From Antedon mediterranea (taxonomy: Eukaryota; Animalia; Echinodermata), in the NCBI RefSeq assembly GCF_964355755.1, contig NC_092674.1, forward strand, positions 19,220,001 to 19,284,000: a stretch of 64,000 nt of DNA. The letters are read 5' to 3'. Of this stretch, positions 1-64,000 are shown piece by piece (position 1 is the stretch's first letter; every line of letters starts with the position of its first letter). The notes under the pieces are model-generated. The model did not search any database and had not been told where the DNA came from. It worked only from the letters and a program-made list of their open reading frames with translations. A program made the translations under genes and the position numbers.

Positions 1-132
1 TCAAATGTAGTAACTTTCCCTAGTACAATTCCAATCATATAGGCTACTTCATTCGGCCAGTATTTCCGCTCCTCCTCCCTCCCAACACACCCCAGATACT
101 GGGAGATGTGTTTAAGACGGTTCCAGTACAAA

Positions 133-3100
133 TAGGCTAGTCAATCTAGCATTTTGAGTGAAACAAATTGCAAACAGAGATTTTTTTTTTTTAAATGGTT
201 ACATATGATAAGGTGATGCAAAGGTATGCAAATTAGCTTAAATATGCAAATTAGGGTGAAATTACAGGGTTACCATATCTTAAAAACTACTAATCGTAGA
301 GAGTTCATTTTTGCACAGTCTGGTTCAGAATATATATATTTATATTTGCTCTAATGAGACATTTTACATAAAAATGTCCAGAAGTACCAAATTTTGACCC
401 TTGACCCCATTTCTCAATATTTACATAAATATGTGATTAAAATGTCTGTAGAGACTTTATTTTGGACTCAATGACTTGGATATAGTTTTTCAATACCCAC
501 CATAGAACTTTATTATAATTCCTAAAATCACAACTTCGTCACGCACCTCGAAAGTATGCAAATTAGTAGTACAAGTAATATTAAATATGCAAATTAGGGA
601 GTGAAATTACAGCGTTGCCATATCTCGAAAACCGCTAATGCTAGAGTGTTGATTTTTTCACTAAAATATTTAAAATGTATATATTTATATTTGCTGTAAT
701 GAGACATTTTACAAAAAAATTCCCGGAACTATGACATTTGACCCTCGACCCCATTTCTCAATATTGCATATAATGAAAACTAAAATGTCTGTAGAGACTT
801 TGTTTTGCCCTCAAATGACTCGGATACAGGTTTCTAATAGCCAACATAGGAATGTTTAGTAAATCTCAAAATCACACCTGTATCACTCACCTTCAAAGTA
901 TGCAAATTATTAGTACAAGTTACATGAAATATGCAAATTAGGGGGTGAAATTACAGGTTCCTATATGTATCGAAAACCGCTAAGGTAGAGAGTTGATTTT
1001 TTCAAAAACTTGTTAAGAATGTACATATTTATATTTGCTCTAATGAAACATTTTACGAAAAAATGACCGGAAATACAACAATTGACCCTTGACCCTATTT
1101 ATCAATGTTTGCATACATAATGCGACTAAAATGTCTGTAGATAATTTTTTTTGACTCAAATGACTCGGATACAGTTTTCCTATTGTCAGCATAGGACCTC
1201 TTTGTAATTCCCAAAATCACATCTTTGTCACATACCTTGAAAGTATGCAAATTATTAGTACAAGTTACATGAAATATGCAAATTAGGGGTGAAATTACAG
1301 TCTTCCCATATCTCGAAAACCATTAATGCTAGAGAGTTGATTTGAATTCAGAGTTGATTCAGAATGTACATATTTATATTCGCTGTAATGAAACATTTTA
1401 TGCAAAAATTGTCTTGATTGAATTATGACATTTGACCCTTGACCCTATTTCTCAATATTTTCATATAATTCAACTAAAATATCTGTACAGACTGTTTTGG
1501 CCTCAAATGACTCAGATACAGGTTTTCTATAGCCAGCATAGAACTGTAGTAATTCTCAAAATCACACCTTTGTTAATACTTCCCTAGAAAATATGCAAAT
1601 TAATAGTACAAGAGGTGAAAGTTGCCATATCTCTATCGGTCATTAGCGTTTTTCGAGATACATAAGGCTGTAATTTGCATATTTCATATAACTTGTACTA
1701 ATAATTTGCATACTTTCGAGTTGCTTGACTTTTGGAATTACTAAACGATCCTATACTGGCTATATAAAACCTGTATCCAAGTCATTTGAGGCCAAAACAA
1801 AGTATGTACATACATTTTAGTTGCATTATATGCAAATATTGAGAAATAGGTTCGAGGATCAAATGTCATACTTTCGATAATTTTTTTTTCAATAATGACC
1901 CAGATACAGGTTTTCTATAGCCAGAATAGAACTGTTTAGTAATTCTCAAAATCACACCTCTGTTACTTCGCTTGAAAGTATGCAAATCAGTAGTACAAGA
2001 AAGTTGCCATATCTCTCTCTCTCGGTCATTAGCGTTTTCGAGATACATAAGGCAATTCACTGTAACTTGCATATTTCATATAGCTTGTACTACTAATTTG
2101 CATACTTTCGAGGTGCTTGACTTATACTGGCTATATAAAACCTGTATCCGAGTCATTTGAGGCCAAAACAAAGTCTGTACATACATTTTAGTTGCATTAT
2201 ATGCAAATATTGAGAAATAATAATAATAATATCCTGGATTTATATAGCGCCTAATGTTGTGTAACCTCTAAGCGCTGTACATAAACTAATACGAAAAAAG
2301 GGAATTCCAACCATGCCAAAACGAAGGCGTGATTTTGGGAATTACAAAGCGGTCCTATGCTGACTATAGGAAACATGTATCCGAGTTATTTGAGTCCAAA
2401 ACAAAGTCTCTACAGACATTTTAGTCGCATTATGTATGCAAACATTAATAAATGGGGTCGAGGGTCAATTGTTGTATTTCCGGTCATTTTTTCGTAAAAT
2501 GTTTCATTAGAGTAAATATAAATATGTACATTCTGAACAAGTTATTGAAAAAATCAACTCTCTAGCCTTAGTGGTTTTCGATATAAAGGAACCTTAAATT
2601 TCACCCTCTAATTTGCATATTTCATGTAACTTGTACTAATAATTTGCATACTTTGGAGGTGAGTGATACAGGTGTGATTTTGAGATCTACTAAACAGTCC
2701 TATGTTGGCTATTAGAAACCTGTATCGGAGTCATTTGAGGGCAAAACAAAGTCTCTACAGACATTTTAGTTTCATTTATATATGCAATATTGAGAAATGG
2801 GGTCGAGGGTCAAATATCATACTTCCGGTCAATTTTTTGTAAAATGTTTCATTGGAGAAAATAGAAATATGTACATTTTGAATACGGCTGTGAAAAAATC
2901 AGCTCTCTAGCATTAGTGGTTTTCGAGATATAGGACAACTGTAATTTTTTCCCCTTATTTGCATATTTTATTTAAATTGTACTACTAATTTGCATACTTT
3001 TGAGGTGTGTGACAAAGGTGTGATTTTGGGAATTACAAAGTGATCCTATGCTGGCTATTAGGAACCTATGTCTGGGTCATTTGAGGGCAAAATAAAGTCT

Positions 3101-3463
3101 CTACAGACATTTTAGTCACATTGTATAATGCAAACATTGAGAAATGGGGTCGAAGGTCAAATGTTGTACTTCCGGTCATTTTTTCGTAAAATGTTTCATT
3201 AGAGTAAATATAAATATATACATTTTGAATAGATCAGTGAAAAAATCAACTCTCTCGGACTAGTAGTTTTTGAGATATGGTAACCTTGTAATTTCACCCT
3301 AATTTGCATATTTAAGCTAATTTGCATATCATCGGGATGAGTGACAGAGGTGTGATGCTCAAATTTTGATCTCCTCATCATATATGACCATTTAAAAAAG
3401 AAAAATCTCTGTTTGCAATTTGTTTCACTTTGGGCTGTTTTTTTTGCTAGATTGACTAGCCTA
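133..3463. mobile_element. Non-autonomous Academ-like foldback DNA transposon built of ~344-bp subterminal repeats
   Basis: TIRs TAGGCTAGTCAATCTAGCA (133) and TGCTAGATTGACTAGCCTA (ends 3463); 3-bp TSD AAA (130-132, 3464-3466). A ~344-bp unit repeats forward at ~243/587/931/1276 and inverted at ~2610/2957/3301. No coding capacity. TAG..CTA ends with a 3-bp TSD fit Academ. Confidence 0.85.
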
Positions 3464-4011
3464 AAATTATGTTAGCCATCATTCACAACCCATAATACCT
3501 CAGTGGCAGTTTTCAAATGTAGTTTAAAACATTCCCAGTACAGTTTCGGTCATGGCGATAGGATAGGCCTACATCTCCACCCCAAACTCCCAGCCTCTTC
3601 CCAGGGAATAATTAAAATACTTTTTCCAACCACAATTCTGGTCAATTTGATAGCCTCTACCCCTAGCCTAAGCAAAAACCCCACTATCCCCTGAACTCCA
3701 ACTCCCTCTCTGTATAACGAACAAACATCGAAAGTGGGGGTTTTGACCACATTTTGGTCCCTAACTTAGATCCTAGGTGGCATATGATGTTCAAATATAG
3801 CTTAGAACATTCCTGGTACAATTGCGGTCATTTTGATACCCCATATGTAAGATTACGTGCAGTAACAGAAATTTGTATAACGAACAAACAAACAAACAGA
3901 CAGACGTACAATCTCTCTCACTTATGATATTATAAATATTTAAAGATTCTGACAAAATCAATCAATCAATATTTTATTTAAGAATCAATTATCTTTATTT
4001 AAATCAATGTA

Positions 4012-7000
4012 TAGACCAGGAGCCCAGAGGGGTCAACCTAGCTGGAAAGTTAACCAATTTCTATGCATGTGGCAATTATCTACGTACATATCAATGTATG
4101 GAAATGACAGTCTGGCGCGTTTCTTTTGGTGGGTGTGGCTAGGAGGGACACTGTAAAGGGTAAAAAAAATGAGCTAGATCAGCTGAAAAGTTAACCCCAT
4201 GAAATATTTTGCAAATTGTTTGACATAGAATGAAATATAAGGAATGGCTATTGCCAGACGATTTTAGTGGTGGGGGGTGCCTGCCAGACCCCCATTTCTG
4301 GAGGGCCAAAAATGAGCTAGATCAGCTTAAAAGTTAACCCTCTAAAACTGGTGGGAAAATGTTCAATAAACTCATAAATATCATGAATGACCATTGCCAG
4401 ACATTTTCAGTGGTGGATTGTGCCCGCCAGACCCCGTCAAACACCCAACCCCCCAAAAAATTGAGCTAGATCAGCTGAAAAGTTAACCCCATGAAATATT
4501 TTGCAAATTGTTTGACATAGAGTGAAATATAATGAATGGACATTGCCAGACGATTTTAGTGGTGGGGGGTGCCTGCCAGACCCCCATTTCTGGAGGGCCA
4601 AAAATGAACTAGATCAGCTTAAAAGTTAACCCTCTAAAACTGGTGGGAAAATGTTCAATGTACTCATAACTATTATGAATGACCATTGCCAGACATTTTC
4701 AGTGGTGGATTGTGCCCGCCAGACCCCGTCAAACACCCCCACTCCCAAAAATGAGCTAGATCAGCTGAAAAGCTAACCTTTTAAAACATGCTGTAGAATG
4801 TTCAGCATGATCCCTAGTATAATAAATGACCATTGCCAGACATTTTAAGTGGTGGGTTGTGTCCACCAGGCCCCCTCAAACACCCAACCCCCAAAAATGA
4901 CCCAGATTAGGCCAAAGGTTAACCACTGTAAAACTGGTGGGAAAATGTGTAGTATACTGTCAAGGATATGAATTGTCATTACCAGACATTTTTATTTGCT
5001 CATTATAGAACCACCCCATATCCATCCAACCCCTTACCTAATTCACAAATGTGCCACTATGGTATATAAGTTCAACATAGTGTAAAATAGGTATTCAGAA
5101 CAAGACTTCTTTGTCTTTTTGTGGTGTGGAAAAAAGTAAATCAATTAGTCAATTGGTTTATGCAGTTAATTAAAGGACATATTTAGAAACTGACTTATCT
5201 TCTATAATGGTTCCCTAGAGAATAATGTTGTTGATTATCATCAACATTTCAAAACAAAGGCTTATTTTATTAAATGCATTTTGATTATGATAGAGAGTGG
5301 TACATCATATTTCAAAGTGCTCCATCTGCCAAACGGTAACGGCGGACAACGATTGTATGTTGAGAGCGTTCAGTGAAATGATAATATGGTCAACTGTAAA
5401 GAATGCTGCTGCATTAAACGTAAGAAAATGAAGTCTGACAAACATGCTGATACAACAAACAAGGTTTTTCTTATGAAACAACCTAAAAATTCAATCAGCT
5501 ATCACCCTTTATGTCATAGGTATTACACTGCCGTGAAACAAAACAAAGTAGTGTCCTTCAGAAATCAGATGAGTGTGGCATGTTAAAGGGAACTTGCATA
5601 TTTTGTGGAAAAGGCCGAAAAAAATGGGAAAGAAGAGAAAAGGCTTAAGATAGCAACTGTTTCTGGGTGGAAGTCACTTTCCCAGCGGGTAAAATTTAAA
5701 AAAAACCAACGTATCAATAGTCTAATTCGGTGTGGCGTTGATCTGCCGAGTTCAGTTCTTCTAGAAACTGATAAACATGAGGGTTCAACAGAAGAGCATT
5801 CATCTTATTGAAGTAACACATCTTATGGAAGTCACAAAAGGGCATTTTCATCCCTACTGAAACATATTGAATTATTATTAAGTATTGGGAAAACAACGAG
5901 CTATACTTGTCTCTGATTTGCTAAGCTTTTACAAAATCGAATTTGTCAATAATGGAGGAAAACTGATATCAACTCATATTCGTCCCAAAATCTTACAAAG
6001 AAAATTCAATAAAAATTTAAAGATGAAATCAAAGTAAAACCTGCAGACAGACGAAGAGGTAACTTCATTTATAGATCACTTCTTCTAGGAGAAGAAGCCA
6101 CTGCTCGACTTTATGATAATTCTGAACAATATGTACAGGATAATAAAATAAAATGGGCTGCTCTTCATCTTAGATCTATAACCATGCAGCTCCCACAGAC
6201 AAAGACCTGCTACAGTTCAAAACTTAAAAGAGTGTGCTGCCAAGATACCATCACAGTTAAAATTATTCTTTAGGAGTCTTCTTGGTGGCATCGACCAAAA
6301 TGCCAATGATGCAAACAAAGACAAGTTTGATAGAAAGGTTATTTCCATTGCATCTGATGCCATCTATAATGTATCTCGTGGAACTGTGAAACCATGGAAA
6401 CACACTGTCGTTGGTTTATGTTTTACATCTCTGACAGGATCAAAACTGGCTATGCAAATTTTGACATTGTATTAGTAGTGAAAGCAAAGGCCTTGAGACT
6501 GAGTTTGCCTATTCAGTTCAAGATGATGAACGCGACGCCCCAGATGGTATCCGGCTTGACCCAACCTTGGCAACTGCATGTGTATGGGAGAATAATGATA
6601 CAAATGTAGAAACACTTGATGGTAAAGAAACTCTACACGCTACAGTTGGACATACATATCAGAATATATCGCATGACGACCAACTGCTCAATAGGAATAC
6701 TATTGGATTTCGGGATGGTAGAAACAGGCGGAAATTTGTTGGAGTTGAAAGAGAAATACCACCTTTTAGGATAGGTATAAATAAAGCTTTGTTTATAAGT
6801 TCCAATGCCACATCAACTAAAAATGTTAGAGAATGTAGTACAATCACTGACAAACCAATGGAATACCAAATACCACTGAAGGCATTGGATATGTATTGGT
6901 TTTGGAAACTGAATGATGGAGATACACCCCTACATGCCGGATTCATGAGCAAGTATATCAATAATCATTTACCAGTTCAGTGCATTTGCTACAGGGATCC

Positions 7001-9568
7001 TATATCAAAATCCCCAACAAACAATGATGTGGTTAGAGAGAGAAAATGATCCAGACTATGGCTATTGCCAAGGAAACTGGCCAAGACTATGCAGACAAGA
7101 CTATGCAGTTGTGACATATGATTTGGCAGTAGCATTAAAAGCTTACTCCATACAAACAATACAATCCCCCCTATTTGATAAGCTTTTAGTATTACAGGGC
7201 AATTTTCACACAGAGTTGGCGTTCTACGGAGCAGTTGGAACGTACATTAACGACAGCGGTATCGAATATATTCTCCAAGAAGCAGATATCTTGGCTGAGG
7301 GGTCAATGATGGGTTTCATCAAAGGAAAGTTTTACAACAGGTGCACTAGAATTCACCAATTGCTTGCCAATGTCTTGGAGCAAAAGTTGTATAAACGCTT
7401 TCTTCAAGAAATAAATGCAGAAGATCATCACACATTTCAAGAAATAATGTCAACTGCACCTTTGGACCCATCATTGATTGAAGAACATATATCGGATCCT
7501 GTTGTAATTAATCACCTGCAGAAGTACGAGAATTACTTCCAGTCAGTGCTTACTGGAAATATAGGTTCAACAGCACAATTCTGGGCTATTTACATTTTTC
7601 TTATTAATCGACTCCATAGAGAACTTCAGAGATGTGTGAAAACAAATGATGTCACTGGCTACATTAATGTATTTCCAACCATATTATCTGTTTACTTTGC
7701 CCTGAACCAACCTAACTACGCCAGATGGGGAACTCTATTCATACAGAAACTGAAAAACGTTGACCTAAAGTACTGGAAAAATGAGCATTTTCCATCAGAC
7801 GTACAAATAAGCACTACAGTAGATCAGCTGTTGACCTTTCCTTAGAACAGACGGTCAATCGTGATTCTTCTTCAAGTATGAGAGGGATTGTTGCCTTTCC
7901 TAATTCAGAAAATGCAATGCACCAGTGGTCATTGACTATGAGTCAACGAGCCATGGCAGTCACGGAGCTGAGAACATTTGCTGGTCTTGAATTGGGGGAA
8001 ATGCAACAGCTCAATGCCGTCCATCAAGAATAAAAAAGGACACATTGACAGTGAAACGGAAGAAACAGAGATTGAAGAATCAAGTGATTCTTATGGCGAT
8101 GCATGGAGTGAAGAGGAATATATGGATTAATTTAAATAATTTGTGCAGAAAAGTCATAGCTTATTAAATAAGACTGTTTTTTGTTGTAACTAATGAAAAC
8201 TACTGTAGATAGAATAAGGTACTACATAAAGTATCATATGCTAAAATGTCGGGTGTTTGATATTTGATGTAGTTCTCATTTTAGTCATTCATGCTGTTTT
8301 TTAGTGTACTTAATTGCTCCATATATTTTGTTTTATAAGATTAGGTTTTGAGTTTATATAGTTCATGTTTTTTTTTTGAGGGGGGGGGGGGGGGGTGGGT
8401 GGGTGGATGTTTAATGGGTGTCTGGCGGACACAACCCACCACTTTAAATGTCTAGTAATGGTCATTTATTATACTAGGGATCATGCTGAACATTTTACAG
8501 CATGTTTTAAAAGGTTAGCTTTTCAGCTGATCTAGCTCATTTTTGGGGAGTGGGGGTGTTTGACGGGTCTGGCGGGCACAATACACCACTGAAAATGTCT
8601 GGCAATGGTCATTCATAATAGTTATGAGTACATTGAACATTCTCCCACCAGTTTTAGAGGGTTAACTTTTAAGCTGATCTAGCTCATTTTTGGCCCTCCA
8701 GAAATGGGGGTCTGGCAGGCACCCCCACCACTAAAATCGTCTGGCAATGTCCATTCATTTTATTTCACTCTATGTCAAACAATTTGCAAAATATTTCACG
8801 GGGTTAACTTTTCAGCTGATCTAGCTCAATTTTTTGGGGGTGGGGTGTTTGACGGGGTCTGGCGGGCACAATCCACCACTGAAAATGTCTGGCAATGGTC
8901 ATTCATGATAGTTATGAGTTTATTGAAGATTTTCCCACCAGTTTCAGAGGGTTAACTTTTAAGCTGATCTAGCTCATTTTTGGCCCCCCAGAAATGGGGG
9001 TCTGGCAGGCACCCCCCACCACTAAAATCGTCTGGCGATATTCATTCATTATATTTCACTCTATGTCAAACAATTTGCAAAATATTTCATGGGGTTAACT
9101 TTTCAGCTGATCTAGCTCAATTTTTGGGGGGTTGGGTGTTTGACGGGGTCTGGCGGGCACAATCCACCACTGAAAATGTCTGGCAATGGTCATTCATGAT
9201 AATTATGAGTTTATTGAACATTTTCCCACCAGTTTCAGAGGGTTAACTTTTAAGCTGATCTAGCTCATTTTTGACCCCCCAGAAATAGGGGTCTGGCAGG
9301 CACCCCCCACCACTAAAATCGTCTGGCAATGGCCATTCCTTATATTTCACTCTATGTCAAACAATTTGCAAAATATTTCATGGGGTTAACTTTTCAGCTG
9401 ATCTAGCTCATTTTTTTTACCCTTTACAATGTCCCTCCTAGCCACACCCACCAAAAGAAACGCGCCAGACTGTCATTTCCATACATTGATATGTACGTAG
9501 ATAATTGCCACATGCATAGAAATTGGTTAACTTTCCAGCTAGGTTGACCCCTCTGGGCTCCTGCTCTA
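4012..9568 (+). mobile_element. Academ DNA transposon, internally deleted, with ~0.9-1.1 kb repeat-built TIRs
   Basis: Termini TAGACCAGGAGCCCAGAGG / CCTCTGGGCTCCTGCTCTA; TSD GTA (4009-4011, 9569-9571); near-identical inverted arms made of ~146/292-bp repeats; internal frameshifted transposase. Confidence 0.88.
5386..8130 (+). pseudogene. Degenerate Academ transposase (multiple frameshifts; C-terminal XPG-like half apparently missing)
   Basis: ORF pieces 6567-7049 (WENNDTNVETLDGKETLHATVG) and 7024-7845 (VVTYDLAVALKA, GNFHTEL, SGIEYIL, GKFYNRCTRIH, FWAIY, NYARW) carry motifs of this invertebrate transposase family and lie between the TIRs. Confidence 0.75.
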
Positions 9569-9660
9569 GTACTGTATAACCTATAATTCCTCGTAGTGAC
9601 GAATTATATCTAGTTGTAAATTATTACTGTATATATAGATATGTTTGTTTGTTTCTCTAG

Positions 9661-12600
9661 GTTAAACTGTTACTTGACTCTACAGAACAATTGACAATAC
9701 CATCTTATGAAGATATATTTAATGATGAAGAGGTAATTTTAGGATAACTGTAGTTATAGTTATACTTAAATGATTTATTGAAGGCATTAACAGGCAGAAT
9801 TGGAATTTTGTCATCATTGTCTGTTCATTGATCGCGTTGAAATCTAAGGCCTGTATTCATGAATACAGGCCTAAGTTGTTGCGGTTGTCCATGTATTGCA
9901 AGAATGTCCATGGTAATAATCTTTCATTAAATACTCTACATAGATGAGCAGTTATCTATCACTTTAATTGCAGCCTACAATAGTTTGTGTAGCTGTGACA
10001 TTTGTGTAGCGCTGTCTATAACTTTACAGTTACAATGTTAATCAGAACATACTGAAAAAAAACAACTACTGTATTATTTATTTTATTTTATTTCTTTATT
10101 CTGACATAAAATCATAGGATAAAAACACAATAAAGTACTGAGACGGCAAACTTATTTCCATTGTGGTCCTAAACACATACGATTTCTATTGTGGCTTGTA
10201 AGATACATATATATCTACTTAATAATTGTTGTAATTAAACTATTTCCTTTGTATATACATATTACAGAGTGATTCGGATGATTCTGGTAACGAAAGTGAA
10301 AGCTCCCAACCTGACAAAAGGAGGAGACTTGATGAGGTAACTACAATATCTATGCTATTTAAGCCCTGAACATACATACACATAATAATTATTATATATT
10401 ACTGTATCCCCAGACTATGAGTAGGAAAATAATAATACAAATATGTTGTTTAATCTAAATAGGAAAGTATAGTGAGGAAGTTGGAAAAGAAACGAGCTAG
10501 AAGATTATGGGAAGAAAGCCGACAAAAAATTATTTTTCAGTATGAAGAATTTTCATTTTATTCTACTTCAGTAAGTATGCACATTATTACTCTCAATTTG
10601 GTGTGTATATATTTGCAGTATTGCAATAATATAATCACCAATGATTTATTTCCACAATGCTTTTTTTGTGTCTTGTGTACTGTATGTTATGTTTGGAATC
10701 AATTCTTATTGGTTATCTGCACTTGGCGGATAACCCCTTGTTATTTTCAGGATCTTTTTTTTTTCTATATTCTTCTTCTTACTTTCCGCGAATTTTGTTC
10801 GCAGCGTATCTCTAATTCTGGCCAACATAAGATTGTATAACTTTTTCATAAGATTTACCTTTATTTGTAGATGTGCAAGAAACTTTTTTTATGATTTTCG
10901 AGTCGCGCAGCGTAAGTTACGCGCAATTTTATGAATTTCAATGATTGATCATAGATTAAAAACCAAAAGTCAGTTTGTATTGAAACTTGGTGAAAATTTA
11001 AGTCATATCATGCGCAAACTGTCTATGAATTAAAAATGGCATGTTTCACAGAATGTTAAAATTTCAAAATGTGAAAAATCAATTTCTAATCAACTTTCTA
11101 TGCGTTTCATGTCATTTAGAGCATTAAAAAAATTCCCACGCTTCCGCATTTTTTTTACGTGCGTGTGTGATTTTTGTTTTTTCATCCTTTTCTAGTAATT
11201 TTATCAACTTTTCAAACAATTTCGACTTAAAATCACGTCATACGAGCACGTCGAATTGGACAATTCGTGCGCGTTTTGATGAAAAAGTTCAAACATTTGT
11301 GAAAGTTATACCTTTTTTTAAACAGTCATAGATTCTAAACTACCATAGGTGGTTTACTTTTTCAAAATTACATATTCTGGAAGTAGATGAGTTGTAGATA
11401 TCGAATCATGCATCGATATGGCTAACCGGACATTGTGACGTCATCATATGGCCACTCGAATATAAAATATAGGATTTTTGTCTCTTTTGTCATAGCTCAT
11501 CACATTTGGTAGAGCGCATCTCCACTTATTCATATTCCATTTTCCTCCATTTTTGTATATCGTCTAGATCAATCAATTATCTTTTGCATTTATTATGTCA
11601 TCATGTGCAAAAGCGTCAATAACTTTGATCACTTTTTTTCACCTATTCTGCACTGTATGTAGTACGTATACAGTATATGGTGTATACTGTATATATTAGA
11701 CGTGACACCAAATAGAAAGCGCACTAACATTTTTTTCAATGGCCTAATTGTTTTTCTGTGCGCAATATTCTAACGTATGACGTGCACATGGCTTTTGGGC
11801 TGCGGATAACCTAACTCGTCCGTAGCGACGAGTTCAAATCTAGTTCTTATTTGAATTTGTGACATGCACATATTCACAGACTTCACTTCAATTTTTTTGA
11901 AAGACCATGAGAAAAACCAAAATCTAAAAAAGACCACATTCCATTTATCATAAGTGCATATGGGAATGCGTGATGTAAATCTTCACTTTGACAATTTGAA
12001 AAAGAAATTACAATAAAAATGCGAAATAGTATGAACATTTCATATGTTTTCAGAAATATTAAACCAGCCCAAATATTTCTGTTTTAAGATTAACTGTCTT
12101 GGTGTTTTTGTTTTTAGGCTGCTTATGTAATATATCAACTGGCTTGGAAGCTGTCAAAGGATTCTAATGACCTTCTCTGGTATGTTGTCATTCATATAAG
12201 GCCAAAAAAAAAAAATAGTTTGTTTGCTGTCATCCGCCGCCCCTAATTTCGCAAAAAATTTGGGGCGGAGATAAGAAAAAGTTTTTTTTTTACGTTGAGG
12301 GCGCTTTAAAAAAAAAATTTTTTATGATTTTTTTTAAAATCGAGTGTGCGAGGATGAAATAATAAAAATAATAACGTAGCGTATACTTCGGTGTATAATC
12401 GCACTTTTGACACGCAAATTTAACCTCTAAATTAATTATACACCGAACATAAATGCCTCAACACACAGATATTGCCACCTCGCTGGCTAGGCCTGGGCCT
12501 ATTAGTATTACTAGGCCTAGCTAAAGTCTAAAGAGTAGCCTAGCCTAGCTACAGTGTACTAGCGTAACGTAGCGTAACAGCAACCTGCTAGTTTTCAAGG

Positions 12601-15600
12601 CATTCTAGCGTGATTTTGTACTAAATATGATGACAAGATTTGTTCATTATGGAGCTGTTTTAGGCGCTCCGATAAAATTTCATTTGTAAACGTTTACGAT
12701 ATTGGAATAGTATTAGGCCTATAGTTATACGCAGGATCGTCGTACCCCCAGCGCGAGCAAGCCCTTCTTGGCAACCACATTGTGTACACAGTATTCGACT
12801 AGTATATTCTCCAGTTGATTATAGTATAGACCTCTAGCGTACACACTTCTAGGATACATAGATACTAATCGAATACGATTGTCCGTGAAAACGTGCGCCT
12901 CTCGATAAAAGGATCGAGCGAGGCTAGCCCACACACACACGTGCGGTCATGCACTCGATGTTGCGGGTGCGAAACTCATGAATAACAAGTTAGAAAGAAC
13001 TGACGGAATGGGGGACTTCCCTTCTTGTTGAGGCTGGGCGCGGCCGTCTTATACATCGACGATATAAAAAATACCGATATTTTACTCTCAGTTAGGGGGT
13101 GCGTCTTATACACAGGTGCGACTTATACACCGAAATAATTATACGGTACACTAACTTCTAAAATATTTAATTAGGCCTGCTAACAACGACCTACTGTGTA
13201 GTAGGGCTAGCCTAGGCTAGTTTAGACACGGGGCCTATGGCGCCCAAAACAGAATTAAAGTGTGAAACAAATTATGAATAGATGTTTGAGCTCGTTGTTT
13301 TATTCAGTGTGTTTTGTTACTCTCAAATTTGCGTACAATTAACAGAGAAATTAACTAACTAATTAATTAATTAACTTTTTTCCACCCGCCCCCCTACCAA
13401 AAAAAAAAAACTTGACAGCAAACAAACAATTTTTTTTTTTAGGCCTAATATTGTTCTGAACATTGAGTACAGTTGAATTCAGAGTTTTGGAAAGAAGTAC
13501 CTGATGCTTGTTACTATACACTTAATAAAAATTATACTTTCTAATTCAATGACAATGACAAAACAAAAAAATATTAAAAGGGCATGCATACACAAATGTA
13601 CATTTAACAATGAAGCAATAAATCACAAAATAAATATATCTTTGGGCACATGTTTACCTAAAGCAAGGACCATCCTAGTTTAACACATTGACTGGCAACA
13701 CCACCACCCTCTGTGTCAATTTCTTACAAGCCTAGGAGTTTTCTCCAAAAAAAACCACCTACATAATTAATTAATTCTGACATAGGCAAGCACAATGCAA
13801 AAACTTCGGTACAAATCTCCGCCTTTAGATGTGCCGCGAAACGTAGATTTTATAACATTAGTTTTCAGTTCGACGCTAATGTTCCATATTTCTATCTTAG
13901 GAAGATATTATAAAGAGTTTTTTAACAAAATTTATGATTTCAACAGTAGATTTTCAACTCAATTTCAATTCTTCGCGGTCAAAGTAATTTCCGGGTTTAC
14001 AATGAGTTCACCTTGCAACAACCTGGTTTCAACTATTTTCTCTCTTTTATACACAAGGGAGCAGTTAAAATAATAGATTTGACCCAAAAGGTGACTGGAA
14101 ACAGGCACTTTTCATCAATCAATACAGTGTCCCTTTGGAAGACGGAAGAAAAAAACAGATAGTAGGACTGGAGCTTAAGTTGGCCATTAGTCATAGCCTT
14201 TTTAGTTTTTTGTTTATTTTAACGGACCGCGCGTGTGTGAAAGTACAGTAGTTAAAAAATAAAAATTATACTGAAAATTAATAAAGATCAAATTAAATAT
14301 ACGCCATAAAGAATCGGAATATATTATGGGGAATAGTAATATAACATTACATAGGGAGATTTGATGATAAGACATTTTGTTTAAAATCGAGTGAAATCCC
14401 GATGGCTGAGTTTTATTGAGTAAGCTGGCAGGAATAACTGTAGGCTATCTGTGTCCACTTTTCATATCTATTAGAGGATTTCATGTGATTATATGTTACC
14501 ATATTATTAAAACTAAAAAATTCAACATATATCCCTCGAATAACCACCTCCCTCAAATGAACTCCGCCTCCCCAAAGGGCCCTACCAAACAATAAACACT
14601 ATACTGTAAAATGTTATTAATCATCTAAAACACTGTGAAATAGAGTAGTTTAGTTTTACGATTGTCAAGCATTTTTAATAATGGTAACCGACAAAATATG
14701 TACAAGGAGAACATTATCATTCCGAGAACCATCGTCTACACTTCCTAGAGGGGGAGCGAGCGAAGCGAGCTCACCCTCTAGTATTTCAAATTTGTGTTTA
14801 CTAAAAAATATGAAAATCTGTCTATCTGTAAATATAAATATTTTATTATTGAATACAACTATATCATCTAAAAAAACAATAAGTTAGTTAACCTTTTTTG
14901 TACAATCTTTATATTCACAGGTGGTCGATAATTGGTCTTACAGATCAGCTGCTGTCAAAGAAGATTGACAGGTATGTTCCAATCCCATCAATTACAATAA
15001 CAACAATAAATAGTGGATACATTTGTACACAGTTTATTACGTGCTGTAATTATTTTACTTTATTTTGATAATACATACTGATGTCTAAAAAAACCTAATT
15101 TTTATTTTTTTGTAAATGGTGATTTGCAACTTACTTTAGAAACAAGTAGTAATTTTACATTTAATAAAAGAAATGCATGGTTACACCAATATTAATGTTT
15201 TTAGGCATTAACAAAATAATGATTTCACTTGTAAAAAGACAAAATAAATGTATTTTAAAAATCTATGGCATATTTAAAAACAACATTATAAACCAAAAAG
15301 TTTTGAAGAACTATATATCTTACATACTGATTTACTGAACATTTCGCAAAAATACATTTTATAAGGCCCACCAACTCCATAGAAAAAAGTGTTTTGTTTA
15401 CTACTTTATTCAAGGTTTTAAAAAATATATAATTACAGAGAGAAGTATTTCTTAGATGCATCTGAACTAAATCGTCACGTTTCACGTCACAACCGTCTTG
15501 GTCAGGAAGAGGATGCAACTCAACAGTCGGTGAATGCCATGAAAATTACTTTCAATCCAGAGTATCCTTTGAAGTTTGAATCTCAGACTTTAGTATGTAC

Positions 15601-18600
15601 TTCTTAAAACTACAGGTCATTTCATCCAAAGATTTGATTGGCTGAGTTCACAAATATCATCAAACTAAAACTAGTTTTTCAAAAGGTGCATGGCCTAACT
15701 AATTTTCTGTAGGTTACCAAAGTCTGTTAATTCAGTGTCTAGACTGACAAACTTTGGAAGATATTGTGGTTGCCAAGTTCAAATTGTTCTCACATTTACC
15801 AACTAAAGTTTACTTTTAAACTAGGTTGTGCACCTCGGTTTGCTTGCAACAATCAAATAAGATTGTTCATTTGATCCTGCTGCATGCTTAAGAATTAGAG
15901 TTCCAAAAGAGTTCTAATGTCACAGACAAACAAACAGTTTGGTAAAGTTTTTTACTATAGACTAGGCTTTACACACAATATGTGGTATATGAGGTACTGA
16001 TCTTTAGAATTTATCAAAGAACCATTAATACGTTTATCAATCTTGTTGTTTAGTAATCGGTTGTGAAATGTTTCCAGCTATTACAATAATTTTCCCTAAA
16101 ATTGTACTACAATAGACTTCAATTAGCACTGTATCGTCATTGGTCACTTTTTGATAGCATTTGCCATTCATCTTACACAGCCTGCAAGTAAGTGGATTTG
16201 TCAATTTTTAATTAGGTAGTCATGTCAGATGATTGCTTGGATGACATAACGTTTGTGTAATTTGACAACATACTTTCTCTGTTATTTAAAAAGGGCTGTT
16301 GCACTCTTGTAATAATTTTTAGGAGTCTTTCAATTTTCGACAACTTAAATAGGTCATATGTTATTGAATGTCATGTCAATTCAACCATTGTGCTTATGCA
16401 GAAAAGTTGGGATGTGACATGACCTAGGTCATTGGTCACCACAAATCAAAACCTTTACGGTTAGCTGTTCAAAATCTATCATTTAACAATTTCCTATTGT
16501 ATTTTTCTACAGTCTACGGTTATGGACAGCAAGAGGTTTTAAGAAACTGCATGAGTTTTTAGCAGATATGGGGATGCCTCTAACACAGTGTAAACAGAAA
16601 TTTACAGCCATGGATATAGCATACAGGGAAACATTCTGTGATTCACTGCAAAACTCTGGAAAGAAATATGGGTAAGCAAAAAAATCATTGTCAACATAAT
16701 TAGGGTATGTTAAGACAGCATTAAGATGGCGTTATGTAAGTGGCGTACATAGTTTTGTGTCTGAACTAGGCCGCGGATTAGCATTAGGGAACTGCCAGTG
16801 GCATTAATAACCCTAGCAGGGAGAGGGTAGATTTAATAATGCTAAACTTTAATGCGTTTGTGATGAATGTATGCATGTTCTATCTGCTTAGAAATAATGA
16901 TTAAATGTTGATCATTGTGTCTAAACGCCTTGACTTTTAACGCCATGGACTACCACACGCCTTGCATTAAATAACGTTGTGAGTCTGAACATACCCTTAA
17001 TTTACAATAAAATTACAAAATTTATGATTCATTACAATATGTGACGAATTTTCAGGAAGAGTGTAATGAATACAATTAGCCAATCACAGCTTTATTTTGA
17101 CAATTTTACTCAGACTTGTTTTGTTAATTGCTTTTTTTTTATTTGGTTCATAATTTGCTTATCTTGGTAAATTAATTTTCCACCTTAAGAATGAATCTTG
17201 GTACTGTACCTATCAGTATACCACAATGTGTAAATATGTTTATTCCTGAAGATAAACAAATAAAGGAATGAATATTGAATCATAATGGCTTGCCTCACTT
17301 TTTTAGGAGTTTGTTTTTTATTATCATTACTAAGATATGTTGTTCATATTTTGTGGCGGTATAGATACTGTATGTGTGGCATTTACATTCTTACTGTTCT
17401 TTCTTATGTCTGTTAACAATTTAATTATTTGGTTTTGACTAGGCTAGATCAGATTACTGTTCCTTCATTCTATGCACAGTTTGGCTATAAAAACAAGGTT
17501 AGTATATATTTTATTTATAATTTTTGCAAATAAAATTCTAACATCACATAATTCGGTCAGTTTAGAAATTTAGTAAAAAAAATGTTTCTTCTGAACAATT
17601 GTCTATTTAGTACATACATAATGTCTTGCATGTGATGTTGTTTTGTTTTTGTAGTTTTGTGCTTTTGATGCAGTCCATGCTGCCTCTGCCTTGCTAGAAT
17701 CAATAGTAAGTTTATCTATTTTTGAACTGTAATTATTAAATTTAAAACTACTGTTCTGCTGTTCCACTATACGTTGGAGATGTGAAATGTGACAAAGGCC
17801 CAGTTGGCCTAATAAATAAAACAATGTGTAGGTTTCACTGTACAAGTTTAAAAAAAAAATGTTTTGTTTTTAGGAGAAGGACAAGGTGGGAGATGCAAAC
17901 TTTTTAGAAGCACTTGATGCATTGTCAAGGTAATGAATATCAATACCAAATATAGCAATACATTGCTATTTTATGCTTGATTGGCTTTTGTGATCTATTT
18001 ACCAATAGTCGCTGATCAAAGAACATTGTAAAGTAAATTTTATTCTTTGTTAAACAACTTATTATTGAAATTAAAATTATTATTATGTATATCCAAGCAT
18101 GGAGCTATCTAATTTTATAGCTCTATGATCCAAGATAGTTAATTTGTATTTTGATAAATGTATTTTTTTTTTAAATCCAGGGTTCATTTAGACAAACTTG
18201 AATGTGGTTTGGAGATCAGTAAGCGTCAACACAAGGCAATTGTAAGCCAGATCAGAACACTGTTAGACATGAATCATGTGGTTTCTGCTGGACCATTCCT
18301 GTATGCCTACATACAAGAAGGCACGCTTGATGTCAAGTTCTTCTCTAAGGCAAACTGTCTTGCTCTGCTTGCTAGATTCACGCTTGAGGCATTTGTAAAA
18401 ATGGTAGGATTTTGTTTTTTAGTCATGATTAAATAATTAAATTCTATCAGAATCAGAATAAGCAGAAAACACCAAAAATAATTTCTTTAGAAATTCAGCA
18501 AAAAATTAAATTAATAGAATATTGTTTATTTTGAAAATGTTATGCATAGGAAAAAATAGTTTCAAATGTAAAAATTATAGAAATATAAAAATCATCCCAA

Positions 18601-20678
18601 AAAACAGTTTATTATAACCCAATTTACAACAAACATTTTTCAATTCCTATCTAATAAAATGACTAGTAATTGTAAATTTAACCATAACAAATATATATAG
18701 AAATTACCTAGTACAAGTATAATTTTTTTTTAGTCTAAAAGTAAAAAAGTGAAGAATCTGCCACTGGTAATGGTTGCCCCTTTAAATTTTGAGCAAGGAA
18801 CATCTCTAGTTGTTGGTGTACCGCCACTCATGGAATTAGAGAATTCACCTAGAAGGTATGGTTGTATTTGATATTTTAATTTGAATGAAAACTGGTCTGA
18901 AAGTATTCAATTTGTAGATGATTTTATTGTGACTGACGTTTGATGTAATAACAGACTCTAGCTTTGCATCAGAAAGCTAAACAAAAATATAGAAAGTTGT
19001 ATAATAGTTTAATTATCATCATGTTGGCCATTGTGCTAGTTTAGTGGTTAAAAATAAAGGTATTTATTCTGGTCCTCAAGCTTAACATGAAACTGAGAAA
19101 ATTGGGTTAATAGGCCCACAACATACCTAGCAGCCAGTAGTGCAGCACCTACCAGCTGCAGCACACATGGAGACAATCCTCTACAATGTCTATATACAAC
19201 TTTACATACTCTGAAATTGTCAACCTGTCTGTAGATAGATAAGATTTCTGTTAAAATTTTTACATTAGTTTGTTTGGGCGTGCATTTGAACAAACAGCTG
19301 AGAAGACTGGTTCTAGAGTTCTGCATGACAGCTTTGATCCTTCAAGTAAGAAACATTTCATTGTATCCATTTCATTTTTACTAACCTATTTTATATTCTA
19401 TGATTACCAATATCTAAGATATCTAAATATATCAGATATTATATAACACCTAAATAAATTCCTGTCATTTGATTGGACGATTGTTTAACATCGCGTGCAA
19501 TAGTATGCACTATTACACGGTCGTCTAATAATACTTTTTTCTGTGTACAAAAAAAATCGTCGCAAAGATTGAATGTTATGACTGGTTTTGCGATGGAAGT
19601 ACATTTTGTTGCGGATAACCATTGTAATATTGTCAGGATCTTTTTATTTCATCTTTATTCTTCTTTCTTTCCACGATTTTTGTGCACAGTCTATCTCAAA
19701 AACCTGTATGCATAACCTTTTGTAACTTTACCAGAATTTAAACCTTTATCTGAAGATGTCGTAAGGTTCACTAACGCCAGATTTGCCGCAGCGTAACATA
19801 CGTGTTATTTTATGAAATTCTAAAATAAATTCAGAATGATATATCATTTTTTATTGAAACTTAATAAAATCATAATTTATAAAAGGGGTCAACTTTGTAT
19901 GGAATTTTAAATATGTTCTTGATAAATAAATTTTCTTTCACATGAGTTACAACAATTTTCATTTTTATTATTTCATCATATAAAAAAAATTAGAATAACA
20001 TGAGTTACTTAATTTAATCTATTCAGTAAATTTCAATATTTTATAGCTCATCAAAATGATAAGTTACCCACAGTATTGGAACTTGTTATGGAAGCTGTTG
20101 AATTGTAGATATGAATTCATATAAAAATGTTGTCTATCGGATGTCATGACGTCATGTCATGGCTGGTTGAATTCAAATAGTCGGATGTTCACCTCTTTCG
20201 TAAACATTGGTCGCGTTTAAAAGAGTGTGCATCTTGCTTTTACATGCCTGAAATTCTTCAATCTTTTATGAATGTAATTATTTAGATAATTATCTTCTAA
20301 AAATGCTTCATTTTTATGACGTCATCATGTTAAAAATTGGAATAAAAGATGGGTCTCGCAATTTCTTCTATGCTACACTGTATATTATTATATACAGTGT
20401 ATTCTGTCAAAATACTGTATACTGTATGACACAGAGACACAATTTATCACTGTAAACATTTATTTCATGTCATAGGATGTCATATTTTAACGTATGTGCA
20501 TGTTGCGTTTGAGCGGATAACCCAAATTCGTCAAAGTGACAAGTTCAAATCTATTTTTTTAAATTATTGAAAAATGTATTTATTAACAATCTTGTTTTAA
20601 ATTGTTTTGCTAGTATTTGCACTGAAAACTGAAGATAGAAGCAAATTCTTTGATGCACTAGTATCACTACTCTCATGA
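9661..20678 (+). CDS. CDC45: Cell division control protein 45 (3' part; 5' exons lie upstream of the window)
   Basis: In-frame GT-AG exons: 9661-9732 (VKLLLDSTEQLTIPSYEDIFNDEE), 10268-10336, 10463-10570, 12118-12179 (YQLAWKLSKDSNDLLW), 14921-14971, 15439-15561, 16116-16187 (LALYRHWSLFDS), 16513-16671 (LHEFLADMGMPL), 17443-17497, 17655-17705, 17874-17929, 18181-18403, 18734-18855, 19269-19345 (FGRAFEQTAEKT), 20614-20678 (EDRSKFFDALVSLLS*). These match recalled CDC45 motifs. Confidence 0.96.
10705..11846 (+). mobile_element. Helentron-associated (HINE/DINE-like) non-autonomous element
   Basis: 5' hairpin GGTTATCTGC-acttg-GCGGATAACC; 3' GCGGATAACC followed by stem-loop AACTCGTC-cgtagc-GACGAGTT and CTAG; T-rich flanks. 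Confidence 0.65.
12200..13445. mobile_element. MITE with GGCC termini and TAA TSD (Zator or PIF/Harbinger-like) containing a nested Tc1/mariner-type MITE (~12378-13148)
   Basis: TAA|GGCC(A)n..TTTGTTTGCTGTCA and TGACAGCAAACAAAC..(T)nAGGCC|TAA; inner inverted ends CGTATACTTCGGTGTATAATCGCAC / GTGCGACTTATACACCGAAATAATTATACG. Confidence 0.7.
15562..16115 (+). other. U12-type (minor spliceosome) GT-AG intron in CDC45
   Basis: 5' splice site GTATCCTTTG; branch-like TTTCCCTAAA about 15 nt before the AG; no polypyrimidine tract; reading frame joins (NPE|LQLALY). Confidence 0.8.
16703..16996. mobile_element. PIF/Harbinger-like MITE
   Basis: TTA|GGGTATGTTAAGAC ... GTCTGAACATACCC|TTA (TIR plus TTA TSD). 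Confidence 0.75.
19580..20560 (+). mobile_element. Diverged copy of the same HINE-like family as 10705-11846
   Basis: Shares GCGGATAACC..CAGGATCTTTTT at the 5' end and GCGGATAACCC..GACAAGTTCAAATCTA at the 3' end; colinear interior. Confidence 0.6.
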
Positions 20679-23600
20679 ATCGCATTACTGGATGAATTGG
20701 TGCCCCCTATAATAGAAAGCAGGTATAATTGGAAAATACAACATATGCTGTATGAAAGGAAATAAAAGACTTATGCAAAACAAAATTCATAGCCAATGTG
20801 TGACATTTAAAACAATTTGGTAATAATTTAATAAATTAAATGTAAATAAAGGTCAGGTGTTCTTTTTGACCGAGGTATTAGGTTTATATTTATGATATGT
20901 TAATGTATTCATTATTTTGAATAATATATGGATACAGTATATACAGTATAACTAAAAACTAATAAATTCCCTGCATAATATCTAGATATTAAACTCAGTG
21001 TACAGCATTTTTCTCATAATATCTATGCAACTGTCATAAATATTGTGAATCAAAGTCAAAAAATATTTATTTAGAAAGCAAGTATATGCCCTACTGCTGT
21101 GTATTGTGTGGTCTAAAAATGATATGGTTTCATTTGATTATAACATGTGTTTTAGCCTACCAGTTACATTAAAATGTACACAAAGATATTATCATCAACA
21201 ATTGCTGAATTGTAGTTAGGATTTTCATTATAAACATTGTAAAAACGGAAATGATTTTCATTTTGAAGTTTTGAACAATGAATGTAGTCTAAAATGATAG
21301 TGTACTGTATTTGATTTGATATTTTTGGAATAAATTATTATACAATACAAAAGATAAACATACATGTATGTTATCAAGATATAACTGAATATACATAGTG
21401 GACTGCTTTATCTATGACAAACATACTGTGATAAACAAAACTAACAAACAATGTATACAGAAGCATAGGTGCAATCTTAAATCAGCATTTAACAAATTGT
21501 TTTTGGTTTACTCTACTTAATAATAAGACATTTGCTAGGCTATTATATATCCACAGTGACCCATGTTATATCTACCCAGAGTTTCTGATATGTAGGCTTA
21601 TACTGTACTATATACACTATAGGAACATCTAACATTAAATACGTTGTGTGAAGTTGATCAAAATCAAAATTTGATTATATTACGGTGGAAAAAAAATATT
21701 AAGATTAATGCAAAAAATGTTCAGAGAAATTAATGCAAAAAATGTTCACTGAATGAAAGAGAAATTTATGAAATATAGCAAATAGTCTTATTTTTTTAGA
21801 ATGAATTATTTCTTTTCGAATTCTAAATAATGTTGTAATATGCCTGCAAGATGTGACCTATTACATAAAAAACTACCAAAAACGATCATAGAGTAAAGTA
21901 AGCAGATTCAAGCGCAAGTTGCAATTAATATCAGTATTAGGCCTAACAATACATAGAAACTTAAATTGCAATTTCACCTGCCATTACATTACACTTTTTG
22001 TGATGAGGATTCATGAGTGTATAGACTTTGTTGGTCATTGTCGTTAATATAGATATAAATACTGTAGCATCACATGAACTTTGATTAATCTGTTTGTTCT
22101 GTCAATATAAACTTTTTGTTACTATGTACGTACATATTCAAAGGTGTACCCATACAATTGTTACTCTCATTGTAAAATTGAAATTTTTACCGTACAATGT
22201 AAACGGACAGTTTAGGCTAATCTACCTTGTAATACTTACTATATTATTTTATTCAAACATTTAACGGAGAATTTGTGAGGAGCCAGCTTGATAAGGTATT
22301 GTAATCATTTATAGATCATATAATATATAAACCATAGATATGTACAGTATTATATCTATAATATGTATTAACTGACACAAGTATGGCCGGAGTATGGCCG
22401 CTGCATGCAGAGCCTAAGTTTGGAACCGCGGATCAAACATGGATTAAGGAATTAATCCATAATCAAACCTACTTTGAAAGCCATGGGACAATCGCTCAAT
22501 TAATATTCAGTTCTGTAGGCTACAACGTTTTATTCTGCCAACCTTTAATCGTAAGCCTATCGACGTCTCTACAATTGTAGTTTTTGTGAAATTTAAAAGA
22601 ATTACTTTAGGACTGATTAAACGCCGCTGTCAACCAGGTGCTGAACCAGAATTATTTCGCAAACCTTACAGTTGATATAAAATATTGAAGTTGTGTATGA
22701 TTTATGAACATGACAAGACATGAAACGTCGCGATGTATCCACAATAAAGTGATTATCGGCATTTGCACTGTCGTTGTTGCAACATCTTATTACCGAGTTG
22801 CAACAACTTATGTTTTCTTTTTACACTTACTGAAAAGTGGCGGATCCAGGATTTTTTAAAATAGTGATGCCCAGGGCCTAAACATAGTAAAAATAATTGC
22901 TGAAATTAACCTAATATCCCATATTTTGCATGGCACCCTTTTGGGTCCGCCGATGAGGCGTCTATATTAGAAGGCCTACAATAAAATATAAAATGCGAAC
23001 TGAAACTTGCACGTCACGAAACTTCTTTTTATCTAGAGCTTGTTTACCATGATTACTAGTTTTGGCCTGTGCTGTGCTCCACGGAAATGTCTTATTGATA
23101 TAGGCACAGGCCTACACAAGTCAAAGTATTGACCCAATCGAAATGATGTCTTCCATGGAACGTGGTAATTAAGTTAATCGATGTCTTTACCTTGAATGAA
23201 TTATTGTATTCATCGTTATGCATCTCTTACACATGGCGTTGACAGGCTATGAGTTTCTTTTATTTCAGTTCTTCTCAATATAGGTGATGACACTGATATT
23301 TGTTCATTGAAAGATCAGAACAAATCTTACACGTATAGTTGGTTGGATGTGAAGATAGTAATACTCTTTTTGTTCAAAATGATTCCTGGTAAGTGAAACG
23401 ATACATATTTTTCAGTGTTTAAGTTCAAAATTAGTAGCAGTAAGCCTAGGCATATTCAATGTCGTATACGTATGATACATTTGAACTTAAGATAATTTGT
23501 TTGAAACTTAAATAAAGAATTTGCACGTAGAAAAATATTTAGGCGTAACATTGACATTTTAATTTGATTTGGTGGGAATTGGTGAAGATACTTTTGTAAT

Positions 23601-23689
23601 AATATTGAAAAAACAATTCCATTTTGTACAATGGCCGTAAAATCGCACACGAACATTCGTCTGTGATGCTGAATGTTTTTTTAATATAG

Positions 23690-23758
23690 TTATGTGACCA
23701 TTTAAAAAATAGCTCTGTAAATTTGTTTCACTCAAAATGCTAAATTGCCTATAGCCTA
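23690..23758 (-). mobile_element. Remnant terminal repeat of the Academ family seen at 133-3463
   Basis: TGACCATTTAAAAAA..ATTTGTTTCACTCAAAATGCTA..TAGCCTA is the reverse complement of the TIR at 133-200. Confidence 0.6.
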
Positions 23759-25099
23759 CTGTATGTGGCCTATCTGTCTCATTTCATTTGTTTTGTATTT
23801 CATCAAATAATAAAATATTAACTGGTCACAAAGTAGGCCTACAAACCATTTTATGAATTAGACGGAAATCACTATAATTACTAATTCGCTAACGAACTCC
23901 CTAAAGTGTAAACATTATATCATATAAAAACACCAAAAAAAAACAGATAAAGGAAACATGGAATATAGGCTATACAATTGTTTAAACTTCAGCGCTTAGT
24001 AAACCTATACATTTTGTTGATATAACCCATACATGTACATGTCTGACGTAATGTTATAACACAATCTGTAAAAAGTGAAGCCAAAAAACATTAGGGCCGA
24101 ATGAATAGATCTTAATGATTCCAGTGTTCATTTTGCTAAATTTAACGCCATTATCACCTTTGTACCATATGGGACCAATTTAACGACTTAACACAACTTT
24201 TTGAAATCTGGTTATCTTATAATTATTGATAATTTGTTTAGAAACATAATTATTTAGTTACATTTCTACAGATGTTCAAAATAAATGCTTTGTTAGATTC
24301 ACTACCGTATTCAATTTATTTGACACCTTTTTTTTTCATATAATGTTACGGGTATAGAAAGTATAACATTGCACATGAATATTACAGTTGTAAATGAATT
24401 ACCATGAAAGGGTGTGGTATTATTATTAGAATGTCAATCTCCCTTTACTCAAAACTTTTACTTATCATTTCTATGTAAATGTACAATTCAAATGATTTTA
24501 TGTAACAATGATAAATCAAAATTCATATCATTCTTGATACTTTAGGCACTGTTTTGCACTGTTCTCAAATGTAAGTTTTGTTTTATATCATCCTACCATA
24601 TTCCACGTCCCACCATATACAATATTAACTTTATGATATTGACATTAACCGACACAAATGTTGTCCCGGTAACTCAATGTCCTACGAATACTTGGTAACC
24701 ATCAATTTCAATATTGAGTAGGCCTATAAAGTTTGTATGTAAATGCCTATTATATTAGGTATTATATTCGCCTTTATAATTATTATTTAAAGTCCCGGCC
24801 ATGACGTCCATGACCACAATAATAACCATACTGTCACAATAAAACCATTGATCAATAAAAGTAATTTAACGTCGGTAAACAATAACATCAAGAACAATGA
24901 CACATAGAATGAAATATCAATACAACGTAATAAAGATTAACAGGACCCAATTGAAGAAAATCCATGCCTACTCAAACACGTAGATGTGTTTGTAAACACA
25001 TTTCCAGTGAGTCAATTGAATAATCTATATATAAATTTACGTAAGGGCAAACTTATCTAAATCGCGCGTTATTTCTAGAATGTTTACTCGATGGTATAT

Positions 25100-26410
25100 A
25101 AAGTTGGTTCGTACTTTCGGTACTGATTTTAACCGCCTGATGTAACCCTGTTTACTAATTAAATTGAGTTCGATAATTAGTTATTGACGATTAAAACGAA
25201 TTTAGGTTCAACGATTTGCCCCAAATAGGGGTGTTTTTCGATCGTGGTATACACAGTCTAATGGATGTCCGTCTTGAAAAATACCCGCAGACGATAATAC
25301 GAGGATGCTTCGCATTTCCTATCTCCTCCTACGATAATTGTTTTTAATAGCTGAAAACCGGTTGAACAGCTCGAGTACAGCATCATAATGTTGAAGACAG
25401 GCCGATTTTTTAAAAAAAATACTATTTTGATAGATTTAATATACGTTTATACAAATGTATTGATTTGCGATGAATGGAACATTCCAATCTCTGTTCCACA
25501 AGTGTCTATTCCCTCAGGCGTCGTAAAGGCAAGTACTGTATACTCATAACAGAAATTCGATCCATTTTTGTTTCAATCTGTGCTGCAGTGGTTGGATATA
25601 CATATTTTTTAAACGGATAATGAGCTAGAGTTTTCACTCGCCGTATATTATGTACAAATCTTTATTGCAATTAAACCACCCACATCATATACGTTGTAAA
25701 ACCAGTAGAGGATAGGCCTACGGTACATCACATGCCCTAAACGCAGAACAACTTTGGTGGGTAGGGTAGGAACCAACTTAAGTATGAATTGGCTCTAAGA
25801 AACAATTGAAAACCATTAGGCCTACTTATTAAGTTGAGTTAGATAATTTAATATTTATTGACGATCAAATCGAATTTATGATTTGCCCCGAATAGAGGTG
25901 GTTTTCACAAATTGTTTTCACAAATTGTTTTACATTATACAAACATATACACGTCGTAGTGATGTTACATCGTTACATGTACTGTACTATTTCAATCAAC
26001 TTGGACGGTTATAGCTTCAACAAAGTATTACATCGCAATGTTTTACTGTGTTTAGTGGTATATTATTTGTAAAACATGAAAACAATTAATATTTCGTTAC
26101 TAAATAGATAAAGAATATATTTAAAAATTGTTCCTCTTTCCACCCATCCTCTTCCCCATCCCTCAACCCTAATGTTACATACAAAACACAAATTAAGTTT
26201 GTTTAAATTTGACTAAACAATTGGTCTCATTTTTTGACAAGTTTCTCTTTCGGAAGTAATTCCCAGGGTGCTATTTTTAGTTGAGTACATAAATCACATT
26301 GTCTATTTATTCGTTCCTGTAAACGACATGTATTTGTCCTGCGGTACGTACTTTTGAAATCGCCAGTTTTTTAACGCTGAAATTATTATGTATTCGAGAA
26401 CCATCTAGTA
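25100..26410 (+). mobile_element. Dispersed repeat (Helitron/HINE-like family ending in GAGAACCATCTAG)
   Basis: 26030-26410 is colinear with 52330-52720; related hairpin-CTAG ends at 14715-14781 and, inverted, 38209-38390. Left boundary approximate. Confidence 0.55.
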
Positions 26411-27728
26411 TAAATTAATTCACCGCATACGTTCCGATGAACTATGCGTATACTGAAGAGCTCACTGTTTTTTTAAATTAATCAACATTGTTAGATTGTT
26501 TAATGCAATTGAAAAGGTTATAATTTTCGTTAATAGTTAATTACACCATAAAAAACCACATAAATTATAAACTATTAAACCACCTAACTTACGGCTGCTG
26601 TATAAGTGGAAATTGAAACATAATCATGAATGTGATGTATGTGGTGTTATTAAAGATAAAATAGGCGTACGTAACAACATTATATTATAGAAATATATTG
26701 TTTTTTTGCTATTACAATAGACAATAACAGAAGTTCGTTGAAAGAAATTCTTTTACGCTCCGATTGTCTATAAAGAATGTTTTATTCTATGTTTTTGCTA
26801 TATATGAAATTAAGATATTATCTATAATAAATAAAGCAAGTGTGCTAAAACTCCTGGATATTATTCAAGTCGATTATCAATGCATGCTCCTATATAAAGT
26901 GGTTTTATTTTGTATTTTATATCTAATTCTGTCTAATGTTTAAATTTTATATACGAACATAAATAAAAAGGTTAACAAATACACGAACATTAAGAAAAAA
27001 GGAGAATTATAATTGAATAGCAAAAAAATTAACAGATATATGTAAAAATACATTCAATGATTTGGTAGAAGAAGATATAGGTCTATCTATTTTTTTTTCA
27101 ATTATTGGTAAACTTGAATTCAATGTCTTTTCAATCATTTTAGTCCTACCAATTTTGGAAATTATTATTTACTGCTTGCTTTCACAGACATTACCCGGGT
27201 ACAATAAACCGTCACTGCATTTCCCTAAATTAAATCTCTTTCATGTGGTAACCAACGAGAGGCTTAGGGCTTTGTGCGCATACGTTTTATGAGTTACATT
27301 TACACTACTTGAATCATAAGTGCAGAATAGCATTAGTCTTAATTCAATAGAAGTCACACGTTTGAGTAGGCGATTCTTACTTACTTATATCAAGAATTGT
27401 TCACAGACAAAGAAAAAAACAATTGAAACCAGTTTCGTTTTGTTCTATCGAATGGAACAGCTGCTGAGCCGCACACGATGTTTCGGAGTATGAATGGATT
27501 TAGTTTAAAGAATAAAACCTCCTGGTGTTTTATCGCTTTGTAATTTGATTGTTTTGGCTACATAAATAAGTGAATAACACTGAATAGTTTAAGCACCTAC
27601 GATTCGGTGAAGGTATAGATGACTTAAAGGAAAACACTAATATTGTCACACTGTGCTTGTTAGTGTGGTGCCATGGAATAGCACATTCCTGTCAAAATTG
27701 TAATTATTTTTGTTATACATTTTGCAAA

Positions 27729-30700
27729 ATGGAGATAATATTGAGCAATCAAGGTAGGAATTTTATAGTAGTAATTAAAGAGAAACTGTTTGTAGACATT
27801 TGTTTGTTTTTTTTCATTCATAAGATCGAATAATTATATGCATCTTCATAATAATTTGCCCCAAATGAAGATTTTGCTTTCAAAAAGATAACATATTTAA
27901 ATTAAGATCAGGGGTGAATGAATTTTAGAAATTTCACACGGGTTATTATAACCGGTCAGGTATTCATAACATACAATATGTTACACTTTCTCCATGGTTT
28001 ACACACACACACACCCACCTCCACCCACCTAATAAACACATACATAGGGAACTGGACTAAGGACCCAATGGAAATAAGCTCTACAAGTTTCGGCAATCTT
28101 GAAAACATTTTTTCTTTTGTTTTGATTTTGTAGTTTTATGATTTAAAAAAAAAAAAAAATTTAAGGACAGATTAACTTTAAAGTATAAGTGAAGAATGAC
28201 CAAAAATGTGACCTCAGTTTGCTTTAAAACATTGACAATAATATTGGACGTCTATTTCTTCAAAACAAAAATAATTTTATGTATTAGACTGATAAAATTT
28301 ACATTAGTTGAGAATCCAGTAAGGACTCATTTACATTGTAATTATTATGTTTTCACCACAGGTGTAGGTAAATCGTTTTTGGCTCAGCAAAAGGAAGACG
28401 AACGTAATTATGACGTAGAAAAGGCGCGCCAAGTTGCCTTACTTTTCAACCGTGAACGTCTGAAAGATTTGAAGCAAGGATTTAACATGGTAATGGAGGC
28501 ATTTATAGATGTTTTGGAATTAGACCCAGCAAAGGAAGTATCAATTACCTACAGAAACTATCAACAGAAATTACAAAGTATTGTAAGTTTATGATATACA
28601 TTCAAATACAAAAATGTTATTAAAGTATTATAACGTGAAATAATAATGGTGAAAATGAAATGAGATGAAGTTGTTCTTGAATGAATCGAATGAAACGAAT
28701 TATTTTCGAAAAATGTTAATAAATTGATTGGTTCTGCATGGAAGAGAAAAAAAATCTAGTAATTTAACAGAAAAAGTGGACCTAACCTTATTTCCGTCTT
28801 CTATTATCAGATAACTATTAATAGATAAATAAAAAGATAGTCAATTGTGATTATACTATTATGTTTGATTGATTTTGGATTTTTATTTGATTGATAAAGA
28901 TTAATGACGCTTGAACTTAACTTGATTTATACATTTTTGTGGACAAATACATACACTTGGATTGTAAACATTATTTCAACATATACTATAAACTAATCAG
29001 TACATGCGTAATACTAGGAGAAGCATTCAAGTAGTTCGGGAATATTTTTAAAAAAACATAGTTTACAAAAACAAAACTTTAACAGAATAGGCCTAATATT
29101 AAAAGAAATGATTCCTGTGCAATATTTATATGTTTTAAAGCTTTCGTCATTGAAATATTGACGTAATGCAAATGTGTTACTTGTGTTATAATATAGGCTA
29201 CAATTGAATACACAATACGTGTAAGGTATTAAAATTAATTAAAGCTTGATACACAAACGAGGGATTAACTCGTTACTGTCGATTTGTAGGAGAACGAGAG
29301 CTGGTCACGACTACGTCAACGTCATTTAAATGGTCACCCGGATCTTATGGAAGATTTCAACACAAATATGTTACTTAGTGATCGTCTATTACAGTTTGTT
29401 TCTACTTTAGATAACATTAGACAAACTTTATTCGAACAAATACAGGTAAGTAAGTATGGTTCCACCAGTTTCCTTCTGGCCTACTTGCCAACAGAATACC
29501 AATGGCATGGTTGCATATGACAAGTGACCTATGGTGTCAGGAGGACAAATGGCACCTAAGGTGACAAAAGGCCGGGTGGCAAAAAACCTGATGGCTTAAA
29601 GCCAGGTGGCGAATGACTGGTTGGCAATGGGTCATGTTGCAAAGGGCCGATACCTATAGTACTATAGTATCGGCCCTATGGTGTCTTGTAAATACGGTGT
29701 AGAAAACAATGTTCTGACATGATAAGCTTTTATTTGGTATACAAATATTCGAAGGTTCGAAATGGCACGTACTAAAAACTGCCTTCAAAACAAAGATGTT
29801 ACGTTTCAGTAGTAACAGTACCTCTTTCACATCGTCTTTTAACACTCCAGAGTTTAGGACTACACATACCTTACCATACACAACGCCGTTGTTCAATTGT
29901 GAAATTGAATGATGTAGTTTCGCTGCCTGATTGGATCCTATTGAACCATTGGTTTGTTTCTTTATGCTGATTTCAACTCAACACAATTTTATTTTTTGTG
30001 ACCAATTCTAATTCAAATAATATTTTACTGATACAAAACATAAACTATTCTCTAACTTACAATAAGCAATGTACAGTTTATTATACAATAACAATTTATT
30101 TTACGTGGATTTTAGAATAGTTCAAAAAGAGAAGATTCCCTTCTTACTGAACTCAAGAATGTAAGAGGTAAGAGAGGCATCCAGTGATATTTGTAATATA
30201 GCTCTCTGATTATTAGTAGAGACCTTACTATTTAAAAAAATAATTTGTGTTTTTAGTGTATGTTTATAATGTATCATGTAGACAAACACAGCGACGATCA
30301 TAAATTTGTCAGAATGTCTTTCTGCATCTGCATTATATGCATTATATATTATATGTAAGCAATTAGTTCTTTTTAAAGAGATACAAACAAAAAATGTTCA
30401 ACCAATGAGAGTTCAGAAAGTATAACTAATTACAGTACTATATTTTTACCTTTAAAAATACTTGTTTACACAGCTTGCAATTTTCTCTAGCTGTGAATTT
30501 AAATAAAATAAAATTGCTGTTGCTTTTACCAAGCATTTATGTATTGTTTATCTCTAATATACTTCAGGAGATCTTGCAAAGGAAAAACAAACTTCCACAA
30601 ACCTAAAATGGAAACTAGACAAAATGTCTAAAGAATTTAATTCAAAGATGAGTTGCACAGCGATCCTAAGTGAACAGCTCCAGGATAAACAACGGGTTAT

Positions 30701-33700
30701 TGAACAGTAAGCAGGTTTATAATGTCTACAATTTAGTTTAAAATACATATAAAACAGGATAGGTGTTTTTTCTAATTTTGACTTTTACTATAAGACCTAG
30801 TGAACGTTTAAATATGTGTTTCATGTATAATAAGACAAAATAAAAACGATTAAAAATAACCAAAACATTGTTAGACAGCCAATTCGACTAAAAATTTTTC
30901 AGGTAAATCATTTCTCAAGGTGAATAACTATTATGTTACATTAAAATTGAATATTCACAAAATAATAATAATAATTTTTCAGTGGGTTAGAAGTGTGATG
31001 TATATCTGTTGTTGGAGATTAAAATACAACAAAAAAGGCGTCAGTGAATGACAATAATGATGATGATTTGGTCATTTTGATAGATTACATCGGAATGGTA
31101 CCGTTCAGTTATGGGAAAAAGAGAAGAAAATTCTGTTAGAAAACGTAGCACAACACGAAAAAGAATTAGAAAAAGAGCTAGCCGATTTGCAAAAGGTACA
31201 CGAACAGACTAAAGATCGTTTGAACAGAAGAAATCGGGTATGTTATACATATTGTCAACTGCATTATAAAATTATTGGCTATTTAATTTTTCAGTTGTTA
31301 ATAAATAATACCATCAATCGTTCTTTTGTGTAGGAATTGGATGAAAAACTGAAAGTGGAAAAGATGAAAGATATCGTTTCTCGAATAGCAGAGAGAGGTG
31401 GTAAATTGCAATTAAAAACCATCAATATTATCATACTAAACACTGTACCTTGTTAGATTAATAATTATTTGTGTCTCAGGTTAAAAAAGAACATAGATAA
31501 AAATAAAATAATTAAATTATAAATATAACCATGTCAATTTCTGTATTAAATATTAAACGAATTGAGCACAAAGATGTTCTAATATTGATTACTCGTGAAA
31601 GAAGCACAGTAACATAATAAAAGATAAAAGCTTTTGTAATATCAACCTTTAGTTTCCACTTATTTTTTCGGATTATTTACATCAAAGAATGTCCTATTTT
31701 TCCTTCTTTATGTAATTAATTTTTACTACTTAGAAACATTTGTTGAACTGGAAGACTGTAGACGAAGGATGTATACTTTAGAAAGAGATATGACTTACAT
31801 TGAGAAAGAGATAGAAGATCATCAAAAATTATTTGTTGGCTGTATAAAAGGAGTCAGGGAAGACTTTTTGTGAGTAAATTAACTTTTGTGTTGCTGCTAT
31901 GTTAAGCAAGGTATAACATGATATAACATGCTTAGAACAATGTGGGTTATCTTCAATTATTATGTGAAAGTATCTCGGGAGAGAAAGCTTTGGACAGTAA
32001 AGACAATATATTTATTCGATCATAAGATTTTGTTTTTACTAACTGATTGTTTTACTTTGTCAACAACACATTTTACAAATTCTTTTAACAAATATAAATT
32101 CAAATACAGAAAATGCGAAAAAAACCCAAAATGTTTTAAATTAGTTTTGATAATTACTTTTCAATAATATCGCGATAAAGTTAAATTTCCTGTATTAATA
32201 TCGATTTCAATTAAATTAAATTTACTTAATGAGCTTAATTGAACAGGCCCTAATGTAATTTGAAAATATTTGTTTAGTTATAATGTATTAAGGAGAGAAT
32301 TGGAATGCCATGATGCTTCGTTCTTCAAGCAACGTCGCCAGAAGTCGTAGAAGTACAAGTTTCTCTTCTTTACTAAGAGAAACAGATTTCACTAACTATA
32401 CTATTAAGATAATGTAAAATTAAATTGACATTTTTATTAAATTTATTTATTTTGGTATACCGGTACTGTATTATAATAATATTAGATTTATCAAACTTCA
32501 ATATTTAAATTAAAACAGTTAGATTGCAAATTGATGCACTAAAATTACATAAAACCAAACAACTGGAATGGCCGTGCCATAATTAATTATCTAAAAATTG
32601 GAAAACTGAATTGCAGTGTATTACACTAAAATTGCTTAATGCCATGTCATTAATTTATTTAAATAATAATTGTTATTATGTTTTTGCGAGGGTCCCTATG
32701 ATCAGCTTCGGATGGATGGACCTCGGTAAATATTGTTGAAATAAATGAATAGATCAATTGCACAGAATGTATTCATTCAATTAATTGTTACATTACATTA
32801 GGACAATCGTAGAAAGGGATAAAGAAAATGGAACAGTGGACAAAGATGATGTAAGGAAGATGACACTTATAATGGACGCAATTTACAATGGTGTTCGTTC
32901 TGGACGTTTAGATATAACAAAAGCTGATTTGCCATTACATTACATAGCACTAGAAGAGGTTAGTTGATTCTGTATCTGTACTAAGCTCAATTGTGTGGTG
33001 TTTGTTAACGATACTTATGATTATCAGCGAAGTATGTATTGATCCCGGGTATACAGTTCATTGAAATGAAGCAAATGTCACTATTGGTATAAAATACACT
33101 TACTACCATTATCCACTTTCATACAGTTCAAGTCCTGTTTTGATTATTTATGGCAAATATATTTTGTATTATCTTAGGAAATTACCGGACATCCTTCAAA
33201 GAAGAAAATTACAAAGACGTAAGCTAGTTCTTTTTTTATAGATCTGTAAATTATTTTCAAATATCTTACAAATACATGCAATTTGTTGTTCTTTCTTCCT
33301 CATTCTTTAACCACATTGTGATCTTTTTCTCATTTTACGCCTATGTTTATATATAGGCCTAAAATATAAAATATTAACCATTCGAAAACCAACTAACGTA
33401 ATCGAATTATGTATATGTGTAAGAGTTTAAATGATTGTCATTTTCCTCTCGTAAATTATTTGCTGCAAACATTTCCAGTCAATACTTGCATATTCAAGCA
33501 GTTATTCCCGTTGAATCAAGGTATGAACGAATTATAATAGTTCACATGTTTGCTGTTATTATACGATTTTCTGACCATGTACAGTATTTCTTGCTGTATG
33601 TTACGTCCTTTTTTAAAAAATGAAAATAGTATCAGTTAGTGTAGTGCACTGTTATTGTTTTCTCCCAATATACAATACATCGACGCAGGACATATTTCCG

Positions 33701-36146
33701 ACATGACATACAGAGAGGAGTGCCAACGAATTTATCCTTAATACATTGATGTGAAAAAAGCTCTTGTAAAATTGTGTGAGAGAGCCAGATGATAACAATT
33801 CCTATTTGATTTCATAGTAGAAATAGTAGTAGGACAAACTATAATGGTAGTTCAGTTGAAAACATTATAATTAGGCTACTGTATATTAGGCTACTGTATA
33901 TTAGGCTACTGTAAATTAGGCTACTGTATATTAGGCTACTGTATAATAGGCTACTGTATATTAGGCTACTGTATATTAGGCTACTGTATATTAGGCTACT
34001 GTATATTAGGCTACTGTATATTAGGCTACTGTATATTAGGCTACTGTATATTAGGCTACTGTATATTAGGCTACTGTATATTAGGCTACTGTATATTAGG
34101 CTACTGTATATTAGGCTACTGTATATTAGGCTACTGTATATTAGGCTACTGTATATTAGGCTACTGTATATTAGGTTACTGTATATTAGGCTACTGTATA
34201 TTAGGCTACTGTATATTAGGCTACTGTATATTAGGCTACTGTATATTCCAGAAACGATATTAAATAACTGCTTATGAGATCGCCTTGGTGAGAAAAATAC
34301 GTTGTTGGTTTTATGTGTCTTTTAATATTCAATTGCACCCGAGTCATGTAGTGTAATGCATTTTACTTATTTTTACATCGTATTTTGTGTCGTTTTTACT
34401 TTAATGCTGTATGTTATTTTTTTGTCTATACTGCTGTGTATATTTTATTCCGCTACGGCGATCGTTCGAAATCACATTAAAAACTATATACTGCTCTAAC
34501 AAATGATATTCCATAGCAGGTTTAAAAATTATACATAAACGGGGGGGTTTTAGACCAAATACCGATTATGTATGCGTCTTGGAAATCCCTCTAATTTCTA
34601 ATTTAAAAGTTATATTTATATATGTTATTAGTTAGTTACGATTGTACTTATTTTTTGTGTCATTTTGTTTTTCATTGTAACAGTAAATTGCGTCCTGTTG
34701 AAAAACACCTTGAAGGAATTGATACATGCGATAAGAAAAATGAGAGAGTGAAAGATGAGAGGTTACATCAATCACGCATAACTACATCTTCAACACCTTC
34801 TTGTCCCTCTGCTCACCCACCAACGGTCCTTGTTGTTCCCGAATCGACAGATGAGCCTAACCTTACAATTCAGTCGGCAAAAACACGAATACGTAGTGGA
34901 CGTCCAAGAACTTCTTCTAAAAGTCCACGCCTCAGACCTAAAACTGCAAAGAATATAACGAATCCAGGTTCCAATGAACGAATGAATAAAACAAACAATG
35001 GACAAATAAGAGTAAACTCTACACAAAAGCACAATTCCAGAAGAGCATCGACATATTCATTTTCAACAGCAAACTTTGCCGGTATATATTTTAAGAATGT
35101 TACATATAGTATACGAATAGAAAATTTGACATAATTTCTATTAGGCCCAAAACATCACACTTATCTTTAAATTTGTTTACAGAACACCACACAGAACTTA
35201 TAAATATCAGAACTGGCCAATTAAACATTAAGGAATCAATGAAGCTATTCAAGTGTTATACTAAAGAGCAGGTACGTCATAATAATGATAATTAATAACA
35301 AATTATTGAATGGTATTATAATATACATTATAATATAAATTATAATAGGCCTTTGTAGAATTTGCGCGAATGGAATACCTGCACACAAGTGTAATTGTGT
35401 AAAAAAGATGATAATATGTTTCTCTAATGAGAGTGTGATGAATATGACTTGTTGTCACAGAGTTAGATAAGGATTTTGTTTCAAAACCCTAACACCTATT
35501 GATGAGTATCTTGACGAATCTTATGAAATTATGTTTGTGAACATTTGGACTATAAGTGACATAGATGCGTCATGGGTTTCTATATTTCTTTTTAGATTTT
35601 GGAACATTACAACATGTTTATAAAATACGATACAAGTAAGGATTATTCTCTGGACCTTAGTGAAACAAGTGAAGCAATTCATTCAACTGTTGGTGATTAT
35701 TATACACAAGAACAAATAAAGGTATATAGGTCTAGTGAATGCTATCATTATAACTCATGAGAGAAAATCACTGATTCGTTCTTGTTATCTGTCTGATCAA
35801 GGAAAGCCTTATGTGAGGCTAATAAGGCAACAGAAAGTAGCGTGTCCATGAGAATTTCACCATCTGTGTTGCTAATACATCTTCGTCTTGACTAAATGAA
35901 TATTACCGGAGACCAATAACATTGTACTATTTTTACACCTCCTGCAATACTTGACATTTTAATTTCCGTTTCTTGTAGGAGGTTATGGAGGAAGTGGATG
36001 TAAATCACTCAAACTCAATTGATTTTTATGAATACCTAGGTATAGCATCTATGTTAAAGCAACGATCAGGCAATTCAAAGGTTTTCAAAAGTGGTATTGT
36101 TAGGCATGGAGGAACATCAGTATCAAAAATGTGTGTTGTGCAATAA
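27729..36146 (+). CDS. Uncharacterised coiled-coil protein with C-terminal EF-hand pair and CaaX motif (multi-exon)
   Basis: Exons include 27729-27753 (MEIILSNQ), 28362-28582, 29290-29445, ~30117-30168, ~30569-30706, ~31084-31237, ~31334-31401, ~31735-31870, ~32802-32958, ~34684-35081, ~35183-35271, ~35597-35721 (loop DTSKDYSLDLSE) and 35979-36146 (loop DVNHSNSIDFYE; ends SKMCVVQ*). The start codon and some internal exons are uncertain. Confidence 0.75.
33871..34247. repeat. Intronic minisatellite (TTAGGCTACTGTATA)n, 15-bp unit, ~25 copies
   Basis: Directly visible, near-perfect tandem array. Confidence 0.97.
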
Positions 36147-37242
36147 CTAATTAATCGTCGAATATAAAACAAATAGGTCGAAATAACTTACTATTTTATT
36201 AAAGGCCAAGTTCAGATAAAAAGAGTAACATCGAGGAATTTTTCCTTTCATAAAATAACGTGTGGATAGTAATTTATTTAATTACGCTTAATATCAAGTT
36301 AAAAGTAAACATTCTATGTGTGGAATACTACATTACTCGCGTATTGTTTAGAGAGCCTGGAAGGTGATACATTCTATTTAGTTTATTCAGTTTATCTCTG
36401 GTTAGCCTATAAGTTGTCTTTTATATGTATTTTCTATCTCAATAATACCTTGCAACAACCAATACAATTACAATAAGCAAATACTGACCAATAATAGATG
36501 TGTGAAATCCCAATATAGAAACTCCTTAATTTTACCATTGGTATAATGATAGGCCTCGTCTGTAGTTTATTATAAACAATTATTATCTTGAATAAATTAA
36601 TTCTACAAACAGACGCTTTTCCAAAAAGTGGTAATACTAAACAATGTGTGTTGTGAAATAACATGTGTTGCTTCAAGCCATATTCCCTATTAGTTAAACA
36701 AAGTTAAAAGGAGGTATATTATGAAATGGACAAAATTTGAAAATATTTGGGTCAACAAATTTCAGCTAAAAAAGGTAATGGTGGTCTAACAAACAATATT
36801 GATTCTACATTCTACACGCACGACTACTCAAATTTGCCAGGCAAATCCATTAAATACATCTTAGTTGTGTCACCAAGTATTAGGAAACTTTATTCAATGT
36901 TCCGAATGAAATCAACCGATCACCAAAAAGTTAATTCAAATAATATTTATAAAATAAACATATACAACAAACAACATACATGGCTGCAGTCAAATTTGAG
37001 TTAGTGTTTACCGACCGCCTAACCGACCGACCAACCATCCGACCAACCGACCGACATAGTGAGCTGTAGAGTAGAGTAAAAATACTACAGTGGATGCTGC
37101 AATTTGCTTTAAAGGAGAAGGTGTTAGATGAAAAAGGAACTCTTATAGATTATCAGAAGAGGTGGCAAGAGGAGAAAACCAAGGGTTGAAAAGAGAAAGC
37201 CCTACATGGAGATTCTTGATGATATTATTAAAGAAAGGTTGT

Positions 37243-37703
37243 AAAACAGAAATCGGGCAAAAAGAGTGCATATTAAGGTTTAACGCTTAAAATTGCCTGA
37301 AACGTACTTTAATTTCATCGAAAATAAATTTGGACACTTTTAAGCTCGTGTACGCATGCGTTATCTGCCCTACGCACGTATTTGTATTTCCATATGATGA
37401 AATTTGACCTGACATTTATGAATACTAAATGTTATTTAATTGTGATTCATGCTTGTGAAGATATGATTACAAACGTGATTTTGTTAAATCGTGCGTAGAC
37501 CGCGTAATTTTTGATTTCGCACCGTGAAAACATAACCACATCGATTCCTGGCCATAAGGAATATACTGTAAACAATTGACTTAGCTGGATGAAACTGATA
37601 TCAAGACAATGCCATATACAACTTAGTGTTTACCGACCGACCGACCAACGGACCAACCGACCGACATAGTGAGCTGTAGAGTCGCGTTGCACGCGACTAA
37701 AAT
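37243..37703 (+). mobile_element. HINE-like repeat with (ACCG)n tract and terminal hairpin
   Basis: Ends ACCGACCGACATAGTGAGCTGTAGAGTCGCG-ttgca-CGCGACTAAAA; reverse-complement copies at ~57043-57775 and 55083-55152; partial copy at ~36980-37072. Confidence 0.65.
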
Positions 37704-38208
37704 TAAAGGAAAGAAAAGAAGAAAACTTTTCACTTCAAACGTTTCAATTTGAGAATAACAATTCTCATAATTAGGCTAGTTAAATATTAATTACTAGAAT
37801 AATCAAATGAAATAACGTTCCAATCCATTAATTATTTAATGAAGATTATCCCGCCAAATACCTTAAAACACCAATCTCGTAAAAAAAACCGGCATAGATA
37901 GAATCTGAAAATAAATGACAATAGTAGCTCAATTAAAAATAAATGAGTAAATTTAGTCAAATTCTTTATTCATTCCACGTCGGGAAATTTAAAAAACCGT
38001 ATAAACAATATAAATAAACACATACGGTAGTAATAAAAAAAAACACAAAAATTAAATCAGATTTAAATACACGAACCTTTAATCTTATTGACAGCTTGGT
38101 ATTGGTAGTTCAATAGTAAACTATTTATCAGCTATCATGCTTTCTTAAAGATAAATTGTTTGAAGATATAAAAAGTATTACTATTCCTACTATATTCCTT
38201 CTGATAAA

Positions 38209-38390
38209 CTAGATGGTACGCTTGCTTCGCTCGCGTTCTTTCTATAGTTCTCGACAATACACAGTAATTTCAGCGTAAAAAATGGCGGATTCAAATGTAC
38301 GTACCGCAGGACTAATACATGTCGTTTGCAGGAACGAATACATAGACAGGTTTATGTAGTAAAATAAAATTAGCACCCTGAGAATTACTT
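38209..38390 (-). mobile_element. Truncated inverted copy of the 26240-26410 / 52500-52720 repeat, cut at the left edge of the viral island
   Basis: Reverse complement of 26250-26410 up to ..CACCCTGAGAATTACTT (38390), where similarity stops abruptly. Confidence 0.7.
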
Positions 38391-38482
38391 GAGTCCAATT
38401 TAAATTTAGCTGGTTGTAACTTTTTAAAAGATTTGTTGTGTTCGGCTTACGTGAGAAAAAAGTGTTGGGCTGCACGCTGCGC

Positions 38483-39250
38483 TCACCGGTTCGAAGACTT
38501 TGTCATCGACACCACTCGACCGTCCACGTAGATCATGGAGTCTTCGCTGTGTCCTTCGTCGCTTGGCACGGGAGGGTATCCTATACTGATCCTACCCGTT
38601 TCGATGTCGGTTCGCATGTAGACGGGCACGTCGTCGATCGATCTGTCGTACGCTGGACCTTGGACGAGAACGTGACCGCCTTTGCGAGTGTCGTTGAAGA
38701 GAGAAAACGTGTAAATCTCGATGCCGTCCGAGTACAGCTTCATCTTGGAAAGGCAGGAGAATCCGTCCGCTTGGTCTTCGTGCGGCTCGTCGCATCGTTC
38801 GTTGGGTACCCAAGTCCTGTTGACAGCACGCATCATAAGAGAACGTCCTTCGTCCGAAACAATGTGGTATCCGGTGTCCGATGTGACCACGACGTCACCG
38901 AAGCTTAACTTGCACTTGGTCTCGCGTAAAAGGCCACCGGCACGTCTTAACCGAACGTGGTTCATCACGGTGATCGTCAAGAGCACGATTTGGACGAAGA
39001 ATAAAAGACCGGCGTAAATTCCCCAGTCACGTCTGCGTAAGTCGAAGTCACGCCCAGCCTTGCTGCGACCGGTCCTGCCAGCAACGTTTTTAGCAACCGA
39101 TCTATCGTTTCTCTTCGTGACAGGAGATCCGAGCGCATCGGTGCTGCCGACAGCATTGCCGATCTTAGCCCGTCCGAATGCACGATGCCTCCGACCGTCG
39201 TTGTCTTCTTCGATTTCGACGAACTTTTGTCTGTCGTCGTTTTCTGCCAT
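38483..39250 (-). CDS. Predicted type II membrane glycoprotein (viral island), 255 aa
   Basis: Charged N-terminal tail, single TM segment WGIYAGLLFFVQIVLLTITVM, then RLRR, Cys residues and N-glycosylation sequons NRT and NDT. Confidence 0.7.
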   Translation of the reverse strand: MAENDDRQKFVEIEEDNDGRRHRAFGRAKIGNAVGSTDALGSPVTKRNDRSVAKNVAGRTGRSKAGRDFDLRRRDWGIYAGLLFFVQIVLLTITVMNHVRLRRAGGLLRETKCKLSFGDVVVTSDTGYHIVSDEGRSLMMRAVNRTWVPNERCDEPHEDQADGFSCLSKMKLYSDGIEIYTFSLFNDTRKGGHVLVQGPAYDRSIDDVPVYMRTDIETGRISIGYPPVPSDEGHSEDSMIYVDGRVVSMTKSSNR

Positions 39251-39663
39251 TCTTGTTGACGACGTATATTGGCAAAGGTCCTGTTACGCAAACTCTCGGC
39301 GACCGAATCTTCGACGGAAAACACCGATAGCAAGCCAAACCTGACGTCGTGAATCAGTATCGAAAGACACGATAATAGGAGTGTCGAGAAGCAGAACACG
39401 TAGACTTTCATCGCTGTGTTTGCAGAGTGTTGAACTGAAACGCTGACAAGATAATTTCTCGCTTACACTCGAAATCGGCAAACTCTCGTTTTTGCGAAGT
39501 TTAGTTTGCGACCGTCGGAACGAATAGCATAAAGAGAAAACTTTCGCAATCAGGCTTCAGTCACACGTAGACCTCGGAAGTTTATCGGTAAAGCGAATAC
39601 TTAAAAACTAAAAACTAAATACTAAAACAGACAGACTCGACTCGCCGCAAAAACGGCAACAAA

Positions 39664-39936
39664 ATGAAGTCGGAAGCACAGAGAATGATCGATGTATCGC
39701 TTCGAAAAATTGGTTGTCAACGCCGGAGAGAAAGTATGTGCCTACGAAAGAAAATACTTATAGTCAGTGTATTGTGTTTGGCCCAGCAAATATTTGACGA
39801 GGATATTATGACCTGGAAAAAAAAAAATTCTACATCGACGCCTCACGTGAAGACGACAGAGACTAAATGTGCGGAAGACGAGAACAAAGAACATCGAGAC
39901 CTGACGTCAGTGGCGAGAAAAATCAGCTTCGATTAA
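39664..39936 (+). CDS. IER2/IER5-like (immediate early response) N-terminal domain protein, 90 aa
   Basis: EAQRMIDVSLRKI..RRRESMCLRKKILIVSVLCLAQQIF aligns by eye with the recalled IER5 N-terminus [39 protein letters not shown]; good ATG context (AAAATG). Confidence 0.72.
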   Translation: MKSEAQRMIDVSLRKIGCQRRRESMCLRKKILIVSVLCLAQQIFDEDIMTWKKKNSTSTPHVKTTETKCAEDENKEHRDLTSVARKISFD

Positions 39937-39973
39937 TATATGAAGAGGAAAGTACCGGACAGACCAGCATTTC

Positions 39974-40312
39974 TTGACACACATAAACCTTCATCGCAGA
40001 TGCAGGGCGAATAAAAAAAAAAAGAAAGATAAAAACCGCCGACGCGACATCTTGCTTATTACATCGGAAAATCGAATAAACAGAAATGTTTACGGAGGCC
40101 GTGTGCGTTCCGATCAAAGCTTTGTCGACTACTTGCAAGATCGTCTGTTACATTTTTTGTCTCGCCATTTTAGGATGTGTCGGGTTCGCCATCTGGTGGA
40201 TTTTAAAATTCGTCGAAACGTTACGCAATATTTAAATCGCTGCGTTCGACGTCTGGAGACGGGTGGGGGGGGGGGGGGTGGGGGAGGGGAGAGAGAGAGA
40301 GAGGAAAAATAA
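39974..40312 (+). CDS. Small Arg/Lys-rich hypothetical protein (no ATG at the ORF start; possibly frameshifted)
   Basis: Protein-like core SFVDYLQDRLLHFLSRHF; AATAAA overlaps the stop; runs through poly(A) and poly(G) tracts. Confidence 0.35.
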   Translation: MTHINLHRRCRANKKKKKDKNRRRDILLITSENRINRNVYGGRVRSDQSFVDYLQDRLLHFLSRHFRMCRVRHLVDFKIRRNVTQYLNRCVRRLETGGGGGGGGGEREREEK

Positions 40313-40389
40313 AATATAATATCATTTTGTAAATAAACGAAGTTCATTCTCGTTTGAGAGTTTGTTCGGGACGGATCGAACGAATAAAC

Positions 40390-41334
40390 ATGAAGAGGAA
40401 CGTTCACGATCAGGATGGAGCTTTCGCTTCGATCATACAGAGACCTCGAAAATTGCGTAAAGAATGCTTTGTCGCCCGACCGACGGACTCGACTTGCCAC
40501 GCGGCGAGTCGTAGTGCTGTGACAAGATTCAGACAGAGGATGAACGCCGGAGCTGGCGTGTCTCTTGTGAAGTCGACGTGCATCGTGGACCGGATCGCCA
40601 AAGAACTGCGCAGGACGGAAGGCGAATCCGACATTCTCACGCGGATGGTGGAAAGGTACCACGAACGGAGGGCCAAAGGCGACGAGTCGGGTGCGACAGA
40701 AGACGAGATGATGTACGAGTACTACGTTCGTAGTGTGGTGACCGCCTTGTTAAACGAAAAAAGTCATTTCATCGATCGAGTACGAAACTTGCCAAACGAG
40801 TCTTTGAAACCGGATCCATGGACGATCGACGTTCTGCACTTTAACAGCTACGAGCACGGATACAGGAGCGACGTCAAATCGGTACTCCGTCCCTGCGCCT
40901 CTCCCGACTGCTTGTCGAGATACGTGCAAGGCGGTGGCGAAGAAAGTCCCACATTGGCGGAATGCATGAACGTAGACGCCATGAAAGTGGTCATCGGTGG
41001 TTGAAGTCTCGAAGACGTCGGAGCCTCCAATCATTACGGAAGGCCGTACTGCATACTGTGCCTGATAAGCAACGTATACTCGAGATGCATGGATCCGTTG
41101 GGAAGTCGCACCATGGATCTGTGCGAGTACGCCACTTCTTTCTCGTTTCGCATAGTCGACCTGAATCCTGATTACGAGGTGAAATGTCAGTTTACTATGG
41201 CGGAGTCAGGCGTTCAGCTCACTTACCACTACCTTAACGTTGATGGCGTCATCGATCTTCTCAGATGGGTGAAAGACAATCCTTCTGATCCTTACAGAAT
41301 AGATTTTTCCGTACTGATGAAAAAAGCGGACTGA
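40390..41334 (+). pseudogene. Cys-motif (putative Zn-binding) viral protein, ~314 codons, with one in-frame premature TGA
   Basis: ORFs 40354-41004 and 41089-41334 are in the same frame; reading through TGA at 41002-41004 gives ..VIGG*SLEDVGASNHYGRPYCILCLISNVYSRCMDPLG..; motifs RPCASPDC and CILC. Confidence 0.75.
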
Positions 41335-41732
41335 AAATGATACAAACAAATATTATTTTTTTTTCTTTAAATTTTGTTTTATTAAAAAAAAAAAAACCAA
41401 ACAACAATTACAGTCATGTATTTTTTTCTAATTACTTTCTTTGTAAGTGTCTATTTTTCGTTGGTGTAAAAAAGTTCTCATCACCAAAGTTGTTGAATGC
41501 ACGAAATTCTTTGTGAAATAGTTATTGCATGGTACATCATACCGTGTACATCATACACCGGTATGGTGTGTCGAAATTAATTAAATCGCTGTGTCGTTGC
41601 ATGGATTATTTAATTGTGTAAAATACGTCTTGTTTTTGCAAAGGGAGAAAAAAAAAAAAAAAATAAAATAACATTTTGTTATTCAATTTTCTTTTTCTTT
41701 TTTTTTTTTTAAAGGAAATCGAAACTTTTTTT

Positions 41733-42602
41733 TTAGGCGTACAATACGACTATGTTTTCGCTGGGATCCTCACTCAAATCGAACCTGGCTCTGAAATCTT
41801 CTGTTAGGTCGGTGGACATCGGCGCCACTCCAGATATCGGCCTGTCTCTCGCCATCTGTTCCATTTGCCAATCTTCCAATCGACGGTTGGTCCGTTTCAA
41901 CATCCTCGTGTAATCCTTGTACATAGCAGTCTGCAACGTTATCCGCAAAGCGGCGTCGACGACTTTCGGAAACGACTCGCAGACGATCGTGTACAGAGAA
42001 GGGACGCAATTTTCTCGTTCTCTCTCCCTCAAGCTATTCAACAGGAAAAGTTCGACATCTTTGATCCTGCATTTGTAATAGTTGTTTCCGTCCAGTTTGC
42101 ACTTGAAATTTATCGTCTTACGGTACGGTAAATCGTGGTCTTTCAGGAAATTGGCAAAATCTTCGACGGCTTCCAACGGCCTGCACGATCCTTTGTACAC
42201 GAATCGTACCCTGTTTCCTCGTTCCCAGTTTTTCATCAGAAGCTCCAACATCGGATCGGTCAGCAGTCGGGTGGCCGACACTCTCGTGCGAACGTACGAG
42301 AGCAACGGCTCTTCGTCGTTGGCGGGGACGACGTCCCAGTTGTAATTGCCGGACTCCATAACCGGGCGGTAATTCGTTCCATCGTACTGATGTACTGAAC
42401 GGAAAGTTTTCTCAAAGTCTGTCAGTCGCTGCTCTCGTAAACTAGCTGCTTCAGATCTTCTCAACATGTTTGACAAAAGAATGTTACGATGTTTGCCCAC
42501 AAGAGTATTAAACGATACTTCAAAACGTGTAAACCTGACAGTTTCCGTCAAAACAACATTGGCGGTTATATATTGCATATGTTTCGTGAAAGATGACATC
42601 AT
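41733..42602 (-). CDS. Hypothetical protein (viral island orphan), 289 aa
   Basis: Long intact ATG ORF with island-type codon usage, divergent from the nuclease gene; no recognisable family. Confidence 0.75.
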   Translation of the reverse strand: MMSSFTKHMQYITANVVLTETVRFTRFEVSFNTLVGKHRNILLSNMLRRSEAASLREQRLTDFEKTFRSVHQYDGTNYRPVMESGNYNWDVVPANDEEPLLSYVRTRVSATRLLTDPMLELLMKNWERGNRVRFVYKGSCRPLEAVEDFANFLKDHDLPYRKTINFKCKLDGNNYYKCRIKDVELFLLNSLRERERENCVPSLYTIVCESFPKVVDAALRITLQTAMYKDYTRMLKRTNRRLEDWQMEQMARDRPISGVAPMSTDLTEDFRARFDLSEDPSENIVVLYA

Positions 42603-42714
42603 GGTTGACGAATTGTAATGTCGTAGAATGTGGTTTCATTGGTTAAGAGTGATTGATGAGGAGGATGACATCGTCGTTGACAAACGATTGTCAGTCTCAA
42701 CGAGCTTTCGTTGG

Positions 42715-42785
42715 GACGACGTTTCGCCGACGATGACGTCGTAGGCGACGACGTTTCGCCGACGATGACGTCGTAGGCGACGACG
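42715..42785. promoter_or_regulatory. 32-bp tandem repeat (2.2 copies) with CRE-like TGACGTC in a divergent promoter region
   Basis: GACGACGTTTCGCCGACGATGACGTCGTAGGC at 42715 and 42747, partial at 42779; lies between the ATGs at 42602 (-) and 42991 (+). The regulatory role is inferred. Confidence 0.5.
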
Positions 42786-42990
42786 CTGCTGTCACCTTTA
42801 ACTAAGGTTTTTTTTTGTTTTTTTTGTAGATTTTGCTTTTTCTTGGTTTGTTTTGTGTTTTGTTTTTAGTTTTTTTCGTTTTTTGTTTGTTTTTTGTTTA
42901 TTCAGTCAGTTTCGTTGTTATTATATATGTCAGTGGTTTGGTCAGGTTGTGGAAATACTGTAAACAGCTAGTAAACCGTTTCTGAAAGTC

Positions 42991-44493
42991 ATGGGAATAA
43001 AAGGGAAATTTGCAGACCTAATAGATGTGAATGCGAGGTCTGACCGATCTTTCACCGAAAACTGTCAGGATGTTTCGATTGCAATGATAGACGCGACGCA
43101 GACATTTCATCGTATCGTCACACGTCCGATCGGGAAGAGAGTGGAGGATGCGTTTCCAGACATCGAGGCGTGCATCGAAGAATCGGTCGTTTTGGGAGAG
43201 ATCGAAGAAAAATATTGGCGAGACGGTAAGGGCAAAGACGTCGTCAACGCGTACCAGCGCTTCAGCGTCCAGGACGTGATCTTTGCGTTTTTGGACGACG
43301 TGCTGGGCTACGTAGATCAGGTCGTTTGTTCTCAGAAGAAAACGCAGCCGGAAAACCCTTTGACCGCCGTCATCTTATTTGTTGATGGCGCTGCTCCGTT
43401 TGCTAAGATTGCCGAGTTGAAACGCAGAAAAGAGAAGAGGGGCAACACAGTCCTTACCAGCGTCCGCAAATTCAGCAAGTTAGACAAAGAAACCGAGGCG
43501 AAAGCAGCACTGAAAGGAACGACTGTCTGCAGAGACGAACGCGGAAACTACTTAGGCCTCGTCGAATCTTTCATCAGTTCGAGAGAGCACAGGGCGAGCG
43601 TGTTAAGCGGTCTTCCGTCGACGTTCCGGCATAAAGACGGCAGATACGCAAGAGATTATGCGGTGTACATGTTCACAGGCGCAGGTCTGAAAATCGACAG
43701 TTTCGGGCGGGATTGGTGTAGGCTGTTCCCTCCCGAACGCCCTTCGAATTGGTGCACCGATTTCGAAAGTTTTCTGCCCGAGCGGAACGTTTACTCGGAG
43801 GCGGACATACTCTTCGGAGTCGTGCACGACATCGTTCGATTCCGTACGAATGTGCCTTCTTCCAACATCCTCGTGGAGACGTGCGACAGCGACTGTTTGA
43901 TCACCCTCACGGCGATGCAATCCGACGCTCTGCTGGTTCGTAAACGAAACGAAGTGTCGTACCGGATAGGCGGATGGTCCAGGTCGACGCTGGAAAGCCC
44001 TTCCGTTTGCCTCAACTTTTTGATAGCAGCCTCCTTCCTCGGTTCCGACTACCACGGGCACGTGCACGGCGTCGGACCGACGATTCAGAAGAGGATGTTC
44101 GTGGACAGGTACACGTTCCCGTTCGTGGACTTGGTCAACGTCAGGGGAACGACGACGATCACGTCCGTCAAAGATGTGCAAGACGAAGCGATCGCCGAGT
44201 GGCACGCCGAACTTGCGAAGTACGACGATCTTTTCTGTTTTCGATTCGGAGATTCCATCGTGCCTTTCAGATACAAAGAAGAGAACAACCAAGTGTATGC
44301 CGAAAATTTGATCGCCATGGCTTCCAAGAGTTGGATCGCAAGGGTGACCAAAAACGTCGCTGACAAAACCATGCTGGATCGACTGATTCGACAGAATTTC
44401 TTTTTCCTCGAGTACATGACAATCACTCGATCTCGAATTGACGACCGCTTGAGAGATTTTCCGCAACTCCGTCGCAAATACGGATTCGACTGA
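42991..44493 (+). CDS. FEN1/XPG-family (PIN-fold) 5' nuclease, divergent viral type, 500 aa
   Basis: MGIKG start, MIDAT, LFVDGAAPFAK..ELKRRKEKR, EADI, TCDSDC, LGSDY and GVGP (H3TH): the acidic motif set of the FEN1/XPG family; intronless. Confidence 0.88.
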   Translation: MGIKGKFADLIDVNARSDRSFTENCQDVSIAMIDATQTFHRIVTRPIGKRVEDAFPDIEACIEESVVLGEIEEKYWRDGKGKDVVNAYQRFSVQDVIFAFLDDVLGYVDQVVCSQKKTQPENPLTAVILFVDGAAPFAKIAELKRRKEKRGNTVLTSVRKFSKLDKETEAKAALKGTTVCRDERGNYLGLVESFISSREHRASVLSGLPSTFRHKDGRYARDYAVYMFTGAGLKIDSFGRDWCRLFPPERPSNWCTDFESFLPERNVYSEADILFGVVHDIVRFRTNVPSSNILVETCDSDCLITLTAMQSDALLVRKRNEVSYRIGGWSRSTLESPSVCLNFLIAASFLGSDYHGHVHGVGPTIQKRMFVDRYTFPFVDLVNVRGTTTITSVKDVQDEAIAEWHAELAKYDDLFCFRFGDSIVPFRYKEENNQVYAENLIAMASKSWIARVTKNVADKTMLDRLIRQNFFFLEYMTITRSRIDDRLRDFPQLRRKYGFD

Positions 44494-44752
44494 GGTGAAA
44501 ACCAAAAAAAAAAAAAAAATTCAAAAAAATTACCAAACGCTGTACGTTCAAAATAATAAATAATAGTGATAGATTAAAAAAAAAAAACAAATACGTTGAT
44601 TGACTTGGCTTTTTTTTTTTTTTTTTTTTTATTATTCATTAGCATCACATTTATTTGTCAATAATTTTTTATAACAAACAAAAACATTTGTAACTAAAAA
44701 AAAAAAAAAGAAAAGAAGAAAAGAGAATAGCAAAATAGGGGGGGGGGGGGAA

Positions 44753-45973
44753 ATGGATCTATTGAATAAGGGTCAAGGAGGGAACAGTCATCGACGACGG
44801 ATGGTGTTCCAACTGAGAGACTCCTGCTTTGCAGAAGTAGACGAAATGTCGAGGGACGTTTGTCCGCCAAAGAGGGAAGGAGATTACGAAGTGAAGACGT
44901 CCGTGCACGCCGATTGTCGCCTGTCTAGAGCGCAATTCCCCATCGAAGTTGACGCCGGACCGAGCCTGTGGAGATTCGACAGGGTGTCCGTCAAGTTGAA
45001 CGCCGGAGCGATGTCTACGTCGTCTTTGTACGGGTGGAGGTTGATGGTGCTCGACAAAAAGACGAGGTCTATGACGCCTGCCTTCTGCAGAAAAGTGCCT
45101 ATCACCTGGTCCGGTGTGGCCGACGTAACTCGACGGAGCGTCACCGACGAAGAGAGCGTCGAGAAAAATGTGAGGACCGCGTGGAAAGACGACTACCACG
45201 GAGCGTTGACGAGCCAGACGAGATGCGACGAAGCCGCTCCCGTCTTGATGAGCGAAAGAAAGAGTCACAACGTTATGTCTTTTTTCGGCTCGCCGCTTGC
45301 GAAGCATCTGTCGGAGCGCGATTTTCGTGTGTCTGTAGACGACTTTGACAGCGTCGACCATAAAGCTCGTGCTTTGCTTATGCCCAAGCGACAAGATAAC
45401 TTGGATGACTGCATGAAGTACATGAAAGACCGCGGTTACGGCGACAAAGAGATCACGATGGCGCACTTCGAGAACGTGATCCACGCCGCCCTTAGGTCGT
45501 GCGGTCCGTCGTTGATGTTGATGACCGACAAAAAGCACTTTGACGAAGACGATTTCAAGAGCACGAAAAGCGACTACCTCGTGCCTTTTCCTATAGTGCA
45601 GTCGTTGGTGGACGTGACAAAAAGTTTACATTCGCAGTCCAATTACGTTCTGATGAACGGCAAGAATCTTGTGCTGGAGCTCGACAGGTTCGTCGACTCC
45701 GACGACCGTAAGGTGGTAGGCTCCGTTGAACTTGTCATGGAATACGTATCGGATCCCTGCATGCCCGTAGATCGTCCGTGGAGCGTCGACCAGACTATAG
45801 AAAGCGATCTTTTGAAAGTCGACAAGACGGTGAACGATGTATTTGCCGAAGGCCGTCACCTCGGATTGGAGACGGAAAGCGATTACCGAAAGGACGGAGA
45901 TGAAGACGACGACGACGGCGGCGGCAGCGACTTTCGTCGGGGTTCTCGTGGTTGCTTAAAACAAGAATTCTAA
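44753..45973 (+). CDS. Hypothetical viral protein, possibly a beta-sandwich or jelly-roll fold; last residues come from the adjacent satellite
   Basis: 406-aa ORF with alternating-hydrophobic strands at both ends (FDRVSVKLN, WRLMVLD; LVLELDRF, GSVELVMEYV) and an acidic tail; the final CLKQEF* is read from the first repeat unit. Confidence 0.75.
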   Translation: MDLLNKGQGGNSHRRRMVFQLRDSCFAEVDEMSRDVCPPKREGDYEVKTSVHADCRLSRAQFPIEVDAGPSLWRFDRVSVKLNAGAMSTSSLYGWRLMVLDKKTRSMTPAFCRKVPITWSGVADVTRRSVTDEESVEKNVRTAWKDDYHGALTSQTRCDEAAPVLMSERKSHNVMSFFGSPLAKHLSERDFRVSVDDFDSVDHKARALLMPKRQDNLDDCMKYMKDRGYGDKEITMAHFENVIHAALRSCGPSLMLMTDKKHFDEDDFKSTKSDYLVPFPIVQSLVDVTKSLHSQSNYVLMNGKNLVLELDRFVDSDDRKVVGSVELVMEYVSDPCMPVDRPWSVDQTIESDLLKVDKTVNDVFAEGRHLGLETESDYRKDGDEDDDDGGGSDFRRGSRGCLKQEF

Positions 45974-46985
45974 AAAATACAAACCGGAATACTCTTACTT
46001 ATTTTAAGAAAAATATTGCTTGAAACAAGAATTCTACAAATAAAAATCGGAATATTCTTACTTATTTTAAGAAATATGTTGCTTGAAACAAGAATTCAAA
46101 AAATACAAATCGGAATATTCTTACTTATTTTAAGAAAAATATTGCTTGAAACAAGAATTCAAAAAATACAAATCGGAATATTCTTACTTATTTTAAGAAA
46201 AATATTGCTTGAAACAAGAATTCAAAAAATACAAATCGGAATATTCTTACTTATTTTAAGAAAGATATTGCTTGAAACAAGAATATTAAAATTAAAAATC
46301 GGAATATTCTTACTTATTTTAAGAAAAATATTGCTTGAAACAAGAATTCTACAAATAAAAATCGGAATATTCTTACTTATTTTAAGAAATATTTTGCTTG
46401 AAACAAGAATTCAAAAAATACAAATCGGAATATTCTTACTTATTTTAAGAAAAATATTGCTTGAAACAAGAATTCAAAAAATACAAATCGGAATATTCTT
46501 ACTTATTTTAAGAAAAATATTGCTTGAAACAAGAATTCAAAAAATACAAATCGGAATATTCTTACTTATTTTAAGAAAAATATTGCTTGAAACAAGAATT
46601 CAAAAAATAAAAATCGGAATATTCTTACTTATTTTAAGAAATATCTTGCTTGAAACAAGAATTCAAAAAAATACAAATCGGAATATTCTTACTTATTTTA
46701 AGAAATATATTGCTTGAAACAAGAATTCTATAAAATACAAATCGGAATATTCTTACTTATTTTAAGAAATTTCTTGCTTGAAACAAGAATTAAAAAAAAT
46801 ACAAATCGGAATATTCTTACTTATTTTAAGAAATATATTGCTTGAAACAAGAATTCTATAAAATACAAATCGGAATATTCTTACTTATTTTAAGAAATAT
46901 ATTGCTTGAAACAAGAATTCAAAAAAATACAAATCGGAATATTCTTACTTATTTTAAGAAAAATATTGCTTGAAACAAGAATTCT
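45954..46985. repeat. 63-bp tandem repeat, ~16 copies (TGCTTGAAACAAGAATTCAAAAAATACAAATCGGAATATTCTTACTTATTTTAAGAAAAATAT)
   Basis: Period of 63 is visible (46017, 46080, 46143, 46206...); it produces the 21-aa repeat ORF 46016-46717. Confidence 0.96.
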
Positions 46986-47251
46986 ATTTTAAAAAATTGA
47001 TAAATTGTTACTTATTTTAAGGCAGATACTGCTTAAAACAAAAATGAAAAAAGCAATTAAATTCTTGGTAAGAATATTGTTCTTAAAGTATTATTTCTTG
47101 GTAAGAATAATTTTCTTGATAAGAATTTTACGATTCTTGGTAAGCCAAAAAGTATTGAAATACGGACAAGTCAAAATTTACTTGTTTCAAGAAATATTTT
47201 GCTTGAAACAAGTTTTTTTTTTCTTAAAACAAGAATCAGAATTTTGCTGTG
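45954..47251. mobile_element. Right part of a repeat-bearing non-autonomous DNA transposon (CAC-type end, EnSpm/CACTA-like); left end missing
   Basis: The array degenerates into inverted subrepeats (CTTGTTTCAAGA / GCTTGAAACAAG) and ends ..AATTTTGCTGTG|TA, which reads CACAGCAAAA on the other strand; no matching left TIR found. Confidence 0.5.
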
Positions 47252-48751
47252 TAAGAAAAGCTTATCATTTAAACTAAAAAAATATATCACATCCAAGTAT
47301 AAATTTTTTTTATAATTATTATGTATCTCATAAAATGTAACAAGAAGACGAACAGTTCTTAATTTAAAATTATTTTATTTATTTAGTTTTACCCATGTAA
47401 TGTAAATTATATATTTTTCTGTGTTGTTTTAATTTCATCTTTGTTTAGGCATGTCTGCAACAAGCTTTTTGCTTTTATTTACCATGCCTCCTTTAATTTA
47501 ATTAACCCTTCTTACCTCCATTTTGTATACTGTTTTAATTTGAGGAAAATAAATTTTGCTTTGAATTTTGATCTTTTATTTGAAAAAAAAAAATGGAGCT
47601 GTACAATACAAAATAAGACTAAGATCATAAGACTTCCAGATAACAAAAACTAGCTTTGAATAAAGATAACAAGAAAGTAAGAGACCAAAAGTATGGACTA
47701 TGTGATGGTGCAGGACGCATTTTTGTTATGTATTGCTGAATGAGGTTTAACAAAAAATAAATGTAGGCCGCCTTTAACAGACTATTTTTCAGACCAAGCA
47801 ATGTATATTTGTATTTGTTGTTAAGCCGATTTTCCACTAGGCAATTTTTTTCGGGCGAATCGAAAGCGAAACGAGAGATTTTGAAGATGGAAACATGAAT
47901 ACGCATGCATATAAGCTGGTGCTTTCAATTCGCGCAAATGGAAAATCGGCTTTAGGGCTGTAACGGGAGCTGTTATTGCATATCAAGTCTTTCCATTACA
48001 TAGCACACACAATGAAAAATGTTATACTGATTTGTGTAGCTTTAATCTCTAACGTCGGGCGCGCGTCATTGTTAGGGGTAACTGAATTTTCACCAGTTCA
48101 CTCATTAGAACAGAACATGTGTCAATTGGCCAGACCAATTTCTTTCAAAACTTTATTTACCGTAAATAAAAGATCAAAAATAGCAAAAATAAATTTAACA
48201 TGCGAAATATTTTATGCTATTAAGGCTACTATTATAAGTAATAATATTATAGATATATAAAGATTATAGTAATCATTTTCAGAAATAATTATAAAGTCAG
48301 CTTTTATAAAGTTAAATGTTCACATTAATTTAATCATTAAACCCTTTTTGTTTTAAATTTAGTTATAGTATGTTGTAGAAAATGTGTTAATAATGCCCCG
48401 CGTAAACTGCCTTGTATTTTATTGCATTGTAAAAATCTTATAATGTTGATCATGACCAATGGTTCCTTTGAGTATTTCAGAAATTACATTACATTACCTT
48501 GAGATATTTTTTTAAAAAGTAATTATAATTAAAATAAGTAATGCTAATAATTTATTTATTTCTATATAACAAAAACGTTGATAATCATATGACACGTAAC
48601 TACACTTTCAAATACTAGATCTACGTTGCTAAGGTACTTGATTTGGAATTTAATTTCCATTTATTTTCACTATCTCGGTGATAGGTGGACGTCATTTACT
48701 ACGTTTGCAGCTCTCCGCTTCCATTTTTTGTCATGCCATTCTTCTAAATGT

Positions 48752-51700
48752 TTAGTGGCGTACTGGCAAGAAATAAAATAATATAAATACTAAAACCACT
48801 ACAGTATAAATCATACAATGCTTCATTTTTTGTGTATAGGAATCATTCTAGATTGATGCTTTGTTTTGTTCGTAAACATCTCAATTTATATACATACATT
48901 TTCTTTTATAGAAAATATATTTATAGATAATGTAACCTTCGCTTTAATATTGTCTTACATCTCTCATTATTTTTAAGTATGCTTCTAAAAGCCTATTTTC
49001 CACTATACATATTTGTTCATGCGAATCGAAAGCGTCAGCTTACAGTCATTCATAGAGGGAGAGGGATTTGGAAGATGGAAACACTAATACACATGCGTAT
49101 AAACTGACGCTTTCGATTGGCGTGAACAAATACGACTAGTGGAAAATCGGTTAAATTAGGGCTGGTGACGATAGCAAAATAGGCATACATGTTTCCAAAA
49201 TACGTAAAATTGAGGGCGCTGTGATTCGCCAAAACACGTGACTCATGTAAAAATACATAACATTGAGGGCGTTATGCTTCACCAAAATGAGTGACTAATG
49301 GAAAAAATATATAAAATTGCAATACATTGATTACATGCATTCATACTTTAATGCCCCATAAACTGCAGTACTTACGTTTTTCACACACATACGCTAGCTT
49401 TAGGTTACATTTTCGATCATTCCACTCCCCAGATTTATACATCATAACACAATCTTCGTCTCCTTTCCAATTATTTGGCTCATCCTTTGCATACTCTGAA
49501 AAAAATTAGATGAAGAAGTTTTTTTTAAATGATGAATGAGTTTATATATTATTTTTGCATTTACAAGTAATTCGAAATTGTTTCTGCTAGACTGGTCACA
49601 AATTAAGCGACACCAGCAATTAATTATTTAAACTAGACACCGATAGTTTACATATTTTCAGTTTTAGGCATTGTTTTAAGGTCATATTATGATGAATGTT
49701 CTGCATACTTATAAACTAGAAATTACAAATTGAAAGTGCGGCGAGCAGATCTATGGACATACAAATGTGCTGAAACAGATACCGTAGTTTAAGCGGCGGA
49801 TCCAGTCTTCTTCAAGATAGCGATGGAAGGGCGTGAAATCTACGCCAAACATAACATTGGAATTTCACATGTGAACTGAAAGACCCCCGGTGGTTTGAAA
49901 GAACTAGTGTACAACAGGAATTGATTTCAACCGCAGAGAGCGAAAGCCGTAATTTCGCCTTTGATCGCCTTAGGCCCATGTTTTATAGTAATACTATGAC
50001 CTTTCTTAACTGAGAAGCAACGAAGTGCTACGGGAGTTGAATTTGCTGTCCAGAACATAAATCGCTTTTTCGCAGTAAAAACTGTCAGTGCTTGAGTATT
50101 TATCGATGCTTCTAACTTTAAAACCAACACAACTCACGATGATCATGCGTTCATGGCATACATCATGTTGGAACTTCGAACAAGTTACATTTAAAAACAT
50201 ATCTTTTCAGATATTACGTACCGTATTTGTAACTTAGATGATAAAGATAAACCAAAAACAAATGATGATTTGCTTACTGGTATAAGTTGAGCGTTCATGT
50301 GTGACCCAGGCAAATCTTCCTTCTCTGTCTCTATGTAAACCAATCCATTTTTTGACGTTAGTAAGTTTATCGACAAAATGATTTTCAGCCGAATCTTCTA
50401 TCACAACAAGGTCAGCCCCGTAACCTTTACAATTAGCTCTAGCCGTTTCCCACTCAACATTTTTCTTAAAGTATTGGTAACAGTTTTGTCCATGTGTTAT
50501 CCAATTAGTTGGACAATCTATAAAATAAAATTATCTATATTTGACACATTTATATGTTTAGATTAAATCATCATTTTTGTTTACTTTCATTGCTATAGAA
50601 TGTTTTTTTGTTGTTGTTTTAACTCTGTTTTTTTCACAAAAGAATATTTCCCAAAAAGAGCGAAACATTCTTTCTCCTAAGATTGTAACAAATATCAATT
50701 TTGATTTTGAAATTGTTTCAGTATATCTGATTTGATGTAGTAAATGTTTCTGTTATTAACAGTTTGACAATCGGTTGATGAGACAGATTTTCCGATGCAC
50801 ATAATATATGACGTTACAGGAAATTCACCGCGACTGCTGAAAAGTGAGTGCGTTATTGTTCTAATATTACATAATACTTATAATATATTGGTAAAGTTGT
50901 TTTATAACTTTATAATTCAACGTTTATATATTGAGTAATCATCTGATAGTCAGGGCTTAAAAAACTAAATAGATAAACCAATGTTACAGACATAATTATA
51001 ACGTATTTTACCTATTTATTTAACACATTAGATTATCATGTGTGTGCATGTTATTCCATTCCCTAAGCTATATAAAATAAATTGTTGTTTAGATGTACTG
51101 TCTAGGAACAGTGTTAACTAGTAAAAATAAAATAAAATACAAAAAATGTGCCAAAAGAATAAAAGAGCAAGCCTGGTGTTTTGATTTTTAAGAAATTTAC
51201 AGAAAATATTATCCATTGTCTTTTGATTTAAAATACCTTCGTTATGTTTTGTCTCCAGAAGTGTTTCTAAGGTTTCTGAAATGAATAAAATACAATAAAT
51301 AATAATAATGATAATACATAAAACATACAACTACTTTGAACAAAACTATATAAGGAAAACCTATTTTTTAGTGGAAAATGTTACTAATTTATTTGACTTG
51401 AGATTATTACTTGGCTGTTGTACATTACTTTTTTTTCGGTTGGTCAGTGATTGTTCCTCATCGGTCAGTCTTTTTTTCGTGTGTCGGTCAGTGTTTGTTC
51501 GTTTATCGGTCAGTTTATTTGTGTGGTTGACTCGAATATAATAGAAACGCCAGTGCTCGTTAAGTAATTAAATCTTAAAGTCATAAGTTATTCGGTCCTT
51601 TTCATTATTTACAAAAAACTTACAAAAACCAAGGCCAACCTATGTGAAATAAATCACTGTAACTGAGCCGGTGGACCCAACCTGAATTCAGTTATAACAC

Positions 51701-51803
51701 CTTCAAACATTACAACATAGAGTTAAAAATGGAGGGAAATAAATAGCTACATGCCTACCTTTTTTTGAAAGATTTGTTTCAGCTGGCTGTTTTATCACAT
51801 TTG
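48752..51803 (-). CDS. Single-domain C-type lectin (EPN/WND type); first exon not identified
   Basis: Phase-1 exons 51803-51759, 51275-51237, 50517-50278 (CPTNWITHGQNCY..WETARANC..GADLVVI..WIGL), 49495-49376 (EPNNWKGDEDCV..WNDRKC..YVCEK), 48762-48752 (LRH*); AATAAA at ~48660. Not captured by the ORF track. Confidence 0.88.
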
Positions 51804-51889
51804 CTGAAATAAATAAGACGTTTAACTAGTGAAATTATTAAATTTTGGTTAAGCCGAAGCCTGTGCCTAGACAACTAGTGAACAAATTT

Positions 51890-52722
51890 ACTTTTTTAAC
51901 ATTTAATGCCGGGTATTTCTATCTACTTGACTTTTGAGACAAATCTGAACATAGAATATATAAAGCATTTGCGAGTGGTTTTCGTGACCATTAGAGGAAT
52001 ATAGCATGTATTTATTTGTAGGACTAGTTGCGATTGTTTAAATTTACAAAATGGCGGATATTTCTGTCTACGTGATATTTGACCCAATCTGAACACAACC
52101 AACGTGAATAAAATTAGCCAGACGTATCGCTGAATGTGTAGGACTTTTTTATATATACAATACTTCCGCCCACATAACCTCTGACCTAAATATGAAAAGC
52201 TGGATCAAGCATGTGCTAGTGGTTCTTCTGACCTGGTTTCAGCGATATCGAGTAAAGTGTTTTGCAGAAGTAGCAATTTCAACATCGTTAGGCCTACATG
52301 CTACTTCAACCGACTATGACAGTGGCAGTTTCAACAAAGTGTTTTACTGTGTTCAGTGGTACATTATTTATAATACATAAGAATATATTAAGAATATATT
52401 TAAAAATTGTTCCTCTTTCTTCCCCATCTCTAAACCTTAATGTTACATACAACGTTGCACGTATTGGGTTTGTTTATATGTAAGACTAAACAAGTTTCTC
52501 TTCCGGAAGTAATTACCATGCTGCTAATTTTAGTTGCCTACATAAATCACAGTGTCTACTTATTCGTTCCTGTGAATGATAGGTTTTATAGTCCTGTGGT
52601 AGCCAACTAAGTATTGCGTACATTTGAAAATCGCCAGTTTTTACGCTGAAATTACTGTGTATTCGAGAACCATTTGTGGGCAAGACTAGATGGTTCGCGA
52701 GCGAAGTGACCGTACCATCTAG
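51890..52722 (+). mobile_element. Dispersed repeat, same family as 25100-26410
   Basis: 52330-52672 is colinear with 26030-26400; ends in hairpin CTAGATGGT..ACCATCTAG. Left boundary approximate. Confidence 0.55.
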
Positions 52723-53304
52723 TTTTAATTTAAGGTAGGCCTAAACAATTTTGAAAGAAACACCAGAAGCGTAATAGTAGTAGCAATCGTAAGTGCACGT
52801 TATAAACAGAAGCGTCACAATATATCATGCGATTGCATCGCATTGTGTAAGTAGTCACGTTGTGAGAACTTACCAGAGGTGTGCAGCGTGTATGTTAGAC
52901 AGAGAAGCATCACTATATTCGTTGAGAGTGTCATCTTGTAGAAGTATGTTGTTGTTGCTGAATCAGAAGTTAGAACTGATATTGTTACTTTTGTTGCATC
53001 ACTTACATTGTGTGGGCACTTTATGTTGAATGTTATCAATTATCAATCTCGGATGGATCCATGATAAGAGGAGTGGTTTATTCGATATTGTAATAATAAA
53101 TATTGATTATCAATCAAACGTAATATTGGTTCCATAGTAACATGATAACATAATATAATGTGGGTGAATCTAAAGTGTAACGCTTAAAGATAAAGGCCAG
53201 AAGATCTTCAGCGTGAACTGAATGATTATATTCACGAAAGTGACGCTTTATTTCGCAAATAAAAAAAAGAAAAACAATATAGGCCTAATTATGTACTACT
53301 AGCT

Positions 53305-53592
53305 TACAGACCAACAGTGTATTGGACGTTGGACTATTGATCGTGAGATCGTGAGTTAGAATCCAAAGCTCATCGCATTTCCTGTATCCTTAGACTAGAT
53401 ACATTACTTTCGTTTGCCTCTCTCCACCCAGGTGTACAAATGGGTACATGGTATTAGGTCAAAACACAAAGCCGATTACTGGCTTTACCACCATTGTGGG
53501 AGTATGTTTGATCCAAAAATCACTGGGGTAATAATGTGGAGGCTTAGAGGCTTTGTGCATTAGGCGCTATATAAGAACGACGTATTATTAAT
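53305..53592 (+). mobile_element. tRNA-derived SINE (degenerate)
   Basis: B-box-like GTGAGTTAGAATCC, central TGCCTCTCTCCACCCAGGTGTACAAATGGGTAC, tail GCTTAGAGG..ATTAGGCGCTATATAA..(TAT)n; the same tail is inverted at ~2216-2280. Confidence 0.7.
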
Positions 53593-55819
53593 ATGTCTAC
53601 CCTAGTACTGATAGGTCTACTAATCTCAATTATGATGTCATCACAATTTCAGGCCTTTTCAGATCACTGTAGGGTGAAGGCCTCCTCAAGCTGAACCCGT
53701 CTTTTTCTGTCCTATTTTGCCCATCTGTTGTCGTTCGTCTGGGGAGGTTTTCTGTCCATTTCCATATCTATTCTATTTGTTCCATTATGTCACGTCTCTA
53801 CGTATAGTAGTATATAAGGTGGTGAAAGAGACATGATACGTACAATGGAAATACAGTTTTTAAACTGTATTATGTACCAATGTTTGTAGCATGCCTCCAT
53901 AATTAAAATTACTATTTTAAAATTAAAAACACTCTCTGCTTAACGTAAGAATACGTGTTTTTATTTCTTTAGAAAATAATTCTTATTGGTTGCGCTGCCG
54001 AGGGTGTTTTCCTGTGTGTGACCAAATAAAAACATGGAGTATACTAGAGAACAAAGTATCGATTCTATTTATCGGCATTTTGGATTTGCCCGTGATGTGT
54101 TTCCGTTGTTTCTCCATTTTTTTGTTTCTTTCCTAGTTTTACCGAAAAAATCCAGTGAGAAAAGGGATACCTTCTACTTTATTGTTTACTGTCAATCACT
54201 TTAACACTTGCCATTTTGTTTACCAAAGTTTAAAATACGTGTAAATTACATAAGAAATGCTAGCATAATTCCATTTCTAAAAATAGCTTTTACCTTTACC
54301 TTTAAAAGAGAATCAAATCTGTTCCTTTTATCTTTATCCAGTAGATTGTTGATTAGCATTAATTGTTATGGACAGCTACAGACGATAAGCTAGCCCAACA
54401 CGGTCAATGGTCAGTGACACCATTTCAAGTGTACTCGCCCACGTTTTTTGTTTATATGCTGTCAGTTCATTCTTTACATATATTTATAAATGATGTTCAT
54501 TTTAACAATGAATAGAAAGAGAGTTGTACCGATTCTTTTTGCTGAATCAGGATAAGTTTGATAAATCATTATCATTTTTTATATCTTATACCAAGACAGG
54601 TAGTCTAATGTTTTGTAGAATTTTCTGTGATATATTGTTTTAAGGTAAATAATAATATTTGTATTCCCATGCGCAACACCAACTATTTGGTAAAGTATTA
54701 GATATTCTGGGCCACTCATGTATAACAATGTACCCCCTCATTTTCTTGTGCTGCCACCAGCTATTCATTCTCCAAGATCACTTTATGTGTCTCGATAAAT
54801 CGATAAGTTTGATATGGTCGTTGTTTCTGTGAACTCAGCTAGATAATATTTTTCTGTCGTCATTTTGTTCGTTACTATGCCCAGCAGCAATACGTTTTTA
54901 ATTAATTTTTGTCAACGTTTATCTACTAGTATAATCTTTATTTTTAAATTTGTTTTTTTATTTTTATTTATTTTTTATTATTAATTATTAATGTGTCAAG
55001 TCAATCCCACAAGATTTTCATCTTTTTAGAATTCTGCCTTCGTCCATTACTTTTTTACAATAATCTCAATCTGTCACTACTGTTTTTAGTCGCGTGCAAC
55101 GCGAATCTACAGCTCACTATGTCGGTTGGTCGGTCGGTTGTTCGGTAAACACAAAATAAATGTCTTTTGAATTTAATTGAATTTAAAGGGATTGCATGAC
55201 GAAAATCAATAAAGATTGATATAAATTTTGTAGTACATTAGTTCTGAAACAGATTAAGGGTTCAAATAGTCCAGAAAAATGGAAAATATAAGTAAGGTTG
55301 TTTTGAACGTATAGTATACAATAGAAATACGATTATTTGTTAATGATTTAGATTTAAAGCATTCTGTAACAAAATTTAATACATGTTGCGTAATTTAAAA
55401 ATGTATACACTGAACCGTCCCTGACTGACTATTTTAGAAAAGCATTTTATAGATATAATAAGTTAATGACAAAAATCAAGAATATTTTCAACATGAACTT
55501 TTTTAATGCTAATTATAATGGAACTGGTCACACATGAAATTAATACGGGCCTATAACTAGTATTATTATTATTATTATTATTAATATATTAGTATAATCA
55601 GGAATTTGTATATTAATTATTATAGAAAATTAATACGAATTACTTGATTAATGAATATTACATTTAAGACAAATAGTATTTATTATGTGAAATTTCTGAG
55701 TACAGTAGGTTATTTCTCATTGTTTAAACAAATGATATAATTATTATTTCTTCGCTTATTTTCTTTAATCAATTTACATAAATGATTTCCATTGTAATTG
55801 CAGTATGGTGTTCAAATAA

Positions 55820-58800
55820 TTATAGTATCTTATTCAAAGATATGTACCTAACGCCATAAGATGAACTTTCACACAGCAAATCATCGCCACCATCTCCATT
55901 CACATCAGCAATTAACAGCTTGTTACTGCTGGACGTACACCAGGACGTCTTACGCCGCCATCCTATACTTGTAAATAAACCGTTTGCTTCGGAAAAGGCA
56001 ATCCACAACGGACCAGACGTATCGCTGCACATCAGATCGGCTCGTCTATCATTATTGAAGTATCCGATGCTAAGCTTATTATTGGTTGATTTGCACCACG
56101 AATCAGTATGCACATGCTTTTTTGCTGACGAAGTAAACTTGCCGCTCGCCGATGCTAATATGACCTCAATGTGCCCATTTGCCAAGTGACAGATTAGATC
56201 AGCCCTTCTATCTCCGTTGAAATCACCTGTTAACAACTTGTTAGAACTTCCACACCAATTCATTTTTTGTTGCCAACCCACTGTTGTAAAGGTACCACTT
56301 GTTTTTGCATATCTAATCTGAGTGTATGCATTACTACTATGACACAACATATCATCTCGGCCGTCTCCATTAAAGTCAGTAACAATCAGTTGATCAGTTT
56401 TACACCAGTTTATGTTTTCATGTAGAGTTGGACCAGTGAATATGCCTGGAGGTTGGGCAAAAGTATACCGTTTGTAACCAGTGTTGCGATCGTGGCACAT
56501 CATATCAGATCGACCATCACGGTTGAAATCACCTATGAACAGTTGTTCTCCACTGTGATGACACCAATCCATTCCACTTTGCCACGTCTGCTGGCTATTG
56601 AAAGAGCCTTTACAGCTGGAAAAATAATACAATAAAGGAACGTTTTTATTCATATAAAATCAAAATATTGACCTTTCTCCTGACATTTTATACAACATAC
56701 CCTCTACTGTTTTTTCTGAAAGCCAGAAGCTTTAGTTTCCAAACCGGAAGACATGTGTTCGAACTTCGTCAACGTCATTTGCTGTTTTGTTTTATATTTA
56801 GAGCTCATATTTTTTTTATCGAATCGGTAATTGTAAATTGTTCTTTTTTTATTTTGTTATTACAACATTTTTCTTTTTTATATGTCAGCTTTATAATGTT
56901 TATCAACATTTAAGCAATTTGAATTTAAAAAACAAACAAAATAGTAGCCGTAAATACCGGAAGAAAATTGTTTATATAAATCTTACACTTACGCAAATCT
57001 TTGTATTTAATCTAAAGAAGTAACATTTGTGTAAAGTGGTTTTTAGTCGCGTGGATGCGACTCTATAGTTCACTATGTCGGTCGGTCGGTCGGTCTGTCG
57101 GTCTGTCGGTCTGTCGGCCTGTCTGTCGGTCCGGTATCACTATGCGTTTTATCGCTTTCTGACCTTATCTTGATATCAGTTTAATCTAGCTAAGTCAATT
57201 TTTCACAGTATATTCCTTATGGCCAGGAATCGATGTGGTTATGTTTTCACGGTGCGCAATAAAAAATTACGCGGTCTACGCACGATTTAACGAAATCACG
57301 TTTGTAATCATATCTTCACAACCATGAATAACATTTGGTACTCATACATTTCAGCAGGGCATAAATCATCATATGGCAATACAATTATGTGCGTAGCGCA
57401 TGTAACGCATGCGTACGCGCACTTAAAATTTTCAAAATTTATTTTCGATGAAAGAAGAGTACGTTTCAGGCAATTTTAAGCGTTTACAAAATTGCCATGA
57501 GTGCGCAGATTTTTGCGCGCGCACTGCGCGTTAAATGTTATTGCGCACTCTTTTTGCCCGATTTCTGTTTTCTTGACTTACTTTTCAACTCGAAATTAGG
57601 TTATACGAGCACGTCAAAAGTGACAGGCTACGCACGTGTAAATTAAAAAAATATAACTGTTTTTAAACATTTCAACCTTTTTAAACATTCAGTAATTTCG
57701 GTCAGTTGGTAGGTTGGTCGGTCGGTCGGTAAACACTAATGAGCATGCGACTGCAGCCATCTATATGGCCTTGTTAATAAAACAAGTCAAATGCGTTCTT
57801 ATGGAAATAAGAAATTTGCAGGTAATTTAAATTCTCTTCTCTAAATAGTTGTATAAAATATTGTTAACATTATACAATGCATACATAATGCAGTACAATA
57901 GCATTTACTAATCGATTTACAAACATTTTTGCTAAAAATGAGGATTTTTTTCTACTTATTTTATTATAAAAGTAATTACCTTGCATAATAAATCTTCTTT
58001 GATCCAGTGAGGATGTTGTGACATATAACATCTGTGTTACCATCACCATTGAAATCTCCAATGAACGGCTTATCCGAAGACGCTGCACAAAGACTCGATA
58101 TTCTGTAAGTTGTTCCCACGAATACATCAACGGTGCTTTCTGCTGTATATAACAAAAATATAAATTAAAAATGTGTTTTATTTATAATGTTGTAATTCAA
58201 TGTGTGGTAAATTACCCTGTTTGAGAGGCTCTATTTCTATAAAAAAAAATATTTTCTTAAATCACGTTATTGATTTACGTTATTATATTTCTACAGTTAA
58301 TCCGTTTGAATATGTCGTATTAGGCCTCTTAAATTAATATTAACGTAACACTTAAAATAATTATATATGTAGGGCCTGTGCATATTAAACAAAGGTAAAT
58401 GCAGTGTTTAAATGAATAATGAATGAAGGACAGGTTTTAACAAAAACATATGGTGATAATTTATATCTTATAATATATATAATTAATTTTGTACGCAGTA
58501 TGGCGGACAATATCGCTTGTTGTGTTCTTATTGGGATATCAATTAATTATTGTAATTGGAATGAAGTGGAAATGGTATAGCGAGTACCCTCTATTAACAA
58601 ATAGGTCGTTCCCGTGTCGACTAGTTTATTGTTTGTATGGGTATGTAGACAAATACCAAAACATATTTCTATTATAAAAATGGTATACACATTTAATTTT
58701 CATTTATTTATTTCACTTTACAACTATAATAAGTACTAACATTTTTCACACACATAGGCTCGAAGACTTTTGCAGCTTTCATCATTCCATTTGTACGGAG

Positions 58801-59775
58801 ATGTGTTGTAAACCTCTACACATTCTTCGCTCCCTAAATCGTTTGGTTCTCCTTTATTAAAATCTGAATTATATGATAGTAGATTTCATTATTTAACTGA
58901 ACTGAAGTGAATGTATTTAAATCTAGTCTAATGAAAAAAAAAACCAGTACAATATCGGCTTGCATATATTAAAGAGCAGAGTGGGACGGGTGGTATAACT
59001 TGTTATAAACATAATCAAGGTTAAAAAAGGAGAAAAAAATTGTTTGGGGTTGCAAAAAATAAATGGCGCGCTGTACAATATTTATGCCCGTCTTAAAGAT
59101 ACAGATTACTCGAAATTTTAAATAAGCTATTGTACAAGTAACAATGTTCATACTTAGATACGTTGAGCTTTCGCCATTGTGTACCCAAACAAATTTGCCT
59201 TCGGTCTTCACGTCTGTTAAACCGATCCACGAGTTTAATTGAATAAGATTACCGATAAAGTAATTTTCAGATGAATACTTTATCACAGCAAGATCAGCCC
59301 CGTAACTCTTGCACCTAGATCTAGCTGTTTGCCAACTAACTTTTATAGAAAAGTATTTATAACAGTTTCCTCTGTATGCTGTCCAGTAACTTGGACAACC
59401 TATGATAAAGTAAAGATAATGACAAATTATATGCATGAACTTGCATTTACATTTAAATGCAGGCCTACGTACATTTGAAGAATAGTAAACATGGTAAAAG
59501 GTTTCCTACTTTCTAGGATTTTTATCAGACAATCTATTTTGTTTTGAAAACTATTGTAACATGACCACAGTGCTGATTTTTCCATTTTCCCCTAACTGTA
59601 AAAAGAATGTCTGCAAATTAACCCAATATGTTATTTTCATTATTCTTTAGTATTATTATAATAATTTGTTGTTATCTATGAATATATTCTTTTGAAAATA
59701 AGACAGACTTTTTGTTTGATTAACGTTTATTACCTCCAGCTATGTTTTTTTCTTCCAGTTGTTTTTCTAAAATTT
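55820..59775 (-). CDS. C-type lectin domain fused to six FG-GAP/VCBS-like repeats (5' exons lie beyond the Academ insertion)
   Basis: In-frame exons 59775-59734, 59399-59154 (CPSYW..NCY..WQTARSRC..WIGL), 58863-58741 (EPND..ECV..WNDESC..YVCEK), 58142-57980 (GDFNGDGNTDVICH), 56615-55820 (five further WC..DFNxDxxxDLxC repeats, stop). Confidence 0.9.
57043..57775 (-). mobile_element. HINE-like repeat in a lectin intron (family of 37243-37703)
   Basis: TTTTAGTCGCG..GCGACTCTATAGTTCACTATGTCGGTCGGTCG start; 57160-57570 is the reverse complement of 37243-37620. Confidence 0.7.
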
Positions 59776-59841
59776 CTGAAAAGATTGTATATTATTGATA
59801 ATAAAATGTTCCATATAATGCATATTTTTTAAATGTATATT

Positions 59842-62800
59842 TAGTCCAGTCAATCTAATGATATACCCACCACAAATTGCAATAGTAACAAAGCAAGTAT
59901 TTTTGAATTCCATATAAAGTGTAGAACGACATACTAAAAGTCACCGAAAATCCAAGCATTGGGTCAAGGGGTTAGAGGTCAATAAAGGTCATTTTAAGTC
60001 AAAATTAATATGCCCCATTAATTACATATATTTAACCATTTGAAATACATTATATACAAGTGTGATTTATGTCATCCGAAAGCTTATTAAATTTTCTATT
60101 CAGTGATATCAAACTTATAGTCATAACATTTTATTTAGCATGTCATTTTTGCGGAAAAACACAACATAATGTTTCAATTTTGGCTAAAAATGTTGTTTTC
60201 GCTGTAAACAACAATGGTATATACACAGGGATACCCATGGGGTGAACATTTCAGTCCAAAGCGATACACATGACCAGCTCAAGATGCAGATGAGTGTCAT
60301 CTCCGTTCCTGTTACTTCTCGATGATCTACATTCCATTTTTTCCAGATGGCATTTGTGTTGCCATGGTTACACTATTTATATTGGGACGTATAAGTATTT
60401 TAACGATTTTTTAACCAGTAGAAATACAAAGATGTTCAAAAGCAGTTTGACAATGACCTCCATGTTGTATGACATTCGGAACCATCTGGGCTGGATTGTC
60501 AACAGACCTGGTGATTGAAAAGGTTTCTATGAGAAGCCTCAAAGAAAACCAGGTTTGACAAGAGATTTAGGAATGAGTACATTCAGACCAAATCTGCGCT
60601 GTATGTAATGCCTTTGCAATAGTATCAGGGAGTTACTCCAACAGCGGCCAACATAAGACCTTGTGGCCACACGTCAGGAACACAATGGCAATTGAAAAAT
60701 ACATTTGGTTACGACTCAGAGACTTCATACCATTGACATGGGAGTTACTGCAGGTGACTCGGAATATTGGCAATGCGGTATTAAGCATTGAATATTTTGG
60801 AAGGATGTTAGGCCAGAAAGTCTTGCAATGTATTCAAGATCCTGGCAATAAAGTACATACAGGCAAATATGTGTGCATAGATCCTACAGTTCCAGAGGAG
60901 ACTCGAGGTGACAACAAGGAAGTTTTTGAACATGAACTTTGTTATCCACCAGCACTTTTTGAAACTACCAACTTACAATACTTTCAGCTAATAAACCAAC
61001 ATGATGCCATGTGGAAACAACTTCTTATGAATCCAACTCACAGAATGCTGTCCAATAAGCCTACATTTTAGATGGTAGTGCTCTACTTCACAGCATTCCA
61101 TGGAATAGTGTAGAGACTTATGATGCGATCTGTAAAAAATATTGCTCTGCCATCATAGTCTTTGATGATTATGAAAGCGCCAAAGACGGCGCACATGGTA
61201 AGGCGGGTCAGGTGGTAGTGTCCCTGTACATTTTACCAGTGACATGTTCCACAAAATAGGATCACTTTCTGTAACAAACAACAATTTATAAATCTTCGTA
61301 ACTAGTATTTGAACAACATGGCAATGAGTGAATGCAGCTGCTGATGCAGATGTTATTTCGGATAGTACAAAAAAAACATTGAATCAGCAAACAGGAAAAC
61401 ATCTGTATCCGATGACTTTTGAGAGACATCTGTGATAACCTTCTGTTTGCTCATGCGATACTGGTGACACAACATTCAGAGTTTTCGGAATTGGAAAACA
61501 AGTGGCTCTAAAAAAAGCTTGTCATTGCACTTATTTCTGACATTATGCTGTAGTCTTCAGATGCAAACAAGATACAAAGGATGACATTGTGGTTGCTAGA
61601 GAAAATGATTTAGTGTGTCTGTACAATGGACGACCTGGACAGCGTGGAATGCCTTTGACTCCATCCCATCTACAAGTACAACCTCGCATATCGCCAACTT
61701 CATAGTCGTACCACAACCAAGGTACTTAACATCATGTTCAAGTTCAAGTTATCTTTTAGCAATGGAGTGGGGTTGATATGTGTACCGAGGACTGGGGATG
61801 GAAGATCAGATGATGGAAACATGGTTCCTCTACACACAGACTTAAAGCCAGCACCTGAGTATCTCCTTGAAGCATTCAGGGGTAACTAGAACTACATGTG
61901 ATGAATGCAATGGCATTGCACTGTACTAATACCCGAACAAGAAAGTGATACTGATGACATAGTTGTGAGTCCATTTCTATTTGAAGGATTAAAGAATATC
62001 ATCCCACACGGGGCAATTCAAATAAAAAGTTCTGGATTAAAATGATCTTAGAAATATACAAAAATATCACAATACACAGTACAATATAGCAAGAGTCAAA
62101 GTTCAAGAAATTAAGAGTCGGATGGCAACTGGCAAAAAAGAATTTCTTTTCCGGTTTGTTCTACATGCCGGGCATCGAAAGCGACGCCCATGAGGCATGA
62201 GCTCGAAATCACTGAACAAGGCATGGTTAACATTTTTTAGAATAGCTCTACTTTTTTCTAGAGTTTGCATGTCACAGAAGGAAGACAAGCTACGAAGTTG
62301 ACAACCTATTAATTTAGAACTTAAATTAACAATTCTTTGTAGTGAGTTTCTCTCTTTGACCCTATTAAGACTAAAAAACCAGCATATAAAGAAAAAAAGT
62401 TAAAACGTTCTCAATAAAGGAATTATAAAAAAACCTGAGAATTACTTTATCGACATTAAAATGGTTCAGCTTCCTTAACAGATAAAGTCTATGGTGTCCT
62501 TTCTTTACTATTGCCTCTGTATTTAATTCCCAGCTGAGATTGTCCTCAAAATATAGTACCTAGGTATTTAGGAATGGACAATATCACTGGTTCGTCATTT
62601 ATGAGGGATACCAGAGGGCTGCGTCATTTCTCCTTCCTAAAATCTACAATCATCTCCTTGGTTTTGGTCACATTGAGTTCCAAGTAGGAGTTTCCACAAA
62701 ATTGGATAAAACCATCTAATGCGGGACCATGACCGTCCTGTGAATTTTTAAGGAGAGACAGCAAGACAGTGTCGTTAGCAAATTTGACAAGATGACTATT

Positions 62801-64000
62801 GTCCTGTTTGCTGCGACAGTCATCCGTGTATATAATATACAGGAGATGAGAGAGGACGCAACCCTGGGGCGATCCAATACTTGTCATTACGTACATTCAT
62901 TGATACTAAAATCATCAAAAATCTATCTATAGTTAAATCATGAGTTGATTCCAAATTATCAAGACTCATTAATTAATCAACAATAGTACATACCGCTAAT
63001 GAATTTCAATGTTCTTCTAGCTAGCATCATTTTTCCTATTTCATAACGATACAATAGGTACAGGAAAAACATTATTTGCACCAAATACTTGCAAAATATA
63101 CATAAACATAATTTAGTTTTACGCTATTTAAAGAAAATTTGAGTTTTCGTAAAAGGTCACTGACCTCTATAGTTACATAACAACTGTTGTATCAATTAGT
63201 TTTTAGAGTAAGAAATACATATTATACACATTTGTAGTTATTTAGATGTTATTGGCAGGCATAAATGTTACCTACTACTACACTACCTGTTGTTGATAAC
63301 AATTTATCATTATTATAGGATTATTTTTATTTGAGTACATAATTAATTCAAAATACTTAACATAATTTTTCCTATTTCATATGACGATAGGTACAGAAAA
63401 AACACAAGTTTCATCAAATGCAATGGCAATTACGGAATAAGACATTTTGTTAGGAAAAATTTGAGTTTTTGTAAAAGGTCAATGACCTTTTGACCTCTAG
63501 TTAAGTATAACTGTTGTATTAATTGTTTTTTTAATGTATATTAGTAGGATATATATACTCTACACATTGGTACTAAAGCTATTTAGATATGATTATAAAA
63601 CAATGGATTATAGGCATAAACGCTACCCCTACCCAAAAATTGTTTACATTACATTTGATCAAAAATCAATTTCAATAAGAATAGTACATCATTACTTTTA
63701 AAATTCTTCTAGTTAACATCATGTTTCCTATTTTATATATCGATAGGTACAGAAAAAACACAATTTTGATTAAATGCATCCACAATTATGGCATACGATA
63801 TAACAGTTAATCTTTTTTTAAAGGAAAAAAATGAGTTTTTGTAAAAGGTCAATAACCTTTTGACCTCTAGTTATATAAATAAGTGTTGTATTTTGTTTTT
63901 TTAAATTGCATATTAGAAAGAAATATATATTCTACACACTGATATCAAGATTATTGAGATTGGATTATAAAACCACAAGTTACGGGCATAAATGTTACCC
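59842..64000 (+). mobile_element. Degenerate AcademX transposon (XPG-like half retained), running off the window
   Basis: Left end TAGTCCAGTCAATCTA..ACAAATTGCAA resembles the TIR at 133. Relic peptides FEHELCYPPALFE, LDGSALLHSIPW..IVFDDY, ADADV, LFAHAILG, DWGWK and KPAPEYLL lie in 60920-61880. ~330-360-bp subterminal repeats at 62950-64000 are partly inverted relative to ~59970. Confidence 0.72.
61995..62890 (-). mobile_element. 5'-truncated non-LTR retrotransposon (Rex-Babar/L2-group RT C-terminus) nested in the Academ
   Basis: GSPQGCVLSHLLYIIYTDDC..LVKFANDT..LELNVTKTKEMIVDFR (62624-62896) and GRRFR..RTNRKRNSFLPVAIRLL (62103-62288); frameshifted. Confidence 0.85.

Follow-up and report, generated by a model that had tools for sequence, protein, structure and literature searches.

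A virus-like block in a chromosomal contig of Antedon mediterranea is cut from a longer element

A GC-rich block of intronless genes between two spliced genes of Antedon mediterranea raises the question of where it came from and how it came to lie there. The block lies in a 64,000-nucleotide stretch of contig NC_092674.1 (the window). The initial annotation, made from the letters alone, read it as an integrated fragment of an undescribed large DNA virus spanning positions 38391 to 45973.

Composition and edges of the block

Between 38391 and 45973, composition counts give a GC content of 0.471 and a CpG observed/expected ratio of 1.54, as compared with 0.328 and 0.70 in the left flank and 0.322 and 0.90 in the right. 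Six non-nested ATG-initiated ORFs of 90–500 aa, all intronless and carried on both strands, occupy 74% of the block (Table 1). GC3 ranges from 0.58 to 0.65 in five of the six and is 0.45 in ORF B. Neither an ORF of at least 400 aa nor a set of five ORFs of at least 200 aa arose in dinucleotide simulations (0/200 for each). These values bear out the initial description of a high-GC, high-CpG block with tightly packed intronless ORFs on both strands, and the homopolymer runs reported for its AT-rich spacers are visible in the sequence.

The existence of the block stands, while its proposed span needed correction. The left edge is at 38440, where contigs of all four sequencing runs compared (X1, X5, X6, and X8) start matching, and host repeat extends to about 38408. 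The right edge is at 45951, with a 63-bp host satellite beginning at 45952. Exons were found on both sides, confirming a position between two ordinary spliced host genes; those on the right match Pfam Lectin_C (E = 5.8e-10) and FG-GAP_3 (E = 5.2e-24), the lectin exons being the nearest by translation. Within the window the block runs uninterrupted between these genes. None of the listed run contigs crosses either junction, as high-copy repeats lie directly at both, the dispersed repeat at the left junction reaching depths in the thousands in the sequencing runs. Neither terminal repeats nor a target duplication were found at the block edges, and a search of Rfam over 36000–48000 gave no match.

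Two further features first attributed to the block hold in part. Poly(A) hexamers of the Pol II type lie within 110 nt downstream of three of the six ORFs inside the block (B, C, and E); ORFs A and D have none downstream, and the hexamer of ORF F falls in host satellite. As the spacers are AT-rich and the counts come without a chance control, these hexamers are weak evidence. The statement that most ORFs are intact must be qualified for ORF C, which carries an in-frame stop at codon 205, and for ORF F, which is clipped so that its last ~7 codons are supplied by host satellite. At the ORF C stop codon, the X1 contig agrees with the window and the X5, X6, and X8 contigs differ.

Table 1 Features of the block and its host flanks
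Feature	Position	Strand	Basis or remark
Left host gene, coiled-coil and EF-hand-like by eye	28363..36146	+	Spliced exon translations; 3' end toward block
Dispersed host repeat adjoining left junction	38244..38408	.	Copies at 26254–26404 and 52507–52725
Virus-like block, portion of a longer element	38440..45951	.	GC/CpG; contigs continue beyond both edges
ORF A, 255 aa, predicted type II membrane glycoprotein	38483..39250	-	Hydrophobicity and sequons
A2, 144-aa overlapping ORF, hydrophobic N-terminus, doubtful gene	38977..39411	-	ORF list; no family match in Pfam, NCBIfam, PHROG
ORF B, 90 aa, predicted PP2A-B55 regulator mimic with IER/SERTA-like helical hairpin at N-terminus	39664..39936	+	Sub-cut-off Pfam IER and helix motifs
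ORF C, 314 codons, Cys-motif protein of unknown family	40390..41334	+	204-aa and 81-aa ORFs form one frame
ORF D, 289 aa, unknown	41733..42602	-	No significant match in Pfam, NCBIfam, PHROG, IMG/VR, PDB searches
ORF E, 500 aa, predicted FEN1/XPG/poxvirus-G5-type 5' nuclease	42991..44493	+	Catalytic residues, Atlas, relatives
ORF F	44753..45951	+	Frame continues to 45973 through host satellite
Host 63-bp tandem array, 16.3 copies, abuts right junction	45952..46984	+	Repeat finding; high copy in 4/4 runs
Right host gene(s), C-type lectin and FG-GAP exons	49375..59400	-	Pfam and translations; spliced, 3' end toward block

A longer form in sequencing runs

The four runs bear two organism labels, and contigs from all of them match the block at about 99%. 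These four come from a set that also includes X2–X4, X7, X9, and X10, so two further organisms (C and D, shares 0.12 and 0.07) carry no evidential weight. Beyond 38440 these contigs extend 1262–3736 nt further in all four runs, and beyond 45951 they extend 1664–1848 nt further in three of the four. Because the contigs run on past both edges, the block is a fragment cut from a longer element that is found under two organism labels. Block and contig overhangs together put the longer form at 13.1 kb or more. Mismatch to the window across the block is 0.09% in X1, 0.55% in X5, 1.25% in X6, and 1.12% in X8. Divergence from the window is 1.4% for host exons in X5 and about 6% for two flank pieces from X6 and X8, for which paralogous repeats may be the source. 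The 12 listed variant sites in ORFs fall at third (4), second (5), and first (3) codon positions, a small filtered subset of 227 rows that is uninformative on selection.

The foremost alternative accepts the sequence as viral and attributes its insertion to the assembly, with a free or elsewhere-integrated viral contig joined to host through repeats. The unbridged junctions and the high-copy repeats at both edges would suit such a chimera, as would X1, the run that best matches the window, which also has contigs leaving both edges into other sequence. Short-read contigs are nonetheless expected to break at repeats of this kind, and we found no repeat common to block and flanks in the window through which a false join could form. 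X1 depths (11.8 in unique flank, 16–25 for block contigs) are compatible with one copy here and one or two elsewhere, depth being weak evidence. On balance, we consider a chimeric join unlikely.

The X5 run contains spliced host message. Its record 7 joins the last exons of the left host gene with 214 letters between them, as compared with 215 nt for the two intervening exons, and its bin depths track the host exons (2.73 and 3.79 expected, 2.67 and 3.83 seen). X5 contigs also span 38440–44492, i.e., five of the six block genes. Since spliced host mRNA and five block genes occur together, the longer element is likely transcribed, with the proviso that X5 is guessed to be RNA from its record, none of the runs carrying the element being registered as RNA, and that viral DNA in the library is possible. 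There is no X5 contig over ORF F (depth 0 in bins 44514–45680), a gap that proves nothing.

Predicted products of the block genes

Apart from a sub-cut-off IER score for ORF B, the block ORFs have no family match in Pfam, NCBIfam, or PHROGs, and PDB sequence searches gave no family or structure match. IMG/VR scans of the block proteins were all blank, scans that rely on short exact words and do not demonstrate absence.

ORF E is predicted to be an active FEN1/G5-type nuclease, in line with the FEN1-like nucleases named at the outset. Hallmarks of the FEN1/XPG superfamily are a protein start of MG and seven conserved acidic residues that bind metal. ORF E starts MGI and keeps all seven positions (D34, D132, E270, D272, D299, D301, and D353), which are also kept in both full-length relatives aligned (P0003, carried on a 25-kb contig, and P0004). 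In the ESM Atlas, a Pox_G5 cluster ranks third at 0.93 and an NCLDV XPG cluster scores 0.90; the top two clusters are unnamed, one having a few members recorded as bacteria. Neither ORF E nor its relatives match Pfam Pox_G5 or XPG above cut-off, and the sole PDB match to the family profile, at E = 0.47, is a chimera of XPG and FEN1. Only three relatives were found among 1.84 billion representatives (E 3e-20 to 3e-15), all unnamed metagenomic proteins, and a word-indexed search returned nothing for ORF E alone and, when given the profile, recovered just P0003 and P0004. The MGI start and seven acidic positions are shared with poxvirus G5 and the nucleocytovirus FLAP/XPG nucleases (NCVOG1060; PMC3493329). 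Like G5, ORF E would trim 5' flaps in replication and recombination. Modelled from its single sequence, ORF E gave no usable structure (pLDDT 36), and the Foldseek matches to that model are noise, the top one being unrelated at E 0.0069.

The AF2 model of ORF F (mean pLDDT 42.5, pTM 0.43, strand blocks 55–76) predicts one jelly roll that carries a large insertion, rather than two in tandem. This agrees with the jelly-roll-like reading made at the outset, as does the best VIA match (Z 7.1, rmsd 3.6, 120 aligned), a Z of 7 being within the range of generic beta-sandwich matches. Foldseek with this model gave no match at E 0.001, PDB included, a second comparison reached Z up to 5.6, and the ESM Atlas held no usable match. 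In the viral Foldseek search, ranks 1, 2, and 4 of this low-confidence model are alloherpesvirus proteins (E 0.0036–0.066) of similar length (414–463 aa): RaHV-3 A0A1X9T5B3, AngHV-1 ORF81, and RaHV-2 ORF112. The matches are weak, at 8–12% identity and TM 0.20–0.26, and the hosts are fish and frogs. AngHV-1 ORF81 is listed as a tegument-associated virion protein (PMC3203048 Table 3) and is a homologue of CyHV-3 ORF60. ORF F is possibly a jelly-roll virion protein. By eye it also resembled one half of the double jelly-roll capsid protein of nucleocytoviruses; none of that kind is among the 50 VIA rows listed, an exclusion that is not complete.

Relatives of ORF F are P0007 (59%, in Logan and ENA) and P0006 (18%). 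One ORF E relative is carried on contig L001 (10.4 kb), whose ORFs are intronless and densely packed, and the gene next to this relative scores as an ORF F homologue (83 as compared with 38 ± 5.6 for shuffles, 0/500). A profile of ORF F and two close relatives finds P0006 at only E = 0.019 among 111 frames. Judged by these alignments, the E–F gene pair is kept in a distant relative.

ORF B scores E = 0.0019 and 19 bits against Pfam IER, under the 22.6 gathering cut-off, and its best PDB match is the IER5 N-terminus (8uo5_D, E = 0.33). It fits the published helix-2 motif exactly and the helix-1 motif with Met for Ile/Leu at position 1. These fits favor the host-regulator mimic proposed initially, and ORF B is predicted to mimic PP2A-B55 regulators, binding the host phosphatase as IER5/SERTAD proteins do. 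As compared with those regulators (bioRxiv 10.1101/2023.08.29.555174), ORF B aligns across the whole IER5 N-terminal hairpin; it differs in being 90-aa viral cargo with binding predicted from sequence. No viral IER/SERTA homologue appeared in the best 20 of 31 matches of a literature search. If true, mimicry of this kind by a virus would open a new route to the PP2A-B55 of its host.

ORF A has a single hydrophobic stretch of 19 residues that starts at residue 78 (KD 2.3), along with three Cys and two sequons for N-glycosylation, and may be an envelope glycoprotein; Pfam, NCBIfam, PHROG, PDB, and IMG/VR returned nothing for it. ORF C, read with X at its stop, has no Pfam match.

Origin and lineage

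Our analyses support the proposal of a foreign, virus-like, and recently acquired block. It is probably a piece of the genome of an undescribed large dsDNA virus of this animal, likely inserted recently by break repair. Such an insertion would not require an integrase of the virus's own, and the window copy, lacking replication and packaging genes, would be immobile by itself. The longer form would be a low-copy integrated or latent virus, transcribed and moving between related hosts.

A second alternative, somewhat less probable than the chimeric join, casts the longer element as a giant transposon with cargo or as a fusion of virus and transposon, with the window holding an internal fragment. 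A mobile element of the chromosome would fit its few apparent copies, its occurrence in several individuals, and the near identity of its sequence across two organism labels, and Teratorn is a precedent for such a fusion (PMC5601938). The locus, however, has no transposase, terminal inverted repeat, or target-site duplication, no transposase was seen in the 10.4 kb of L001, and the genes resemble virion and host-control genes. A Teratorn-like element would still imply viral ancestry.

A cellular symbiont (protist, fungus, or bacterium) is highly improbable as the source, whether through transfer or through contamination: FEN1-family nucleases are universal and one leading Atlas cluster of ORF E has those few bacterial-recorded members, but the block has no introns and no recognisable housekeeping gene, its IER/SERTA-like gene suggests an animal host, and relatives were found neither for ORFs E and F in a GTDB pattern scan of 185,579 prokaryote species, nor for ORF E in phage records (tblastn), both searches needing short exact words and not demonstrating absence, nor as any NCBIfam match of note.

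Capsid (HK97-fold included), terminase, portal, triplex, and polymerase genes were recognised neither in the 7.5-kb block (Pfam) nor in L001. The block, a fragment, has no double jelly-roll capsid protein, A32 ATPase, D5 primase, or PolB, and pif, lef-type RNA polymerase, and p74 have no Pfam match in the block or L001, both fragments. As initially stated, no hallmark gene is recognised in the block, and the lineage is therefore unplaced. The FEN1-type nuclease family occurs in herpesviruses too (vhs), so ORF E leaves it unfixed. The mirusvirus- or herpes-related lineage put forward initially gains from the alloherpesvirus matches of ORF F and loses from the low confidence of that model and the resemblance of the nuclease to poxvirus G5. 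We estimate such a placement as falling a little short of an even chance, a nucleocytovirus- or nudivirus-like one as a lesser prospect, and something else as a slimmer one. More speculative, and in our view doubtful, is a new animal DNA virus family on the herpesvirus-mirusvirus side that would join a G5-like nuclease, an alloherpesvirus-like jelly-roll virion protein, and an IER/SERTA mimic, its transcribed, low-copy, inherited or latent genome being common to two invertebrate species and shedding fragments into the chromosome.

Several known systems offer comparisons. Term searches of the main text of a structure-based alloherpesvirus annotation found no flap nuclease (PMC13030845). The 'conserved jelly-roll protein' of Mirusviricota, part of the virion module of these herpes-related viruses, is likened to ORF F by description only; many mirusviruses are predicted to replicate in the nucleus, and their known hosts are protists (PMC12768974). 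Two integrated alloherpesviruses, AciHV-3 in lake sturgeon (PMC12031113) and Teratorn, illustrate what the longer form may be, a large DNA virus inherited at low copy within the chromosome. Both are complete genomes of ~180 kb that have telomere-like repeats or a piggyBac transposase, in contrast to a 7.5-kb fragment without such ends. Endogenous large-DNA-virus regions in invertebrate chromosomes, described in a preprint survey, are likewise host-embedded and from lineages outside named families. Those regions carry a DNA polymerase that places them, unlike the block, which is set beside them by description only and would probably miss that survey's rule of three distinct viral matches. The literature searched held no description of this viral lineage, and term look-ups in PMC8148134, PMC10132985, PMC11565193, and bioRxiv 2026.02.13.705735 returned nothing on it.

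New here are the longer form under two organism labels, its likely transcription, and the E–F pair in a distant relative. Few invertebrate groups have known large DNA viruses, and surveys that rely on markers overlook fragments such as this one because no gene matches a curated family. The runs with the longer form make lineage placement and the integrated or latent state directly testable. The unplaced lineage has at least three related viruses in public data, and E–F is a conserved two-gene marker for finding further relatives.

Composition, coding content and edges of the block

The block at 38440-45951 is real. The initial annotation had claimed sharply higher GC and CpG content, tightly packed intronless ORFs and a position between spliced host genes, and all three were borne out: GC is 0.471 and CpG observed/expected 1.54, compared with 0.328 and 0.70 on the left and 0.322 and 0.90 on the right; six ORFs (A to F) cover 74% of the block; and it is flanked by the 3' ends of a plus-strand gene and minus-strand C-type lectin/FG-GAP exons. 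GC3 is 0.58-0.65 in five of the six ORFs, and dinucleotide simulations produced an ORF of 400 aa in 0 of 200 cases and five ORFs of 200 aa in 0 of 200. Two further claims stood in part. Poly(A) hexamers follow three of the six ORFs within the block. As to the ORFs being mostly intact, C forms a single frame of 314 codons that is interrupted by a stop at codon 205, and F is clipped, its last ~7 codons being host satellite, a loss of only the low-complexity tail relative to P0007, an F relative at 59% found in Logan and ENA.

At the left edge a host dispersed repeat extends to about 38408, and at the right a 63-bp host array begins at 45952. Neither terminal repeats nor a target duplication was found at the block.

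A longer form in sequencing runs

Block sequence is contained in ten runs, at least half of its words in eight of them, and these eight span two organism labels and three studies. Contig matching covered four of the ten (X1, X5, X6 and X8), X1 possibly being the source sample and not independent. In all four a contig match starts exactly at 38440, and the 1262-3736 nt beyond it differ from the window; in three of four a match reaches 45951 and continues for 1664-1848 nt more. Given these overruns on both sides, the longer form measures at least 13.1 kb. None of the contigs listed for the four runs joins block to host across either junction, since both junctions adjoin high-copy repeats, where such contigs break.

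Mismatches to the window within the block amount to 0.09% (X1), 0.55% (X5), 1.25% (X6) and 1.12% (X8), as compared to 1.4% for X5 host exons and about 6% for two flank pieces from X6 and X8, which are possibly paralogous repeats. By these rates the second organism's copies match roughly as well as alleles of the first organism do, a closeness in sequence that suggests recent spread. The stop codon in C is present in the X1 contig; at that codon X5, X6 and X8 do not match the window.

In X5 record 7 only 214 letters separate 34784-35080 from 35977-36264, where the two intervening exons total 215 nt, and X5 bin depths track host exons; X5 therefore contains spliced RNA. X5 contigs also cover 38440-44492, and one of them overruns the left edge and so derives from the longer form, which on these contigs is likely transcribed, although they give neither strand nor level of transcription. 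Alternatively, they reflect abundant viral DNA in the library. Either reading points to an active element.

Relatives and predicted roles of the ORFs

In alignment, ORF E conserves all seven acidic positions of the FEN1/XPG catalytic motif. Its relatives number three in a set of 1.84 billion representatives (two full-length at 26% and 28%, one fragment at 47%), all unnamed; in the ESM Atlas a Pox_G5 cluster matched at 0.93, ranked after two unnamed clusters. By analogy with poxvirus G5, as outlined in PMC3493329, E may act in flap trimming. One E relative lies on L001, a 10.4-kb metagenomic contig of densely packed intronless ORFs; zinc fingers and a membrane protein are predicted on it, and no hallmark gene was recognised along it. 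The gene directly after it is a distant F homologue (18-21% identity; score reached by 0 of 500 shuffles), and thus the E-F pair is conserved. The Cys-rich protein of L001, a singleton cluster with no Pfam match, is a candidate viral glycoprotein.

The F model, built from four sequences and of low confidence, is a beta-sandwich with a long insertion, similar to single jelly rolls (Z 7.1, rmsd 3.6, 120 aligned). Foldseek placed alloherpesvirus proteins first, second and fourth (E-values 0.0036, 0.055 and 0.066); one of the three, AngHV-1 ORF81, is described as tegument-associated in PMC3203048. We treat this match as a lead only, because an unusable model of ORF E also gave an unrelated match (E-value 0.0069). 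A conserved jelly-roll protein is described for mirusviruses (PMC12768974). The modeled fold would fit a virion protein.

ORF B aligns with the IER5 N-terminal hairpin and fits IER5 motifs, with a score below the Pfam cut-off; its predicted role, by analogy, is PP2A-B55 control. ORF A contains a single transmembrane stretch together with two sequons, and a role in the envelope is predicted. The 32-bp repeat between D and E could be a viral origin or promoter element.

Features of L001 and of the window
Feature	Position	Strand	Remarks
Two ORFs, 144 and 146 aa	L001:545-979, L001:1835-2275	both -	upstream of nuclease gene; resemble tandem paralogues
372-aa Cys-rich protein	L001:5127-6245	+	by eye: signal peptide, about three repeated Cys domains, C-terminal membrane anchor
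99-aa protein, two zf-met (C2H2) fingers	L001:7599-7898	+	E=6.4e-11
143/291-bp repeat, two arrays	4164-4992, 8401-9416		opposite orientation
Frameshifted frames	6465-7046, 6949-7842		between the 143/291-bp arrays; no Pfam match
Similar frames	60577-61068		resemble those between the arrays
15-bp tandem array	33870-34247		25 copies, 98% identity; intron of left host gene
32-bp GC-rich tandem repeat	42708-42785		2.5 copies; spacer of divergent ORFs D/E
Inverted partial copy of 63-bp array	47178-47213		within 45952-47235
C-type lectin exons, large FG-GAP repeat exon	55823-56659, 57940-59400	-	one host gene or several

Proposed origin and host surroundings

It is fairly probable, in our view, that the block is a real and likely endogenous piece of a large DNA virus not yet described, and that a longer form, near-identical in sequence and likely transcribed, exists under two organism labels. 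Such a virus, likely nuclear, would infect or persist in A. mediterranea and a relative, and a 7.5-kb piece would likely have been taken up where the chromosome broke among repeats, with no integrase signature. Genes for replication or packaging are absent from the captured block, which is likely a passive relic. The biologically active entity would be the longer form. Our literature search found no description of the block's virus lineage; in fish, whole integrated alloherpesviruses are reported (PMC12031113; Teratorn).

Beyond the right junction, the inverted partial copy of the 63-bp array suggests a non-autonomous element of the host that lacks its left part where it meets the junction. 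The 143/291-bp arrays and the frameshifted ORFs they enclose are probably a decayed DNA transposon.
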